DNA of 62,069 nucleotides, the filler included, from Sphacelaria rigidula (lineage: Eukaryota), in assembly GCA_964200075.2 (NCBI GenBank). It is 10 parts of 10 records of this genome, joined end to end, with 100 filler letters (N's around TTAATTAATTAA, not from the genome) between each part and the next. Parts side by side here need not be neighbours in the genome. Positions count along the whole stretch, not along the records: positions 55,954 to 62,069 come from CAXNAA020022117.1; 9 more parts are not named here. One strand, given 5' to 3'. The position numbers were made by a program, and so were the translations under genes. Positions 1 through 62,069 of this stretch are shown here, piece by piece. Positions within the stretch are counted from its first letter, which is position 1. Each line of letters opens with the position of its first letter. Under the pieces are notes generated by a model. That model was not told where the DNA came from. It saw nothing but the letters and a program-made list of their open reading frames with translations, and ran no database searches.

Positions 1-137
1 ATGCCTATACTTTATGCAGTACACTTCTCGTCTATTGCATCTATTGACCATATATTGTCCAGGGTGTGATATATATATAATAATAAATTAATCAATTAAT
101 TAATGTTTGTTGGGATATGGTTTTTATTTCTTGGTTA

Positions 138-615
138 GGTCGCTCCTTATAACAGACAAGAATATAAATCTGGAAAAGTGCCTTTTTGGAGCTTTTACAT
201 CGTTTTACGCCCTAAAAGAGAGCCAGGCGGAGTTGGACACCTTGGAATGACTTGCTCTAGTAGTTGCGGCAGTTCCAGGACACTTCCCATTTTCCGGTGG
301 CAGCGGTTTTTATTTTGGCCAAGCAAAAAAGTTTGTGGAAGAACGGTAAAGAACAGTCAAATCTAGAAAAAATCGCCACTTTCCTCTGGACTTGACCGTT
401 ATTCACTTTTCCTCGACAAAAATTATTGTTTGACCAAAATAAAAACTGCGGCCACCGGAAAACGGGAAGGTGTCCTGGAATCGCCTCAACTACTAGAGCA
501 AGTCATTCCAAGGTGTCCAACTCCGCCTGGCTCTCTTTTGGGGCGTAAAACGATGTAAAAGCTCCAGAAAGGCACTGTTCCAGATGTATATTCTTGTCTG
601 TTATAGGGAGCGGCC
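138..615. mobile_element. PIF/Harbinger (Tourist-like) fold-back MITE, 478 bp
   Basis: Whole element is an imperfect palindrome (GGTCGCTCCTTATAACAGACAAGAATAT... / ...ATATTCTTGTCTGTTATAGGGAGCGGCC); GG termini; TTA duplicated at 135-137 and 616-618. Confidence 0.88.
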
Positions 616-1236
616 TTACGAGTGGTTGGAATTGGATGAGATTATTATTTTTTGGGCACAGTATAATTAGCCTACGTAACTTCCGCTTGAAACACCTGGG
701 GGGGATTTTGTTTTTCTCCATCGTTTTTCTCCGTCCTCGTGGAGCGCCGAGGGTTCCTCGAGAGTACAACACGTGAGATGCAGTACACAGTGCCGCGGTT
801 CATTCGAAAAATAATGACAATACCGACCGCGTGACAAATGCAAGGCAGTTCCGCTGCACAATACGAGTTGTGCTCCGCATTATCAAGTGTCCATACCCTG
901 GGCTGTCCACGAGATGGGGCTCACGAAGTAGTCATCTCCGGTGTTCGTGGTGAATACCACGGTAATTATTATTATTATGTTTTGTTTGTCGCACTTTGAA
1001 CCCCTCCCTTTCTCGGGACGAGTCCGTGGTCTCGAGGGATCTACCCGTCTCTCCCCCGGTACACGCCTTGCATTTTGGTCTCACGGATTGGATCATGACT
1101 ATCAGCACTCCCGCACCGTGTCAACTCACGTCAAACAAACTCAGTCGAGTACTTTGTTTACTCGCGATCTCACGCTTCCCACGGTGTAAATCACATACTA
1201 CGAAGACAAAAACGACCTATCGGAAATCGAACCCTC

Positions 1237-2701
1237 CGAGGGCAGGTCGAGTACAATATGTACTTTTGAGTACTCGAGGAAAAAAACCGAGTATTTTTTC
1301 GACTCCAATATTGAGTAGGCTGAGTACGGCCTTGCGTTCTCTACTCAAATATTAAGCAGGTTGACCTCAAGTACTCTACTCAAATTTTGAGCAGACCAAG
1401 TACGACCTGCACCACTCTACTCAAATTTTGAGTAAGCACTCTACTGAGTAAAGAGTATCACTCGGGTATGACCTCCAATACTCTACTCATATTTTGAGTA
1501 AACTGAGTACGGCCTCAAATACTCCACGAGGAATTAATATTTGGGTAGATCGAGTGCGACTTGCAATGCTCAAATATTGAGTAAGCACTCTCAGTAATAC
1601 TTGAGTATAGAGTATAACTTGGGTATGATGAGTAACCGTGACCGTCGGCGACTTCGTGACGTCACTCCACATACTATGTTGAATTCATGAGCGAACGATG
1701 GCCATCAATTAGATGAGTGGCGGTGCGTCACGGGCTACAATGAGTATGAGCGAATGATGGCCATCAAGGAACAAAAAAAGCGTGCAGGTAAATGAACCTA
1801 CCTGCCCCAGCTCACCTGCGCCTGCCCATGGCAGGACATACTTGATACCCCTCAACCCCTTCGATATCACTTTCAGTACAGAGCGCTACTCATCATCATT
1901 GAGTAATCGAGTAGATGGATAGTCGGGTAGGTATGATCAAAATGAGCGACTGTACTAGCCGCACATGTGACTCCTCCATGGTGAAGTCAGCGGTGGTACA
2001 TCGGGTCCGGCCTCAGATACTCTACACAACCTTCGGGTAGATTGGGTATGACCTCAAATACTCTTCTCAAATTTTGGGTAGATTGAGTATGACCTCAAAT
2101 ACTCTACTCAAATTTTGAGGAGGTTGATTATGACCTCAAGTACTCTACTCGAATTTTGAGTAGGTCGATTATGACCTCAAGTACTCTACTCGAATTTTGA
2201 GTAGGTCGAGTACGGCCTCAAGTACTCTGCTCAATTTTTGAGTACGTGAAGTACGACCTCCGATACTCTACTCAAATATTGAGTAATTACTCTCAGTGGT
2301 CCTTGAGAATAGAGTATCACTTGGGTTTGACCTCAAAACTTTACTCAATTTTTGAGTAGATTGAATACGGCCTCTAAATACTCTACTCAACTTTTGAGCA
2401 GGTTGAGTACGGCCTCAAAAAACCCTACTCAACTTTTGAGTACATCGAGTATGACCTCCAATACTCTACTCAAATACTGAGTAAGCACTCAGTAATACTC
2501 GAGTATAGAGTTTTACTTGGGTAGGACCTCAGTACTCTCCTCAATTTTTCGGTAGATTGTGTATGACCTCAAATACTCTACTCAAATTGTAGGTAGGTTG
2601 AGTACGGCCTCAAATATTCTACTCAAATATTGAGCACTAACAGTACGTATGACTCTTCGAAAATACTGAGTGTTGAGTATACTCTACTCGACCTGCCCTT
2701 G
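1237..2701. mobile_element. Non-autonomous TIR DNA transposon with 8-bp TSD (hAT-like), 1465 bp, filled with ~41-bp subterminal repeats
   Basis: 17-bp TIRs CGAGGGCAGGTCGAGTA / TACTCGACCTGCCCTTG (16/17 match); TSD GAACCCTC at 1229-1236 and 2702-2709; no ORF. Confidence 0.9.
1296..2690 (+). repeat. Two arrays (~1296-1625 and ~2017-2690) of a ~41-bp unit, TACTCTACTCAAATTTTGAGTAGGTYGAGTAYGACCTCAAR
   Basis: TACTCTACTC recurs at 2100, 2141, 2182 etc.; each unit holds the near-palindrome TACTCAAATTTTGAGTA. Confidence 0.9.
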
Positions 2702-3384
2702 GAACCCTCGTTCTCTCCACCCTATGGCGACAGTCGGATCATTACACCACTGGGGCGCGGTGGGAAACGCATTTATGTTTTCGAATGTCGTTTGGCCGAG
2801 CGAATAGTTTTGGGTTTTGTATCTCTCGAGGGTATTCTGAAACGTTGGTGTTGGCGTCTGACCGAGCATCGTTTTCGCTAGCCAAGCGCAGGTTTTGTGT
2901 TGTGAAAATATTATTAATAACAAATGTCTGTATATACAGTAGCCGTCCGCTCATGAGAAACTTGAAATCAGGCTCAGCCTGAGAACATTATTTGATGCAA
3001 GGGTTCATCATGCCGTACTCTATTGGACTCAGTGTAGCATTCGTCGCTGAGGCTGAGCACTTTGGTCATATGTTGAGATATCTTCGCTGGATTTTACTTA
3101 CAGCCTCGTTTCTTATGAGCGGGCCCCTACTGTTGTATTTATACATATATATATATATATACATAATCCGTTCAGATTCTTCCTGCTCGTTTTGTTTCAA
3201 TGCTGTTATTCTCCGCCGACGGTTTTTGCTGTACGTTGCTGTTCGTCTGTTTCAGTTTGTGTGTCCTATTTGTTGAAACCGTGCTTGTTTTTGAAGTCAC
3301 ACGGCAAGTATTTCATGCGTCAGAGTCAAATCGCGAGTGTTCCGTACGTATCATCAGCACAAATCAGTTATACGGTTCGTACGG

Positions 3385-3600
3385 CATTGATCGATTGCCA
3401 CACGTACACTAATCCCCGAAAGACACAGTCCTGGTCATTATCCAATAAAAAAACACTGGACCCAAGGTAAACAAATCGGAAAAGCTCGCTGAAAAAGAAA
3501 AAAGAAAAAAGGAGAGTGGTAAAGTGAAATAAAGACAAATTAGAATCAAAAACCAAAATGAGATATACGAAATAAGCGGAGAATAGAAAGGAAGGGCGAG
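3385..3600 (-). mobile_element. LINE 3' end (family C variant)
   Basis: Minus strand: pyrimidine tract, then TGGATAATGACCAGG...GGGGATTAG...GCAATCGATCAAT, similar to the 7150-7243 and 28930-29015 ends. Confidence 0.55.
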
Positions 3601-4183
3601 GAAGAGGACTGAAGGGAGGGGGGGGGGGGAAGTAGGGGCCGGGCGAGCGCAAACACAAGCCGTAGTAGTAGATTACGGTTCAGCTACTGTATTTTGCACA
3701 AAACGATTTGGGTATGAGCTCTTGCCCGTATTCCTACGGAAGCAAAGGACCAAACTGCTGCGTGGCACTACCGCAGAAATCCAGGCCCTAGTCTCGCGGA
3801 CCCAATGCTACCTTGAGTCGAGGAAACGAAGCGCAACCCAACTGGAAAGTTGGCGGAGCTGCCAAATTCGACGCACCTTTTGCTACCTGAACCTTGTACT
3901 TCGCTGGAAAATGACCAATTCACATCCGATATTTGCCAATTTGGGGAATTTTATTATTATTATAAGTGGTAGTAGTATTGTTGTTGTTGTTGTTTCCGCA
4001 CATTTGTCCGATCTCTCGAACACGTGGTCAGAGGTATTGAATACATGTTATGGATGAAGACAACCCGGAAATCACAATACTGTCGAATTAGTGGGGACAT
4101 AGCTTTAGTCGGAATTGAGTTGAGTACGGCTCGAATCCGACTTGACCAACGTTGTTTATATCCTATTTCGCGTTACCTGGCAG

Positions 4184-4300
4184 ATGCGAGAGGCGATAGA
4201 GGCAGAGCGAGTGGGTTGGCGGCAAAGAACCACTGCTCTAGAGGCGAATCTGGCGAAAATGGAAAGTGACGCCCGGGAAGCCATGAGACGGGCGGAGCAG
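4184..4300 (+). CDS. Isolated internal exon of an unknown coiled-coil protein (MREAIEAERVGWRQRTTALEANLAKMESDAREAMRRAEQ)
   Basis: Pyrimidine-rich tract + CAG acceptor ending 4183; CAG/GTGAAG donor at 4301; 117 nt, phase 0-0; E/A/R-rich helical composition. Confidence 0.65.
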
Positions 4301-4321
4301 GTGAAGAGGAGAGAAGAAGAT

Positions 4322-4740
4322 GTTTGACTGACTGATTGGTTGTTGCACATGAACTGAAGTCCCCAGGATCCAACCGTGGTTACATGATAGACGAGACACT
4401 CGGTCAAGGAAAAATGAAGAAAACAGCAGAAGGTGGAACAGACGCAAAGAGTGATAGTAGACTGATGGAAAACAAACCCAAGGAGGATACAAGAAAATGA
4501 AACAAGAACAAATACAAAAAGAAAAAAAGTGGAAAATGTAGCAACGGCCGACAACTGAAGAGCAAAAGCGCAGACGTTTTTTGGTCATTGTGCAAGCGTG
4601 GATTTGTTTCGACAACGCGGGCCTTCGTCGAATTTTCCCCGATTCATACGTTTCGTGTGCAACTCGCCAAGGCGTACTGTCTGAAGTGATGCTGAGAGGA
4701 GCACGGACGAGGTTATGCACGTGATTGAGAGACTGTTCGG
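4322..4740 (-). mobile_element. 5'-truncated LINE 3' end (family C)
   Basis: Minus strand: T/C-rich tract, then CGTCTATCATGTAACCACGGTTGGATCCTGGGG...GTGCAACAACCAATCAGTCAGTCAA, homologous to 20870-20945 and 58497-58575. Confidence 0.7.
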
Positions 4741-4764
4741 CGACAAAATGTTACATTTTGTTCC

Positions 4765-4795
<31 letters not shown>

Positions 4796-4891
4796 TATTT
4801 TTTGCCTTCGTTGTGGAGAATACAATATGGTCGGTGCACACTAAATAGTCTTTCTGCGATAGCCCCCTGCCGCCGCCCCCCCCCCCAAAAA

Positions 4892-4987
4892 GCCTGGTCC
4901 GGCGAAAACCCGGCGTGCTCCGTCCCGGCTTTGTAACGATGCGAGGTCAATCGTCTTAGGACTATGGCATGCGAGATCATGAGTATA
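4892..4987 (+). mobile_element. C-tract retroposon, subfamily A, short form; sits inside a degenerate family-E MITE (~4846-5042)
   Basis: GCCTGGTCCGGCGAAAACCCGGCGTGCTCCGTCCCGGC...GATCATGAGTAT; 7-bp TSD CCCAAAA at 4884-4890 and 4988-4994. Confidence 0.8.
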
Positions 4988-5151
4988 CCCAAAACCAGCG
5001 ACTTTTCTGGGGGGGGAGGGGGGGGCTGTCTTGGAAATTGTCGAAACATTTTTTTTGTTTTTTCTCCGTTCATTACGAATTGGACGTACGTATGTATGTA
5101 GTTGCGGAGTTATGACCTGATCGATCAACAAGCATATAATACTTCTCTGAG

Positions 5152-5400
5152 GACACTTTCCAAGATAGCCCCCGCCCGAAAAGTGCCTGCTTTGGAGAGG
5201 CAGAATGTTCACGTAAGTCGAAATGGAAAAAGCCGAGCACAACGAGCAGCTGGGATTTCCCACACCTGGGTTCGTTCTCGCCAATGTCGCCAATATGAGG
5301 CGAGTCATGCAGCCTGACCCCGAATATCAGGCGCTGTGTTGTAATTATTTTCGTGACACTTTTTGGCTGGTATTTTTGGGGGGCTATCGTAGAAAGTGTC
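5152..5400. mobile_element. MITE family E (~250 bp, GACACTTTCTACGATAGCCCC TIRs, 4-bp TSD)
   Basis: TIRs at both ends; interior homologous to 19486-19732 and 20588-20839; flanks TGAG/TGGG. Confidence 0.85.
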
Positions 5401-6051
5401 TGGGGCAAAAAATAAAGAAAGCCAAAACAGACGCGTCCGGCAGAAATCGACCTCACGTTTTGCTGAACCTTTTGGTCTCAGTTGTACCATTCGCCCAGTT
5501 CACCCTGTTGCCGCCTAACTCCTCAGATGGACCAAAAGATGGACACAGACGTTGTAAAATGCCGTGCTACGCAAGTTGAGGGGATGTTTCTTGGAGTAAG
5601 CGGGTGCTACAGAAGTATCCAGAAGCCAAGAGAATCATGTATGGACAGACGACTTGCTATTTTAATGGGAACATGCAGTACGAACAACGGCGAAGGCCGA
5701 ATCGGGCGAAAATAATGAATTGGGGGCGTTCAGCTGAAAAAGGAGTTTCTCGTAATTTTCTCGCAGTTGGCGATTTTCAATAGTTTTTTTTTTGCGTGCC
5801 ACTGCTCATTCCAGTGAATGTTCGGTCCCAAAGTTTGGGGATCGGAAGATACTAGGCATCCGCTCCACATTCCGAAACCAAATATAATCTCTGCGCTCAA
5901 TACTGAACGACTTACGGGCTAAATCGACAGGGGATGCTATGGAACGTTTTTGGTCCAACACATATTTCTTTTCTGCTTTACCGCCATGAATAGGTGAAAA
6001 TAAAGGAGAAGGGTCTGTAAAATTATTAACGAGAACGATCGGGATTGGTTC

Positions 6052-6094
<43 letters not shown>

Positions 6095-6118
6095 CCCGCG
6101 CGGGGCCCGCACGAGTAA

Positions 6119-6218
6119 NNNNNNNNNNNNNNNNNNNNNNNNNNNNNNNNNNNNNNNNNNNNTTAATTAATTAANNNNNNNNNNNNNNNNNNNNNNNNNN
6201 NNNNNNNNNNNNNNNNNN
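6119..6218. other. Artificial 100-bp contig linker (44N + TTAATTAATTAA + 44N); identical linkers at 12337-12436, 18554-18653, 24771-24870, 30988-31087, 37205-37304, 43422-43521, 49638-49737, 55854-55953
   Basis: Identical N-flanked six-frame-stop spacer nine times; intervening segments are 6118,6118,6117,6117,6117,6117,6117,6116,6116,6116 bp, i.e. size-sorted contigs. Confidence 0.98.
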
Positions 6219-6475
6219 ACTAAGGCAAGCAACAAATGAGTACGCCCCCCCCCCTCCTTCCCCCCCGCTTCACATCGCAGCGGCGACGACGGCTGTACTG
6301 CTGCACAAGGCAGCCGCTCACTCTCTGCCAGTGTGTACGTGCGGCCTGGAGTCCGCCATTGAAGATGCTGCAGCATGGGTGCTGTACAACTCTCAGGAGT
6401 ATGAAGAGGCGGTTGCTGAGATGAACAGGCGAGCTGCTTGTTGATTGAAAGGGAGGGAGGGGACGGGGGGGGGGG

Positions 6476-6540
6476 CATGCTCAGTTGTTGCTTGCCTTAG
6501 TCGTTTGACCATTGACCACGCACCCCTTTCGAGGCGGAGC
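6476..6540 (-). mobile_element. C-tract retroposon, subfamily B; a partial + strand copy is at 6219-6250
   Basis: Reverse complement GCTCCGCCTCGAAAGGGGTGCGTGGTCAATGGTCAAACGACTAAGGCAAGCAACAACTGAGCATG followed by a C-run. Confidence 0.8.
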
Positions 6541-6649
6541 GGAGCGGAGGGGGGGTGGGAACTCCTCGGTATATCCACTACTATTGTACTGCTGTGCCAA
6601 TGATTCATGATGTTGGGTACACAAACGTTTCCAAGTTGGGTGCTTCGAC

Positions 6650-7243
6650 ACTGAGACTCCCACGGGAGATTTGCCGAAATATTGCGGGCGCTGCGTCAGT
6701 GTTCTGATTGTAGGGTCTGGGTGCGTGAATGACGCTTGGACGAAACATAGGTCGCTCGTCCTAGAGAGTGGGAGTATTTCCTTGGAGACCAGGTAAGGTA
6801 GCACGCTGTAGATCGTGGGGGGGCGAGATCGGGTGGAATATGATTTAATTTTCCGTTTGGACCGTAATAGTTGGTAGCATCCATTCGTGTGGAATATGAA
6901 CACGTTCTCGTCTATCTCTCCCCTTTGAGAAACAAAATACATTTTGACTTTCGTCTCTCTCGCCCGCTGTCGTTCCTTCCCTCGTGTTTTTGTATCGTAG
7001 TAAGAGTACCCTCTCGTAGGTTTTACTATTGTGTCGTCTCTGTTTTTCTGTTCAATTTCACTACATTTGATTATATTCCATTTTCTCATTGCCTTCTTCC
7101 CTGAGTGTTTCCGATTCCATTTATACCTTGAGTACGGTACGTCTGTTCCATGGATAATGATCGCGACCGGATCCCTCGGGGGTCAGTTAATATGAGACAA
7201 TCAACCAATCAACCAACCAACCAATCAATCAAATCAATCAATC
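6650..7243 (+). mobile_element. Decayed LINE 3' region with (CAAT/CAAC)n tail (family C variant)
   Basis: Pyrimidine-rich 6950-7130, terminal motif TGGATAATGATCGCG...GGGGGTCAGTTAA...GACAATC, then tetranucleotide tail 7197-7243; 5' limit approximate. Confidence 0.6.
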
Positions 7244-7641
7244 GACCAAGAGGCGCCGTGTCTATCAGAAGGGGTCGTGGGAGGAGGGGATGACGGAGCA
7301 TCTTTCTTAGGCGCCCAGTATTCCCAGCCCTTCGCTCCTTTTTTGTCTGGCTTCTTGATTCCTCTCGACCCTTCCTTTCCTCTGTCCCTGCCTCCCTCTC
7401 TCGGGACGAGCCCATGGTTTCTGAGGGAATCAATCAACCCGTACATCTAACTCTATTCCGCGGTGTCGTACTACGCACTTATTCTCAACTCTCAATATCA
7501 TCGATAATTGGATGAGCTATCGCCCGACCGAAAGCGTCTTCACGGTATTCCGACGAAACTGTCATGCTTTGCGCGCCCCTTCCGCTCCACGTTGTTGGGT
7601 CTACCTCGGATGTCCTGTGACTACGGGTCTGCACATTGGGG

Positions 7642-7674
7642 GGGCGTACTCATTTGTTGCTTGCCTTAGTCGTC
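7642..7674 (-). mobile_element. 5'-truncated C-tract retroposon (subfamily B) with 15-bp TSD
   Basis: GTCTGCACATTGGGG duplicated at 7627-7641 and 7675-7689 around the last ~30 nt of the element. Confidence 0.88.
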
Positions 7675-9019
7675 GTCTGCACATTGGGGTGCGGGCGAAT
7701 CACCGTCTTCGACCGTGACTGGTAAATATAGCGTAGAATATATTTGGAGAGATAACCAGGATCATCAGTAGATCGAATACCGCGTTGCGATTCAAAACGC
7801 AGTGATGGAGCGGAGGAGCAATTAACTTTCAAGCACATGTTAGCGCCCTCCAACGTAGAGTGTGTAATCGTCAGTCGGTTGTCGTCCAGAGGGTGGAATC
7901 CTGGTCCCCAAGCATGCACACACCATCATATTTGCTCGAAATATCGTTCAAATGTTTCGCGATGGTTGGGCTTCACGTGCTTCTTTTCTACATCGGAGTA
8001 GTAAAATATTGTACGTGCATTAATAATAATAATAATAATCAGCGAAGAGAAGTACAAGGGCACTTACTTCAATAAAAATCCTGGTCCATGGAACGGGTGT
8101 TGGCTGTGGTCTGCAAGAGTTCGGGGCGAGTCTTGCTTCTCGTGACCGCGATTGACATGTGAAGTCGTTCCCTCCCCCCGTCCCCCCTCCCCAATGGTTG
8201 ATCGTTGCAGATGGACAGAGGCTGGAAGTGCACAGGAGCGTGGAGATAGGGCGCCGGGGTGCCAATGCGATCCTCCCCACAAGGTGTGAACCATCGTGTA
8301 TTTCTAAGTGTGATTGGGGCAGGGTAGTTGTACCGTACCCCTTGGCATCCTGGGTGTTGCCCGGGGTACTTGTTGCAGTACCGAATACCCGAGGGTAGCT
8401 GGAGCATCCGACTGCCGTAGGATGTTGGGTATGTCAGGGTACTCGAGGTACAGGTATCAACTGCCGGAACGTGGCACCGACTATTCTCAGGATTGGCGGG
8501 GAATGAACTGAAAAAGGGTGCTGCGTATATATTCAGGTGTACCTCAAAATGATGACCTGTACCCGCACCCTGTCGGCGCTGGCTGTCGAAAACATTAACT
8601 ACTCTTTTTCTGGGGTACCTGCAATATCGACTGTATAGGGGTAAATGTTGAGTGCTTCAGGGTAGTACATGAGTACGCTGACTTGTACCGTTGTCCGAAG
8701 TGATGCGTTTTGTGAGTGTAAAGTCGGAGGGAGTTGGGGGGTGGCTAATGTCGAGCACAACTAGACGCGTCATCTGTCTTGTAGAATGTGTATGGAAGGG
8801 AATTATTCATGACTTGTTATTGGCCGATGTTGCTGTTGTTTGGGTGACCTTTCATCGTGCTTATTGCAGTACAAGTGAAAGTAGAGCGTTATAGCAGCTT
8901 GTATCAAGTATTCAATCTCGTAGTATGTATTCAAGGTCGGTTGTCTGTTGTTATCATTCCGTGTGTGTTGGAATATGGCACCCATATAAAGGCACATGCA
9001 GACTTTCGCTACACATCAA

Positions 9020-9200
9020 AACGTTGATGAAGTTTTGTTTGACGAGACATGATGCGGTGCGGGAGTGCTGATGGTCATGATCCAATCTGCGTTACCAAAG
9101 TGCAAGGCGTATACCGGGGGGGACATGGGTTGATCCCTTGAGACTAGTAGACCACGGACTCGTCCCGAGGAAGAGGAGGGGTTACAAGTGCGATAAGAAA
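9020..9200 (+). mobile_element. 5'-truncated SINE family D copy; a minus-strand 3' fragment is at ~7393-7441
   Basis: GCGGTGCGGGAGTGCTGAT...GACCACGGACTCGTCCCGAGGAAG...GGGGTTACAAGTGCGA matches 54325-54447 and the reverse complement of 985-1140. Confidence 0.82.
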
Positions 9201-9897
9201 AGCACAAAAATATCGACGGAAACTCGAGGGGCTGAAACGATGGGTGTGATAATAGGACAGGGTGGGGTAATGATGGAAACGAATAGTACAAGCTAAACTA
9301 CGTTAGTATCTAGTAGAGGCCCTGAGAAAAGAGGAAGACAAAAAACAACGAAAATCACAGGTCTTTGTCGCAGGGCTGCGGGTATAGAGTGAAAGCCCAA
9401 TGTCTACAGTAATAGTACGGTGTGCAATATTCGATAAATAATGTATTTTGTGACTCGAATAATTATATATAACGGTAAACATGGACATGGACGGGCTAAG
9501 GGTTCTGGTACAAAATTATCTTGTTTCGGAGCACCTCCACACGCCTCATATCGTCCTCCTTACAGGGTATGGGGTCAAGGTCGTGGTCTCTTATGGAAGC
9601 ACACTCATTAATCATGCGTGTACATCAGTGCTTGTATTGGCGAAATATTGCGTCTGTTACAGACAGAGGTCCTCCCTGTATGCCGATACATTGCAACGTG
9701 TAGCAGTGTGTACACGCAGTAGTCGCAACGTCCCTTCTTTTGTTCTCCCTGATAGGGCATGTGCTCAGCAGTTGATCGGGCAGCGTGCAGCTTCCTTCTC
9801 GACTCAATGTAGCACACCCTCTTTGATTCGACAGCGATACCTTTGCAGTCGTCATCCTCCTCCTTCCCGTGCCCGCGCGATGCATGACTCTGAACAG

Positions 9898-10029
9898 CAT
9901 GCCTGGTGCCTCGCCGCGACATACGAAGCGCACGGCCTGGACATGCCCAAGCCCGGCTGCACCTGCGTCGACGCCATATCCGTAGAGGAAACGGACGATA
10001 GGGTGTTGCTCTTCGGGGGAGCTTTTTAG
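9898..10029 (+). CDS. Probable terminal exon of an unknown gene (HAWCLAATYEAHGLDMPKPGCTCVDAISVEETDDRVLLFGGAF*)
   Basis: AACAG acceptor at 9897 after a pyrimidine-rich stretch; GC-rich coding-like run to TAG; no recognisable domain. Confidence 0.5.
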   Translation, partial: HAWCLAATYEAHGLDMPKPGCTCVDAISVEETDDRVLLFGGAF

Positions 10030-10737
10030 CCCGGCAGGGAATCGTGTGGAGGTTTATATCGGGGAAAAAAACGTACCGGTGGTGTGGTGGTCGGGTGGAC
10101 GGAGAGAGATGTTCTCGCGGGTGGGGAACGGTGGCGGAGGGGGGGATGACATGGCGTTTTTTTCTCTCTGCAGATCTTTCACCCGTATGTGTCTTGCGCG
10201 CAGCTATATGCGTTTTTTTCGTTTTAACTTTCGTAAGGGCGAGTATGTTATAGCATTCTTGGCGCCTATACGTGAAATTGCCCCCAACTCCAACCTGTAG
10301 CTAGATGGAGGGCGGGGTGTGTGTGTGCGGGGACGGGGAGGGGGCATGGGTTAGTACGATGTTGACGTCGGTGCAGCTGTCGCACACCATCTCTAGCCCA
10401 AATACTGTTGGGGGGGCAGAGAATAAAGATAGACTGCATGCAACAGCAGTGAGGGTCCAGGATCCTTGCCGTTGTATTGTTGTCGGCGCTTTTTTTGTGT
10501 GCTGTGCGGTACTTCCGAGGTATTTTTAGGGCCAATATTTGAACAGACACCAAGAAAGCATTTTTTTTGTCGGGCGCCGTCTGTGGTTGTTGTTGCTGTT
10601 GTTGCTGTTGTTGTTGTCGTTTTTTCATGACGAGCTTCTTGGGCTGCTTTGGCGTCATCTTGTATTGTTCCTTTCTTTGTTATGCGTTGTCCTCAGTTCA
10701 CAGCGCTCCAAAGTAGACATCCCCCCCTCTCCTCCCC

Positions 10738-10810
10738 GTGCTCCGTCCCGGCTTTGAAGCGATGCGAGGTCAAGGATTGTATGACTACGGCATGCAAGAT
10801 CATGAGCACT
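10738..10810 (+). mobile_element. C-tract retroposon, subfamily A, short form
   Basis: GTGCTCCGTCCCGGCTTTG...GCATGCAAGATCATGAGCAC with C-rich tracts on both sides. Confidence 0.8.
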
Positions 10811-11367
10811 CCCCCCTTCCCCCCCGCACGGACAGTGATGGCAATAGTGTGGCAAACATAGCATGTAGTCACCACTCGTGGGCTTAGGTATCGTCAGCCT
10901 GGTACTTGAGTAGTAACAAAGTATAGATGGCTCACGTACTGTAGCAAGTAGAAGATATAAATATATGCACATCATTGGCCGCTTAGGAAATATCGTAGAT
11001 GTATTTTGTGAAATGTTCCAGCGTAGATAATGTATATTGTATTGCGCATTCTGGCAGCTTACGAGATCCGTTTTGATATTATGGAATAATATTCTATCCT
11101 GATGTCCCTTCTCCCTTACAAGGCTTGTATCCTCGAAATGCTACAGGCGGGCAGTACGTGTACGAAATTGCAGTAATATGCTGGGCTGAACCGACTGCCT
11201 ACTACTGTCGTTGCTTGAAAGCTGTTCTCAGGCAAGGCATTCCTGGTCAGCGCTTAACGGCGCGGGTCACGAATGCAACGGCAGGTGCTTGGCCATAGGA
11301 CGTCCCTGTTCCCAACCACGTCTCGCCTGAGCTTAGGGTGACTCTCCTCATGTAACAGTTTCTTGCG

Positions 11368-11386
11368 ACACACACACACTCACACA

Positions 11387-11443
<57 letters not shown>
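11368..11443 (+). repeat. (CA)n microsatellite
   Basis: Direct reading; other simple repeats are (TA)n at 4766-4791 and 26093-26119 and (GACA)n at 25062-25095. Confidence 0.97.
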
Positions 11444-11444
<1 letters not shown>

Positions 11445-14085
11445 ATGCACGCGACCGGTCGTACAATAGAGAAGCTCAATTACAGGATGTCAGCCCCCAT
11501 TTCGGTCACGCCAGCAAGAGTGAAGTCACTCGCACGAGGTATTGTTTCTCAATCTGGATACCAAAAAAGTCTACGCAAGTGTTTGATCTCTCATCCATCG
11601 ATCCCCCCGACTGGAATGTGGCAGATTCTTCTTGTCTTTGTTTCGCAGACATCAGGTGAAATCAACGACTGCAATAATACCCCCCAGCTTCCGATTATTA
11701 GATCTTGCCGCAAAGGCGAAGCCGTCATTGCTCGCATGTGTGTATGTGAGAGAGGACAGTAGCGGTGACCGGAACATCACCCTGCTTTCTGATGAAGTGT
11801 TTTACTGCACAAAGAGGCACTTCCTGTCCAAGCAGAGGGGCAGAGAGAAATCGATATTTGCATTGGTCAGCGCCACAGACAGGAGACGACGACCGGGGCA
11901 TCCCGCAATCTTGTTTCCACGGCTGCGCTGCAACACCCCACCCCCCCACACATGGCAACTTGGTTATGAGCTGGTACTGTAACATGATGCCAATCCGTGC
12001 AGCGATTGGGAATCGCCGAACAAGGACACACGAAGGACACCGGCGACAACCTTCCTCTCCGCCGTTGCTCCTCTAATGATGTCATCAACACGCTCATTCG
12101 GTGCACCACACCAGCGTAACTGCAACAGAAACTCTGCTTGCGAAGGTGCTTTCCCGTGGTGATACTGTTTGGCGTGAATTCTCGATTTGTTTTTTGTCCC
12201 CAGAGGACAGGAAGGAACCTCAAACCATGCACTTCACTATTTCTAGTTTCGTGCAGCGCTTCGAGTCGCTCCACCCGTCAGATATCCCCACCCGAGGGTA
12301 GACATGTCCGGCGAATGTATGGATAGGCACCAAGGTNNNNNNNNNNNNNNNNNNNNNNNNNNNNNNNNNNNNNNNNNNNNTTAATTAATTAANNNNNNNN
12401 NNNNNNNNNNNNNNNNNNNNNNNNNNNNNNNNNNNNTGGTTCGGTGTTTCGTTTTGTTATGTGTTTTTCGTCATTTTTTATACTATTTAGGAAAAAACCA
12501 CATAGTACCCCCCCCCCCCCCCCCCCCCGTCCCGACTCTCCATCCAATGTTCCATTGGTATGGTGGTTTTCGTCCCTTGTCTATGTTCGAAAGAGACGTG
12601 GGTCTCGGCGACCCCACACAGGTGATTGTCTGCTCTCCCCGATGGCACTTTATGGGCGATTAAGCACTTGAACATCAATACTCTACCACAGAGGTTAGTT
12701 CACCACTTGATAGGCGTAGACCTTTCTCGGAAATGTATGATTTCTAACCATCGTCCTATCCCTAAAACTCACCCCCAGCGAAGGCAAAATGTGCATGACA
12801 GAAGCAAGGTGGAGAATAAAAACCAGTAAAAAAGAAAAAACTTCTGTGTTGACCTTCATCCTGTGTGACCAGGGCTAGTGCGCCCACATATACCGAAAGG
12901 TGTAGACCGGCGTCCAGAATAGATGGGACGACAACACACACACACCCTTCGGCAGCAGCTTTACATGTGCCCAGGCATGCACGAACATGTCAGCACACGA
13001 AGCACAAATACGCAGGAAAACAAGAAAAAGGCACATCTTGTGTCGTTATCAGTCACGGAAAGGGCCTCCTTGAGTTTTTTTTTTCAACACTTGTGCTGAG
13101 CACCCGTATCATTTTACCGTCTACCGACGCCTACGAAAAACACGTGAATCTGCCCTCCAGAAACTCGCGAGACTGTTGTTAGCAGGGGAAAATCGAAGTA
13201 GGAAGCGTGGGGATTCAACGGATCCAATCGCCGATCGTTCATCTATACATACCCATGTTCCTCAACCGGCCCAAGGAATAGCCACGTGTAAGATTTTACA
13301 ACAAGAGTATCTGCAAACCGCCAAGTATGATACTGCCGTCTTGAACCTATCCTGTACGGTGCACCCGAGGCTTAAAGGGGAGAAAATCCATGCGCGCAAT
13401 ATGTACGCGGTACCACAGTACTGTTGTAATCGCTACATTTTCAACAAGAAAACTCATCGAGCGTGCATTGGGTGTAGAGTGGGGCTTTTGCATGATTCCG
13501 TAACAGAAGGGGAAAAAATGCGGTTGTGGACGCTCAGCCGTACGGTATTCTCTGGTGGAAGTCTCGTGTTTTTTATCGTTCGCCGCATGGCAGGCCGACC
13601 GATGCTCATTTCAACCAACGCCCAAAATGCGGAATCCGATGCCGCAAACAGCCAACCGTGCGGTATGAAATGGCTAGATATATCAAACAATTGCAGCCGA
13701 AGAGGCAGACGAACACAGGTTCGACGCCGACAGTGAAGAGGCTACATGCCAACGGCACAACTTCAGAAACACCCAAGCTTCAGCTACGGCACTCGACTCT
13801 GCCTGGGCCTGACTGCACCACCTCTTCCAACAGCCGTCCTGAAACTCACGATCGCGATAACATCTTGTGTCGGCTGATCGTTGCACCACCCCCCTCCTTG
13901 CTTTCCTGGCGGACTCGAAACAACGCAATATCGCCACCCTACTGCCCAGGTAAATAAGAACAGTACTATAGGGCCGAGCAAGGCCTGATATCGCTTCATC
14001 ACCCTATTCCACGCCGCTCACGCACACTCCGATCCACGACAGGCAGCGGTGCAACAGAGTGGGCGGCAACGAAAGACCGACGGGA

Positions 14086-14190
14086 GGGGGTGTGGATGAT
14101 GACAGGGGGTAGGTTTCAAACAGCCAGGGGGTAGGTGTACAGTAGTGATGGGGTAGGTTTTGAGTACGCAGGGGGTAGGGTTCAAATCGG
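14086..14190 (+). promoter_or_regulatory. Five GGGGT(A/G)-type motifs at ~20-23 bp spacing upstream of the PDH-E2 start codon
   Basis: Motifs near 14086, 14105, 14127, 14150, 14172; regulatory role inferred from position only. Confidence 0.35.
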
Positions 14191-14340
14191 AACACAAATA
14201 TACAGATGCGCCGAAATCTGGATTTCCACACCTTCCCGATTGAGCCGCACCACCCTGCATCCGTCGAAACAGACTCGTATTTGTTTCAGCGGTCGCTGCT
14301 GGTCTTAAACACTTCAGGCATAGTTGTGAAACACACGGCA

Positions 14341-14521
14341 ATGAGATGGGCGGTTGTAGTACGTCAGGCGGCCGATGTGGCTAAGCGCCGCCAGTTTCAT
14401 TCGATGTCCGTGCTGCAGCGACGGTTATTAGCCGAAGACCGAAGTGCTGCGTTGCTTCCCGGTAGCTGCTGCCTACGGTCGTTCTCGTCTCTGCCTGATC
14501 ACACCGTCGTGGGCATGCCAG
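14341..14521 (+). CDS. DLAT: Exon 1 of mitochondrial pyruvate dehydrogenase E2 (dihydrolipoamide acetyltransferase): transit peptide + start of lipoyl domain
   Basis: MRWAVVVRQAADVAKRRQFHS...CLRSFSSLPDHTVVGMP; Arg/Ser/Ala-rich presequence; phase-1 donor G/GTCTGT at 14522 matches exon 2. Confidence 0.85.
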
Positions 14522-17500
14522 GTCTGTACTTCAGTATCATTGTGTGTTATTCTGTCTCGATCGTTGTGCTCGCTTGTGGGTCACGAGTGCTGTGTTGTGT
14601 TGGGTCTCGTACTCTATTGATGATCGGAGTCTCTTGCCTACTCAACTTAGTCCACGCAAAACGGCAGGAAAGAGCGCAGACATGACAATAAGCAGCAACA
14701 TTGCAGCGTGCAGCGCAGTCAAGCACACCCGGCGCTGGTCTGATACACACTGACTGATGAATTGACGTGTACATTGTACTTCGCTGTCTGTACATGAAGC
14801 CTTTCTAAGTCTCGTGGTGTGCACAGATTTCAACGGGCCAGGTCCATTACATGATTGGACTCAACATCGCATCCCTTGTCAAGAGTCGCAGCAGCACAGG
14901 CGGCTTCGTTTTCCCGTATTGTGCCGGTACTCTGTGTCGGTCCTGCCCGTTCTCGGTATTAGAGAGTTGGTCGCGCACCATCCCACACACGAATTTTGTA
15001 ACAGTTGTACGCGGAGGGGCATGGGCATCTGGTATCCGCCTGCTTGTCTCTGCTGAACTACTGTACCGTGCTGTTGAAATCACAGCACTGTTCTCAGTTT
15101 GCCACGCTTCTCAAGTCCATTGTGTGCATATGTACACAGCAGTACAACAACAGCACAGGGCGAGCTTCGCGTGCAAGGCGGGTACAATACGACCGCTTCC
15201 CATCGCATCCATACCCCCTTGTGGTATGTGTCTCATCTCCTAGTATCTTCTTTGGCCTCTGTCCCCTCTTGTCTGTGAGCGAAACCGGTTAGTTTTAGTA
15301 CAAGCGTTTAGCTTGGGGTAGACCCATGTGGTCCAGTCCATTCCATCTCTTGCCAAGCTGTTCGCCGGATATCACTGCCTCCTGTGTTTGCCTCGGCCGC
15401 AAGAAAACGAAAACTTTGTGGGGCGTAACGAACGTCTTGCATCTACAGTACAGACGATAGTAGTCGTATGGAAGCCAGTGGTGTTGGCATCAAATGTCCG
15501 TCCTGTTGCTCCGTGGGAGTTAGTCGAAATATTCCGAAATTTCATTTTGGTGGAAGTGCGCCACTTGTGGGTGTCGCCACTCCAAAAACATGGCGCCGGA
15601 TATATCAAGTATGGGCGGAATATCGAAGGTGACATTGACTCCAGACAGGAGGCTGGGCAAGCTTTTTGTTGTTCTATGGATTTTTCAATTTTGGGACGTT
15701 TGACCCAGTTTTTGGTCCCCAAACAAAGAATGTTGCCGTCACAAGCCTTGGACACTTCGCGTCACCCCGCCGAAAGGAGTCTAGCCTGCATTTCCATTTC
15801 GCTTGGCAGCGCGGTCTCGAGAATGACCTCTGAACAAAAATCCAACGGGACATGAATTTCCACTGCGATGTAGTACGTTGTGCTTTTGTCCTCTCGAGAA
15901 TCTGAAATATTTATATTACAGTTCCTCAGCACCACATTCGGTTATGCGCAATCCGATTCGTACTTTACTGTAGTCAGGTCGGCAACGATTTGTCCCGATC
16001 CACAAAACGGAGATTGTAATGGGGTCAGGCCGTGTGTATGGCGAACACGCCTTACTGGGCAAGGCAGAGGACCAAAGAAGAGGCCAAACAACCAAGCTGG
16101 AAGGTAGAACAACCCTGTAGCGTACCAAATAACGCCTACAGTGTTACTTTGTTCTATGTGTCCAAGGTATCAGAGTTAGTTTCACGCGGAGGTACGATGA
16201 TATCTCTTCTTGATTTCTTGATCCTGATCTCCTAAGCACTCTCATTACTCAATCTCTCTCGCTCAATCACTCAGTCTCACCGAGATGTGAGAGTTTCCTT
16301 GGTCTGGATTGAGCGTAGTGAGCTGAGGGGGGACACAGCTTGCACTTCTATCCCTGCTATATACAAGTTCACACTCGTGTCTGACCAACTCCAAACAGAC
16401 CTGCAGTCTTTGAAAATCGCCTGGAATGAAATATAAAGCCGGACTCATCGACGGGTCTGAGGCAGCATGGCAACAGGCTAATTTGATCCTCATGACAAGA
16501 TGCCGCTACGCTCTGGTCCCTAACATCAAGACGCCACATGATGACGTGCGGGTGTGTGTGCCGGAAAGGCTCATCACACATAGTCGAATCATTTGGGCCT
16601 GCGGGGCAACCAGCAGCGGGCTACAGCACAATTTATTGGTCGTTGGGCTTTTCGGCCCTTTCGGCAAGGTGCAAATCGACAACAGGGGATGTTTGGGGCT
16701 GTTCAGCGTATCCTCTGCGGAGTCCGCGGTGCGGTCACCATTGGACAAAAAAGGGTATGCACGTAGAAATCAATCAAACGTGGACATACGAGGGTGAGCA
16801 AATGAACAAAATAGGGCATGATATAATTTTCTAGCTAAGAGTCGGGTGAAGCCTGCTGTTTTGAGGGCAAAATTGAGTGCTGTAACACGCTCGCCTTTTC
16901 TGCGATCTGGGCGAGCCTGTCGTAAAAAGGTATCTCGACCAAGTAAGAACTCCCAATACAGTTTTATTCAACCTAGTCTCCACATGCTTCTTCAAGTCGT
17001 AGTAAACGCCATGAGCTCGGGCATCTAACGAGGGAAGAAAATGAAATCGGTCACTATATGAACTCAAATTATAGCCCCAGCCGTGGTATTTCCGCGATGT
17101 GGGATTGTGGCGTCCCCGGATTTCCACTGTTGATATGCACAAAGACCGAGAAACCCCCATGACGGTTCCTGTTTATATGTCGTAGAAAAGCTCCGACCGC
17201 CCGCAAACTTGGCTGTTCGGTAGGAATGGTGCTCCGAATAAATACATGAATGTTGAAAAACATGTCAACGAATGTCCGGTGCTTGTCGGCTGACGGGGAT
17301 CTTCCCTCAGGGACCCCCGGAAGCCGTTAAATAATGCCTCAAAATTAAAGCGTTAGTGTGCACGCGTCCTGGGGTAGTGCAAGAAACATTTTACAATTTT
17401 TCGTTCCGTAACTCGAAAAACTGATGCAGTGGGATCGTTGTAACAGTAGACATACCCGAAAAGTCGTTTCGATACTAAATCAAGTTGTTATGATTTCGTA

Positions 17501-17586
17501 CCTTCGAAGCTCATTCCATCGCACAAAGGCGCAAATACTCACACCACTTCTTGGAGTTGGACTCTGACAAATTGCAAGCATGCAGT

Positions 17587-17767
17587 ATGGGGCATTGCAA
17601 AAATTTCGAAGAACCGTGTTTCTCGAGTTTTTCATATCCCCGGTTATCGGGATTCTCAGGGTCCTGGCGAGTCGTAAGCCCTGCACATGCCTTTCTGGGA
17701 CCCCCGATAATCGTCGAAATACGAAGATTAAAAAAACACCAATATTCGAAAGTTTCGCAATATCCAT
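17587..17767. repeat. Degenerate inverted repeat (old MITE core) in DLAT intron 1
   Basis: ATGGGGCATTGCAAAAATTTCGAAG...TTATCGGGATTCTCAG pairs imperfectly with CTGGGACCCCCGATAA...TTCGAAAGTTTCGCAATATCCAT. Confidence 0.55.
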
Positions 17768-17918
17768 ATTCCAAGAATTGGCTTAAGCATTTGGGGATGA
17801 ACGGATTTCGGTACATGGCTTGGGCGCGCCTGAAATCGTAGCCCATCTGCGCCTTTGTTGATCCCTCACCCCGCTACACACGCCGGTCTGCTTCTCGTAT
17901 ACTTTTGCGCTCGCCTAG

Positions 17919-18025
17919 CTCTATCGCCGACGATGACACACGGAAACATGGGGAAGTGGGAGAAGCAGCCTGGTGATGAGATCGCGGCCGGGGATGTAGT
18001 ATGTGAGGTGGAGACGGACAAAGCG
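17919..18025 (+). CDS. DLAT: Exon 2 of PDH E2, lipoyl domain
   Basis: TAG acceptor; spliced reading [38 protein letters not shown] with the lipoyl-lysine ETDKA motif; GTGAGT donor at 18026. An E3-binding-protein paralogue cannot be excluded from two exons. Confidence 0.9.
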
Positions 18026-18890
18026 GTGAGTCTCGCCTCATCTCATCCTTGTGATGTGGGACATTTGCTGCCCGAGCGTATTACCGTACGTGCTTCGTTG
18101 AACCGCGTGTTTTTTCTTTTCTTACCCCGCGTTCCGCTGCCCATGCCCCAACTTTTTGAAAGTAGTGCATGTGCTGATCTCAATGCCTCGCCGCAGCAGT
18201 TTGTTGAAGAAGGTTTGTATTGACGGGTGAGCTTTTACCACGTCTCGTTTTGAACCCTTGGTGGTATGGCCAACCATGGTAACTGCAGTAAGTCGTTGCA
18301 TGTGCGGATTTTATTGCCGGCTGAAGCATGCGTCAAGATGTCCTTCTGCGTGTAGGATCGTCGGGACAAAAGTTTCAAAGACTTCGCACGGCTCGTAGCC
18401 TATACACTATGTCCGCTCCATGGTTTTCATCTCGATTAGCGTGTCCAGCCTCCGCCTCACCCTGGGACGCATACATTTTTGTTTGATCTATACATTTCAT
18501 GTCAATGCCTCGATCCAACCCCCCACCACACCCGCACAGCCCCCACCCACCCCNNNNNNNNNNNNNNNNNNNNNNNNNNNNNNNNNNNNNNNNNNNNTTA
18601 ATTAATTAANNNNNNNNNNNNNNNNNNNNNNNNNNNNNNNNNNNNNNNNNNNNTGATGACTATGGCAAGCATGATCATGAGTACACCCCCCTATCGTAGG
18701 ATGACTCTGCATTTTTACTCATCTCTTGTTGGAACTCCTGCTATTCCCCTTTTATTTACAGTTTGTCTATTCTCCATTATTTGTACAGCTTCCTACCGCG
18801 CCTATTTGTGTTGCTCTCGTCTGCCGTCTGTCTGTTCATATTAGACAATGATCTGCAGCTCCTACGTCCGCCGCGCGTGCACGTATAATA

Positions 18891-19416
18891 CCCCACGTTT
18901 GAAATAGGCCCAGCCCAAGTTGAGATTTTTCTCGCGTGCACTCCTCGATAGTCGTCGCATTTTGCCAGTGTCGATAGATTTTGGTAAAGGGAAGATATCT
19001 TCTTCCCCCCCTAGTGCCCAAGTTAGTGATTGTCGATGACATCGGACGATACGAGAAAATACCCCATTTATCAGGAGAGTGTTATTGATCGTGAAACACA
19101 GTCATTCGGCTCTAGTTCTTGAAGTAGGTAGAAATTGAAAAACTATGCTTTTTTATTTCTATGCAAATGCGATCGGGACAGGCTCGACCGACCGAAAATA
19201 CAGAAGAATCAGGGCTGACAGGGGGCAGGACCCCCGATGACCGGTCAGCCCGTAAGCCACTCAACATTGAGTACAGATGTTTTTTCTCTGGGGATATGGA
19301 GCGGATACTAGTACAGTATCTTGAGGTATCAATGTGATGAGCGGTGGCAAGCGAAAGAACCTCAGAAAATAGCCGATGACGAAGAAATCACCAAATTTCC
19401 CACTTTGAACGTGGGG
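18891..19416. mobile_element. Tc1/mariner-type (TA TSD) MITE, 526 bp
   Basis: TA-CCCCACGTT...AACGTGGGG-TA; removing it rejoins the LINE frame (GTRSAS/IIRARAADVG). Confidence 0.75.
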
Positions 19417-19485
19417 TACTTGCACTTCTGGTCCCTTGCCTTTTCTACATTGCAGTCAGGAGGGAGCTTTCTACCTTTTGTATGC

Positions 19486-19732
19486 GACACTTTCTACGAT
19501 AGACCGACCCAAAAGAGTGCATGGTTTTGGGAGGCAAACTCTTCACGTAAATCGAAATGGGAAAAGCCGAACACAACGAGCAGCTGGAAATTCCCGCGCT
19601 TGGGTTCTTTCTAGCCAATGTCGCCAATACGAGACGCTTCATGCAGCCTGAATTCAAACATCAGGCGCTGATGGCCATTTTTTTCGTGACAGTTTTGGGC
19701 TGGTTTGGGGGGGAGCTATCATAGAAAGTATC
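19486..19732. mobile_element. MITE family E with 4-bp TSD ATGC
   Basis: GACACTTTCTACGATAG...CTATCATAGAAAGTATC; ATGC at 19482-19485 and 19733-19736; removal restores WARQCIQK. Confidence 0.9.
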
Positions 19733-20587
19733 ATGCATTGCCTAGCCCATTGCGGTTGTGGCTTTTAACTCCATTGTTCGATGTCGCCACACCGTTGTCC
19801 TTAAGTAGCCTCAAAATCTCCGCCCCATTCGTATTCTTCTCCGTTTCCCTGCTCTGCCCAACGTCATTGTTCGGTTGGCTTGCTGCCCCAATCCTTGCAT
19901 CAACGTGTCCGACCAATATCACGTCTCCTTGCCTTTATATTTATGTCCACCTGCTACTATATCTGAGAACTCCCCCTGTATATATGTTACCGGAAGCTTC
20001 GACCCTGGGGGCATATATATGTCCCTCAACGAAAAACCTTTTGTCCCCCGTTATCTTAGTAGCCTTATCCATATGCTATGGTCGAAGTCCGTGATTTTTA
20101 TCACTTCTAGAACCTCACGTGGGTATTCCCTGACTAAGGATCTTATTCCTCCGGCTCCCCTGCTCTTACGTTTCTGGCCCTTCCTCTCTTTCCCCATCCA
20201 TGCGTACTCTCAAACTTTGCATCGTTTCCCCGCCCCATCGCTCTCCCATGACGTTTGGATTCTCCATATATCTAGGTCGGGTTTACTTACTCGTTCGGCT
20301 ATCCCTATTATTTCGCGATCTTCCGTGGTGAATCCACACATATTTTACGATCCGATTGTCGCTTTCTTTTGGATTCACTACCCACCCCCCGCTTGTGTAG
20401 TCCTCTCTGTGTCGTTTTTCCTTATGATCTCCATTTTTTCATTTTTAATTGCATTTACGATTGTTTCTTGTATGGTTTATGTGGGCTGCTGTTTCCCCCC
20501 CCTTTCCTTCCGGGCATTTACTTCTCCCTGCTTCCCCTTTCCTCAGGTTACCCGAGGGCTACGCCTTAGGTTCGCTCTCCCATTAGC

Positions 20588-20839
20588 GACACTTTCTACG
20601 ATTGCCCCCTCCTCGAAAACCAGCCCAAACCTGTCACGAAGAAAATGGTCATACAGCGCCTGATTTTTTGCTTCAGGCTGCATGAAGCGGCTCATATGGG
20701 CGACATTGGCGAGAACGAACTCAGGGGTGGAAATTCCCAGCTACTCGTTGTGCTCGGTGTTTTCCGTTTTGATTTACGTGAAGATTTTGCCCCCCCAAGC
20801 CAGCCTCTTCTCTGGGGGGAAACTATCGTAGAAAGCGTC
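20588..20839. mobile_element. MITE family E, opposite orientation
   Basis: TIRs GACACTTTCTACGAT / ATCGTAGAAAGCGTC; flanks TAGC/TGGC. Confidence 0.85.
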
Positions 20840-20869
20840 TGGCTATACGTCAGTTTCGTTTTGTCTTTT

Positions 20870-20946
20870 GGGTACGTCTATCATATGACCACGGCTGAAT
20901 CACTGGGGGGTCAGTTAAAGTGCGACAATCAATCAATTAGTCAAAT
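20870..20946 (+). mobile_element. LINE 3' terminus (family C)
   Basis: GGGTACGTCTATCATATGACCACGG...GGGGGGTCAGTTAAAGTGCGACAATCAATCAAT. Confidence 0.75.
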
Positions 20947-21779
20947 ACATCATACACACTCTTCACGCTGCCCTCTAAGCCGTGCCGGCACTTTCACTCG
21001 TCTCGATCCTCTCTCGCTCCCTGCTTGCCTGACCCTAGTAGTTGCTGCGGGTCCGGTGTCTTTCAACTTTTTTACTGGCTCGCCGACACTAAATGATGCC
21101 TTCGACACGAGATCGTAGCCTGAAACCACGTTCAACACCATTGACACAAGTACCTCACATTTGTGCCAGGCGATCTGCATGGTATACCCATCCAGGCGTC
21201 CCACGATCGTGTCTCATATCCTCTTCCCTCACTGTTCTCGTTGCTTTTGTCCTGGGAGGTCACTTTTACCGTGTAAGCTTCGAGGATGACTTACATTACA
21301 CGAAGTGTTCCTCACACATCGGAATGTCCCGTACATCACTCCTTCCCATTCCTTGTACGGTTCATCATGGGTTTCCACTACACTAATGCCCCCGAGTAGA
21401 CCTTCGATGTCAAAAGCTTGGCCGACGATTCGCCTCATTCTTGTGCCTGGTTTTATTCTGCAAGATCTTAAGATATCTACGTACTGCTTTGTGCTCCTTC
21501 TTTCTGGTCATGTGGTCGGTCCCTGGCAAAGTGTTTGCTCCATGAGTACAGTAGCTCTCAGCGTATTTGACGCCGGTGCACCTATTGTCGAGGATTTGAA
21601 GATGTAGTTCCCGGATGTTTCACCACGAGACCCAACCGTCATACGAACTCAACAGGTCGGGGTGACCTTGTTGTTCTATCTGTACTTGTTGATGTCCATC
21701 TTTTTTGTGTGTCGATTTATGTGTAAGGGGGTCAACCAGCAAGCTATTACTTACATGTCTGGGTTTTCATCGTTGCTTT

Positions 21780-22200
21780 ACACTTTATTCGACGTCTGTA
21801 TTCCGTCTGTGTTCCGGATATACAGAGAAAAAGAAACGTTAGCTTCGTTACTTTATGTCTATGTCGGGGCTGTGCCCTGGGAGTGCAAAGAAAAAGATTG
21901 TTCACTTCGTGTTTTTATGTCTACATCCGGGCTGTATTCTAGTTCGTGTAAAGAAAATATGGCAAGCTTCGCTACTTCACATGTACATCCAATCTGTCAT
22001 CTGGTAGCGCAAGGGCAAAATTGGCGAGCTTAGTTATTTTATGTCTCTGTTCAGGACATATTTTGGTAGTGTTGAGAAAAAAATAGTTAGCTGTGTTATT
22101 CCATGTTTATATCCGGTCTGTGTTTCAATATGGGAAACAAAAAATGGCTATTTGAGTATTTTCATGTCTAGCGTCGGTGTCTGGTTTATGTATGGTGACA
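21780..22200 (+). repeat. Degenerate ~62-bp tandem repeat, ~7 units
   Basis: AGCTTCGTTA-like starts near 21841, 21903, 21965, 22028, 22089, each followed by ATGTCT...CCGG...A-rich end. Confidence 0.6.
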
Positions 22201-24155
22201 ATCTGTCAATTGCGTGTCGAGGTTCTGGTGGCTTGTTTTTACAGCATCGTTGCCAATCGACGTCAACCTAGGAGTCTCGAGAGGGGGGCGGGGGTACTTT
22301 TTTGCATGATACGTGAGTTAGCCTGCGGGGTGATGATCGATCGTCGTAAATTTCACATCAAATTTGATTTCGTTGATGTGCGTAATTTTGTTTTTGTTGA
22401 CGGCGGGGCATTTTCTCCGCGCATGCGACTGGAGCGAGTCATTATTGCAAGTTGTACTCAAACATCTAGTACGGCTCAAATAGATCCACTGGTGGCACCT
22501 CTATCATCTAGACAGCTAGATAACCGACCTGGTCTGGAAGTACTGTGAGCGGGCGGTGTGTCTATCCTCTACAAAATAGAACTAACCGAACTGTGCTATT
22601 GGCCCTCCCCACCTTTCAAATCCAAGTAGAAAACGTACGAAATTCAGACGCTTGGAGGTCTAGAGGCATGTTCCAGCTTCGACATATGTTTCCCGTTCTA
22701 AACGCCGCGAAAACGGTTGTTTACTCACGAAGTCAACAGGTTGAGGCCGGAGCGAGTGATCATGTTCTGATTCAGAGACCGACGCGACTTGACTTGTTCG
22801 CTGAATGATACATGCATCCCGTCATGGCGCAAAGCAAATGACCACACAAATCCTTAGTAGCCACATTTGCGATCGCCGATGGTGTTCGCAAGTACAAAAT
22901 ATGTATCATGTTGAACGTGGAAGCATACTACAAACTTATGCACCCCTCATGCAGCACTGCAGAATACATTCTGCGTGGCATTTATTTTCGGCCGGTCATC
23001 CGCATTCCAAACTTGGTAGTTTCTTGCGTGGTTATACCTGTGGTCGGTGGTGCATGTTTTCGTGCAAAATAGATTTCGTTGGATCAGGGTAATTGTGGGA
23101 TCAATTCAATTCCCTTCATCGTTTGCTATTTCCGTTGTGTGGAGTGCTGAAACACCATACTCGAGATTTTCTTGTTCAGAGATGTGCGTGTTCTCAAGCA
23201 GCTCTACGAAACTACCTTGACGAGTACGATTTCGCGATCACCCTCTCCATTCGTGCCTACCATTTACTTGCACTGACCAGAAAACAAACGCAGGAAGGTA
23301 AACGTGAGGGTACACGACATCGTCAGGATCGCACATTGTGAACACAAAAAGCGCGCCACAAAGTTCAACATCGTAGGACCGTTGATCATAGTCTTGGTGA
23401 TATTTGTCATCGCCACCGACTTCTTCGCATAGGTTGTGTTTCTACCGCTGGAGTCGGAAACTGCACCATTTTCTGCCTTGCAGACGACTGCTTCTCTTCT
23501 GCCACTGAGGCAGACACTCTCGCCTCCATTTTCGGGAGGAGCCTTGATTTCCATACTGAGTGGTGGAGTGCGCGCGTTTGATGACCTTGACCTTGATCCG
23601 CTGCCCAAATGATTTTGATCATTTCGCTGAGAAACGTGATCAATGTATGTTGTGACTGCATTAGTTTACATCCGATGAAAGATACCTGGCAACTGACTGG
23701 GTAGTGATGGTAGACGTGGTTAACGGTCACGATGATCCGGGCATTTCGGTCCTCCTTGTGCAAGGATCATCATCATCCATCCTTAGTTTGGCACCTGGCC
23801 GTGCAGGTTGTCGCTCCCATGTGAACTTCTGACACTACTTGAATCTTTGAATCTTTGAATCTTGAATCCCCTCTTGTTTTCGATTTTATACATCGTACCC
23901 GACTGTTGATCATCTCACTGTGAAATTGACGGCCGCCGGCTGCCGATCTTCCCTCCCGGTGAAGGCCTCACAAAGCTGAAGGCGTTCACGGCTTGAAGCA
24001 TCACCCGAACGTTGGACCCGGGGTCGCCACTCGTTCGCACAAGCAAAAAATCTGGCTTTCTCACCTGTCCGGTGTCCACCAGAAGTACAACGATTGCGTC
24101 AGGGGGGAGCGCGGAAAAAAAATCGGACACGTAGGGCCTCCCCCTCCCCCCCCTC

Positions 24156-24510
24156 CCGGAGGGCATTTTTCGAAAATTGTCATGATTTTTGCGATTTTGT
24201 TTTGCCAACTTTGTCGCAAGGTGTTGATCGATAAACACTGTTTAGATATTTTATGTTGATTTTGTTACAAAAAATTGATCAATAAACGCTGACAAAAACC
24301 GAAAAGTCTAGTGGGCTTTGTGGGGTTCGTATATCTGCTTGTGCTTCTTGCCCGTTCTGTCCCGATAACCTCAGATGCCGGAGGGCATTTTTTCGACAAT
24401 TGAAATTATCCGAATTTTTTTGGATATTTTCTGTTAACTTTGTTTCCAGAAATTGATCAATGAACATTGACAAATCCGAAAAGTTTGGTGGGCCTTGCGG
24501 GGTGCGTGTT
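24156..24510 (+). repeat. Imperfect direct duplication, ~222-bp offset
   Basis: CCGGAGGGCATTTTT at 24156 and 24378; TTGATCAAT...TGACAAA...CCGAAAAGT...GTGGGC in both. Confidence 0.7.
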
Positions 24511-25060
24511 TGCTTCTATTATATTATATAATATAGTATATACTGCCCCTTGATGAATATTCATATATAATTATATATCGTATAAAAAATGTTGTATAAC
24601 ATATAGTATAGTATATATTAAGGAGAAGAAGCATATGTATGATATAGACCTATTATATAGACCCATATTATATGACATATAATATATGGCATATAATATA
24701 TGACATATAATATATGACATTGTGGGAGATATCCCTTTGCAGTGACATATCAGAGACTGATGTCACACATNNNNNNNNNNNNNNNNNNNNNNNNNNNNNN
24801 NNNNNNNNNNNNNNTTAATTAATTAANNNNNNNNNNNNNNNNNNNNNNNNNNNNNNNNNNNNNNNNNNNNAACCAGAACAACAAAAAAAACTAGCAAACA
24901 CATCCTTGGGCCAAGATACAAAAAAAAAAAAAAAAAGCAAAAAAAAGCGAACACTGCACCACACAGAAAAACACAATACGACACGCCAGATAAGAAGCAA
25001 AAAAAAGGGAAAAAAAACAACTTGAAACAAAGAGCTGCAGCAACAACGAGAAGGGAAAAA

Positions 25061-25095
<35 letters not shown>

Positions 25096-25298
25096 TAAAA
25101 TAAAAAAAAAACACAAGCACACAGAAGCAGAAGCAAGCTACGGAGAAAACACTGCGCGCATGTACCAATGAAAAAAAAAAAAAAAAAAGACACGACAAAA
25201 AAAACACCAGCCAAGCAAGACAAACCCGAGAACTAGAGAAAAACAGAAAACAAAAACGAGCAAGCACAGGGGAGAAAAAAAAAACATTCGCCGCTCAC

Positions 25299-25667
25299 CT
25301 CCGCAACATTTCAAGAAATCTCGTGGTCGTTTCTTTTGCCCCGTCCACCTTGGTCAACATCCTCATCCTCACCAACCTCCTCCTCCTCAACCCTCCATCC
25401 ATCGCACCGAGAGCACTCTGCGGACTATTCCACGGATCAGTTCCCGCGGAACCACCATTCCGGTAAAGTTCCGATTCGTTTAGAGGTACGAAAGCAGCAT
25501 CGTTGGGCGCAGTATTGCCCCACGATTTCTCAGCGATTTCGGAAGGGCTATTCCCGTACACCCAGCCGTCGGCGTCGGTGGAGGCTTGACTTTCCGTGTC
25601 CGGCATCCAGCCTGCGATCCATTCCCAGTGATCGCTCGGCAGTTGGACGTCATCGAGCGCGAAGCGG
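25299..25667 (-). CDS. Exon of a DysF (dysferlin/Pex24-type) domain protein
   Basis: LPSDHWEWIAGWMPD...DADGWVYG...LRRRRLVRMR matches the DysF W/GW.Y/RRRR signature; CAG acceptor, AG/GTGAG donor, 369 nt, phase 2-2. Confidence 0.82.
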
Positions 25668-26091
25668 CTGCCCCGCGTTGTGGATGATGACACCCGAACG
25701 CGCGTGCATCGTGCGTACCATAAGCAACAAGATATAGTTCGTTATAGGGTACGAGACGGGGTTATGTCAAAAAGTGACACTCGAGCATACATACTGTACT
25801 AGTAGAGGTTGTTACTTTTAGGATATGTGTCGGGCGATCGATAGCCGGCTGGCCATGTACGACCACGCACAGACGCCAGCAACAAGGGTAAGGAAGCGAT
25901 GTACAACTTTGTTTCGCTTGCTGGGTCAAGACTTTTTATAGTACCTTGCTCGTCATGGGCTGAACGTACATGATGGTTGGGACTCGGAGGAAGGGCGGAT
26001 TTGTATACGGTAGCGTGATGGCATTGATGAAGTGGTGCAGTAAACTACGGCTGCACCACATGTCCCACATTTCATCCTTCCTTTAAGGGGA

Positions 26092-26122
<31 letters not shown>

Positions 26123-26652
26123 CCGCATGTGAGCATCCTTTTCGCACCTCCGTGATCAGAAACAGCCAGCAAGCAATCAGCAACAACACACCACACGAGT
26201 ACCACTCGGCACCAAACAAACCCACGTTTCGGTCTAAATCGAATCCAAAGCGATCTTGAGGCTACATGGGGTAGCCCGCTGCTCCGGCCCTCCTCTTCCA
26301 TCCGTACTACCGGCGACTCTATTCGTGCCCCGATGCTCTCCCTCTCTGCTTCCACAGGCCTCAACCACGTCTTTCATGTCTCCTTCCCCAAGTGTTCCAA
26401 CGATTATCACGCGGAAAAAAAAACAACGAATATCCCGGCACCCCCAAAAAGAAGCAAATAAGCAAGCAAGCGAGAAATTGACACCGCATCACGCCACGCC
26501 ACACTCCCCCATCCTTCCACCCCTCCGTTCCTCCATCCCGACCCCGAACAAGCAAAAACAAACAGACACACACGCACAACACATACCACAACGCGAAAGT
26601 AACTCTTGATCCAAAACGAAAAAAAAAACGAACACGACAACGAAACTCTCAC

Positions 26653-26965
26653 CGTGTAACCCCTTCATCGGTCACCAAAGACAACCCCGTTCCACCCTCA
26701 CGCAGCACCATTGCCGCCTTTCCTGTTTGCGCGCCCGTACCGCCCAACCCCGCCACAACCTCTCCGATCCTACCCTTGAGCCCTTCAAACCTCGGGGACG
26801 AACGACCGTCCGACCGGATCTGAGCAACCTCGGGCGAGTAACGGTCGCGAGGTGTGGAGGGTGACCCATCGGGAGTCACGAGCTGCGGGGGTGACGGAGG
26901 CTGGCTGGTCGGCGTCCGTGCTCGTACTGGCGTGGGTGGTGTCGGGGGTGGACTGGGGCCGGCAG
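26653..26965 (-). CDS. Upstream exon of the same DysF-domain gene (Pro/Ser-rich, ending ...SLVTDEGVTR)
   Basis: Phase-2 donor CG/GTGAGA joins in frame to 25667 (VTDEGVTRRFALDDVQLP); acceptor uncertain (26965 or 26999). Confidence 0.62.
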
Positions 26966-27240
26966 CTGGGAGCGATGTGAGCGCCGCAGGGAGGGTGATC
27001 TGACTCGAACCCCACTTTCCACGGCTTGTGTGTCGTTTTGGTTGGCGTTTTTTTTTCCCGTCCAATTGAGTGCAGGTACGTGCAGGGAGCACGCGCGGTC
27101 GGGGAGGGGGGGGTCACGGAGTGAAATGGTATCTGTTTATTTTCGTGGGGAACAGTCGTGCCGTGGGAAATGCGATTAGTCAGGTAAGCGTAAGGGCTCG
27201 TGCGCGGGGGAGGCGTGGTTGCCGATGAGGGGCGGCGTGA

Positions 27241-27760
27241 GGTGTGCTCATGATCTTGCATGCCGTAGTCACAAGACCATTGACCTCGCATCCCTGCCCA
27301 AGCCGGGACGGAGCACGCCGGGTTTTTGCCGGACCGGGTTCGCACTCGATCACCAAGCGCGAAGCGCCGTGGTGTGTTCGGCGAGTCGCATTGAGGTTGA
27401 GCGGCATCCTGCAGTGATTGTTTGGCCTGAAGTGATTGCCTTGCGTATGTATGACAGCCTCGAATGAATTTCTTCGTTGTCTGGTATCACCACTTTCAGA
27501 GACAGCCACGGGCTACACGGCTACACACTGCCTCGTGGATGTCTCACCATTCAAAAACAGCATAGTGAGACCCCCCCCTTTGCGCGGAGTTCGGTCTTTC
27601 CACCTTGCACAAAATGATGTAGCTCGAGCACCATCATCATTGCCGCAAAAAAACGCAAGCGAAAAAAACCCCGGTAACCTGGTTGCCTAGCTTACGCAGT
27701 GAACGGCGTGTTTTTCAGCGTCATTCCCAACCGACGCCAACCCTCAGGAGGGGGGCCGCG
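27241..27760 (-). mobile_element. C-tract retroposon, long form lacking the 5' repeat
   Basis: Collinear with 60160-60663 (e.g. TCACTGCGTAAGCTAGGCAACCAGG identical); ends GATCATGAGCACACC. Confidence 0.85.
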
Positions 27761-27918
27761 GGGGGGGTGCTAGATGAAGCATGCCCTATACCTCGGCCCC
27801 ACTGGACAGTAAATGGTAATTAAGTGTGAGAGGAGGACATGTGTTGCGTGAGGAATTAAATTGGGCAGGTTCTCCTTTACATCGCACAACCGAACCATGT
27901 GGGGGCAACAGTTTGCAG

Positions 27919-27959
<41 letters not shown>

Positions 27960-28929
27960 ACGCCCCGCCCACCAACCACCCACCCCCCCACCNNNNNNNN
28001 NNGCAGGTTCCCCCTTACCCCCCAACACCCCCCCATGGGGGGGCAACGGGTGGCACGCCCCCCCCCCCCCCCCCCCCCCCCCCCGCAGACGGTAGTGCAG
28101 GGAAAGACACCTACACGTGGCTGCATTCATCGATGGATTCATCTCGAAACTACCTGTACCTGATCCGTTGCGGTATCGGCCGTGGTCGAAACAGGGCACA
28201 GACATCCCCAAGGCAAAGAAAACAAAACAGGAGACACTTGCCAGGACCGAACTCGAGTCGCGAGAGCATTGACAGAACAAGGACGAGAACAACGAGGCCA
28301 ACAACATCAACAATAATAACCACGACACAAGCGCACACGCACACACAATCACAAAACACACACGCAAACACACACACAAAAGAGCAATAAACACAGGACG
28401 CTAACCGCTGTGAGGCCGTCATAACGACAAGGCCGAGTATTGTCGTCCCCCAAAGCCTCAAATTCTCGTACCGCCCACGGGCATCCATCTTTCGAATGGA
28501 GATCATATTGCACATGAAAAACGTTTCGCACATATCCCAAAGGCCGGCGTTCAGAAGGATAAACGAAGTCAACGTCCCCCACGAGTCACTCCCCTGTAGG
28601 CTCCCGCCCGGCGCGCGCATCTTACCTATCCCTACCCTGCCACTCGAAGATCGCCTCTTCCTGACGAACGCCCTCGCTCACGCCCGCCGCCCACGGTGTT
28701 CTGTGCAACAGCAGCATCACCGAAGGATCCACACCAGGCGTGTCTCGAAGCAGGGGAAACGAGCCAGCTGTCCCCGGGGTCTGAGTTCGGGCGCACAAAC
28801 GGTTCCCGCTCAAAGGGGTGGAGGATGATTGAGTAGTATGTAAGCTTGTGTTGGACATGTATGTATTTTTCGGTAGGAGCGTTTTATGCTGTTACTCAAC
28901 TCTTTGAGTTCGGTCCTGGCCCGATGTCC

Positions 28930-29650
28930 GTATTGATTTTGTTAGATTGATTTCGTTTGATTATCGCGCGTTACCTGATTACCGGGGTACCCGGCAGTGG
29001 TCATTATCCACGAGGTGAACAAAACGGACACACTCACCGAAGAGAAGAAAAAAAAAGAGGAGGATGGAAGAGAGGAACGGAGTAGACAAGAAATTGGAGG
29101 AAAACACACATACACACAAGAAAAAGCAAAAAAGCAGAAAGACGGATGAGAAAAACAGGGTAGACAAAAAAAAAAGACAAGAAAGAAGCAGGAAGATGGA
29201 GGAGAAAACACAGGGGGGACCTAAAAAATGGAAGAAAAAAAAGCAGAAAGATGGAGGAGAAAAAACAGGGTAGACCAGAAACAAATAGGCGAAAAGAAGA
29301 CACGCTGACGAAAAAAGTGTCCGTCAAATGAACAACAGGATGCCCGAAGTTAATGCACGTATAGGAACAGTTCGGTGCGTTCGCGGACCAAAGAGCGTGA
29401 GTTGAGTGTCCAGCAGAGGAGATGCTCAGAGGTGTCCTGATAACGCTGAGGTATTGAAATCTTCGCGGTTTGACCACCTACATATGTCGTTGTTCTTGTA
29501 GGGGAAAAAAATGGAATCCGACGGTAAATTTCTTCTTGAGGACCAACTGTGAACCCTGGGCGATAGACCGAATATCCAGTTCGTACACCATTATCCCTCC
29601 GCCGACAGCATGGGGTCAGCCATCTCAAGAGTAGCACAAAATCAGTGCTC
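28930..29650 (-). mobile_element. 5'-truncated LINE: ORF2 C-terminal relic, pyrimidine-rich 3' UTR and CAAT-like tail
   Basis: ...QDTSEHLLCW...RERTELF, then T/C-rich tract, then TGGATAATGACCAC...GATAATCAAACGAAATCAATC. Confidence 0.6.
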
Positions 29651-30835
29651 ATGGGGGTACCGTGAATATGGTAACTTGGATCTCCGCCTCGACTTCCTAA
29701 TCATGGCGCGCGTTTATACCTCATACTTACATTTTTTCGGGAATTCCAGCCTGTGATTTTCAAGCGAAGAAATCGCGGGGAAATGTGTCAAATAGCCCGA
29801 TATAGGTACCACCACTCCACGTGGTTCTAGACTTTGGTTCCAAAAAAATCCAACTCACAAAGTTGGTTCGAAAAATGGTTCTGTTTCACCGTGAGACTCC
29901 AAACGCCCGCTCGAAGGGTCCCTGCTCACCGCTTTACTTGTACTCGTCGTGGAAGCACTTCCCCATGACTCTGTTCCTTCCCCAGGAGTCGCATTGCTCA
30001 AAGACTGAACTACGTTCTTGAGTTGTTCCACCTGTGGGTGAGGGGGGGGGGTAGGGAGAAAAAGATAAGAAGGAGTCAACAAATCGAATCATATTTCGAC
30101 ATGATGCAAAAAAAAAGTCCACAAGAAACAAAATAAAAAATATGCGACAAAAAAAAAGAAGAATGATAAAACGTACAGTAAAACCAACCCCTCAGCAACT
30201 CAACAAGTTGTTCAGTTTCCCTGGCCCAGCTGGTACAGCAATAGCAAAAAAAAAAGAAAAAAGCATCGAGTACCGTCGTGGTAATCGAGATACGCGGCTT
30301 GCCGTCTCTCTATTCTGTTGTGCAAACGTTGAAACTTCGGTCAATAAAATGAAAATATATACACATACAGTGCATCACATATACATACATATGTATATAC
30401 ATATATATATGTATCTTTCGAAAACTGACATCGACCACAGCTGTGCCTAACCTACATGGCTAAATTCCGTGAATTTTTTCACACCCCAGACGGGTCGATA
30501 CATGACATGATATTTTATTCCTAAAAACAAAATTGCTACACCCGGTGACCTAAATTTAAATGGCACAACTGACACCACAAGGACATGAGAAACGTCAAAA
30601 CCAATCAAAGACCTTCCCGAACAGGATCGAGCACCAACGTGCATCACGGAAAGATCCGAGAATATGCTCTCTTTCACACAAAATGATCTACCTACTCGCC
30701 TAAGATGCAAGCAGCAAGCGCCCCGGGCTCTACTACGAGCGCGCGTTCGAACTACAGTACAAAGGCTGCTCAACACCGGGGGGACCTTTCAAAGACTGCG
30801 GGGAATAGCAGCCCCCCCTCCCCCTAAGACGATTT

Positions 30836-30987
30836 CTCCGTCTCGAAAGAGATGCGCGGTCACTGGTCAAACGACTAAGGAAAGCAATAAATAACTACTC
30901 CCCCCCCCCCCCCCCCTCGCCTGGTCCGGCGAGAACCCGGCGTGCTCCGTCCCGGCTTTGTAGGGGCGGACCCCCGATGGGGTTGGC
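30836..30987 (+). mobile_element. Subfamily B copy (30836-30900), its C-run, then the 5' start of a long subfamily A copy (30919 to contig end)
   Basis: CTCCGTCTCGAAAGAGATGCG...ACTACT(C)n then GCCTGGTCCGGCGAGAACCCGG...GGACCCCCGATGGGGTTGGC, as at 60109. Confidence 0.8.
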
Positions 30988-31100
30988 NNNNNNNNNNNNN
31001 NNNNNNNNNNNNNNNNNNNNNNNNNNNNNNNTTAATTAATTAANNNNNNNNNNNNNNNNNNNNNNNNNNNNNNNNNNNNNNNNNNNNCACGCATCACCCA

Positions 31101-32112
31101 TGTTGTACGTGTGGAGACTACAGTCGGTATAATATGTGCCGGTTGGCGTGTAACGTATGCGCAGAAATACTCGCACACCTACATCTGTTGAGCAGATATC
31201 AATCTATGCCCTATGCTCGAACTCCTTGTCTACCTTCCTGGTTTGTCTGGATTCTGTATCGTCTCGAGAAGCACCGCCCTACCTGGGCATTGAGCAGCCT
31301 GCAGAGCTTTGCACACTTAACAGAGGATTCTATAAAATGAGGTTCATCAATGAAATGAGGTTCGAGCTCAAAACAGTACTTTCTCCACGCTTTCAGCGAT
31401 GGTGTCCAATGACTTTTTTGTCGGCCTACTGCCCATCTATCGCGTAGATACTTCTTCAGCGCATTTTATCGACTCTGTGAGCTTACAGCGCTGTCCGAAA
31501 CCGCCATTTCTCCTTATTTTTTGGAGGGGTGATATCAGGGAAAACAGCAGTTTCGGTCAGCGCTGTAAGCTCACAGAGTCAGTAAAATGCGCTGAAAAAG
31601 TATCTACGCAATCGAGGGGCATTAGGCCGACAAAAACATCATTGGGCACCATCGCTGGAAGTGTGCAGAAAGTACTGGTTTGGGTTCGAACCTCATTTCA
31701 TTGATGAACCTCACTTTATAGAATCCTCTGTTAAGAGGAGTGAGAGCGTTGCGTATCAAAAACGCATTCCCTAGCCCAAAACATATCCCTTCCTACAAAC
31801 ATACAGGTGTATGCCTGTGTACCATGAAGAAGGCTCCTCGGAACATGAAGCTCTACCTCATAGCCCGATATCCATGGTCAATATACCCGTATATATGAGA
31901 ATGGTCAACTCAAACATCTCACACCCACCCTTGGTCCTGCTCAGTATCAACGAACTGCCGACCCTTTCACAACTATGCTGCCAAGAACTAAGTAAGAAAA
32001 CTCGGTCCCGCCGGGAAGAAAACTTACTCAGCCGCGCACAGGCGCCGCAAAATCACCTTTCAAGACATTAGAAAAGATAAGAGCCGGAATCCCCTCCACA
32101 ACACGTGTCACA
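31101..32112 (-). mobile_element. Probable 3' LTR of the Copia element (~600 bp without the MITE inside it)
   Basis: TG...CA ends with imperfect IR TGTTGTACGTGT / ACACGTGTCACA; purine-rich PPT-like GAAAGGGCGAGCA directly upstream on the minus strand. Confidence 0.6.
31321..31730. mobile_element. Fold-back MITE with TTAA TSD, 410 bp (piggyBac/Kolobok-type target)
   Basis: Long IR CAGAGGATTCTATAAAATGAGGTTCATCAATGAAATGAGG... / ...CCTCATTTCATTGATGAACCTCACTTTATAGAATCCTCTG; TTAA at 31317-31320 and 31731-31734; diverged relative at ~49587-49637. Confidence 0.9.
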
Positions 32113-32218
32113 TGCTCGCCCTTTCACGTAGAAGGCTCTTTGCGCCATTCAGTACAAAAACCGTACCCCAAAAAGTCGACAAAAAAGAAGTAGCTAGCAC
32201 AGATGTAAACTACTCAGC

Positions 32219-35200
32219 CTACTTGATATTCATAGTGAAATCCCTGTGGTACTCGAACCTTAGTTCAGGCAAAGCCTTGATCATAATGTCCGTATGTTGA
32301 GCTTCTGACCGTATGTATTCCAACCGATTTTTACCATCATTACGTAGTTCACGTAGAAAATGATGGCGTACATCAATACGTTTACTCCGACCACTACTCA
32401 GCGGGTTGTTGGCCAGTTGACTAGCATTCTGATTATCTTGAAATACCGTAACACTATCTCCTCAACATCCGGTTGAATGAAGTTGAGAATACCCCGCACG
32501 AACAGCACCTCTCTAGCCACCTCGCCAGCTGCCACCTACTCTGCTTCACTACTGGACAATGAGACATCGCCCTGGGTTCTCGATACACTTACCACAATCG
32601 CACCGCCAAATTTCAAAATACCTCCTGTTACAGAACGTTTTTCCTGCGAATTGGCATAGTCAGCGTGGGCGTAAGCCACTAGCCTCTCTTGAGTACCACG
32701 TTCGTACGTGATACCTGAATCGCGTGTGCAATTTACGTACTCCAGGATACGTACCACCCTCAGCCAGTCATCATGTTATCTGAAATCATGACGGTGTCGC
32801 GACACCTCCCTCACAGCGTCCGTGATGTCGGGGCGAGTGTTATCGGCCAGCCACATTAACGCTCCCACCGCCTGCCTGATGTACGGTACACCCACATCAG
32901 ATTCTCCACTTTTCACCTGTGTCTTCTTCGTGGTTGTAACAGATGCGGGGGTACGGGCTGTGCGTGTGACATCAAACTTGTCGATGGTTTTCTCGACAAA
33001 CGCGGACTGAGAAATCTCGGTTGTACCATTTTTCCAGTTGCGTCCGTACGCACAACCCCCGTGAAAAAACAGTTCTCCTCTAGATCCTTTGCGGAAAAAA
33101 TTGTTTCCAAAGCCTTCTTCATCTTGTTACACTGCTCCTCGTCACACACGATAAGGAGATCATTAACGCGCAGTGAGTAGTGTCTCCAAGTTATCTCCCT
33201 TTGTCAACCTGAAAATGCATGGTTCGGTCATGCACTGCTCAAACCCGTATTCCTTGAGGTCGTCACCAGCTTAGCGTTCCCAGCTCTACCTGCTTGTTTC
33301 AGGCCATAAAGAGCCCCCAAAACTCTCACGAATCGTTCAGATAAGTCTTCACAGCCATCAGTCGAACGCACGTATATCTTCTCCTCAATGGGTGACGACA
33401 TAAATGCCTGCTCTACATCCAAGTGGTACATCTCGAGCTTATTTTGGCAAGCATACGCAGTAAGTACTCTTGGTGTGAGACCAGGTGGAGTCGGGCCAAA
33501 GAGATCTTCAACATTAATATCAGGTTGTTGTGGGTTACCCAGACACACGAACCTCGCCTTGGGCTTGGTCACAAATCCGTCCTGACCTGTCTCCCAGCTG
33601 TGAAGCCACCTCGTACCAATGGCTTCACGACCCCCCGGAAGCTCATCTACCACTTCAAAAGTACCTTTTTCTAGTGGTCCTGTGAACTCACTGTGCATTG
33701 CGTGCTCCCACAGCACTCGCTTCTTTGACTCTACTGATCGACATGGGTTTTTCGATGCCGACTCTAGGTCTGTTGAATGTATTCGTTTAATACCATACTC
33801 CCCCGTCTTTGCCATGAAGACTACATATAAACTGACGGAGTAGATGTTGCTATGTAGATCCGTCATTTGTGCCAACAAGCTGCCCTCTCGAGCTCGGGTT
33901 TGCTGTCAAGTTCACGCGCTTCAGGGTCAGGGTACTCATCCCCGCCTCGTTGATGTTGATGTTGTCCAGCTCACCGTTTTCCATTATCGATGATGCTTGC
34001 TGTTGCTGGACGCGAGTTTTTTGCCGGGTGCGACCAAGCGCACGCGGTGCTTGATCACCCGTCCCGCGGAAGTTGGTGCCCCGCGCAGCATCAGGTTCAC
34101 CATCTCGCCCCCCCCGCATAATGATTCATCACCCGGGAATGAATTCGCCAGCGATGTTTGTATACTACCTTCCCTGCTCGAAGAAGTATCTTCGTCGGGG
34201 GGATCGCCATCGCTGGTATCCGCCCACCTCACACGTGAACGTGTCACGGGCATTGGAATCCGGAGCGTTTCTTCTACCGTGACTCCGTCGTCGGAAGAGA
34301 CCTCTCAGCTTGTAAACAGCGAAGTATCCCTCTCTCTCAGCGACGAAGAAACTTTTTGCTGCTTGGGAACAGAAAGCCGTTTCCATGTCAAATTACGTGT
34401 TGTGCTTACGCAACGACGCTTCGTTCGCACACGCATGGAACCACGAGGATGACTTTGAGGGGGTCCAACATAAAAGCAGTCTTGTACCTCGGCCATAGAT
34501 TCCGAAGTACGTTGCTGTTTGCAGTATCCTGACTTAAAAAATGGCAATAAGTTGAACTCGGAAAGTACCCAGTGAAACATCTTGTTCAGCGACTTCATCC
34601 CAGGGGTAGTAGTCGTTGCAGATCGGTTCGGGGCGTCGGCGGCAAAATGAATAGATTCAGCCCACAACAATCCCGTGACGTCAACTCCGTACAAACGGGC
34701 AGCACCTATCCTAGCCGCCATTGCGGTTTCCTCTAACATCGCAATTTCACGGTCTGCCACTCCATTTGTAGTGCGGGCTGTCCGCAGGAGTGAATTCCTG
34801 CTTGATGAATCGTTCCCTGCATAAGTCGCGAACCCCCCCCTTGAACTCTCCACCGGAGTCGCGGCGTGCACATTCCACAATCGAAGGAATACCATCTGCT
34901 CTTACATCTGCCAAGAACAGCTTGAAAAGTGTTGTTGTATCTGACTTCTGGCGTGCAAATTACACTCAGTTTGTTTCGCGAGGAAACGCATCGGATCAAC
35001 ATCTAGTACCTCCTACCACCCAGACTCTGTACATCCTTGGGTCCACATAGATAAACAAACACACGTTGTAGTCTCTTGACTGCACGTGTGGTTGTCTCCC
35101 GTGGAAGCGGCCGTCGTAGGTCCTTCGCCAGCCAACACCCATGCCATGACTCCAGCTCTCCCTCAAGCACCACACCAATAGCCCTAGCCGTTTCTCGAAG

Positions 35201-36470
35201 CAGTACCTCGTTCAGGTGACCGTGCGATTGGTGGAACAAATTGATGTCGACGGGACCGTTGACGGGTAAAAGGCCAGGGGCGAGCACAGCATCGACAAAC
35301 TCGTTTTCGGTTAGATCAAACTCACCGTCCAACGAGCTTGGGGGCGACGGAGGCGAGTAGCACGGGTTGTGTTCATGTACCCTTCGCGAGGGAAAACCAA
35401 ATCCTGCCCATTATTCATGGGTATACGTGCTCCTGACTTATGTACCAGTGATGGGGGGTCATTGTCAGCTGCCACCATGAGGGAAACGAAGTTGGAATCT
35501 AGCATATGTACGTGTGGTGCTACTTTCCGGAGACGTGATCGGAACTCAGAACCATGAATTTGGAAAAGTGAAGTCAAGCTTTCATACTCCTCGATGCGGA
35601 GTGTTGTGCCATTTGCAATGGTCAACCCGACGTTACCGTCGGTCTTGACATAATTGGACATACTCCCCTTCACGGGAGTAGTCATACACGACGACTCACT
35701 ACCCGCTATCCATATTTCGGCGCCCTCATGCTTTGCTTGTGCCAACACAGCCGTTTCCCTCGACCCAATCAACGATGCAATCCCTTCTAATGTTACTTGC
35801 GCGATAAACGCCCCGTTGATATGGTCGAATCGCACGTCTTGTACCACCACGGCCGATGTCTCCTGTCTAGGGCAGTTCGACACGACCAAGCTGGTCACAC
35901 TTGTCACACTTCGCTTTCAGACAGTAGCGGCTTATGTGTCCAGGCTCATCACAGCGCCAACACTTCCGAGTTTCCAATCTTGACGCAGGCGGTACAGAAC
36001 CCCCTGGTATCCGTGCCGCCGTCGGAGCAGAAGTCAATGTCGGCTTGTTCTTGTTGTTATTGGCCCGGCCCGAGCGATTCCTTGCCCCCTGCAGTTGCCA
36101 CCACCACGCTTGCCCCGACGCGGCCGGTCGCAGCGAAGAGAGCACGGCTGCTGCCTCCCTTCCCGGTCAATTTCAGCGACAAGTATTTGCCTCTGACAGC
36201 CGCCCTCATTTACGCTCGTGAAATAGCGCGCCCAGCAGAAAGGCGCATGGGGTCGAGAACGATGTTATATTCCGGAGGTAATACTGACATCATTGTGACA
36301 GTTACCACCTTGTTCGAAACGCCACGTTATTTTACATACATCTCCGCAGCAACGTTCTCGATCTCAAGGAAAGTAAGTTCGGGGTCAGTCCCCGACTTGT
36401 GCTGTGTAGCATTGAATTTATCAAGCAACGCCACCCCAGCACCTACAGAAACCGGACAGTAATGATCTTT
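32219..36470 (-). pseudogene. Decayed Ty1/Copia gag-pol
   Basis: Order gag, zinc knuckles (CWRCDEPGHISRYC), protease-like WIAGS, GAG-pre-integrase (HQSHGHLN), integrase (NGVADR, LWAES), RT (KARFVCLG, HLDVEQAF, ALYGLKQAGR), RNase H (AYAHADYA, SSSEAE, HIDVRHHFLRE); many stops and frameshifts. Confidence 0.95.
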
Positions 36471-37865
36471 CAGTTGTGACCAAGCGAGTTAAGGCGAACC
36501 ACATCGTAGAACGATTTGCGAATGGACAGTGGCCTAGAAAAGTTATACTTTCCCGTTCTGTGCCTTTTTTTGTCTAAGAAGGGTACGAAAAACGGCCAGA
36601 AACGCGACAACAGCTGAACATGCCGTTTGGACCGTTTTCGCTCCGAATTTTTTATGCACATCACTCGGGAGGGGGCTTGGCACCCGGGCCTCGAAAACAA
36701 AACGGGCAAGAAACATGTCATTCGCGATATATGGCCACGCGAAAATGGACGTCTCGCCTCCAGAAACCGTTTATCCGTTCTAGGCCGAAAATTCACCAGG
36801 TATACCTGATTCAGGAATTATTTTTCAATCGTTTGTTATGGTATTTGAAGGGACTAGGGTCGATGAGGTACAGCAACGTTCTGGACGTACAGATCTCGGA
36901 GTAAGTGAACGTTTGGATATGAATCGTGATTAGCCGTCGACAGATGTCAGCTTGTTGGAAGATCCAATTTGATGTTCTGAAAAAGTCGATGAGAGATACA
37001 CAGTATGGTTGATGTCTGCACATCGAATGGTAATGTGCACAACCGATAGTGTTCCTGGAACGTTCGTTGGATGGAGGATTTCGGCTCTTTGGTTTTTGTA
37101 CCATGGTTAGATACAGATGTAATTCCTGCGTAAGGAGCCATCCTACGATAGGGGTGGGGGTATTTTGGGGCATTTGTTGCTCGAAATATCGAGTCAGATC
37201 GTCGNNNNNNNNNNNNNNNNNNNNNNNNNNNNNNNNNNNNNNNNNNNNTTAATTAATTAANNNNNNNNNNNNNNNNNNNNNNNNNNNNNNNNNNNNNNNN
37301 NNNNCTTTATTCGACGATTATTACGCTATGCGGACCACGGCCCAATTCGCTTCCGGTGATGATATATTGCTCTGCCAGGTTAAATCTGTTTCTGGGCTGG
37401 CCCAGCTCGTACGGCATCGCTGTAGTTCACCGTACAGCACCGCGATGTACTGTTGTAGGGTTCTGCATTGCACTCTCTATACTGCACTGGCTGTACTCTA
37501 CACTGCACAGCCCTACAGCACTACAGTACACTGTGGTGCACCGGTGGATTCAAGTACTATAGGTGCAATGAAGCGTGGTGTACGGCACGTGCGGTGCCGC
37601 AGGGTGTGGTACAGCAAATGGTGTCTTGACTTGTGCATTTTCGGACTGCACCTGACCGCACGCTGGGCGATCGCACATTTATTTGGCGGCACAACCTGCG
37701 GCCAATCACTGCGGGGAAAAAAAGTACACATAAAGCCACGTCACATCAGCTTCCGCTATGAACTTGTTGGCGTCCACTCTGAAGTTTCGACGCTTCCACT
37801 CTGCACTCTGACTCTATGATCAGAAACAAAATCTTCCGAAAAACTCTATCACTGTAGTACATCCC

Positions 37866-38168
37866 ATGCATACAAGACAGCACCATCTGTACTGTTGTCC
37901 GTGCTGTCCGTACAATCGAGTACTACGGTGCAGCGAAATTGCAGTTCAGTTTAGGTTTGTGCATGCAGCGTGTTGCGAACAGACGTCGCTATGCAGTATA
38001 CAGATTGCCTACGCACCCAAGCCTTGTAGATTCAGGACCGTACTAACAGTACACACAATACTATGAATAGCGCTACTGTTGTAGTATTACAGCCAATGCA
38101 TACAGTACAGCCCTGTCTGTACTGTTGTCCGGGCTGTCCTTTCAGTCAAGTACCACCGTGCAGTGAAG
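37866..38168 (+). repeat. ~70-bp imperfect direct repeat, 230-bp offset, in a TACAG/CTGTA-rich low-complexity tract
   Basis: ATGCATAC...TCTGTACTGTTGTCCG.GCTGTCC at 37866 and 38096. Confidence 0.7.
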
Positions 38169-41100
38169 AAGCACAACTGTCACGGCCAGAGTCAGTTAGT
38201 ACAGCAAGGCGGTGTTCTTATTGATCGTCTTGCATAACGCAGTCCACCATGTATTTCTCAGGCAATGTATTACAGTACAGTTATGGGGGTGAATAGGGCC
38301 CGATTTTGGGCACTATATATCGGTAAAATGGACCGACCACTATCCACTGCAGAAAAAATGACCCGTACTCGAGCCAATCGTATCAATCACAAATACACAC
38401 GTCATCTCCAAATAACGATCTCGCTCATATGAAATTAAGTCTAACTTCAGTTTTATATTTACAAGCCCGTGAGTGGTCGGTGTCGCGGAAATGTAGATGC
38501 TCCGGCGACTGCACTGATATATTGTTCTGTGCTTGTATCGTTTAGCTGTTGCACTCAGGAAGCACACACCCACTATGGACCACCCCACATTCACCATCGT
38601 TCTCAACACCAGCAGTCAAGAACACGAAAAGTGGCAGCAGTTGCGGCCGTCACCCACAACACCAACCCCATTCAACCCTTTTACTCACATACCGTAAAAA
38701 CGACGCAACACAAAATATTCAGACAATGAGCACAAGTGTTGCGTATCGTGGAACAAGTGAGAATGGTGTAGACGACGTTGATGAAGATAAAGCGATTCAC
38801 GCGGTGCAGCTGGGCTACTCATTGCATATCCTGCACCTTTCTGGGATGGCGGGTTTGGAGAGCAATTACTTCATGGGCCCCATGGGCTCAGGGTCGTGGC
38901 ACGAGTGGAAGGAAACACTTTCGTGTTCTCCACTCCTGGAAGCAAACCGTCAACGGCAAACTCCACCTCCGACACAAGACACAAGACGTTTGGAGCTATC
39001 AGCGTTGAACCGTCACGTTGCATTTTGTGTCATGCCGACCAACACGGCAGCGGAAAAGGAGCGCTGCGTAATCAAGGCCCCCACATATCCGTTTCATATT
39101 ACATCGGCATAGAACAAGTGCTGGAATGCGCATGTTGGCGCAAATGCCCTTGCTCATTTTTGCTTTCCAGTATATAGTCCCGAACCAAGCATTTGATCGA
39201 AACTGCAACTTGCCAACCGCGATGTTTACATATTACTGTTAGTGTCCACAGGCGGCAGTGGCAACAAACATTATGGCTGCTGCTATTAGTCAGTGAAGTG
39301 CGGTACACCGACGATGGTCAAAACCGCTCTTCACACGTGGGTTTCTGCGCTTGATCCGTCCGACGTACGCTCAAGCGACTTTCATGTGTGACCTTGCCCA
39401 CTGAAATTCGAGAGGTGAGGGGTACTTGCTGTTGAAAAGCAAAGTTGCTTTGCATAGCCACACAGAGGGAACCAGCACGTAGCTTGTTATCAATGTACAC
39501 AAGCAGTAGTGACAGCACATTCCCTCCAATTTTCGTTGGTGGACAGAGGCAACTGCGCAAATATCCCGCCTGTCCAGTCTCATAGTCTGCTTCTCTGTTA
39601 TATTGATATCAATGTCCAAGGCAGTAGTGACAGCAGACGTCACAGCTGTTTTCGGTCTGTCAAAGGCAGTGCACCGAACATAAAAAAGACTGCACTTGAG
39701 ACCCTGGCTTGTGCGCTCGACAGCGTAGACACAACACAGCCGGTTTTGATCAGAGCAAACTATATGGTTCATGGCACTCTATGTTGGGAGAATAAGTTGC
39801 CCCTTGTACACAACGCACACAAGAAATAAGCACCACATGGCAGAACGGAAGATGCATACACATACCCTGAATAACGAAGCTTGCCCTATGTTGCATTGTT
39901 CACATCTTGTTATTAGTATTCACAGTCAGTTACGGAAAACATCATCGCTGTCTCCCGACTGTGAAAGGATCAAAGGATCGCAATGAAAATTGGACGCACC
40001 GGCTTAGCTTATGCGCTGGACCCAACACTCTGACAAGAAATAGACGCGCCAAGCTTTGCGGTGACCGCGTTGAGTTATTTTTCAGCTTTCTTCGCGCGTT
40101 GAGGCGCCGCCTTGACCTTTCGCGCGACCCTCAAGGCACAGGATAAGTCTTGACCGTTTTTTTCCTTGTACTTCGTCCATGCTGCGCGGAAGTTCGCTCT
40201 TTTCTTGAGTTTCGAAACACCGAGCTTTTGGGAATTTCCCTTTTCACGTCGATAAACGCTGCTGTCCCTGAAGCCGCAAGTGCCGATTTTTCAACGCAGA
40301 TACCTCGGCAACGAAGCAGAAGATTGGAATGCGGTTTGATGCGTGCACTTCCCACACACCAGAACTTCTCAGTGCCGCGGCGGCTTTCCGTAACGCGTGC
40401 CGGGGAGCCCGCAGCACTCAGCAAACCGCCAGAATGTACTAAAAAACGCCTTCTCTTCGATGTTCGGGGGCGTTTCGGCTGTGGCGATTCGAGCAAATCC
40501 GCCGCGGCACTGAAAATATCTGGTGTATGCGCGGGGGGCTGTCAAGTGCCACAGGCCGGTTTGCTTCCTGTCTCGAGAACTATGCGATGAAAACAATACA
40601 GCTGTCGCATACTAAACCTAGGTAACTTGGGGTGGAGCGTGTGCTCTGCTCGGCAAAGGGTTCGGCACAGGTCCGACCAGTCAATGACGTCTTCAATACG
40701 TCTTCAATATCCCTCCGCGTTCATATATTTTTTGTTGACAACGGAGTTTTGGTCGGCAAGGCCTTCATTCACCCCCATAACAGTAGTACAGAACGACAGT
40801 CAGTACGGACCGTACACCACGACACGACAGCAAAGTGCTGCGTCTCTCTCGCGCACCCCAGACATTGAAATTTATTCACACACCTTGTAGAGAACGATGA
40901 ACACTGCTTTTCCAATGTTGATAGCGTTAATCACGTGAGAAGGGCTACTTGAAAAAAAATGTTGAAAAACGTGCTGTTGAAAAAGGTCTTTTTTTTATGA
41001 CGTTTTTTTACATATGAAAAGTAGCCTCATGCCAAAATAAAAAATCGGAACAGAATCTGACATAATTTTGCCCCAATACGCACGCACACACTGCGCAACC

Positions 41101-42139
41101 CCAGATTCAGCAAGATGGGGTTGTTGTCCGTTGTCTACATGACATGTGGCCGAAGTTTCAGCGCGTAAAAGTACTGACAGCGCTTGCACGGCCATGCCTC
41201 CTGAACTGAGCATCCCAACAGGCGACACCAAGATAGATACCGCGTATAATGACATCATCCAGGGTGTGCCCATACGGATTGATGTTCGTTTGCCGGGGCA
41301 GGAGCCACCCAGCAGGTCATGCTGTGGAAGTGAGCGCATCTGCATGTCAATATATGCATCCACTGACGTCTCACGCAGTCTGGGCCGAGGGGACTCCGCT
41401 TTTAGGGCGTATCGATGGCATTGCCCAAAATCCGTATTTTGCTTCGTGCGTCTGGCGCACCACGTAAAACGTGCCGCTGATCCGGGAATATGCTGTCTGT
41501 GTTGTGGTCTACCTCTGTGCCAAGTTTCAGGCTGGTTCGTTTTGACACGGCGGAGAAATCCATAAGCAAAGTAACGCTCGACTTGTGCTGAAAATACATT
41601 GCTAAGCCGTCGAAAGATAGATGAGGTGCGTATGATTTTTGTACGTGGGCATCCTGGCATTTGAGTTGCATTTTATTTTTGGCGCAAGACGCAATACTGT
41701 ATTTTGCAACTCATTTGCAACTCGTTTTCTTCATGTGACTGGAGAAACGTCCCCGCATTTTAGTTTTTCGAAAGGCTCTGATTGGTCGAAAACGTTGCAA
41801 CCCATATTTCTGCCCCTATAAGCGGGCCCCATGCCAACAACTGAACCACCGGGGCGACCGATCAGTGTGGCCCAGACCAAAAGTAAGCACTATCGAGACA
41901 TAGACCAGGTCCATGCCAATCCTTCGGCACCGGCCGTAAATGTGGCGGCTCATGTACAAATATGTCAGCAGGTGGGGTAAAATGATACATGAACAAACCA
42001 TCAACACAAAGTAATCGTACGCCCCCTTCCCTCCACTGTGGCAAAAAGCTGCTCCATGTCTACTTACAAAAATATTTCATACGCCGGAAGAGCACGAGTG
42101 AGAATGACTCGTGGCACTTGCACTCGTTGGGCTTATCGT

Positions 42140-43421
42140 TGGCCGTAAAAATCAACAGAGCGAGCACTCGAGTCATTGCTCGTTGGCCGTAAAAATTAAC
42201 AGAGCGAGCACTCGAGTCATTGCTCGTTGTGGAAAAAAGTTAATAGGACGAGCACTCGAGTCATTGCTCGTTGTGGAAACAAGTTAATAGGACGAGCACT
42301 CGCGTCATTGCTCGTTGTGGAAAAAATCGACCCCTTTGGGAGCGGGCCCCCAGAACGACCAATGAGGCTGGTCAGGAATGACGTGTCTGACGTCTACACG
42401 AAACAGTGGCATGTTGCTGGAAATCCGCGTATGTAATCGCAGAGTTATGAGGAAGACCGAAAGTGCCATCCAATCTATTTTCAGGTGCATGGTGCGTGTT
42501 AGGTAATGTACATCTGATGTAGCAAGCAGTATGGGTCGCCGGAGAGAGCTTTCAACAGGATGCGGCGACCGACGGGCCGCCCACCACTTGTGGCCTTCGA
42601 TGATAAGAATGTTCCCATCACCTTGCCACACAGCCCTTTGTGGTCGGGGTGGACCGCCATTCCCCTCTTTGTTGCATGCGACAATCTTCTCTTCGAAGGG
42701 TATAGGCGTTGCGGCGCACATACCGTACAGTACAGTAACTGCAGTACGCCTCTCCGACTGCAGCAGCAACTGCCGCTGCATACTCCCTTGCACGTTCTGG
42801 GCAGTTCTCAGCGACGGAGATCAGCTACCTATACACAGCTTGTTCATCACCGCCCACTAGATACATGTTCACGCAAGTCATCGGCAGAGGGATAAGCAGA
42901 AATCGTGACGGTAGCTCCTTTAGTCTTTCCACGGCTCACCTGGGTTTAGTGCCTCGTGAAAATGACCACATTGTGGCATGTACACTCCTTCCCGGTTTTC
43001 CCACTCCACCCTGTGTTAGTGTAATTACTACGTTTTAGTGAAGGCTAGCGACCCCAACCCCCCCCGGGAAACCCCGGGAACGCTATACTGAATGCAAGTA
43101 ATATCATAAGCCATACTCCGAGCACCCTAGCTTTTAGAAACCTGGGAAGCCTCATCTGGGCCAGGGATAGGCCCCCATACTATCTTTGCGGTGACATCAC
43201 ACACGGCGGCAGTCCCCGCGCTGGTCGTTCGGGTCTGGTCGATAAATTCCGCCTCGTCGTGACTGGGCAGGTCGCTCCCTGACTTATTTTTTACTATTTC
43301 ACTGACACATGGTCAATCCCGTGTTAGTAGGAGGTCGGTCCCATCCAAAAGGGTTAATAGGGCGAGCACTCGAGTCATTGCTCGTTGTAAAGAAAAGTAA
43401 TGACTCGAGCACACGAGTCAT
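42140..43421 (+). repeat. 44-bp tandem array (GAGCACTCGAGTCATTGCTCGTTG...TTAATAG), interrupted at 42331-43353
   Basis: Units at 42162, 42206, 42250, 42294; array resumes at 43354-43390. Confidence 0.88.
42331..43353. mobile_element. Degenerate piggyBac-like insertion, ~1.02 kb
   Basis: CCCCTTTGG...CCAAAAGGG termini; right flank TTAA, left flank TCGA at the position of the array's TTAA; Cys-rich relic (RTCKGVC...LYCTVC) on minus strand. Confidence 0.55.
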
Positions 43422-44967
43422 NNNNNNNNNNNNNNNNNNNNNNNNNNNNNNNNNNNNNNNNNNNNTTAATTAATTAANNNNNNNNNNNNNNNNNNNNNNN
43501 NNNNNNNNNNNNNNNNNNNNNCAATCAGATGTTCTACACAACTCAGTCGATACTACAGCAGCAGCTATCACAAACAGCTGGCGCCGGAAGGCACGGCCTG
43601 TGCTGTCACGAGACTATCTGCTGCTGCGGTTGCAAAAATATCAAACGCCTGTTACCCTCTCATCTTACGTCAATGTACATACGTCACTTCCTACAAATTC
43701 GGGGGGCCTTGATATCCCCCCGATCTGCGTTCAGATTCTGGGAAAACCGTTTTCAGATTGTGACATACGAATCTGAGCTTGCCCGATATGGGGAAAATTG
43801 GGGGCCATAAAAGGCGTTTCCCGATTTGAGTTCCCCCGATCTGCGTACAGATCGAGTTCTGTGACTGCCATAAAGAATCGTGTAATGAGGTTCTCTCGAT
43901 TTTGGACGTTTTGAAAAACATATTCGTATGGAAGCGGTAATTTGCAACTTGGAAAGTTAGGCGCTCAAACACAGCGCCGTTGGCGACTGATGATGCTGCC
44001 CCTTGACGTTGTGCAGGTTGAGGCCGAAGGTAGGTGCTGACGCAGCAGTTTCGGCGACCCAAGACGTGTTGTGCGCTGCGTATGTTGAAAGGATGATCGT
44101 GTACGATACTGCAACCGCTTTCGGAACATTCATCACTTTCAAATGAAAATCGCACTAATCGTGATACCAAATCGGCGCGGAGGCAGCGGCAGATCTCACG
44201 AGGGTTGTCATTTATTTTGTCGACCGCTTATCGGTCTACGCTTACAGTAACATAAGTAATAATAACCACTCAGTGTTCGCCGTGTCTCTTAGGTTGATGC
44301 CTTTGCGATGTATACGCCGTCTCGCGCAAGACGCGGTCGTACAGCCTAGCCGAAGATATCAGTGTCTCCCGCCAAAGCTCACTGTAAAGTTCTTCGGGAA
44401 GGGCGTAACGTCGCCTTAGTATCAGACTTTCCCAGTCGGACATCACGATAGTCTGACGGCGACGGGGGCGGTTTCTTTTGTCTTCTATCGGAATCAACCT
44501 GCAGTTCTTGTAGAGGACGCTCCCACGTGAACATCTGGAGGTTTCTCCGACAGTCGGGTGATCGATCTCTTGCGGATTTTTTTCATGTCTCACTTGGTTT
44601 CAGTATAGAACAAAAGTGCGACTTGCGCGGATGGATCGCGGGTGTCCCAGCAGGGTCAAGGCGTGGTTCGCGTCGTACAGTCATTGCAGTAATCGTCGTA
44701 TTGCCGGCTCGAACGATGCAGTGGTAAATTTTTCGTGTATTCTCAGCATGTGAGGTTGTTTGCAGCGCCACTTTCTCGTGCTGATGTATGTGGGCATCTC
44801 TCTTCCAAGGACGTGTGCGCCTCTAACCTCAGCACATTTCACGCTGCGGAGCATGGCCGTCTCACATGTAGCCCGCGCCTCAGATAGTAAGAATTTTTGT
44901 AGGGGTCGTCAAGAACGGGACCTTTTTTTGAGACTTTTTCAACTCTTGCAGGACATTTTTCATCTTG

Positions 44968-45459
44968 GGCCGCGTCTTACGGCAAGCAAGAATAAAAAAT
45001 CTGGAAAATTGACGTCTTGGAGCTTCTGCGTCGTTTTATGCCCTAAAAGAGAGCTAAATAGGCGGCTTTGGACACCTTGGAATGCCTTCCTGCACTCGCT
45101 GAGACGGTTCCAGCACACTTGTGCGTTTCCCCAGAGGGCGCACTTCTTGTCTTGGCCAAACTTGCATTTTGCTCGAAGGCCGCTCATTTATTTTCAGAAA
45201 AACTTCGGTAATTTTTCTGCACTTGACCGATGTCCGAGAAAAATGGGCGGTCTACGAGAAAAACGCAAGTTTGGCCAAGAAGAAAACTGCGGCTACTTAG
45301 AAAATGCACAGACGTGCTGAAACCGTCTCAACGAGTACAGCAAGGCATCCCAACGTGTGTCAAAATCCGCCTAGCCCTCTTCGATGGTGCCAAACGACAC
45401 ATAAGCTCGAAAACGGCAGTTTTACAGATATTTCTTCTAGTTGGCCATAAGCAGCAGTC
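44968..45459. mobile_element. Older Harbinger-type fold-back MITE related to 138-615
   Basis: Shares TCTGGAAAA, GCCCTAAAAGAGAGC, TTGGACACCTTGGAATG, ACTTGACCG; imperfect palindrome; flanks TTG/TTA. Confidence 0.75.
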
Positions 45460-48182
45460 TTATCGAGAGAGAAATGCTGAAAAATAGATCCAACACTAGA
45501 TTTTCCGAGTAGTATATGTCTTCAGTCCTATTATAGATTGATCTCTTCCTTGACCTGGTCGAGAAATATGTTGCCACATTTGTCGGGAGGAAGTTTTTTT
45601 TTCGAAAATATCGGAACAAGTCTGAAAAAAAACAGCCCTGTTAATTACGACTGTAATGGTAAATGACCGAGTGCGTCAATTAAACTAGTTATTTGAGATT
45701 TGCTATTGGTCCCCAGAAACGACCGGCGGGTATGAAAAGATTCTAGTCGGATGTGTGCTTGTGTACGAAAGAAAGTAGGTTGTTGAAGCCTTGATCCAGT
45801 TCCCAAGTCGGATGAGGTCTGTATCTGATTAGCCGCGTGTACCCGCTGCTACTACAGTTTTGATTGGCCACAGCATGGCGCGTCATGCTGATTTTGTATT
45901 ATGACAAGGTTGTAAGCGAGGAAGGAGGACGTGTTGGTAGAACAGCGAACCAAGCTGCTGCTGCCCACCTCCTTCACTCGACCTACCGACTAGTCTGCAG
46001 GCATCAATTGGATATAAGAAGAGCTATTTTACCCATCACCTACCACCTTCGGTCTCTCCTGCCTTCAGTGTCGCGAGCTCACAGCCTTGACGTGAGTCTT
46101 CAGCTGTGCTGTACTATCCCCCTTATCCACGATTCTTATTTGTATTCAGGCTTTGGGCTGATGATTCTTCCCATACAGCTGGTTGATTGAAAGAGAACGA
46201 ACCCTCAGTTTGATATTTCGAGCCGAACGCAGGATCAGCTAGTCACATTCTCATCTATCTCGGGGTGTGGCTTGCTTGTTAGTGCTTACCGTTACACTCA
46301 TGGGGCTTCAGAGGCAGCTTGTTTCATTCAAGCAGTAGGGCTTTCTCTCTCGTCGGCCGCTATTCACGCAGCAGCCAAACACAAGCTCAGATCTGTTTGT
46401 TTGTTTTTCAAGTCCTGTATTTTCGGCCTTTGATTTTCACTTGATATTTGTATACACTATTTATCGGGTGATCAGCTGTTTTTTTTCGAAGGAAGCTGCC
46501 TCCTTTTCCACTTCGGGTTGACGAACTCTCAGACTCGGGTCTAGCTTCAGGTCTTCGATGTGTCATACAGTATCCACGCTGGTTTTTGGCGATGGCGACG
46601 GGACCATCAGGGGCTTGAGGTACACGTACACTCGATCTGAACTGCGGTTTTCCTTTTCATATTTCACCACGGGCGGTTCTCAAAAACAAAAGAACCGCTT
46701 ACATGTTCTGCGTTTCAACACGCCCCTCACGGGCCCGTGGAATTTCCCAAGATTCCCGAAGCCAACACCCCGCCAGTGCCCCCGCCAGTGCCCCCGCTCA
46801 CCTCTCGTCAACTCTGTATCAACCGTACCGGCCGACATGCGTCCCGACACACGCCGATCCATGCTTGCAGGTAGGGAGCACGCGGGCTATTTTAATCGCA
46901 GCCGCTGTGCAGACGACTTCTCTTGCCCAAACACGGAACGTTGAACTCACCATGTACACAGAACTATATCGATATGACATTGGGCCAGATATACAAGATT
47001 TTGTCTGTACACGAGCATCATTGAACACGGCGAGGCGCGAGGCTTATGTTACTTGTACACAAGCTCTCGACTCTGTACTCGTTTCACTTGCATACGGCAC
47101 CAGGGTACTCTACAGTTTGATTGCCGCCCCACCAACACGCACTGTAGTGCATACTTGATCGTCCAGAAGGTCGCGTGCCTTTCGCGTTGAAATGTTGTTC
47201 CGAATTGAAGTACTGACGCCAGTACAGTGCCGTTTGAATTACAAATGGTCTCGGTGGGCAATAAGTTGCGGACGGTGAGGCGCCGTGCTGTAGCATACGT
47301 TGGTACTGCTGCACTATCTGAACGAAGTAATCTATATTGTATCGTAGATATGAACACGACGCAGGTATAGCACTGTGCCGGGTGTCCTTCGTGTGGTACG
47401 AACGAATTGATATTGGACCTGTACCATTGACCCGACCCTCCGCTCCACCACCCGAATATCATACGTACTGTACTGTGCCACCCAGCATTTACTGTCCGGT
47501 ACTTTGTGCATTGCTGTTTGTACTGCAATACATATCTATATTGCGATTGTGCGTGTCCATCTTTTTATTATCTACCTGTACGATGTACGTCACCAAGACC
47601 CCAACTCGGCTATTTTCAGTGAACTAGGCGGTGCCGTTATATGAGTATCGTCAGCTGCGCTGATATTGCCTCTGGAAATACGATACGGCATCCGACAGTT
47701 TTTGTTTTTCTCAACCTCAACATGTCCTCAAAACTGAACTGGACGGTTTCACGTTGCTGTTGCGCTGTTCACAGTCACACCTTTCTCTTCATGACGTGCA
47801 GGTTCGTCAAAGGCGCTGTTGCGGTGTTGACAGTCACGGTATGTCTGATTGTGATCACGGTCGTTTTCTTCTTGTCTCTTTGCTGTTACAGTTTATCCAC
47901 CACACACACACACAAATACTGGTTGTTGTGTGCCTTCGACATTTGTTTTTCCTTCGTCTGCACCTGATTAAAAAGGTGTTAGATCGCATGCATGTGCGGA
48001 GAGCGCGGAACTACATGTCGATTGAGACTGTCGACAGTACCCCGCCACTCTTTTTCTTTTTCTTTTTGTTCACGCCGCCTCAGTCCTCAACAACTATTCT
48101 CAATTCCACGACGAAACGTTCACTTTTCAACCCCTGCATCTCTACGCTACCGGTCTGGTGCAATTGCGCAGGTGTACAAGCC

Positions 48183-49065
48183 ATGTCTAATATCAACCGA
48201 CCTTCGACTTCATCGGAGCACGATGTCACGAAGGACGGTGCGCTCCCTACAGACAGCGATAAAACAACTGTACGGTCACCCATGCGGAATGAGACGGTTG
48301 CAAACAACAATCCGGAACGTTTCGATGTCTATGATAGCGTTCTTGCAGGGCACATTTTCAGAGATGTGGCTGAAAATTTCGATGAGGACCGTAGTTCTCC
48401 TCCCCATGCTCACCCCCCCTCCCTCAGTGAACATACCACTACACACCAAGCAGTCACCCAAAGCGCTGACGGCATTCCCACTTTTCTTTCTCATATAGCA
48501 TCTCTCCACGTGAGCCCTGATGCTTCGAAAACCTTCCTTGACGATGATCTCCGCACCCAAACCGGTGCTGAACCCTCTGATCGCCCCAGTCTGGCTTTTG
48601 ATACGCCGCCCAAATTGGAACAATCCCTGCCCACGCGTGACGAAACACACGACCGGCTTCGGCCAAAGCGTCCAGGCTTCATTCCCCCGCGCCATTGGTA
48701 CAACGTTTTCAGTGGCTGAACAAACAGCGTGCTGGGATCAGATTCCCAGCAACGATCTAGCACAGATTGAACTTGAGCACAGAGAGTTGGAATTTGCCCG
48801 CCTACAGGTATTTACGAGAGTCCAGGAGCCCGCTCAGGCCTCCCATAATGTAGATATCCACCCAGAGAAAAAGCCAACGGAACAGAATGAACTAGAACGC
48901 GCGATACGCGAATCCACGAAGGCTCTGGAAATCGCGGAGCAAGAACATGAGCTACTGACAAAAAGACACTTGGAAGCTTCGCGTCATTTTGGACTATGTT
49001 GGCAAGTCTGGCAATCACAACTGCGTTCGTACGGTCGCCTGCTCCGCCCCAGAAGCGACAACTGA
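48183..49065 (+). pseudogene. Frameshifted intronless ORF (48183-48719, continuing in another frame to 49065); low-complexity N-terminus, coiled-coil C-terminus; probably TE-derived
   Basis: Two long overlapping ORFs; ...PGFIPPRHWYNVFS then AEQTACWDQIP...ELERAIRESTKALEIAEQEHELL; no domain recognised. Confidence 0.45.
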
Positions 49066-49737
49066 TTCACCGCCTGACTCACCTGACCTGGCACACTTTA
49101 AACCACATGCACCGGCCCACTCACAAAACGGTACACGTTTACTATTGAGATAACTAGTGCTGTGGCTGTACCCCGCCAGGACGGTACCCACACAACACTG
49201 ATGCTCACCTCACAACTTGGCTACCTTTTGGGAACGTTCTACAAGTCCCGGGAAATTTCAAATAGCATACAATGGGGTTTCGCCGACTCATGGACGTTCG
49301 CATCCTAGTCATGAAGGCACCTCAATCGTGTGTTCGTCACCAGTCGAACAAAGTGTTACGCAAGGGGACTCGTCTCCTAACTCGACCACGTTGGCCCCTT
49401 TCATAGACGCCGGGTTGAACAGTCCAGCTTTACCACCCCCGCGTCCTGACGAATCGTCTCCAAAACCTCCCATGTTGGCCCTAACTAGTGAGGGTATTGA
49501 GTTGATTGGCGTATCATACTCAACCCCGTGCCCCGATGAATCGTCTCCTGTTCCGACCAAGCTGGATAAAACAACAAATTGTGAGAATTGAGGTTTAACT
49601 TCGAGATGAGGCTCAAGCCTAAAACAGTGCTTTCCCCNNNNNNNNNNNNNNNNNNNNNNNNNNNNNNNNNNNNNNNNNNNNTTAATTAATTAANNNNNNN
49701 NNNNNNNNNNNNNNNNNNNNNNNNNNNNNNNNNNNNN

Positions 49738-51643
49738 CCTGAACCAGACAAAATTTCGCGAAAAAAGTGCACCCCTACCGTAGCATTGCTCTACGGCAAA
49801 CTGGTGATCAACGCGCAGAGCCTCTTGCAACCGAGCCAAGATCGCATTTTAAAAATGCGTGGCGGTATCACTCACCCACACACGGGGCACCCCCAAAGTT
49901 TTGCACCAATTCAGCCAAGACGCAGCAGTCGATTCAGCAGTGCACACTGCTACTGGTTCCAGAGCCACAAAGTTGCTCAAATCATCCATGAGTACCAAAA
50001 TATCTCAAAACCCCGCATCCTCCGACAAACCTTGGAAAGCTAGCGGGCTACTCTCGCCCACGTGCAAGAAGTCAAAATGAACGACTTCATTCGGCGTGGT
50101 CCCATGGACCGTTTCACCGAGCGGGCAGGGAACAACATCGCCCGCCCTCGAGTCAGCACAGTGAAGACACTGGCGGACATATTCGTGCACATTAGTTTCT
50201 ATCCCCTGCCAGATACAAAACTCTTGTAAGCGCACGAGCGTCGCAGCCACACCACGGTACCCAGCGTCGCGCATGTGCGCGCAAATCATCAGACGTACCT
50301 GCACCTGCTTGTCAGAACTCGGGATCCATAAAACGTTTCGGCCACGCACATGCACACGAAACAGACCTTCTTATCCAAGATAGCAGTACCAACGTCCGAC
50401 TCGTAAAATTGCACATCCGCCTCTTCGGCCCCAAGGTCTTTCCGTTGCGCTTGGTGGACAACAGATTCCCAACGCATCTGTGAACCCTTGAAATTACCAC
50501 TAAGAAAGGCCAGCGGTTCATGCGTCATGTCTTCAACCGGCAACCGTTGTTGCGTTTCTGCATCAGGCACATGCGTTACAAAACTACCCCAATTGCACTC
50601 AAATGCATCCGGAAACATTGACACCTGACAATCAGGACGAGGATGGAGCAGCGTCACGGCATGAGCCACCAGATCCTTCGCTGCCGCTCACGCCTGCAGC
50701 CTGCCCTCCGTCCACGATGCAGCCTCCTTCGGAAACCCTATATCCAGACTGGACCATCCCGCCTGAAAATTCCGTAACACCAACCCGAGCGCCAAAAGAG
50801 CCGCCATGCATAATGCCAACCAACTTGACTTCACTGGATCCTACCGCCGCGGCTTCGTCTTCACCGCGGACGCCCCAGGTTTCGGCTGAACACGCATGGG
50901 CTCCACCCCCGCAGGGGAGTCACCCCGCAGCGCACGACGAAACGCGTTGACGCGGCAGTGCAATATACCGCGCAGGCGCTCCGCTTTTGAGACTCCGAGG
51001 CTTTTCGCCCCAGCATCCGTCACGCTCTCCTCCAGCTCGACCTTCCGAGCGGACTCCTCTTCCGCCGGATCAATAATATCTCCGGGCCGCGCTCTGCCAA
51101 GCGTTCCACCGCCTCATCACGCTCCTCGGACACCTGCCCCCCCGCCTCCTGGAGAGTGTCAACCGACAAGCTCACGCTTCGACTGACCAAAAAGGCAGGC
51201 GTCTCGACACTCGAACCGGGCGACGGCATTTGCGTTTCGAGGGACTCTAGCAGCCGATCATACGGATCGACTCCGAGTCCCCGAAGCGTCGGTAGGCCCA
51301 ACAGAGCGACACCATCCGTCCCCGGCATGATCGCAAACGATATTGGGGGTCATTTTGCTGGCCCCCAAGTAGTCAGGAACGCCAACTGTAGGAGAATCGT
51401 ACGCTCCGTCACATTTATACGTTGCCCCGATGCAGTGATGGCCTACCGCGCCCTGAGCGAGGACGGAATTCGGATTTTCTCACCGGGGAGTAGACGCTCC
51501 AGCACCTCCACAATTAACACGGACAAGCTCGTGAAGTGGGCGCCTGAATCCAACACTGCGTTGACCGATATAGCTCCCCGCGCCCGTTGGTCGGGGAGAT
51601 GTGACTCGGCAGGGACATAATTGTCTTGGTCCTCGACTGGCAC
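49738..51643 (-). pseudogene. Ty3/Gypsy pol relic: protease, partial RT and RNase H, integrase
   Basis: VLDSGA protease; MFPDA...PLAFLSG RNase H; CAHMRDAGYRG...VRQCLHC integrase zinc finger; PNEVVHFDF core; RT palm absent. Confidence 0.92.
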
Positions 51644-51652
51644 CTGCTCCGC

Positions 51653-52921
51653 CTACTGATGGGTCGTAATCCCCAATTGGCGCCACGGCTGCGCGCGTGG
51701 CGCAGGTATAGACGCCCCCGCTGGGGTCACCGGCACCACCGGCGGGTACGAAGCCCCGCCCGCAGAACCAAATTGCAGTGGTACCCCGACCGACGCAGCA
51801 GCGGATCCAAATTTCAGCTGAAAACCGGCCGGCTCCGCAGCCGGCGTCTCGCCTTGCTCTGCTACTGGCGGCGCTGGCACCGAGCCCGACCCTAGAGAGG
51901 TCGGTCCCACCTGCACCGCCCGTTGTGAAGCAGCAGCTCCTACGGCTGAGCCGGACCCAGAACCGGACCCCTGCTGACGCCGCTGTTGGGAACTCGACTG
52001 TACATCTCCGCTGCTGGAGGATCCGCCTCCGCCACTACTCCGATTACGTTTCCCTCCTTTGTGATTGCGAGGGCGCGCGGGACTCGTCTGCCCAGACTTC
52101 CCCTCAAAAGGCGTTGAGCACTTCCGTGCGATGTGATATACCTGGCCACACTGATAGCAAGTAATACTGGAGGCGGCACTGCCTGCGGATTTTGATCCGC
52201 GGTTACGCGAGCTCGAAGACTGCGGCGACGAAGTGGATGATTTTCCGAATACTTCGACCCGCTGCCATGCCTGAGCTTCAGCCACCACGGTATCCATGAC
52301 TAAATACGGGTCCGACTTCCAATTTGTTTTTTGTTGTAACTGTACAAGCACGGCCTGCTTAAATTCCGCCGGTGCCAGACCCTCCACCATCGCTTTCGTG
52401 ACCACCGCAGCGGGCCCTGGGCGAAATTTCCCATCGGACGAACGATAAATCACCTCTACGTTGGAAGTTTCCGAAAAATACGTCTCCAACTTACCCATTA
52501 TGAGTTCCACCCTCTCACGCATGGTCCTCCCCTTGTGTTTCATTGCGACAGCCTTCGCCACTGCCGCGGACGCCTGAGTAAGCTCTACCTCCGCTCCTGC
52601 CGCCTGCCCTGCGCGCTTCTTCACCGCTGCGGCCAACTGCAGCGGCGTTATGGTATGCTTTTCGTGAAACCTTCTCGCGAAGACGCGTTGCAGGGGGGTA
52701 GGCCCTAATTGCGCCATAGAAACCACCTGATGCCTTACCGCACCCCCTGCATTCGCATGCTCCACCCTCCTTTTGTATTCCACGTGTTTCGTGTAAAACG
52801 AAGGAGGAGCACCCTCAGAATACAAATTCCTGTAACTGGGCGGCCGAAAATTTTCCCTCAGAACGACTGGGGTTACAGTCGTTTCCGTTGGCTCTATTGC
52901 CGGCACCTCAGTAGTCGACAT
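51653..52921 (-). CDS. Gypsy Gag ORF, 422 aa, with CCHC zinc knuckle
   Basis: Uninterrupted ORF; CYQCGQVYHIARKC; between LTR and protease. Confidence 0.88.
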   Translation of the reverse strand: MSTTEVPAIEPTETTVTPVVLRENFRPPSYRNLYSEGAPPSFYTKHVEYKRRVEHANAGGAVRHQVVSMAQLGPTPLQRVFARRFHEKHTITPLQLAAAVKKRAGQAAGAEVELTQASAAVAKAVAMKHKGRTMRERVELIMGKLETYFSETSNVEVIYRSSDGKFRPGPAAVVTKAMVEGLAPAEFKQAVLVQLQQKTNWKSDPYLVMDTVVAEAQAWQRVEVFGKSSTSSPQSSSSRNRGSKSAGSAASSITCYQCGQVYHIARKCSTPFEGKSGQTSPARPRNHKGGKRNRSSGGGGSSSSGDVQSSSQQRRQQGSGSGSGSAVGAAASQRAVQVGPTSLGSGSVPAPPVAEQGETPAAEPAGFQLKFGSAAASVGVPLQFGSAGGASYPPVVPVTPAGASIPAPRAQPWRQLGITTHQ

Positions 52922-53232
52922 TCTCGAGCGGAAAATCGAAGATTTCTGAAACCTTCTCGAACTTCAGTTCACACCTGCTTTCTTCGCCGCTCACACAGCC
53001 CTGGGGTCCTATAAACACCCGCTGTTCGCAGCTCCAGCATGTCTCCAGTCTGGATCAATCACGGGCCAGTCGCCTTTGCAGCTACCTCAGCTTTAAACCT
53101 CCTCACGCGTCCGTGAAGCTCTATGCCCGAAGCTAATCACAAGCTGTCCAGACGTCTCCCTGCTGAAAATTTTCAGCAGTCTCAAACGATAGCACCAACT
53201 AGCACGCCTAGCACTAGCACTAATATCGATAT

Positions 53233-53492
53233 TGTGACGCCAGCATGTTGCTAGTACTGCAGCGTCTACACGCTGTTGAGGGAATCCCCAGTTTCACTGG
53301 CCTCAAGGTCTCAGTTGTCAGCCTTCACATCACCTTATCATTACCGGAGTGCCTCCCATGGCATATACGCTCCATAAATCACATCAGGGTAACACCCCTG
53401 TGTCCATGTCATCATCCATGTCATCACTATAGATCCCAAGTCATCATCCAATCAATACCATCTACTCAACGTGAAGGCGTGATCTCGTCACA
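53233..53492 (-). mobile_element. 5' LTR of the Gypsy element, 260 bp
   Basis: TGTGACG...CGTCACA perfect 7-bp terminal IR, ~310 bp upstream of the gag ATG. Confidence 0.82.
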
Positions 53493-54152
53493 GGGGCCTT
53501 GTCGAACTTGACCGTGTCTTCGTCGGGGAAGTTTGTCTGGTTCATCGAGAAAGTGCCAGCGACAGCGGAGGGAAAGAGACGGTGCGCATGAGGTACAGGT
53601 GCGAGTGCTCAGAGCTCAGTTGCACGCAGTGCGTGTTGGTATGATCATCAGGGGTTGCGACGTATCATGAAATAGTATATGCACTGGTGGGAGCAACCAT
53701 CCTATATACAAAATCTGGACTTGTAGCCCCGTCATGTACTACAGTCGTCAGCAGCCCCCCCGTTTCAACAAATATCTGTCGAAAAAAAGACTCGAATTGG
53801 CAGAAGTAGCGAGACGAGTACAAGAAGGATATCTTAAAATGGGTAGGCTGCCGCGATTCTGAAAGGGGGCCGAAAAGCACATTTTCATGTCGACACATTT
53901 CACAACTATCGCTACCCCTAACCTTAGCCCAATCAAAGGCAAACTGAGATCCCTTGGGCAAGGAAGGTACATGGCGTTCCCTAGCCATAATGCGGCCTTG
54001 GTGGATCCCAAATCGGCGCCCGCGGCGCCGATATGAACGAAAACGCGTTCTGGGCACGCGAGGACCACACGGGACTGTCGGCCCCACCGAAGATCCGATC
54101 ATCACTGTCCACACTCAAATCGAATAATATTAACCATGGACATACGTGCCGA

Positions 54153-54460
54153 CGCGCCCCGGTGGTGTAATGGTCCGACTGTCGCCATTAGGGTGGAGAG
54201 AACGGGGTTCGATTCCCGATGCGTTGGGTTCTCTCCTCGTAATGTATGATCTCCACCGTGGAAAGCGTGAGAACGTGAGTAGACGAAAAAAGTAGTCGAC
54301 TGGGTTTGTGTGACGTGAGTCGACGCGGTGCGGGAGTGCTGATCCAATCCGCGAGATCAAAAATGAAAGGCTCGTACCGGGGGAGAGGTGGGTTGTTTCC
54401 TTAAGACCACGGTCTCATCCCGAGGAAGGGGAGGGGTTCAAAGGGCGAGGAAAAAACAAA
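54153..54460 (+). mobile_element. Full-length tRNA-derived SINE (family D), ~300 bp
   Basis: Pol III A box TGGTGTAATGG (54163-54173), B box GGTTCGATTCC (54206-54216); body shared with three other copies; A-rich tail. Confidence 0.88.
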
Positions 54461-55314
54461 ATACTACCCCGGTCAACTCTGCTTTTATTGCGTCGGGTTG
54501 AAGGTGTACGTACATACCGAACTTCGTGCGACCCAGGACTTGTGCACATGTACAACGAACAGCACGCGGGTAGGACATGACAGCTGGACCACCATTGCGT
54601 GATTTTTCCAACATAGTGTCAACAGCGTTTTGTTCCCTCCCATTTGTACACGACGGGACACAAAAACAGTACAGCATTCAAGGCTATCCTCAACGCAGAT
54701 CAAACGGCCTTCACATACTACAGCACACAACACGACTGTGCAGTGACACGCGCATCAAATCAAGAAACCGTCAACACGTGCAGCAAGAAATCACTCCGTC
54801 TCCATGATCAAGAGTGCAGTACAACATAAAACAAAAAAAGTAGAAATGCCTCATACCTGCGGAGTGCATGATGTCCACGTGAAACGCGGTCCGCACACAC
54901 AGTCGCTGAGACCGTGTCTTACCCGTGTGGAATCATTCACATCTCGCGCTTGCGTCACCTGCCGGAAAACAACTTATTATGGTATCGAGGCAGGTGCAGA
55001 CGGTACTATGTATGTTGCTTGTTGATCCTGTGCAGGCACCGATTTCGACAAAAACACGTCTACTCACGCACATTTTATTCAGTGCGACATCTCGCTCCAC
55101 ACGTGGACAGATAGCATACTGTAGGACGTGCTGCACAGGGTTCTTCGTAGTCTTTGTGACAACCCCTGCACAGCATTTGCAAACTCTAGTACCTCTACCA
55201 GCATTTTGTGTAGCGTTTTTCTCGAGAACCTGTATGCAACCCTGTGAAGAGGCACTCCTAATGTGAAAATTCCAAATAATTTTGTTACAAAATTTATAAA
55301 TTTATGCATTTAGA

Positions 55315-55495
55315 GAAGCTGTTCAAAATAGTTTTTCGTTGCGCAGTAAAATTGGGCAAAACAAAACATTTTGAACAGCTTCATCTGCTACACATGTCCC
55401 ATACACATGTACGGGATATGTGGGGCAGATGAAGCTGTTCAAAGTAGATCCTTTTTATTTTAAACAGCTTCATCTGCTACATAAATCCGATACAC
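55315..55495. repeat. Four alternately oriented copies of a GAAGCTGTTCAAA/CATCTGC motif forming overlapping inverted repeats
   Basis: 15-bp perfect IR 55315-55329/55368-55382; ~36-bp-arm IR 55370-55443; further copy from 55459. Confidence 0.85.
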
Positions 55496-55810
55496 ACTGG
55501 CAGATTTTGAATGTGTACAGGAGAAGGAGCTCGAAATAAATCCTCGCCTTGCCCGCTGATTCATCCGGAAATTGGGCAAAAAGAGAACTTATTGCGAACA
55601 GCCTCAACTGTGCAAGTTCCGCACAGTGCACCATAATCAGCGGATGGGATCCGAGATGCAGCAAAGATTGTAGGAAATAATTGATCCCCTTCCCCCCCAA
55701 CTTATATATCGATTGGAGTAAAGGATAGAATTCTCAACAGCTTTTGCTGAATACGAATCTCAAACACTGCTTACGAGTGTATGTCCTGTGACGGTTTAAG
55801 AGACTACCAA

Positions 55811-55853
55811 CTAGACTACTGACCAAGTCAGCGCTGACTTGTCAGTAGTCTAG
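55811..55853. repeat. Near-perfect 43-bp palindrome at contig end
   Basis: CTAGACTACTGAC(C)AAGTCAGCGCTGACTTGTCAGTAGTCTAG. Confidence 0.9.
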
Positions 55854-56877
55854 NNNNNNNNNNNNNNNNNNNNNNNNNNNNNNNNNNNNNNNNNNNNTTA
55901 ATTAATTAANNNNNNNNNNNNNNNNNNNNNNNNNNNNNNNNNNNNNNNNNNNNGGAAGCAAGATCCACTGTCCTATGACAATGGAAAGCAATATGATGAG
56001 TACACCCCCCCCCCCCCTCCCTCTCTCTCGTCTCTATTGGTCAATGGTCATATGACTAGGCATGCAATATCATGAGGACGCCCCCCACCCGCCTCTAATG
56101 GTGCATGACGCCGGGTATGTATTTCACCTGGGAAGACAGCCCCAAGGAAATCGCGAACGTGTTTACTTTGAGACGCAGGAGGAACGGACTGGAACAAGAC
56201 ACAAGTGGGGCAAACAGACAAGAGCAAGGGCAGGGAGGAAGAGGAAAAGGGGAGAAGAGAAAAGGGGGAAAATATAAGGGTAACGGTAAGGGTGTGTATT
56301 TATGTTGGGCTGCGGTCAGAAAACGGTACACGTCGCCTCTTTTTGGCCAGTTTTTAGGATACACAGTGGTCAATCAGCGTGTGTTTTTCGTAGCGCGCAG
56401 GAGATATGGACTCCACCTGATTTTACTCGTTTTCATCCAGAACACGCAATGCTACATTCTTTCCACACGTTCACGGGATGAAAAAAAGGGGCACGAGTAT
56501 GGGACATGATTATGGGACATGCGTATGGGACTGCATCTCCTCGTCGGCCCTACAGCCGGTGTTGAAATGTACCAGATGTACCATCCGGGCGGGGCGACCA
56601 TATCATAGAGGCGCCATACATGTCGGAATATCAAAAGATGACGTGGGCTAGATTGTTACCTAACCGGTCGAAGGGTTCGCAACGACCAAATAGCCAGACG
56701 AGCACTCGTAACATGCGTCTCCTCTGTTATGGTACTCCCCTCGTTTCCCCGTGCCCTCGCGCCAGATCGACGACATCATCTAATCAAAACCGGGTGATAG
56801 GGTGTGAGTTCAATCGCTGGGCGGACAACGATATAAGCAAGCGTCGAATCAGCGCGCAGTCTTGTACAAGTGCAGTT

Positions 56878-56950
56878 TTGATCAATTAATTGATTGATCG
56901 ATTGTCGTACTTTGGCTGACCCCCAGGGATCCAGGCGTGGTCACTCGATG
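56878..56950 (-). mobile_element. LINE 3' terminus (family C)
   Basis: Reverse complement GACCACGCCTGGATCCCTGGGGGTCAGCCAAAGTACGACAATCGATCAATCAAT. Confidence 0.72.
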
Positions 56951-57365
56951 CAGTACGGTACCTTTTTGTTCCCGGGCCCACTCGACGCGAGAGAGTAGAG
57001 TCAAACGTTCGATAAAATACCTTGTCTGATGGAGTGTCCACTACGCATGAGTTCGAGTCATGGCTGTATTGATACGAAGCGTCGATATTTGTATCAGGGG
57101 TGGGGCTACATCTTCAAGCGTAACGTTGTCATCTACTCCTACGCCGAGGAGCGTGTCGGATGGTGTGGTATCGTTGGTAACACCATCACCGCGGGAAAGG
57201 GGGCACGGCTGAGGCCTCGGCTATGGGTGTCAGGGGCGCCGTGGTCGGGATCGAGTTCCCGGGAGCCTTGCGCCGCGGGGGTCGGGGGGGGGGGGGTGCA
57301 AGAAACTATCGGGTACCGGGACAGTGTACGGGAGGGAAGGTCCAAAGGCTGCCAAATTGGAGGCC

Positions 57366-57592
57366 GTCTTGGCGGCCCATCGTTCTACTCGAAATAAAAT
57401 CTCAAACCTTAACCGAAGGGACGACGTCAGTACAGGACGGCTGGTCTACATCTGAAGTAAGAACCATGCGTTGACCAGTCTTGGCGGCCCGTCGTTCTAG
57501 TCGAAATCAAATCTCGAACTTGAACCGGAGGGACGAAGTCAGTACAGGACGGCTGGTCTACATCTGAAGCGAGAATCATGCGTTGACCAGTC
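57366..57592 (+). repeat. Tandem duplication, 2 x 112 bp
   Basis: GTCTTGGCGGCCC...CAGTACAGGACGGCTGGTCTACATCTGAAG...GCGTTGACCA at 57366 and 57478. Confidence 0.92.
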
Positions 57593-57897
57593 GCACAAAG
57601 TTGATCATACCCAGTGGTGTTTGCGAGAATTCCACTCCGGAATAAATGCAGCGAATGGGATTGCATACTGCCTAGTACTGAAGCGCGTGTGCAACACGCC
57701 GTCAGGCGCAGCATATAGCACAGTGCAGTGTAGTTGTACAGTACACAAGAACGAGAACTAGAACAAGAGGAGAAAAAAATAGGCCTCCCGATCAATCACT
57801 GACGAAAATGAAAACACTTCACATATTTGGAACCGCAAGTGGTGCTCGAAGACCTCCCTCCAGGAGCATCACGTACACACACACAAACAAGTATGTG

Positions 57898-57973
57898 GGG
57901 GTGTACCCATGATCATGCATGCGATAGTCATAGGACCATTGACCTCGCATCCCTACAATGCCGGGACGGAGCA
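57898..57973 (-). mobile_element. C-tract retroposon subfamily A; further copies at 59221-59319 (-) and partials at 18654-18690, 55954-56010, 56039-56086 (+)
   Basis: Reverse complement TGCTCCGTCCCGGCATTGTAGGGATGCGAGGTCAATGGTCCTATGACT...CATGGGTACACCCC. Confidence 0.82.
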
Positions 57974-58049
57974 TCTACTCTCAATCTCACGAAAACACTG
58001 TTTATCTTGGATACAACCGCGACATCAAAGTACGCAAATGTGACGCATC

Positions 58050-58575
58050 AGTATGTGTACACATTCAGTCCTAACCTCGTGTTGTCGGGGCTGTGCTTAC
58101 TTCGACGGTGGCCATGAGTCCATGGTACTCTTTGCCGCATGGCTGTGTTGGCTAACGGATTATTCCAAGCATGTACGCCTTTTCTCCCGACATGACGGAG
58201 ACAGGTCAAGTGACAGAGCTGCCGGCGGCTCGACGACAGGGTAACAATCCCCGCGCTCCTTCCGTCTATGAAGACCATTTTGCATTCCCGTCGTGTCGTC
58301 ATCGATCGACCCCTTACGCCCTCCCTTCGGAAGTAAACGTTGGATTCGGAAAAGAATGACGTCCCCCGTACTACTTTGTGTGTGTGTGTTTTTACTTACA
58401 TATATATATATATATTTCTGTTCCTATTTTTTCTGTTTCTGTTCCTTTTTTTTTCTTTTTTTTTCCATTAGAGCGTGTTTGAGTTTCGTTTTTGTTGGGT
58501 ACGTCTATCATGAGACCACGGCTGGACCCCGGGGGGGGTCAGTTAAAGTGCAACAACCGATCAATCAAATCAATT
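58050..58575 (+). mobile_element. 5'-truncated LINE 3' region (family C)
   Basis: Cys/His relic, pyrimidine tract, terminal GGGTACGTCTATCATGAGACCACGG...GTTAAAGTGCAACAACCGATCAATCAAATCAAT; 5' limit approximate. Confidence 0.68.
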
Positions 58576-58728
58576 ACATACATGCATATATACATGTACA
58601 AATATACACCCATGCACAACAAAAAGAACTGTTTTATATCTCAACTGGTCAGCGAAATAGTACTACAGTAACGTGTACTTTCTTGTTGCTTCACCCTCCC
58701 CCGCCCCTTCCATCTCCTCCCCTCACCG

Positions 58729-58800
58729 GTGCTCCGTCTCGAATGGGATGCGTGGTCAATGGTCAGACGACTGAGGCAAGCAACAAATGAATACTCCCCC
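58729..58800 (+). mobile_element. C-tract retroposon subfamily B; further copies at 60677-60745 (+) and 61163-61244 (-)
   Basis: GTGCTCCGTCTCGAATGGGATGCGTGGTCAATGGTCAGACGACTGAGGCAAGCAACAAATGAATACT(C)n; the 61163 copy has TSD GCATAACAGRGGG at 61150-61162 and 61245-61257. Confidence 0.82.
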
Positions 58801-60108
58801 CCCTCCCGACCGTGTACTTGACGTGCAAGGCTATTCAGATTTTCAACATGAAGATTTACGTCTTTTTATGTACCTGCACGGGGCCCCGTGACCAAAACGG
58901 CTATTTTCTCCGTCAGTGCTTCGTTGTGACGACGGCGCGACGTAGTATAATGGTGTTGTCACATAGACACCCAAAAGTTCGCTTATTTTCCGCATTTTCC
59001 CGAGGCACGCGCTTCATGAGGCACAAAAATCGAGAAGCTTGAAGTGCGTCAAAGTATAAATGAAGAGAGGAGGCATAGTTCACGCCCGCCTTTGCGATCA
59101 TGTTTCTGACTCCGGTTCTTCCAAAAAAAGGAAAAACCTGCCCTTGGGAACAGATCAACGCTGAGAGACATAAACCACATCAGGGAAGGGGGTTTGGGAG
59201 GAGAAGGTGGCGGGTCGGCTGGGGGGTAGTCATGACTCTGATACCGTCGTCATCAGACCATTGATCTCGCATCCCTACAAAGCCGGGACGGACCACGCCG
59301 GAGTTTCGCCGACAAGGCTCACTCACCAAGGACACCACGAGACAGAACCAATCTATGGTACGCATATTTCTTCCAACACCCCCTCTGCAAGGATCACGGG
59401 TGGATGCACACAAGTGCGACGAGAGAAGGATCAAATCGCAGCCTGAGGGAGGCAGGGGTTTGGGCGGTGAAGTGGGGTCACGCTACAGCTATGACGTGTG
59501 CGAGAAAGAAGATGACGTGCACGTATGTGTTGTGTAGAATGTCAAAAACGTTTGCTGTCACATTTTTTCCCTCCTCGATGCTTTCGGTGTCAAAACAAAA
59601 ATTCGATCAATGCGGTACATCATGGGAGGCAGCTTCTATCTTTACCGTCTGCGCAATTCATGCGCTATAAGTAACATGGTAGACAGTTGTACAGAATAAC
59701 AAGGACGAAACTGTCCTCCCTGCCCCCAACCAACGCTAATCCACGTTCTCCGTTACGGCACGATCGGCTGGTTTGTTCATGCGGTCATATACCTTCTCAT
59801 CACGACGCTGTTGGAATTGTTTTGGTCGGTCGGCATATATGTGTGCTACCTGCACATTACAGTAGAAGCGTAAAACACCAGCCGCTCAATAGAAGCTCAT
59901 TTACATTTTTGTCATGTATCGCCCCGCACAAACCCTTAACTTCTTCTGTCCCCATCCCTCTCCGCGTCAGCCAGCGAAATAAGCCAAACTGAAGGCCATT
60001 TTGATCTCCGGAGACCCAACGACGTCATTCCGGACCCGCGGCACTTATTATGGTCTCGCGGAGACGAGGTGCGCAGCATCCCCCTCCCCCTCCCCCTCCA
60101 GTGCTTTA

Positions 60109-60663
60109 GCCTGTCCGGCGAAACCCGGCGTGCTCCGTCCCGGCTTTGTAGGGACGGACCCCCTATGGAGTTGGCGTCAGCTGTGTAACACCCCACTCAC
60201 TGCGTAAGCTAGGCAACCAGGATACCGTCTTTTTTTGCGCGCTTCCGGTTTTTTTTGCGGTAACCATGATGGTAATCGAGCTCGATCTAACTGTGTGGGG
60301 GGATGGAAAAACCTCGATTCCGCACAAAGGGGATAGGCATACTACGTAGTGTTTAAATTGTGAGACATTCATGAGGAAGTGTGTAAGCCATAGCTGTCTC
60401 TGGGAGTGACGATGCGAGAAAATGAAGCAACTCATTGGAGGCTGTCATTCATCCAAATGCAAGAAAATCAGTACGCTTCGGACCGAACAATCTTAGCAGG
60501 ATGCAGCTCATCCTTCATGCAACTCGCCGAACACATCATGGCGCCTCTCGCTTGCCGATTGAGTGCGAGCGTGGTCCGGCGAAAACCCAGCATGCTCCGT
60601 CACGGCTTGTAGGGATACGAGGTCAATGGTCAGATGATTACGGGATGCAAGATCATGAATACA
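60109..60663 (+). mobile_element. Long form (~555 bp) of the C-tract retroposon, with ~45-bp terminal direct repeat and ~50-bp 3' tail
   Basis: Repeat R at 60109-60153 and 60569-60614; only the 3' copy is followed by the ...GAGGTCAATGGTC...CATGAATAC tail; body collinear with 27241-27760. Confidence 0.82.
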
Positions 60664-62069
60664 TGCTCCTCCCTCAGTGCTCCATCTCGAAAGGGGTGCG
60701 TGGTCATTGGCCAAATGACTACGGCAAAAAATTGAGAACACCCCTTCCGGGGAGATGACTGCTTTCGAAGCTCGATTATTTTTAAAGCCTTCGATTGTCA
60801 CTGGAGCCGCCGACGAACGTTTTAACGTCGGAGAAGTTTCCTCGCGGCTTTCCCTAAACAAAAGGAGACAAAAGCGCCCGAAGAGCAGCGCGCAAGGTCC
60901 GCTTCTCGAAGAATCCGAAGTCGAACCGCTTATGGGTCCGCGGTGTCGGTCCGCCGTCAACTACGGTGCAGTCCGCATATGCCGTGTTTGCTTGCCAGAG
61001 TCATTCATCTCCAGTTGATAATGAAAAACAAGGGGTAGGTGCGGTGTTTTTATGAAAGAGGGCGAATGAACATCCATAGGGACGTGGAATAGCAATGAAA
61101 TAATACAGCAGTGTGTCACTTGGCGTTCTCCCGAATCCTCGACCCATGGGCATAACAGGGGGGTGCACTCATTTCTTGTTTGTCTTATTCGTTTGACCAT
61201 TGACCCCGCATCCCTTTCGAGATGGGGCATCCTTTCTACTCCTTGCATAACAGAGGGAGGGGGGGGGGTGGGGCATATTTGCCTCCCCCTACTATTGTTC
61301 GGCTCACCTGCTTCAGGCCTTTGTTCGTTTTCGATCCCAAGCTTCACCGCAATGGTTGTTTTCGGCACTGACTTGTAATTCGCACACTCAAAGTTCATAA
61401 TAGTAAAGACGTTTCTTTGTCAGCCTTGTAAGTCATGCTACCACGATAGGGAAAATGATTTTTTGGGTCATTTCTTCCACGAAATTCCACTTCAAATCGT
61501 CGTTGAAAGCAGCAGCGGTTGTTAGGACGTGATCGTTACCGATAAATAACGCTCATTAATACTAGTTGACACCGCTTTTTACCCGAAGGCATGCGCACCG
61601 CGAGTGGGTTAGGTCGTCTGAAACACGTATGAGCCCTGTTCAGGTGGATTCAAACACCTTGTACATCACGGTACGACTCTTGAGTACTTACTGTACGTGT
61701 ATCTCCTGACTAAATCTGGGCCTTGTGGGAATCAGTAAATGTGCGACAATCAAGGCGTTCCGCAACCCTAGTAGCTGATACAGCCTACATATGTAGAGAG
61801 AGATGAAGAGACCCAGGCAAATCAACACGTTCACACGCGCACCCGAATAGAACAGTACCCGCAGGTCCTCCCGCTATTCAGAGTTTTTGCGTCGGATGCT
61901 TTGCGAAGGATCCCTCTCAACGCTTCGCCAGCCGGAAGCGGTCCACTCGTGGAATTGACATCATTATTCCTTGAAGAGGACTGAAAATAACGATGAGTCC
62001 ACAGATGGACCACCTCCGGCGGTCGAAAGGTTAAACATGGGACGGGAGGGGGGGGGGGGGCGTACCCAT

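Follow-up and report, generated by a model that had tools for sequence, protein, structure and literature searches.

Positions 7627..7689 (minus strand) of the window, by which we mean the whole stretch of 62,069 nucleotides analysed here, contain a 30-nt sequence (7674->7645) that is followed by three extra C's (7644->7642) and enclosed by a perfect 15-bp target site duplication (TSD; 7675-7689 and 7627-7641, CCCCAATGTGCAGAC on the element strand). What kind of element leaves so short a copy, and which enzyme inserts it beside C's? The first-pass annotation grouped this copy with others, of two related types (A and B), into a retroposon family ending in C-runs. Our analysis indicates that the B copies are very likely 5'-truncated insertions of a LINE with an APE-type endonuclease, and that the A copies represent its non-coding, non-autonomous partner.

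Copies of the family in the window

The window is made up of ten whole contigs of 6116-6118 bp, placed in descending size order and separated by N spacers. The host is, as judged from sequence, a brown alga, since an exon of the window shares 86% identity with proteins of Ectocarpus and Pylaiella. All of the public runs used here consist of contigs. X1 and X4 originate from the same organism as the window; X3 and X5, in which a GT..AG joint is visible, carry the label 'RNA?', and among the runs listed with the stretch none is recorded as RNA.

Self-BLAST recovered all 17 copies listed by the first-pass annotation, distributed, as claimed, on five of the ten contigs. An additional copy (62048..62069, minus strand) consists of a C13 tail and the final 9 nt of the element, cut by a contig end. 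The A and B sequences are homologous over their last ~73 nt. The motif CATGAGTACNCCCC, with at most 2 mismatches allowed, occurs 12 times in the window against 1.2 expected, a number reached in none of 100 shuffles.

Besides the copy at 7627..7689, the B type is represented by the 65 terminal nucleotides of the LINE plus a C11 tail (6465..6540, minus strand; C-rich flanks mask any TSD), by the last 69 nt with a C8 tail, a copy that preserves the reading frame of the LINE C-terminus (58727..58803, plus strand), and by the last 80 nt within 61150..61257 (minus strand; element about 61163-61244), flanked by a TSD matching at 12 of 13 positions (61150-61162 and 61245-61257). A further B copy with a C17 tail (30836..30916, plus strand) runs directly into a 5' portion of a long A element, which lies inside this C-tail and is cut by the contig end (30919..30987, plus strand); the region 30899-30987 is 83% identical to 60079-60175 in self-BLAST. 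The B copy at 60677..60745 (plus strand), whose 3' end has diverged, is located directly behind another long A element, and of that at 6219..6254 (plus strand), where the contig begins within the element, the 3' end and a C10 tail remain.

The A element exists in forms of ~100 nt and ~555 nt. The long form is present in full length (556 nt) at 60108..60663 (plus strand; 60568-60661 correspond to its 3' part) and as a 5'-truncated copy of about 530 nt at 27241..27770 (minus strand), which is 76% identical to 60187-60658. Full-length short A elements were found at 4884..4994 (plus strand; element 4891-4987, 97 nt), within the C-run of another repeat and between two copies of the 7-bp TSD CCCAAAA (4884-4890 and 4988-4994), and at 59221..59319 (minus strand), followed by C6; both have an identical, exact 5' end (4891 and 59319). 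Since the first ~45 nt of the long form recur 461-462 nt downstream (60113-60146 and 60574-60608), the short form looks like a deletion between these two direct repeats. The remaining A copies comprise one starting 67 nt before the tail (10737..10816, plus strand), one starting about 70 nt before it (57897..57973, minus strand), one truncated at its 5' end to 42 nt and followed by C6 (56039..56086, plus strand), and a 3' end with C6 whose upstream part is lost at the contig start (18654..18691, plus strand). At 55954..56017 (plus strand) there is another 3' end of the family, with a C13 tail, also cut by a contig start. The copy at 10737 is located in a transcribed exon or UTR: a 1219-nt contig from X3 and X5 spans 9896-11114, across this copy.

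A strict SINE with a Pol III-type head (tRNA, 5S or 7SL) was also considered for A and rejected, as no tRNA was found in the window and no Rfam family matched between 60050 and 61300 at E values up to 10; in addition, the long form contains internal runs of 7-8 T, at which Pol III would stop. An HDV-like or hammerhead ribozyme as the cause of the fixed 5' ends was dropped for want of an Rfam match. The Rfam searches returned nothing relevant for the whole window at gathering scores, and no hammerhead, HDV-like ribozyme, tRNA, 5S or 7SL in the region 60050-61300 at E values up to 10.

A LINE with the same tail

A scan with the tail motif retrieved three marine metagenome contigs (4.4-5.6 kb), each with the B tail followed by a run of C8-C11. 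In these contigs the B sequence constitutes the final 64-80 nt of a long reverse-transcriptase ORF, whose TGA stop codon lies within ATGAGTAC, 5 nt upstream of the C-run. The two contigs with 2 kb of upstream DNA (L001 and L003) each contain an open ORF of 678 residues that ends in ...NGQMTKASNK and includes an RVT_1 domain (E 2.8e-33 and 3.1e-31, respectively). Their relatives P0003 (1360 aa, 90% identical to the L001 ORF) and P0004 (76%) are full-length single ORFs with Exo_endo_phos at residues 170-392 (E 3.4e-12 in P0003 and 8.1e-15 in P0004) and RVT_1 at 740-989. Exo_endo_phos, Exo_endo_phos_2 and RVT_1 were the only domains found in the LINE ORF and its relatives, with no match to GIY-YIG. 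A long reverse-transcriptase element with the same 3' 80 nt, such as the first-pass annotation had envisaged, thus exists, in copies that come from metagenome contigs and not from the genome of the window, and the proposal of a retroposon of the target-primed type is supported by an APE-type LINE that encodes a reverse transcriptase, shares the tail and ends with C's.

Similarity of the B copies to the LINE is limited to its last 64-80 nt, at 83-100% identity. The copy at 7627..7689 is 100% identical to both L001 and L003 over 34-36 nt, that at 6465..6540 is 92% identical to both over 73 nt, and that at 58727..58803 is 92% identical to L001 over 77 nt. The A copies are 72-87% identical to the LINE over 35-86 nt; the values for the long form are 80-83% over 40 nt at 60108..60663 and 76-88% over 40-55 nt at 27241. 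Only the last ~70 nt are common to A and the LINE. Of the LINE body, the window shows no more than a diverged 5' part (18705..20593, minus strand), 45% identical to residues 88-309 of P0003 (tblastn, best E 6e-45), with weaker matches reaching residue 459. Among 203 ORFs of the window (12 of at least 150 aa and 191 of at least 90 aa), Pfam recognized no RVT_1, APE or GIY-YIG domain; its only matches were to a Copia RT, the finger of a Gypsy integrase, a lipoyl exon and, weakly, Pex24p.

The gene model P0005 of Ectocarpus ends in the same LINE C-terminus (71% identical). Based on this homologue, and on annotated traits common with Ectocarpus RTE-X elements, the LINE very probably belongs to the RTE-X group. 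It carries a Cys-His motif C-terminal to the reverse transcriptase; elements of the RTE clade are not known to carry such a motif. The PDB matches (L1 ORF2p and R2) do not separate LINE clades, the L1 ORF2p match (E 7e-21) covering the reverse transcriptase only.

5' ends, C-tails and target sites

The first-pass annotation described the 5' ends as variable, and this holds only in part. The copy at 7645-7674 is truly truncated, because 209 contigs of X1 continue past 7673 with family sequence, whereas the copies at 6219, 18654 and 55954 are cut by contig ends and are therefore uninformative in this respect. The other 5' ends do not vary freely: six of them, belonging to five of the seven B copies and to one A copy, lie 64-80 nt before the C-run, and a second A copy (57897) starts, by inspection, ~70 nt before it. 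Such clustering is not predicted by simple random truncation.

It might reflect a discrete small RNA, i.e. a tail-only 'mini' retroposon represented by the short B copies and the A copies starting with them, which would obtain its own 5' end from a start site or by processing. The confinement of the six starts to a 16-nt span speaks for this idea, given that the ORF of the LINE, with its 1360 codons, already occupies about 4.1 kb. So does the exact common 5' end of the full-length short A copies, as do 157 contigs of X1 that extend 5' of the copy ending at 6540, where 12 further family letters give way to a G-run (a C-run on the element strand). On the other hand, the starts do not coincide but are scattered over these 16 nt, two copies measure only 30 and 42 nt, and in X4 the sequence beyond the 5' end of the 6540 copy agrees in part with the LINE body. 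In the Rfam searches described above, the sequences concerned match no ribozyme or other family. Moreover, the region of the starts is itself C-rich (GCTCCGTCYC); microhomology with C-rich target ends, or a stop of the reverse transcriptase at the neighbouring hairpin, would also produce such a cluster. With so very small a sample of 5' ends, we consider a separate small RNA a tentative and rather unlikely explanation; if true, this ~70-90-nt retroposon would be among the shortest mobile RNAs known.

The 3' end is fixed and usually followed by C's, in agreement with the first-pass annotation: at least 4 C's, and at most 17, are present after 13 of the 16 copies retaining it. The RNA could nevertheless end in ...GTACN, with no C-tail of its own, and integrate beside C-tracts, all of the C's being then contributed by the target. 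Three copies fit this assumption, since all 3 trailing C's at 4891 belong to the TSD and the elements at 27241 and 60663 are followed by 2 and 0 C's, respectively. However, the 3 C's at 7642-7644 are additional to the 4 within the TSD, tails in the window reach C17, and all three LINE contigs end in their C8-C11 run. Furthermore, the consensus of 321 run contigs that extend past the 3' end shows at least 12 more C's after the C10 run, before unrelated letters begin, and the curators of the Ectocarpus repeats annotated '(C)n 3'' as a feature of the element itself (PMC12477816). An exclusively target-derived origin of the C's is thus improbable.

The tail can be folded into a hairpin whose stem is constant and whose loop varies (UGGUC-NNNN-GACUA). 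RNAalifold applied to 11 tails yielded a weak consensus of -2.66 kcal/mol with 8 predicted pairs, a compensatory change in one of them and no covariation support for the predicted structure.

Insertion into C-rich DNA is supported by the 30-nt 5' flanks: C makes up 46% of their element strand, compared with 24.7% +/- 2.6% in random sets (at most 35% among 2000 of them). The three TSDs named in the first-pass annotation are present at the positions given there, matching at 15/15 (7627), 7/7 (4884) and 12/13 (61150) positions, so that the duplications are 7-15 bp long and begin with C's. A TSD can be demonstrated in 3 of the 12 testable copies, or in 4 if a 7-nt match at 60108 is counted, which lies 2 nt off the 5' junction and 11 nt off the 3' one; in the remaining copies C-rich flanks conceal any TSD or there is none, the latter being the case at 57897 and 59221. 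Paralogous empty sites at 5378, 19707 and 20814 confirm the 7-bp TSD of the copy at 4891; among the public run contigs none was seen to bridge an empty site. Flank matches with at least 7 non-C letters were found for 2 of the 12 testable copies versus 1 of 132 mismatched flank pairs, and those with at least 5 for 4 of the 12 versus 13 of the 132. The longest common substring of the flanks (mean 6.9 for true and 5.8 for mismatched pairs) gives no separation, and since all flanks are C-rich, true pairs do not stand out by plain match length.

These features are compatible with the following course of events. The endonuclease would nick the G-run strand of a C/G tract, and the exposed G's would pair with the terminal C's of the RNA, where reverse transcription would begin; this priming of G on C is a candidate step only. 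The reverse transcriptase would recognize the conserved ~70-nt tail, and for this reason A would be copied in trans. The C-run may be templated by the master copy and maintained or lengthened via slippage. As every insertion would duplicate part of a C-tract, new targets would be created in the process. Taken jointly, the propositions that priming by a G-tract at a templated (C)n end of the RNA is a distinct, experimentally unstudied mode of starting target-primed reverse transcription, that the LINE seeds and spreads G/C tracts in brown-alga genomes, and that the cluster of 5' ends marks a tail-only retroposon of ~70-90 nt, form a combination that we regard as unlikely to hold in full.

Relation to known elements

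The first-pass annotation mentioned a preference for C-tracts in some Penelope-like elements of green algae, a lead that did not prove fruitful. Members of the Chlamys group from green algae and protists, whose GIY-YIG endonuclease-reverse transcriptase could have mobilized non-autonomous relatives at (C)n repeats, are reported to prefer (CA)n and (C)n repeats as insertion sites, to be 5'-truncated and to include non-autonomous forms that have 3' ends in common with autonomous ones and occur in head-to-tail arrays (PMC8557442); Chlamys families exist in Ectocarpus as well (PMC12477816). Head-to-tail pairs are also present in the window (a B copy followed by A at 30836/30919 and an A copy followed by B at 60108/60677), but they mix subfamilies and are explained by insertion into the C-tail of an earlier copy. 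The element carrying the exact tail encodes Exo_endo_phos and RVT_1, i.e. an APE nuclease rather than the GIY-YIG nuclease of Chlamys. Pseudo-LTRs, another Chlamys trait (PMC8557442), are not what the long A element has, since its 45-nt repeat is internal and no partial tandem copy reaches the 3' end. The Ectocarpus Chlamys family with an annotated 3' end has (A)n, while (C)n is annotated for RTE-X LINEs (PMC12477816). No hammerhead was found between 60050 and 61300 at E values up to 10; most Chlamys elements also lack hammerheads (PMC8557442). A Penelope-like origin is therefore highly improbable. Still less credible, to the point of being hardly conceivable, is a DNA transposon or MITE with terminal inverted repeats, which the small size, the many copies and the flanking direct repeats might bring to mind, because the full-length long A element has no inverted repeats, the demonstrable TSDs differ in length (7, 13 and 15 bp), truncation affects one side only, and the tail is the 3' end of a reverse-transcriptase ORF.

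With an APE-type LINE as the source of the tail, the closest parallels are found in Ectocarpus, for which the transposon catalogue (PMC12477816, Genome Biol 2025) lists RTEX-1_Ec32 and RTEX-2_Ec32, two RTE-X LINEs annotated as '(C)n 3'' and with TSDs described as 'C-rich'. It also lists the non-autonomous RTEX-N1_Ec32 (607 bp; 83% similarity over 60 bp of the 3' end; 'can be present in tandem') and RTEX-N2_Ec32 (188 bp). Our elements agree with these catalogued ones, as far as they are annotated there, in the brown-alga host, the single endonuclease-reverse transcriptase ORF, the (C)n 3' end and the C-rich TSDs. They share with RTEX-N1 a very abundant partner of ~600 bp with an unexplained 5' head, ~60 bp of the 3' end common with the LINE at ~83% and the possibility of tandem arrangement, and with RTEX-N2 a second, shorter partner carrying the same tail. 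They differ in coming from another species, as the window exon indicates, and in size: the partners measure about 555 and about 100 nt here versus 607 and 188 bp, and the LINE contigs 4.4-5.6 kb versus 5.5-5.9 kb for the RTEX-1 and RTEX-2 consensus sequences (PMC12477816). The first-pass annotation had named agreement with a known family as a refutation of its proposal; such agreement exists in kind, the window elements being of a kind already catalogued in Ectocarpus, a match that concerns annotated traits and not consensus sequences.

The gain over the catalogued kind is accordingly incremental. It consists of the ORF end placed 5 nt from the tail, the overlap of only ~70 nt between partner and LINE, and the clustering of 5' ends. 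The passages available from PMC12477816 give the tail in a table only, and within them priming, the position of the ORF end and the 5'-end clustering are not discussed. A literature search for poly-C or C-rich tails with LINEs returned no such phrase among the matches listed.

More broadly, the family resembles human L1 and Alu in the presumed APE-type nick and target-primed reverse transcription, in TSDs that, where demonstrable, vary in length and start with the tail nucleotide, in 5' truncation and in a short, non-coding partner that would be mobilized in trans. In contrast to L1 and Alu, the tail is built of C instead of A; it therefore does not come from polyadenylation and would be templated or arise via slippage. 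Unlike Alu, the A element shares with its LINE a specific tail of ~70 nt, beyond the homopolymer, as is the case in 'stringent' LINE/SINE pairs. UnaL2 and UnaSINE1 of the eel form such a pair, in which the partner carries the conserved 3' tail of the LINE, ending in a simple repeat. The same arrangement is seen in A, together with a predicted tail hairpin in which the stem is constant and the loop variable; the differences are that the repeat unit is here a single nucleotide and that the tail is coding until 5 nt from the repeat. The family offers a naturally occurring non-A system in which to study whether a LINE chooses its priming site by endonuclease preference or by annealing of primer and template.

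For the genome concerned, the LINE and its partner account for a very abundant repeat of this brown alga, much of its excess of C/G homopolymers and some of its assembly breaks. As many as 37,973 contigs of X1 and 43,899 of X4 map to one 6-kb window contig, stacked at the copies, and bins with family copies total 3e5-1.5e6 versus ~30 for unique DNA, some of them being also inflated by other repeats on the contig. Runs of at least 6 C or G number 79 per 61 kb of the window, and 5 of the 20 window contig ends lie inside copies of the family.

A LINE and a non-coding partner with a common tail

Our analyses have shown a retrotransposon system composed of a LINE that carries APE and RT and ends in (C)n, and of a partner that has only the ~70-nt tail in common with it, with C-starting target-site duplications (TSDs) and C-rich targets. 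The pieces of the window (62,069 nt) are ten whole contigs of a fragmented assembly, ordered from longest to shortest (6118 to 6116 bp) and joined by spacers of the form N44-TTAATTAATTAA-N44. The first-pass annotation had placed 17 copies of the two related repeats, A and B, on 5 of these 10 contigs, and self-BLAST of the window recovered every one of these positions, together with an additional copy (62048-62069) interrupted by a contig end. On the element strand (the one on which copies end in C's) A and B can be aligned across their last ~73 nt, which terminate with ATGAGTAC-N and then C's. The terminal motif, with at most 2 mismatches allowed, was found 12 times in the window, vs 1.2 expected, a number reached in none of 100 shuffles. 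Directly behind 13 of the 16 copies having a 3' end there are 4-17 C's.

The repeats had been interpreted as retroposons, for which a long RT-encoding element with the same 3' end should exist. This interpretation is correct, and such an autonomous partner, carrying the B tail, was found when a degenerate tail motif was scanned across metagenome contigs. The B tail is present in all three contigs detected, with C8, C11 or C10 behind it, and their upstream sequences are conserved. In two of them (L001 and L003) the upstream 2 kb forms a single open frame of 678 residues with an RVT_1 domain (E 2.8e-33 and 3.1e-31, respectively). This frame traverses the entire B sequence (peptide C-terminus ...NGQMTKASNK) and stops at a TGA within ATGAGTAC, 5 nt ahead of the C-run; B therefore represents the 3'-terminal coding sequence of a LINE. 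The protein collection contains full-length relatives, P0003 (1360 aa, with 90% identity) and P0004 (1328 aa, 76%), each of them a single ORF with Exo_endo_phos followed by RVT_1 (residues 170-392 and 740-989 of P0003). A Cys-His motif lies C-terminal to the RT, and no GIY-YIG domain was found in the LINE proteins. The same C-terminus (71% identity) is present in P0005, a gene model of Ectocarpus sp.

In the window, the similarity of B copies to the LINE is confined to its last 64-80 nt (83-100% identity), and the sole LINE body present is a diverged 5' fragment (18705-20593, 45% identity). The A copies match the terminal stretch of the LINE at 72-87%, and by inspection the reading frame is not kept in their version of the tail. 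A is a non-coding element having the tail alone in common with the LINE. The long form of A occupies positions 60108-60663 (556 nt, the A copy at 60568 being its 3' part), and a second, 5'-truncated copy (27241-27770) is 76% identical to it. There are no inverted repeats in the long A at 60108-60663, and its initial ~45 nt are repeated 461-462 nt downstream. Since the short A (~100 nt; copies at 4891 and 59319) begins exactly at this repeat, it looks like the product of a deletion between the two repeats.

Insertion sites and proposed mechanism

Three TSDs had been described, and all are exact as given: 15/15 around the 30-nt copy 7645-7674, 7/7 (CCCAAAA) around 4891-4987, and 12/13 around 61163-61244. 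Paralogous empty sites of copy 4891 are provided by the copies of its host repeat at 5378, 19707 and 20814, where GATAG, a C-run, AAA(A) and CCAGC follow one another in this order once; at the filled site CCCAAAA flanks the element on either side. Nevertheless, the TSD evidence is weaker than a first inspection suggests. Flank matches of at least 7 non-C letters were found in 2 of the 12 testable copies vs 1 of 132 mismatched flank pairs used as a control, and matches of at least 5 in 4 of 12 vs 13 of 132. All flanks are C-rich, so the mere length of a match fails to distinguish true from mismatched pairs. No TSD was seen at two copies. The 5' truncation initially proposed holds for the 30-nt copy, since family sequence continues past 7673 in 209 contigs of public sequencing runs, but the copies at 6219, 18654 and 55954 are merely cut by contig ends.

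The 5' flanks (30 nt, 14 copies, element strand) contain 46% C, vs 24.7% +/- 2.6% in 2000 random sets (maximum 35%). Three of these flanks (30919, 56039, 60679) are tails or ends of older copies, and insertion beside the tails of earlier copies is a prediction of C-tract preference.

We propose that the LINE endonuclease nicks the G-run strand, and that the exposed G's could then pair with the terminal C's of the RNA, priming cDNA synthesis. Recognition by the RT would depend on the specific tail, in the manner of stringent LINE/SINE pairs, and the C-run would be templated by the master copy and extended through slippage. Three C's at 7642-7644 are in excess of those within the TSD, so some C's would come from the RNA. 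Both tails keep a putative hairpin, UGGUC-NNNN-GACUA, with a constant stem, a variable loop and almost no covariation.

Contigs of four public runs (X1, X3, X4 and X5) were aligned to contig 2 of the window (37,973 contigs in X1 and 43,899 in X4). The family is very abundant: the summed depth, which is not a copy number and is raised in some bins by other repeats, is 3e5-1.5e6 in family-copy bins vs about 30 in unique bins of X1. Past the 3' end at 6254 there are at least 12 further C's and then unrelated letters (321 contigs, agreement 0.39). Past the 5' end at 6540, the family sequence extends for another 12 letters in X1 before a G-run (157 contigs), and in X4 the letters partly track the LINE body (160 contigs). 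The 5' ends of six copies lie 64-80 nt ahead of the tail. Microhomology of C-rich target ends with the C-rich stretch GCTCCGTCYC could account for this clustering, and so could a stop of the RT or a small, discrete RNA serving as template.

Relationship to known elements

The Penelope-like affinity initially suggested has a real basis, as (CA)n and (C)n are reported targets of Chlamys elements, among whose described features are non-autonomous forms with common 3' ends (PMC8557442). However, this identity was dropped: the LINE nuclease is APE and GIY-YIG, the defining feature, is lacking. The match that decides the comparison is with a 2025 transposon catalogue of Ectocarpus (PMC12477816). In its entries the Chlamys-1 family is given as "(A)n 3'", RTEX-1 as "single EN-RT ORF; (C)n 3'" with a "C-rich" TSD, and RTEX-2 as "(C)n termini/TSD"; RTEX-N1 (607 bp) has "60 bp 3' end 83% RTEX-1/RTEX-2" and "can be present in tandem", and RTEX-N2 (188 bp) a "similar 3' tail". 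All the traits annotated there for these four RTEX elements, compared as annotation alone, agree with those of the window family. Thus, by annotated traits, the LINE and its partner very likely belong to RTE-X, and according to these entries elements of this kind have been catalogued before in a brown alga related to the host. Points of mild interest are the proposed G-on-C priming, the ORF end 5 nt from the tail and the clustered 5' ends.

Other features of the window

Five of the 20 contig ends lie inside family copies and another is 25 nt beyond a C41 run (piece boundaries 6118/6219, 18553/18654, 30987/31088, 55853/55954 and 62069); the family and its C-runs thus appear to break the assembly. 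The window contains 79 runs of at least 6 C or G (41 C-runs, 38 G-runs), of which 15 abut 3' ends of identified copies. C-runs of 41, 21, 40 and 27 (6053-6093, 12508-12528, 27920-27959, 28058-28084) have no recognisable copy adjoining, and one very long C-run flanks an N10 gap (27993-28002). Such runs may represent the expanded tails of almost completely truncated copies, or of other families.

A second repeat (~250 bp, 79-80% alike) occurs at 5152-5400, 19486-19732 and, inverted, 20588-20839, with the internal motif CTTTCTACGATAG, a C-run and AAAA; a fourth copy is partial, and the A copy at 4891 is inserted in its C-run. On contig 4, two copies are located within or beside the diverged LINE 5' fragment, so this repeat may be a LINE 5' region. 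A further dispersed repeat (~100 bp, 80-85% alike; 20852-20950, 58482-58579, 4323-4393, 56890-56942, 7157-7209), whose sequence has no relationship to A or B, contains an internal C-run (…ACTTTAACTGA and then C6-8). Contig 1 carries a degenerate tandem-repeat block (1299-2637) with many self-matches at 68-85%.

Copia and Gypsy remnants are also present. P0005 is a chimeric 1927-aa model, in which a Gypsy-type polyprotein with PF08719 (presumably the NADAR domain) is joined to the 3' third of the LINE, and is probably an annotation artefact across nested transposons. A lipoyl-domain exon (17834-18220) has its top identity (86%) with proteins of the brown algae Ectocarpus sp. and Pylaiella littoralis. 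We consider the host, a eukaryote, to be a brown alga; public runs containing this DNA bear the label "algae metagenome". In X3 and X5, both marked "RNA?", we found a GT..AG joint omitting 8282-9895 and a 1219-nt contig (depth 141) spanning 9896-11114. A transcribed exon or UTR therefore appears to include the A copy at 10737-10816 in the sense orientation.

Follow-up and report, generated by a model that had tools for sequence, protein, structure and literature searches.

The DNA analysed here, referred to as the window, is a 62,069-nt stretch from Sphacelaria rigidula composed of ten 6118-nt pieces with 100-nt linkers (N44-TTAATTAATTAA-N44) between them. Features that abut one of these artificial linkers are artificially cut, among them fragments of the module at 6219, 18655 and 55969 and an element head at 30920–30987. 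The window contains Copia RT and integrase fragments and scattered exons (Table 1), and a domain search of its whole length returned no LINE RT. Sub-threshold matches to plant miRNA-precursor models at 207–546, 31446–31605, 45133–45299 and 55365–55449 (E from 1e-11 to 0.4, all far under the gathering scores) are most likely long inverted repeats of MITE-like elements.

A module of ~72 nt is found in 16 copies in the window, 11 of them full length (nhmmer with a profile from eight copies, E < 1e-4). Three of the five partial copies start directly after a linker and, being cut there, are not genuine truncations. The original prediction had described the module as a conserved multi-stem RNA fold at the 3′ end of a C-tract retroposon with two subfamilies, A and B, in which a closing stem (P1, GTGCTC/GAGYAC) encloses hairpin 1 (H1) and hairpin 2 (H2). 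The motifs on which that description was built are real. With at most one mismatch allowed, GTGCTCCRYCYC has 13 occurrences in the window where 1.64 would be expected, a count reached in none of 100 shuffles, and the H2 motif GGTC-NNNN-GACT occurs six times against 1.76 expected, with the variable loops AAAC (twice), TTGT, ATAT, CTAT and AGAC. The four H1 variants quoted for subfamily B are likewise all present. The copy singled out by the prediction, the flagged copy, is a module-only copy, and beyond 58807 the loose contig ends found genome-wide are poly-C.

Table 1. Position, strand and character of the features found in the window
Feature	Position (nt)	Strand	Remarks
Linkers	6119–6218, 12337–12436, then every 6218 nt up to 55854–55953		Artificial
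Flagged copy	58729–58794	+	Module-only, 5′-truncated LINE 3′ end; 91.4% identity to the L123 LINE 3′ end over 81 nt
Flagged copy, P1	58729–58734 with 58789–58794	+	
Flagged copy, H1	58735–58740 with 58745–58750	+	Loop GAAT
Flagged copy, H2	58760–58764 with 58769–58773	+	Loop AGAC; extension 58755–58757 with 58775–58777
Flagged copy, remnant of ORF stop codon	58788–58790	+	TGA
Flagged copy, tail	58795–58812	+	One variable base, then C tail (8 C, 58796–58803) merging into possible TSD
Flagged copy, possible TSD	58800–58812		CCCCTCCCGACCG; upstream partner CCCCTCACCG at 58719–58728
B-type module	6471–6542	-	Full; LINE-derived
B-type module	30833–30904	+	Full; C17 tail abuts the head of a long non-autonomous element (30920–30987, linker-cut)
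B-type module	60677–60748	+	Full, decayed; directly behind the tail of the long element
B-type module	61159–61230	-	~15 nt more of the LINE ORF; flanking duplication is a C run plus CTGTTATGC
B-type module	7640–7673	-	Genuinely 5′-truncated, last 34 nt; 15-nt duplication CCCCAATGTGCAGAC on both flanks
A-type module	10738–10815	+	Module-only; begins exactly at GTGCTC
A-type module	57897–57974	-	Module-only; begins at ATGCTC
A-type modules, tandem	55969–56085	+	Two partial copies (55969–56009, 56038–56085) with C/CT tract between
Long partner (~559 nt)	60110–60668	+	Non-coding; A-type module 60592–60668
Long partner, second copy	27238–27749	-	Non-coding; A-type module 27238–27316
Short A-type element (~100 nt)	4893–4992	+	22-nt leader hairpin region CCTGGTCCGGCGAAAACCCGGC plus module
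Short A-type element	59220–59320	-	Two both-side changes keeping pairs
Decayed LINE copy	18701–22300	-	Same LINE, 5′ part (5′UTR and ORF start)
LTR retrotransposon fragment	33231–33905	-	Copia-type RVT_2, E = 1.8e-20
LTR retrotransposon fragments	50008–50370, 51656–52963	-	Integrase H2C2 zinc domain (E = 7e-9); 436-aa open frame, weak zinc knuckle
Likely host exon	17834–18220	+	Biotin/lipoyl attachment domain, E = 2e-7
Likely host exon	25298–25741	-	Pex24p-like peroxin segment, E = 5e-5 (below Pfam cut-off)

Subfamily B modules form the end of a LINE ORF

An exact-pattern (18-mer) scan of metagenome contigs identified at least three real copies (L028, L049 and L086) among the 120 loci listed, the others being chance 18-mer matches, and a fourth LINE locus is present on a 5259-nt contig (L121/L123) of a mis-binned MAG. 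Of 401 genomes from the order to which L121's MAG belongs, searched in six frames, that MAG alone gave a match, and among viral contigs the module DNA pattern had no match and the ORF C-terminus no confirmed relative. In all four loci the B module ends an ORF that is open throughout, with 261, 207, 94 and 1363 codons open upstream. The LINE module is composed of the last 19 codons, the TGA stop and a further 6–7 nt, after which (C)n begins, and it encodes the peptide APSRKGCVVNGQMTKASNK, followed by the stop. The TGA is positioned within AAAUGAGUAC, inside the 3′ strand of the closing stem, with the C run only 6–7 nt on. Subfamily B is protein-coding, a point missed in the original prediction, and since its module is the end of the LINE ORF, subfamily B represents 5′-truncated copies of the LINE.

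The full LINE contains one ORF of 1382 aa, with an Exo_endo_phos (AP endonuclease) domain at 193–437 and an RVT_1 domain at 763–1012, and the closest solved structures are those of L1 ORF2p and R2 (PDB, E about 1e-21). Its 5′UTR is at least 1 kb in length and is opened by a 62-nt tandem repeat (2.3 copies, 82% matches; L123 5114–5254, window ~21900–22250 (-)). Also within the 5′UTR, in antisense orientation, is a diverged copy of the module's first ~55 nt (L123 4734–4779, sense 477–520; window ~21490–21540 (-)), which includes 13 perfectly complementary bases and scores 27 versus 16.7 ± 2.1 for shuffles, a score equalled by the maximum of 500 shuffles. In the full-length RNA this antisense copy might base-pair with the 3′ module; alternatively, it may stem from an inverted insertion that the master copy received long ago.

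Relatives of the LINE ORF number 265 at E ≤ 1e-10, and those in Ectocarpus have 66–71% identity. The C-termini of 123 proteins were examined (120 listed plus earlier matches, with P0007 left out as unrelated), and V[VA][NDY]G is found 4–8 residues before the end in 20 of them, compared with 0.0015 expected per protein. In 15 aligned C-termini the last conserved block is followed by a linker of about a dozen to about ninety alignment columns, as judged by eye, and then by the island ..SAH..GCVVNG..AMA.., which is positioned behind this hypervariable linker at a fixed 7–8 codons from the stop. A fixed distance to the stop after a hypervariable linker is expected of a 3′-anchored nucleic-acid signal that is read in frame. 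The three in-ORF differences among the intact LINE modules are all non-synonymous; two fall in the H2 loop, and one changes a U·G pair to U-A.

Non-coding elements carry a homologous 3′ module

Subfamily A is composed of a non-coding element of ~550 nt and a form of ~100 nt, both ending in the homologous module. The two copies of the long element share 76% identity over 484 nt. In the 27238–27749 copy, the 5′ ~60 nt resemble the 5′ start of the window LINE copy (score 43 versus 17.7 ± 2.3 for shuffles, maximum 26); for the long copy at 60110, no significant resemblance to the start of the LINE was found (score 16 versus 17.5 for shuffles). The loop of the A-type module is 5 nt larger than that of B, which shifts the frame of the downstream half. 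The copy at 59220–59296 has double changes in two places, GTGGTC/GACTAC in P1 and G33>A with C55>U in the H2 extension. Judged by sequence, the module is the 3′ terminus common to an autonomous endonuclease-RT LINE and a non-coding partner.

An extra 5′ head is observed in two long-element copies (60110–60160 and 30920–30970). It repeats the 3′ unit of the same element over its initial ~45 nt, which comprise the leader hairpin, the 5′ strand of P1 and H1, and CGGACCCCC comes next. The head represents a heritable head-to-tail duplication.

Predicted fold of the module

The fold was analysed in an alignment of only 14 full modules, comprising three LINE, five B and six A sequences. The structure of the original prediction has standard pairs in 88.2% of 238 cells, with values of 79.8% for P1, 94.0% for H1 and 91.4% for H2. 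Covariation, which had been proposed as a check on the fold, was not significant in these 14 modules: shuffling of partners left 87.6 ± 0.7% paired, 117 of 500 shuffles equalled or exceeded the observed value, and none of five measures stood out, slid-partner controls included. Changes on both sides of a pair are present in only two cells of this structure, with one more in the extension contributed by RNAalifold. Folding energies were no better than those of shuffled sequences, with per-copy MFE z values of −1.32 to +1.13.

RNAalifold recovered H1 and H2 and extended H2 by G33-C55, U34-G54 and C35-G53 across an AA/A internal loop; P1 is absent from its consensus. For the intact LINE copies L028 and L086 the prediction is dominated by the full three-way junction, whose helices have probabilities of 0.76–0.99. 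L049 is a LINE copy with an ORF that runs open over 207 codons into the module; in it a P1 pair is broken and the probability of P1 is 0.00. The flagged copy has a C·A mismatch in the closing stem, and the proposed fold is absent from its MFE structure (z = +1.13), with probabilities of 0.00 for the P1 helix, 0.31 for H1 and 0.18 for H2. In A copies a rival 8-bp stem, AUGGUCUU/AAGAUCAU, is paired in 40 of 48 cells, compared with 26 of 30 for H2. The rival stem is thermodynamically favoured in these copies, and the probability of H2 is 0.00–0.01 in four of the six.

The consensus sequences of A and B differ at a single one of the 40 paired columns, where U·G is turned into C-G. Against this, loops differ at 11 of 14 columns (Fisher p = 4e-8) and junctions at 6 of 19 (p = 0.003). 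When events are counted instead of columns, p is 0.001–0.009. Because the stems were chosen from the same sequences, the contrast between stems and loops is partly post hoc. As subfamily A does not code for protein and the larger loop puts it out of frame, its stems would be held by something besides the LINE protein. Copies deviate from the consensus of their own group uniformly (9.5% in paired positions, 12.7% in loops and 8.9% in junctions), as predicted for neutral decay after insertion. Pairing is found in 88.9% of cells on the sense strand and in 67.9% on the antisense strand, a gap that arises because 59 of 280 cells are G·U pairs. The shared variants of H1 are all transitions, and by a hand count 8 of 12 possible transitions in this G·U-rich hairpin would keep pairing, so the H1 variants prove little.

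The motifs of the proposed multi-stem fold are real and its stems are kept between A and B; its covariation and folding energies are at the level of shuffles, and its conservation as a fold is not statistically supported. Sequence conservation by itself cannot tell pairing from sequence-specific recognition, and we regard the modelled three-helix fold as plausible.

The original prediction had further likened the end of the module, one base followed by CC, to a tRNA acceptor, and had suggested either a tRNA-like structure of the Mauriceville type or a small ribozyme. All copies that reach the 3′ end do have one variable base followed by a C-rich tract, but the C run is 5 to 17 or more in length and is not CC or CCA. 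ARAGORN found no tRNA or tmRNA gene. At the gathering score nothing in Rfam overlapped any module copy, and relaxed searches gave no match to a tRNA or tRNA-like structure or to any Rfam self-cleaving family at E ≤ 10 (five copies) or E ≤ 1 (window and LINE); the Rfam matches elsewhere in the window are sub-threshold and snoRNA- or miRNA-like. With no such match, a three-way junction, a (C)n tail and an AP-endonuclease LINE protein, the Mauriceville and ribozyme ideas are without support.

Tails, target duplications and abundance

The target duplications start with a C run (7640–7673 and 61159–61230 in Table 1), much as those of L1 begin with A. Copies are 5′-truncated, very numerous and often in tandem, and the 5′ end is within 2 nt of the first P1 base in 6 of the 11 full copies of the window. 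Logan contigs from four runs were mapped on 57850–59350 at ≥80% likeness, with 33,035 to 49,541 contigs placed per run of DNA or unknown kind. Summed word depth, which is not a copy number, is ~0.9 to 5.3 million in module bins versus ~10–80 in unique bins. Upstream of 58727 loose ends continue into the LINE ORF in 475–622 contigs per run. In run X3, poly-C is positioned directly upstream of 58730 in 247 contigs, compared with 475 that continue into the LINE ORF. Poly-C of at least 16 follows A as well as B modules in the Logan contigs, and joints at which a contig goes back 74 nt correspond to module-tail-module arrays. The module is also present in contigs of run X6, which is only guessed to be RNA and is uninformative on transcription, ends and strand.

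A separate repeat of ~100 nt with CCCCGGGGGGGG, unrelated to the module, is found at 58471–58578, with a summed word depth of ~0.15–0.7 million in the DNA or unknown-kind runs.

Similarity to RTE-X LINEs and other known systems

In Ectocarpus, RTEX-1_Ec32 and RTEX-2_Ec32 are annotated as “single EN-RT ORF; (C)n 3'”, with C-rich TSDs and consensus lengths of 5.5–5.9 kb, and one compartment table gives 435 bp as the median RTE-X copy (Genome Biol 2025, PMC12477816, accessible parts). The same parts of that source list RTEX-N1_Ec32 (607 bp, “60 bp 3' end 83% RTEX-1/RTEX-2”, “can be present in tandem”), ranked first in abundance among the families of the Ectocarpus genome, and RTEX-N2_Ec32 (188 bp), which has a similar 3′ tail. 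Within its main text and supplementary file 1 the terms stem-loop, hairpin and secondary structure have no occurrence, and a shared tail inside the ORF is not mentioned there (PMC12477816). As far as these annotations go, the present LINE has in common with RTEX-1 and RTEX-2 the single EN-RT ORF, the (C)n 3′ end and the C-rich TSDs. The long partner has in common with RTEX-N1 a length of ~600 bp, ~60 bp of shared 3′ end, weak 5′ homology to the LINE and tandem occurrence, and the short element resembles RTEX-N2 as a shorter partner bearing the same 3′ tail. The families belong to different genomes and are diverged in sequence, and they are likened here by annotation and not base by base. As all of the catalogued RTEX features are matched, the C-tract retroposon would be a member of the catalogued group. 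We infer from the shared features and the Ectocarpus relatives, and not from a phylogeny, that the LINE is of the RTE-X type. Our literature searches found no “poly C tail” retrotransposon, “poly-C tail”, “polyC tail” and “C-rich tail” likewise had no occurrence among the papers listed, and “RTE-X” had none among the papers listed on stem-loop tails.

LINEs of the RTE clade, such as Bov-B with its SINEs, have a very short 3′UTR and heavy 5′ truncation, and their partners borrow the LINE 3′ end. The present elements resemble them in the very short 3′UTR, the 5′ truncation and the partners with a LINE 3′ end, and differ from the Bov-B type in the (C)n homopolymer tail, the C-run targets and the stramenopile host. 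The Mauriceville retroplasmid has a structured, tRNA-like 3′ end followed by C residues, at which RT may start. The module is similar in combining a predicted structured 3′ end with C residues where RT could start; it differs in having no tRNA-like signal, a tail of (C)5 to 17 or more in place of CCA, an RT fused to an AP endonuclease, and target duplications. UnaL2 of the eel belongs to the L2 clade and has a single hairpin in the 3′UTR, with a short repeat tail that is used at initiation. In contrast, the tail here is (C)n, and the predicted fold is a three-way junction extending over the final 19 codons and the stop. The similarity to UnaL2 and UnaSINE1, a LINE/SINE pair of the stringent type, as described in the accessible part of PMC1636434, is that an autonomous LINE and its non-autonomous partner have in common a conserved 3′ tail for which a stem containing an internal loop is predicted.

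Discussion

We consider it likely that the module is the 3′-terminal cis element of an RTE-X-type LINE with a single endonuclease-RT ORF and a (C)n tail. It is present also on non-coding partners, and it is a probable candidate for an RT-recognition tail. In its general form, that a retroposon carries at its 3′ end an element recognised by the RT, the original prediction is supported in that the module ends both the LINE and its partner, with stems kept and loops replaced. In the proposed mechanism, the LINE protein would bind the module RNA folded as a three-way junction, which is composed of the closing stem P1, H1 (with a GAAA loop in the LINE) and H2 (5 bp and 3 bp around the AA/A internal loop). 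On the bottom strand, a G run would be nicked by the endonuclease; once the (C)n tail had annealed to this G run, target-primed reverse transcription would begin there. The non-coding partners would be mobilised because they present the same module.

The recognition tail might instead be read as primary sequence, for example through the invariant GGUCAAUGGUC and the GACUA-GGCA blocks, with the fold incidental or partly real. This agrees with the conservation of the paired columns as sequence, without covariation, with junction blocks such as GCGNGGUCAAUGG being conserved as much as the stems, with the lack of a thermodynamic excess, with the folding of the same core into another stem in A copies and with the broken P1 of the L049 LINE copy. 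We nevertheless think it unlikely, given that the sole A/B difference in the 40 paired columns keeps its pair, that two both-side changes of the 59220–59296 copy keep theirs, that the hairpin loops vary in length and sequence between fixed flanks, and that the fold is the predicted ground state of the intact LINE copies. It is extremely improbable, in our estimate, that the module has no RNA function, B being kept as the C-terminus of the LINE protein and A being a recent copy of the tail. Such an account would fit the coding nature of the module in the LINE and the conservation of the C-terminal peptide island across relatives, but A is non-coding, with a loop insertion that shifts the downstream frame, and it has changed in 11 of the 14 columns in loops but in only one of the 40 in stems, the loop changes indicating that there was time enough to diverge. 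The exclusively non-synonymous differences among the intact LINE modules and the fixed 7–8 codons between island and stop, after a hypervariable linker, also speak against this account.

If the module were released as a separate small RNA, whether by cleaving itself or through a tRNA-processing enzyme that recognises a tRNA-like fold, and were retroposed alone, the abundance of module-only copies and the tandem arrays of module and (C)n would be accounted for. The grouping of 5′ ends at the first P1 base, the C tract shown by about a third of the X3 contigs that cross the P1 boundary, and the joints that yield module-tail-module arrays are consistent with this. We judge it very unlikely, however, because Rfam, searched to E ≤ 10 over five copies and to E ≤ 1 window-wide, and ARAGORN returned neither ribozyme nor tRNA-like match and the predicted fold is a three-way junction and not a cloverleaf, followed by (C)n and not CCA. 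A simpler account of the 5′ ends is microhomology of the first C-rich patch of the template (GCTCCGTCTC; GCUCCGUCUC) with the C/T-rich upstream end of the target. Strong 5′ truncation is also usual in RTE-type LINEs, the Ectocarpus RTE-X median of 435 bp standing against full lengths of 5.5–5.9 kb in the accessible tables of PMC12477816. A broader reading, which we regard as quite unlikely, joins several of these elements: the module would be an in-frame RNA signal across a wide RTE-X-like lineage, with the stop codon in the closing helix, such that the terminating ribosome unwinds the module and releases the protein where the module refolds, and it would also be a self-sufficient retroposition unit, perhaps as an RNA of ~72 nt cut at the base of P1. 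If true, release by the ribosome would give cis-preference, and the excised ~72-nt unit would account for copies made of the module alone and for the arrays in which module and (C)n alternate in tandem.

As a likely 3′-terminal cis element of an RTE-X-type LINE and its partners, the module places the odd C-tract retroposon among the RTE-X LINEs and partners catalogued in 2025, which according to the accessible parts of that catalogue are the most abundant repeats of a brown-algal genome (PMC12477816). The module is likely the cis signal by which the partners hijack the LINE. A detail for specialists is that the ORF ends within this signal, which takes in its final codons and its stop, and the C-terminal island that recurs in distant relatives provides a ready comparative data set for covariation. 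The (C)n tail and the C-run targets would represent a natural variant of poly(A)/T-run priming, which bears on the choice of primer by LINE RTs.
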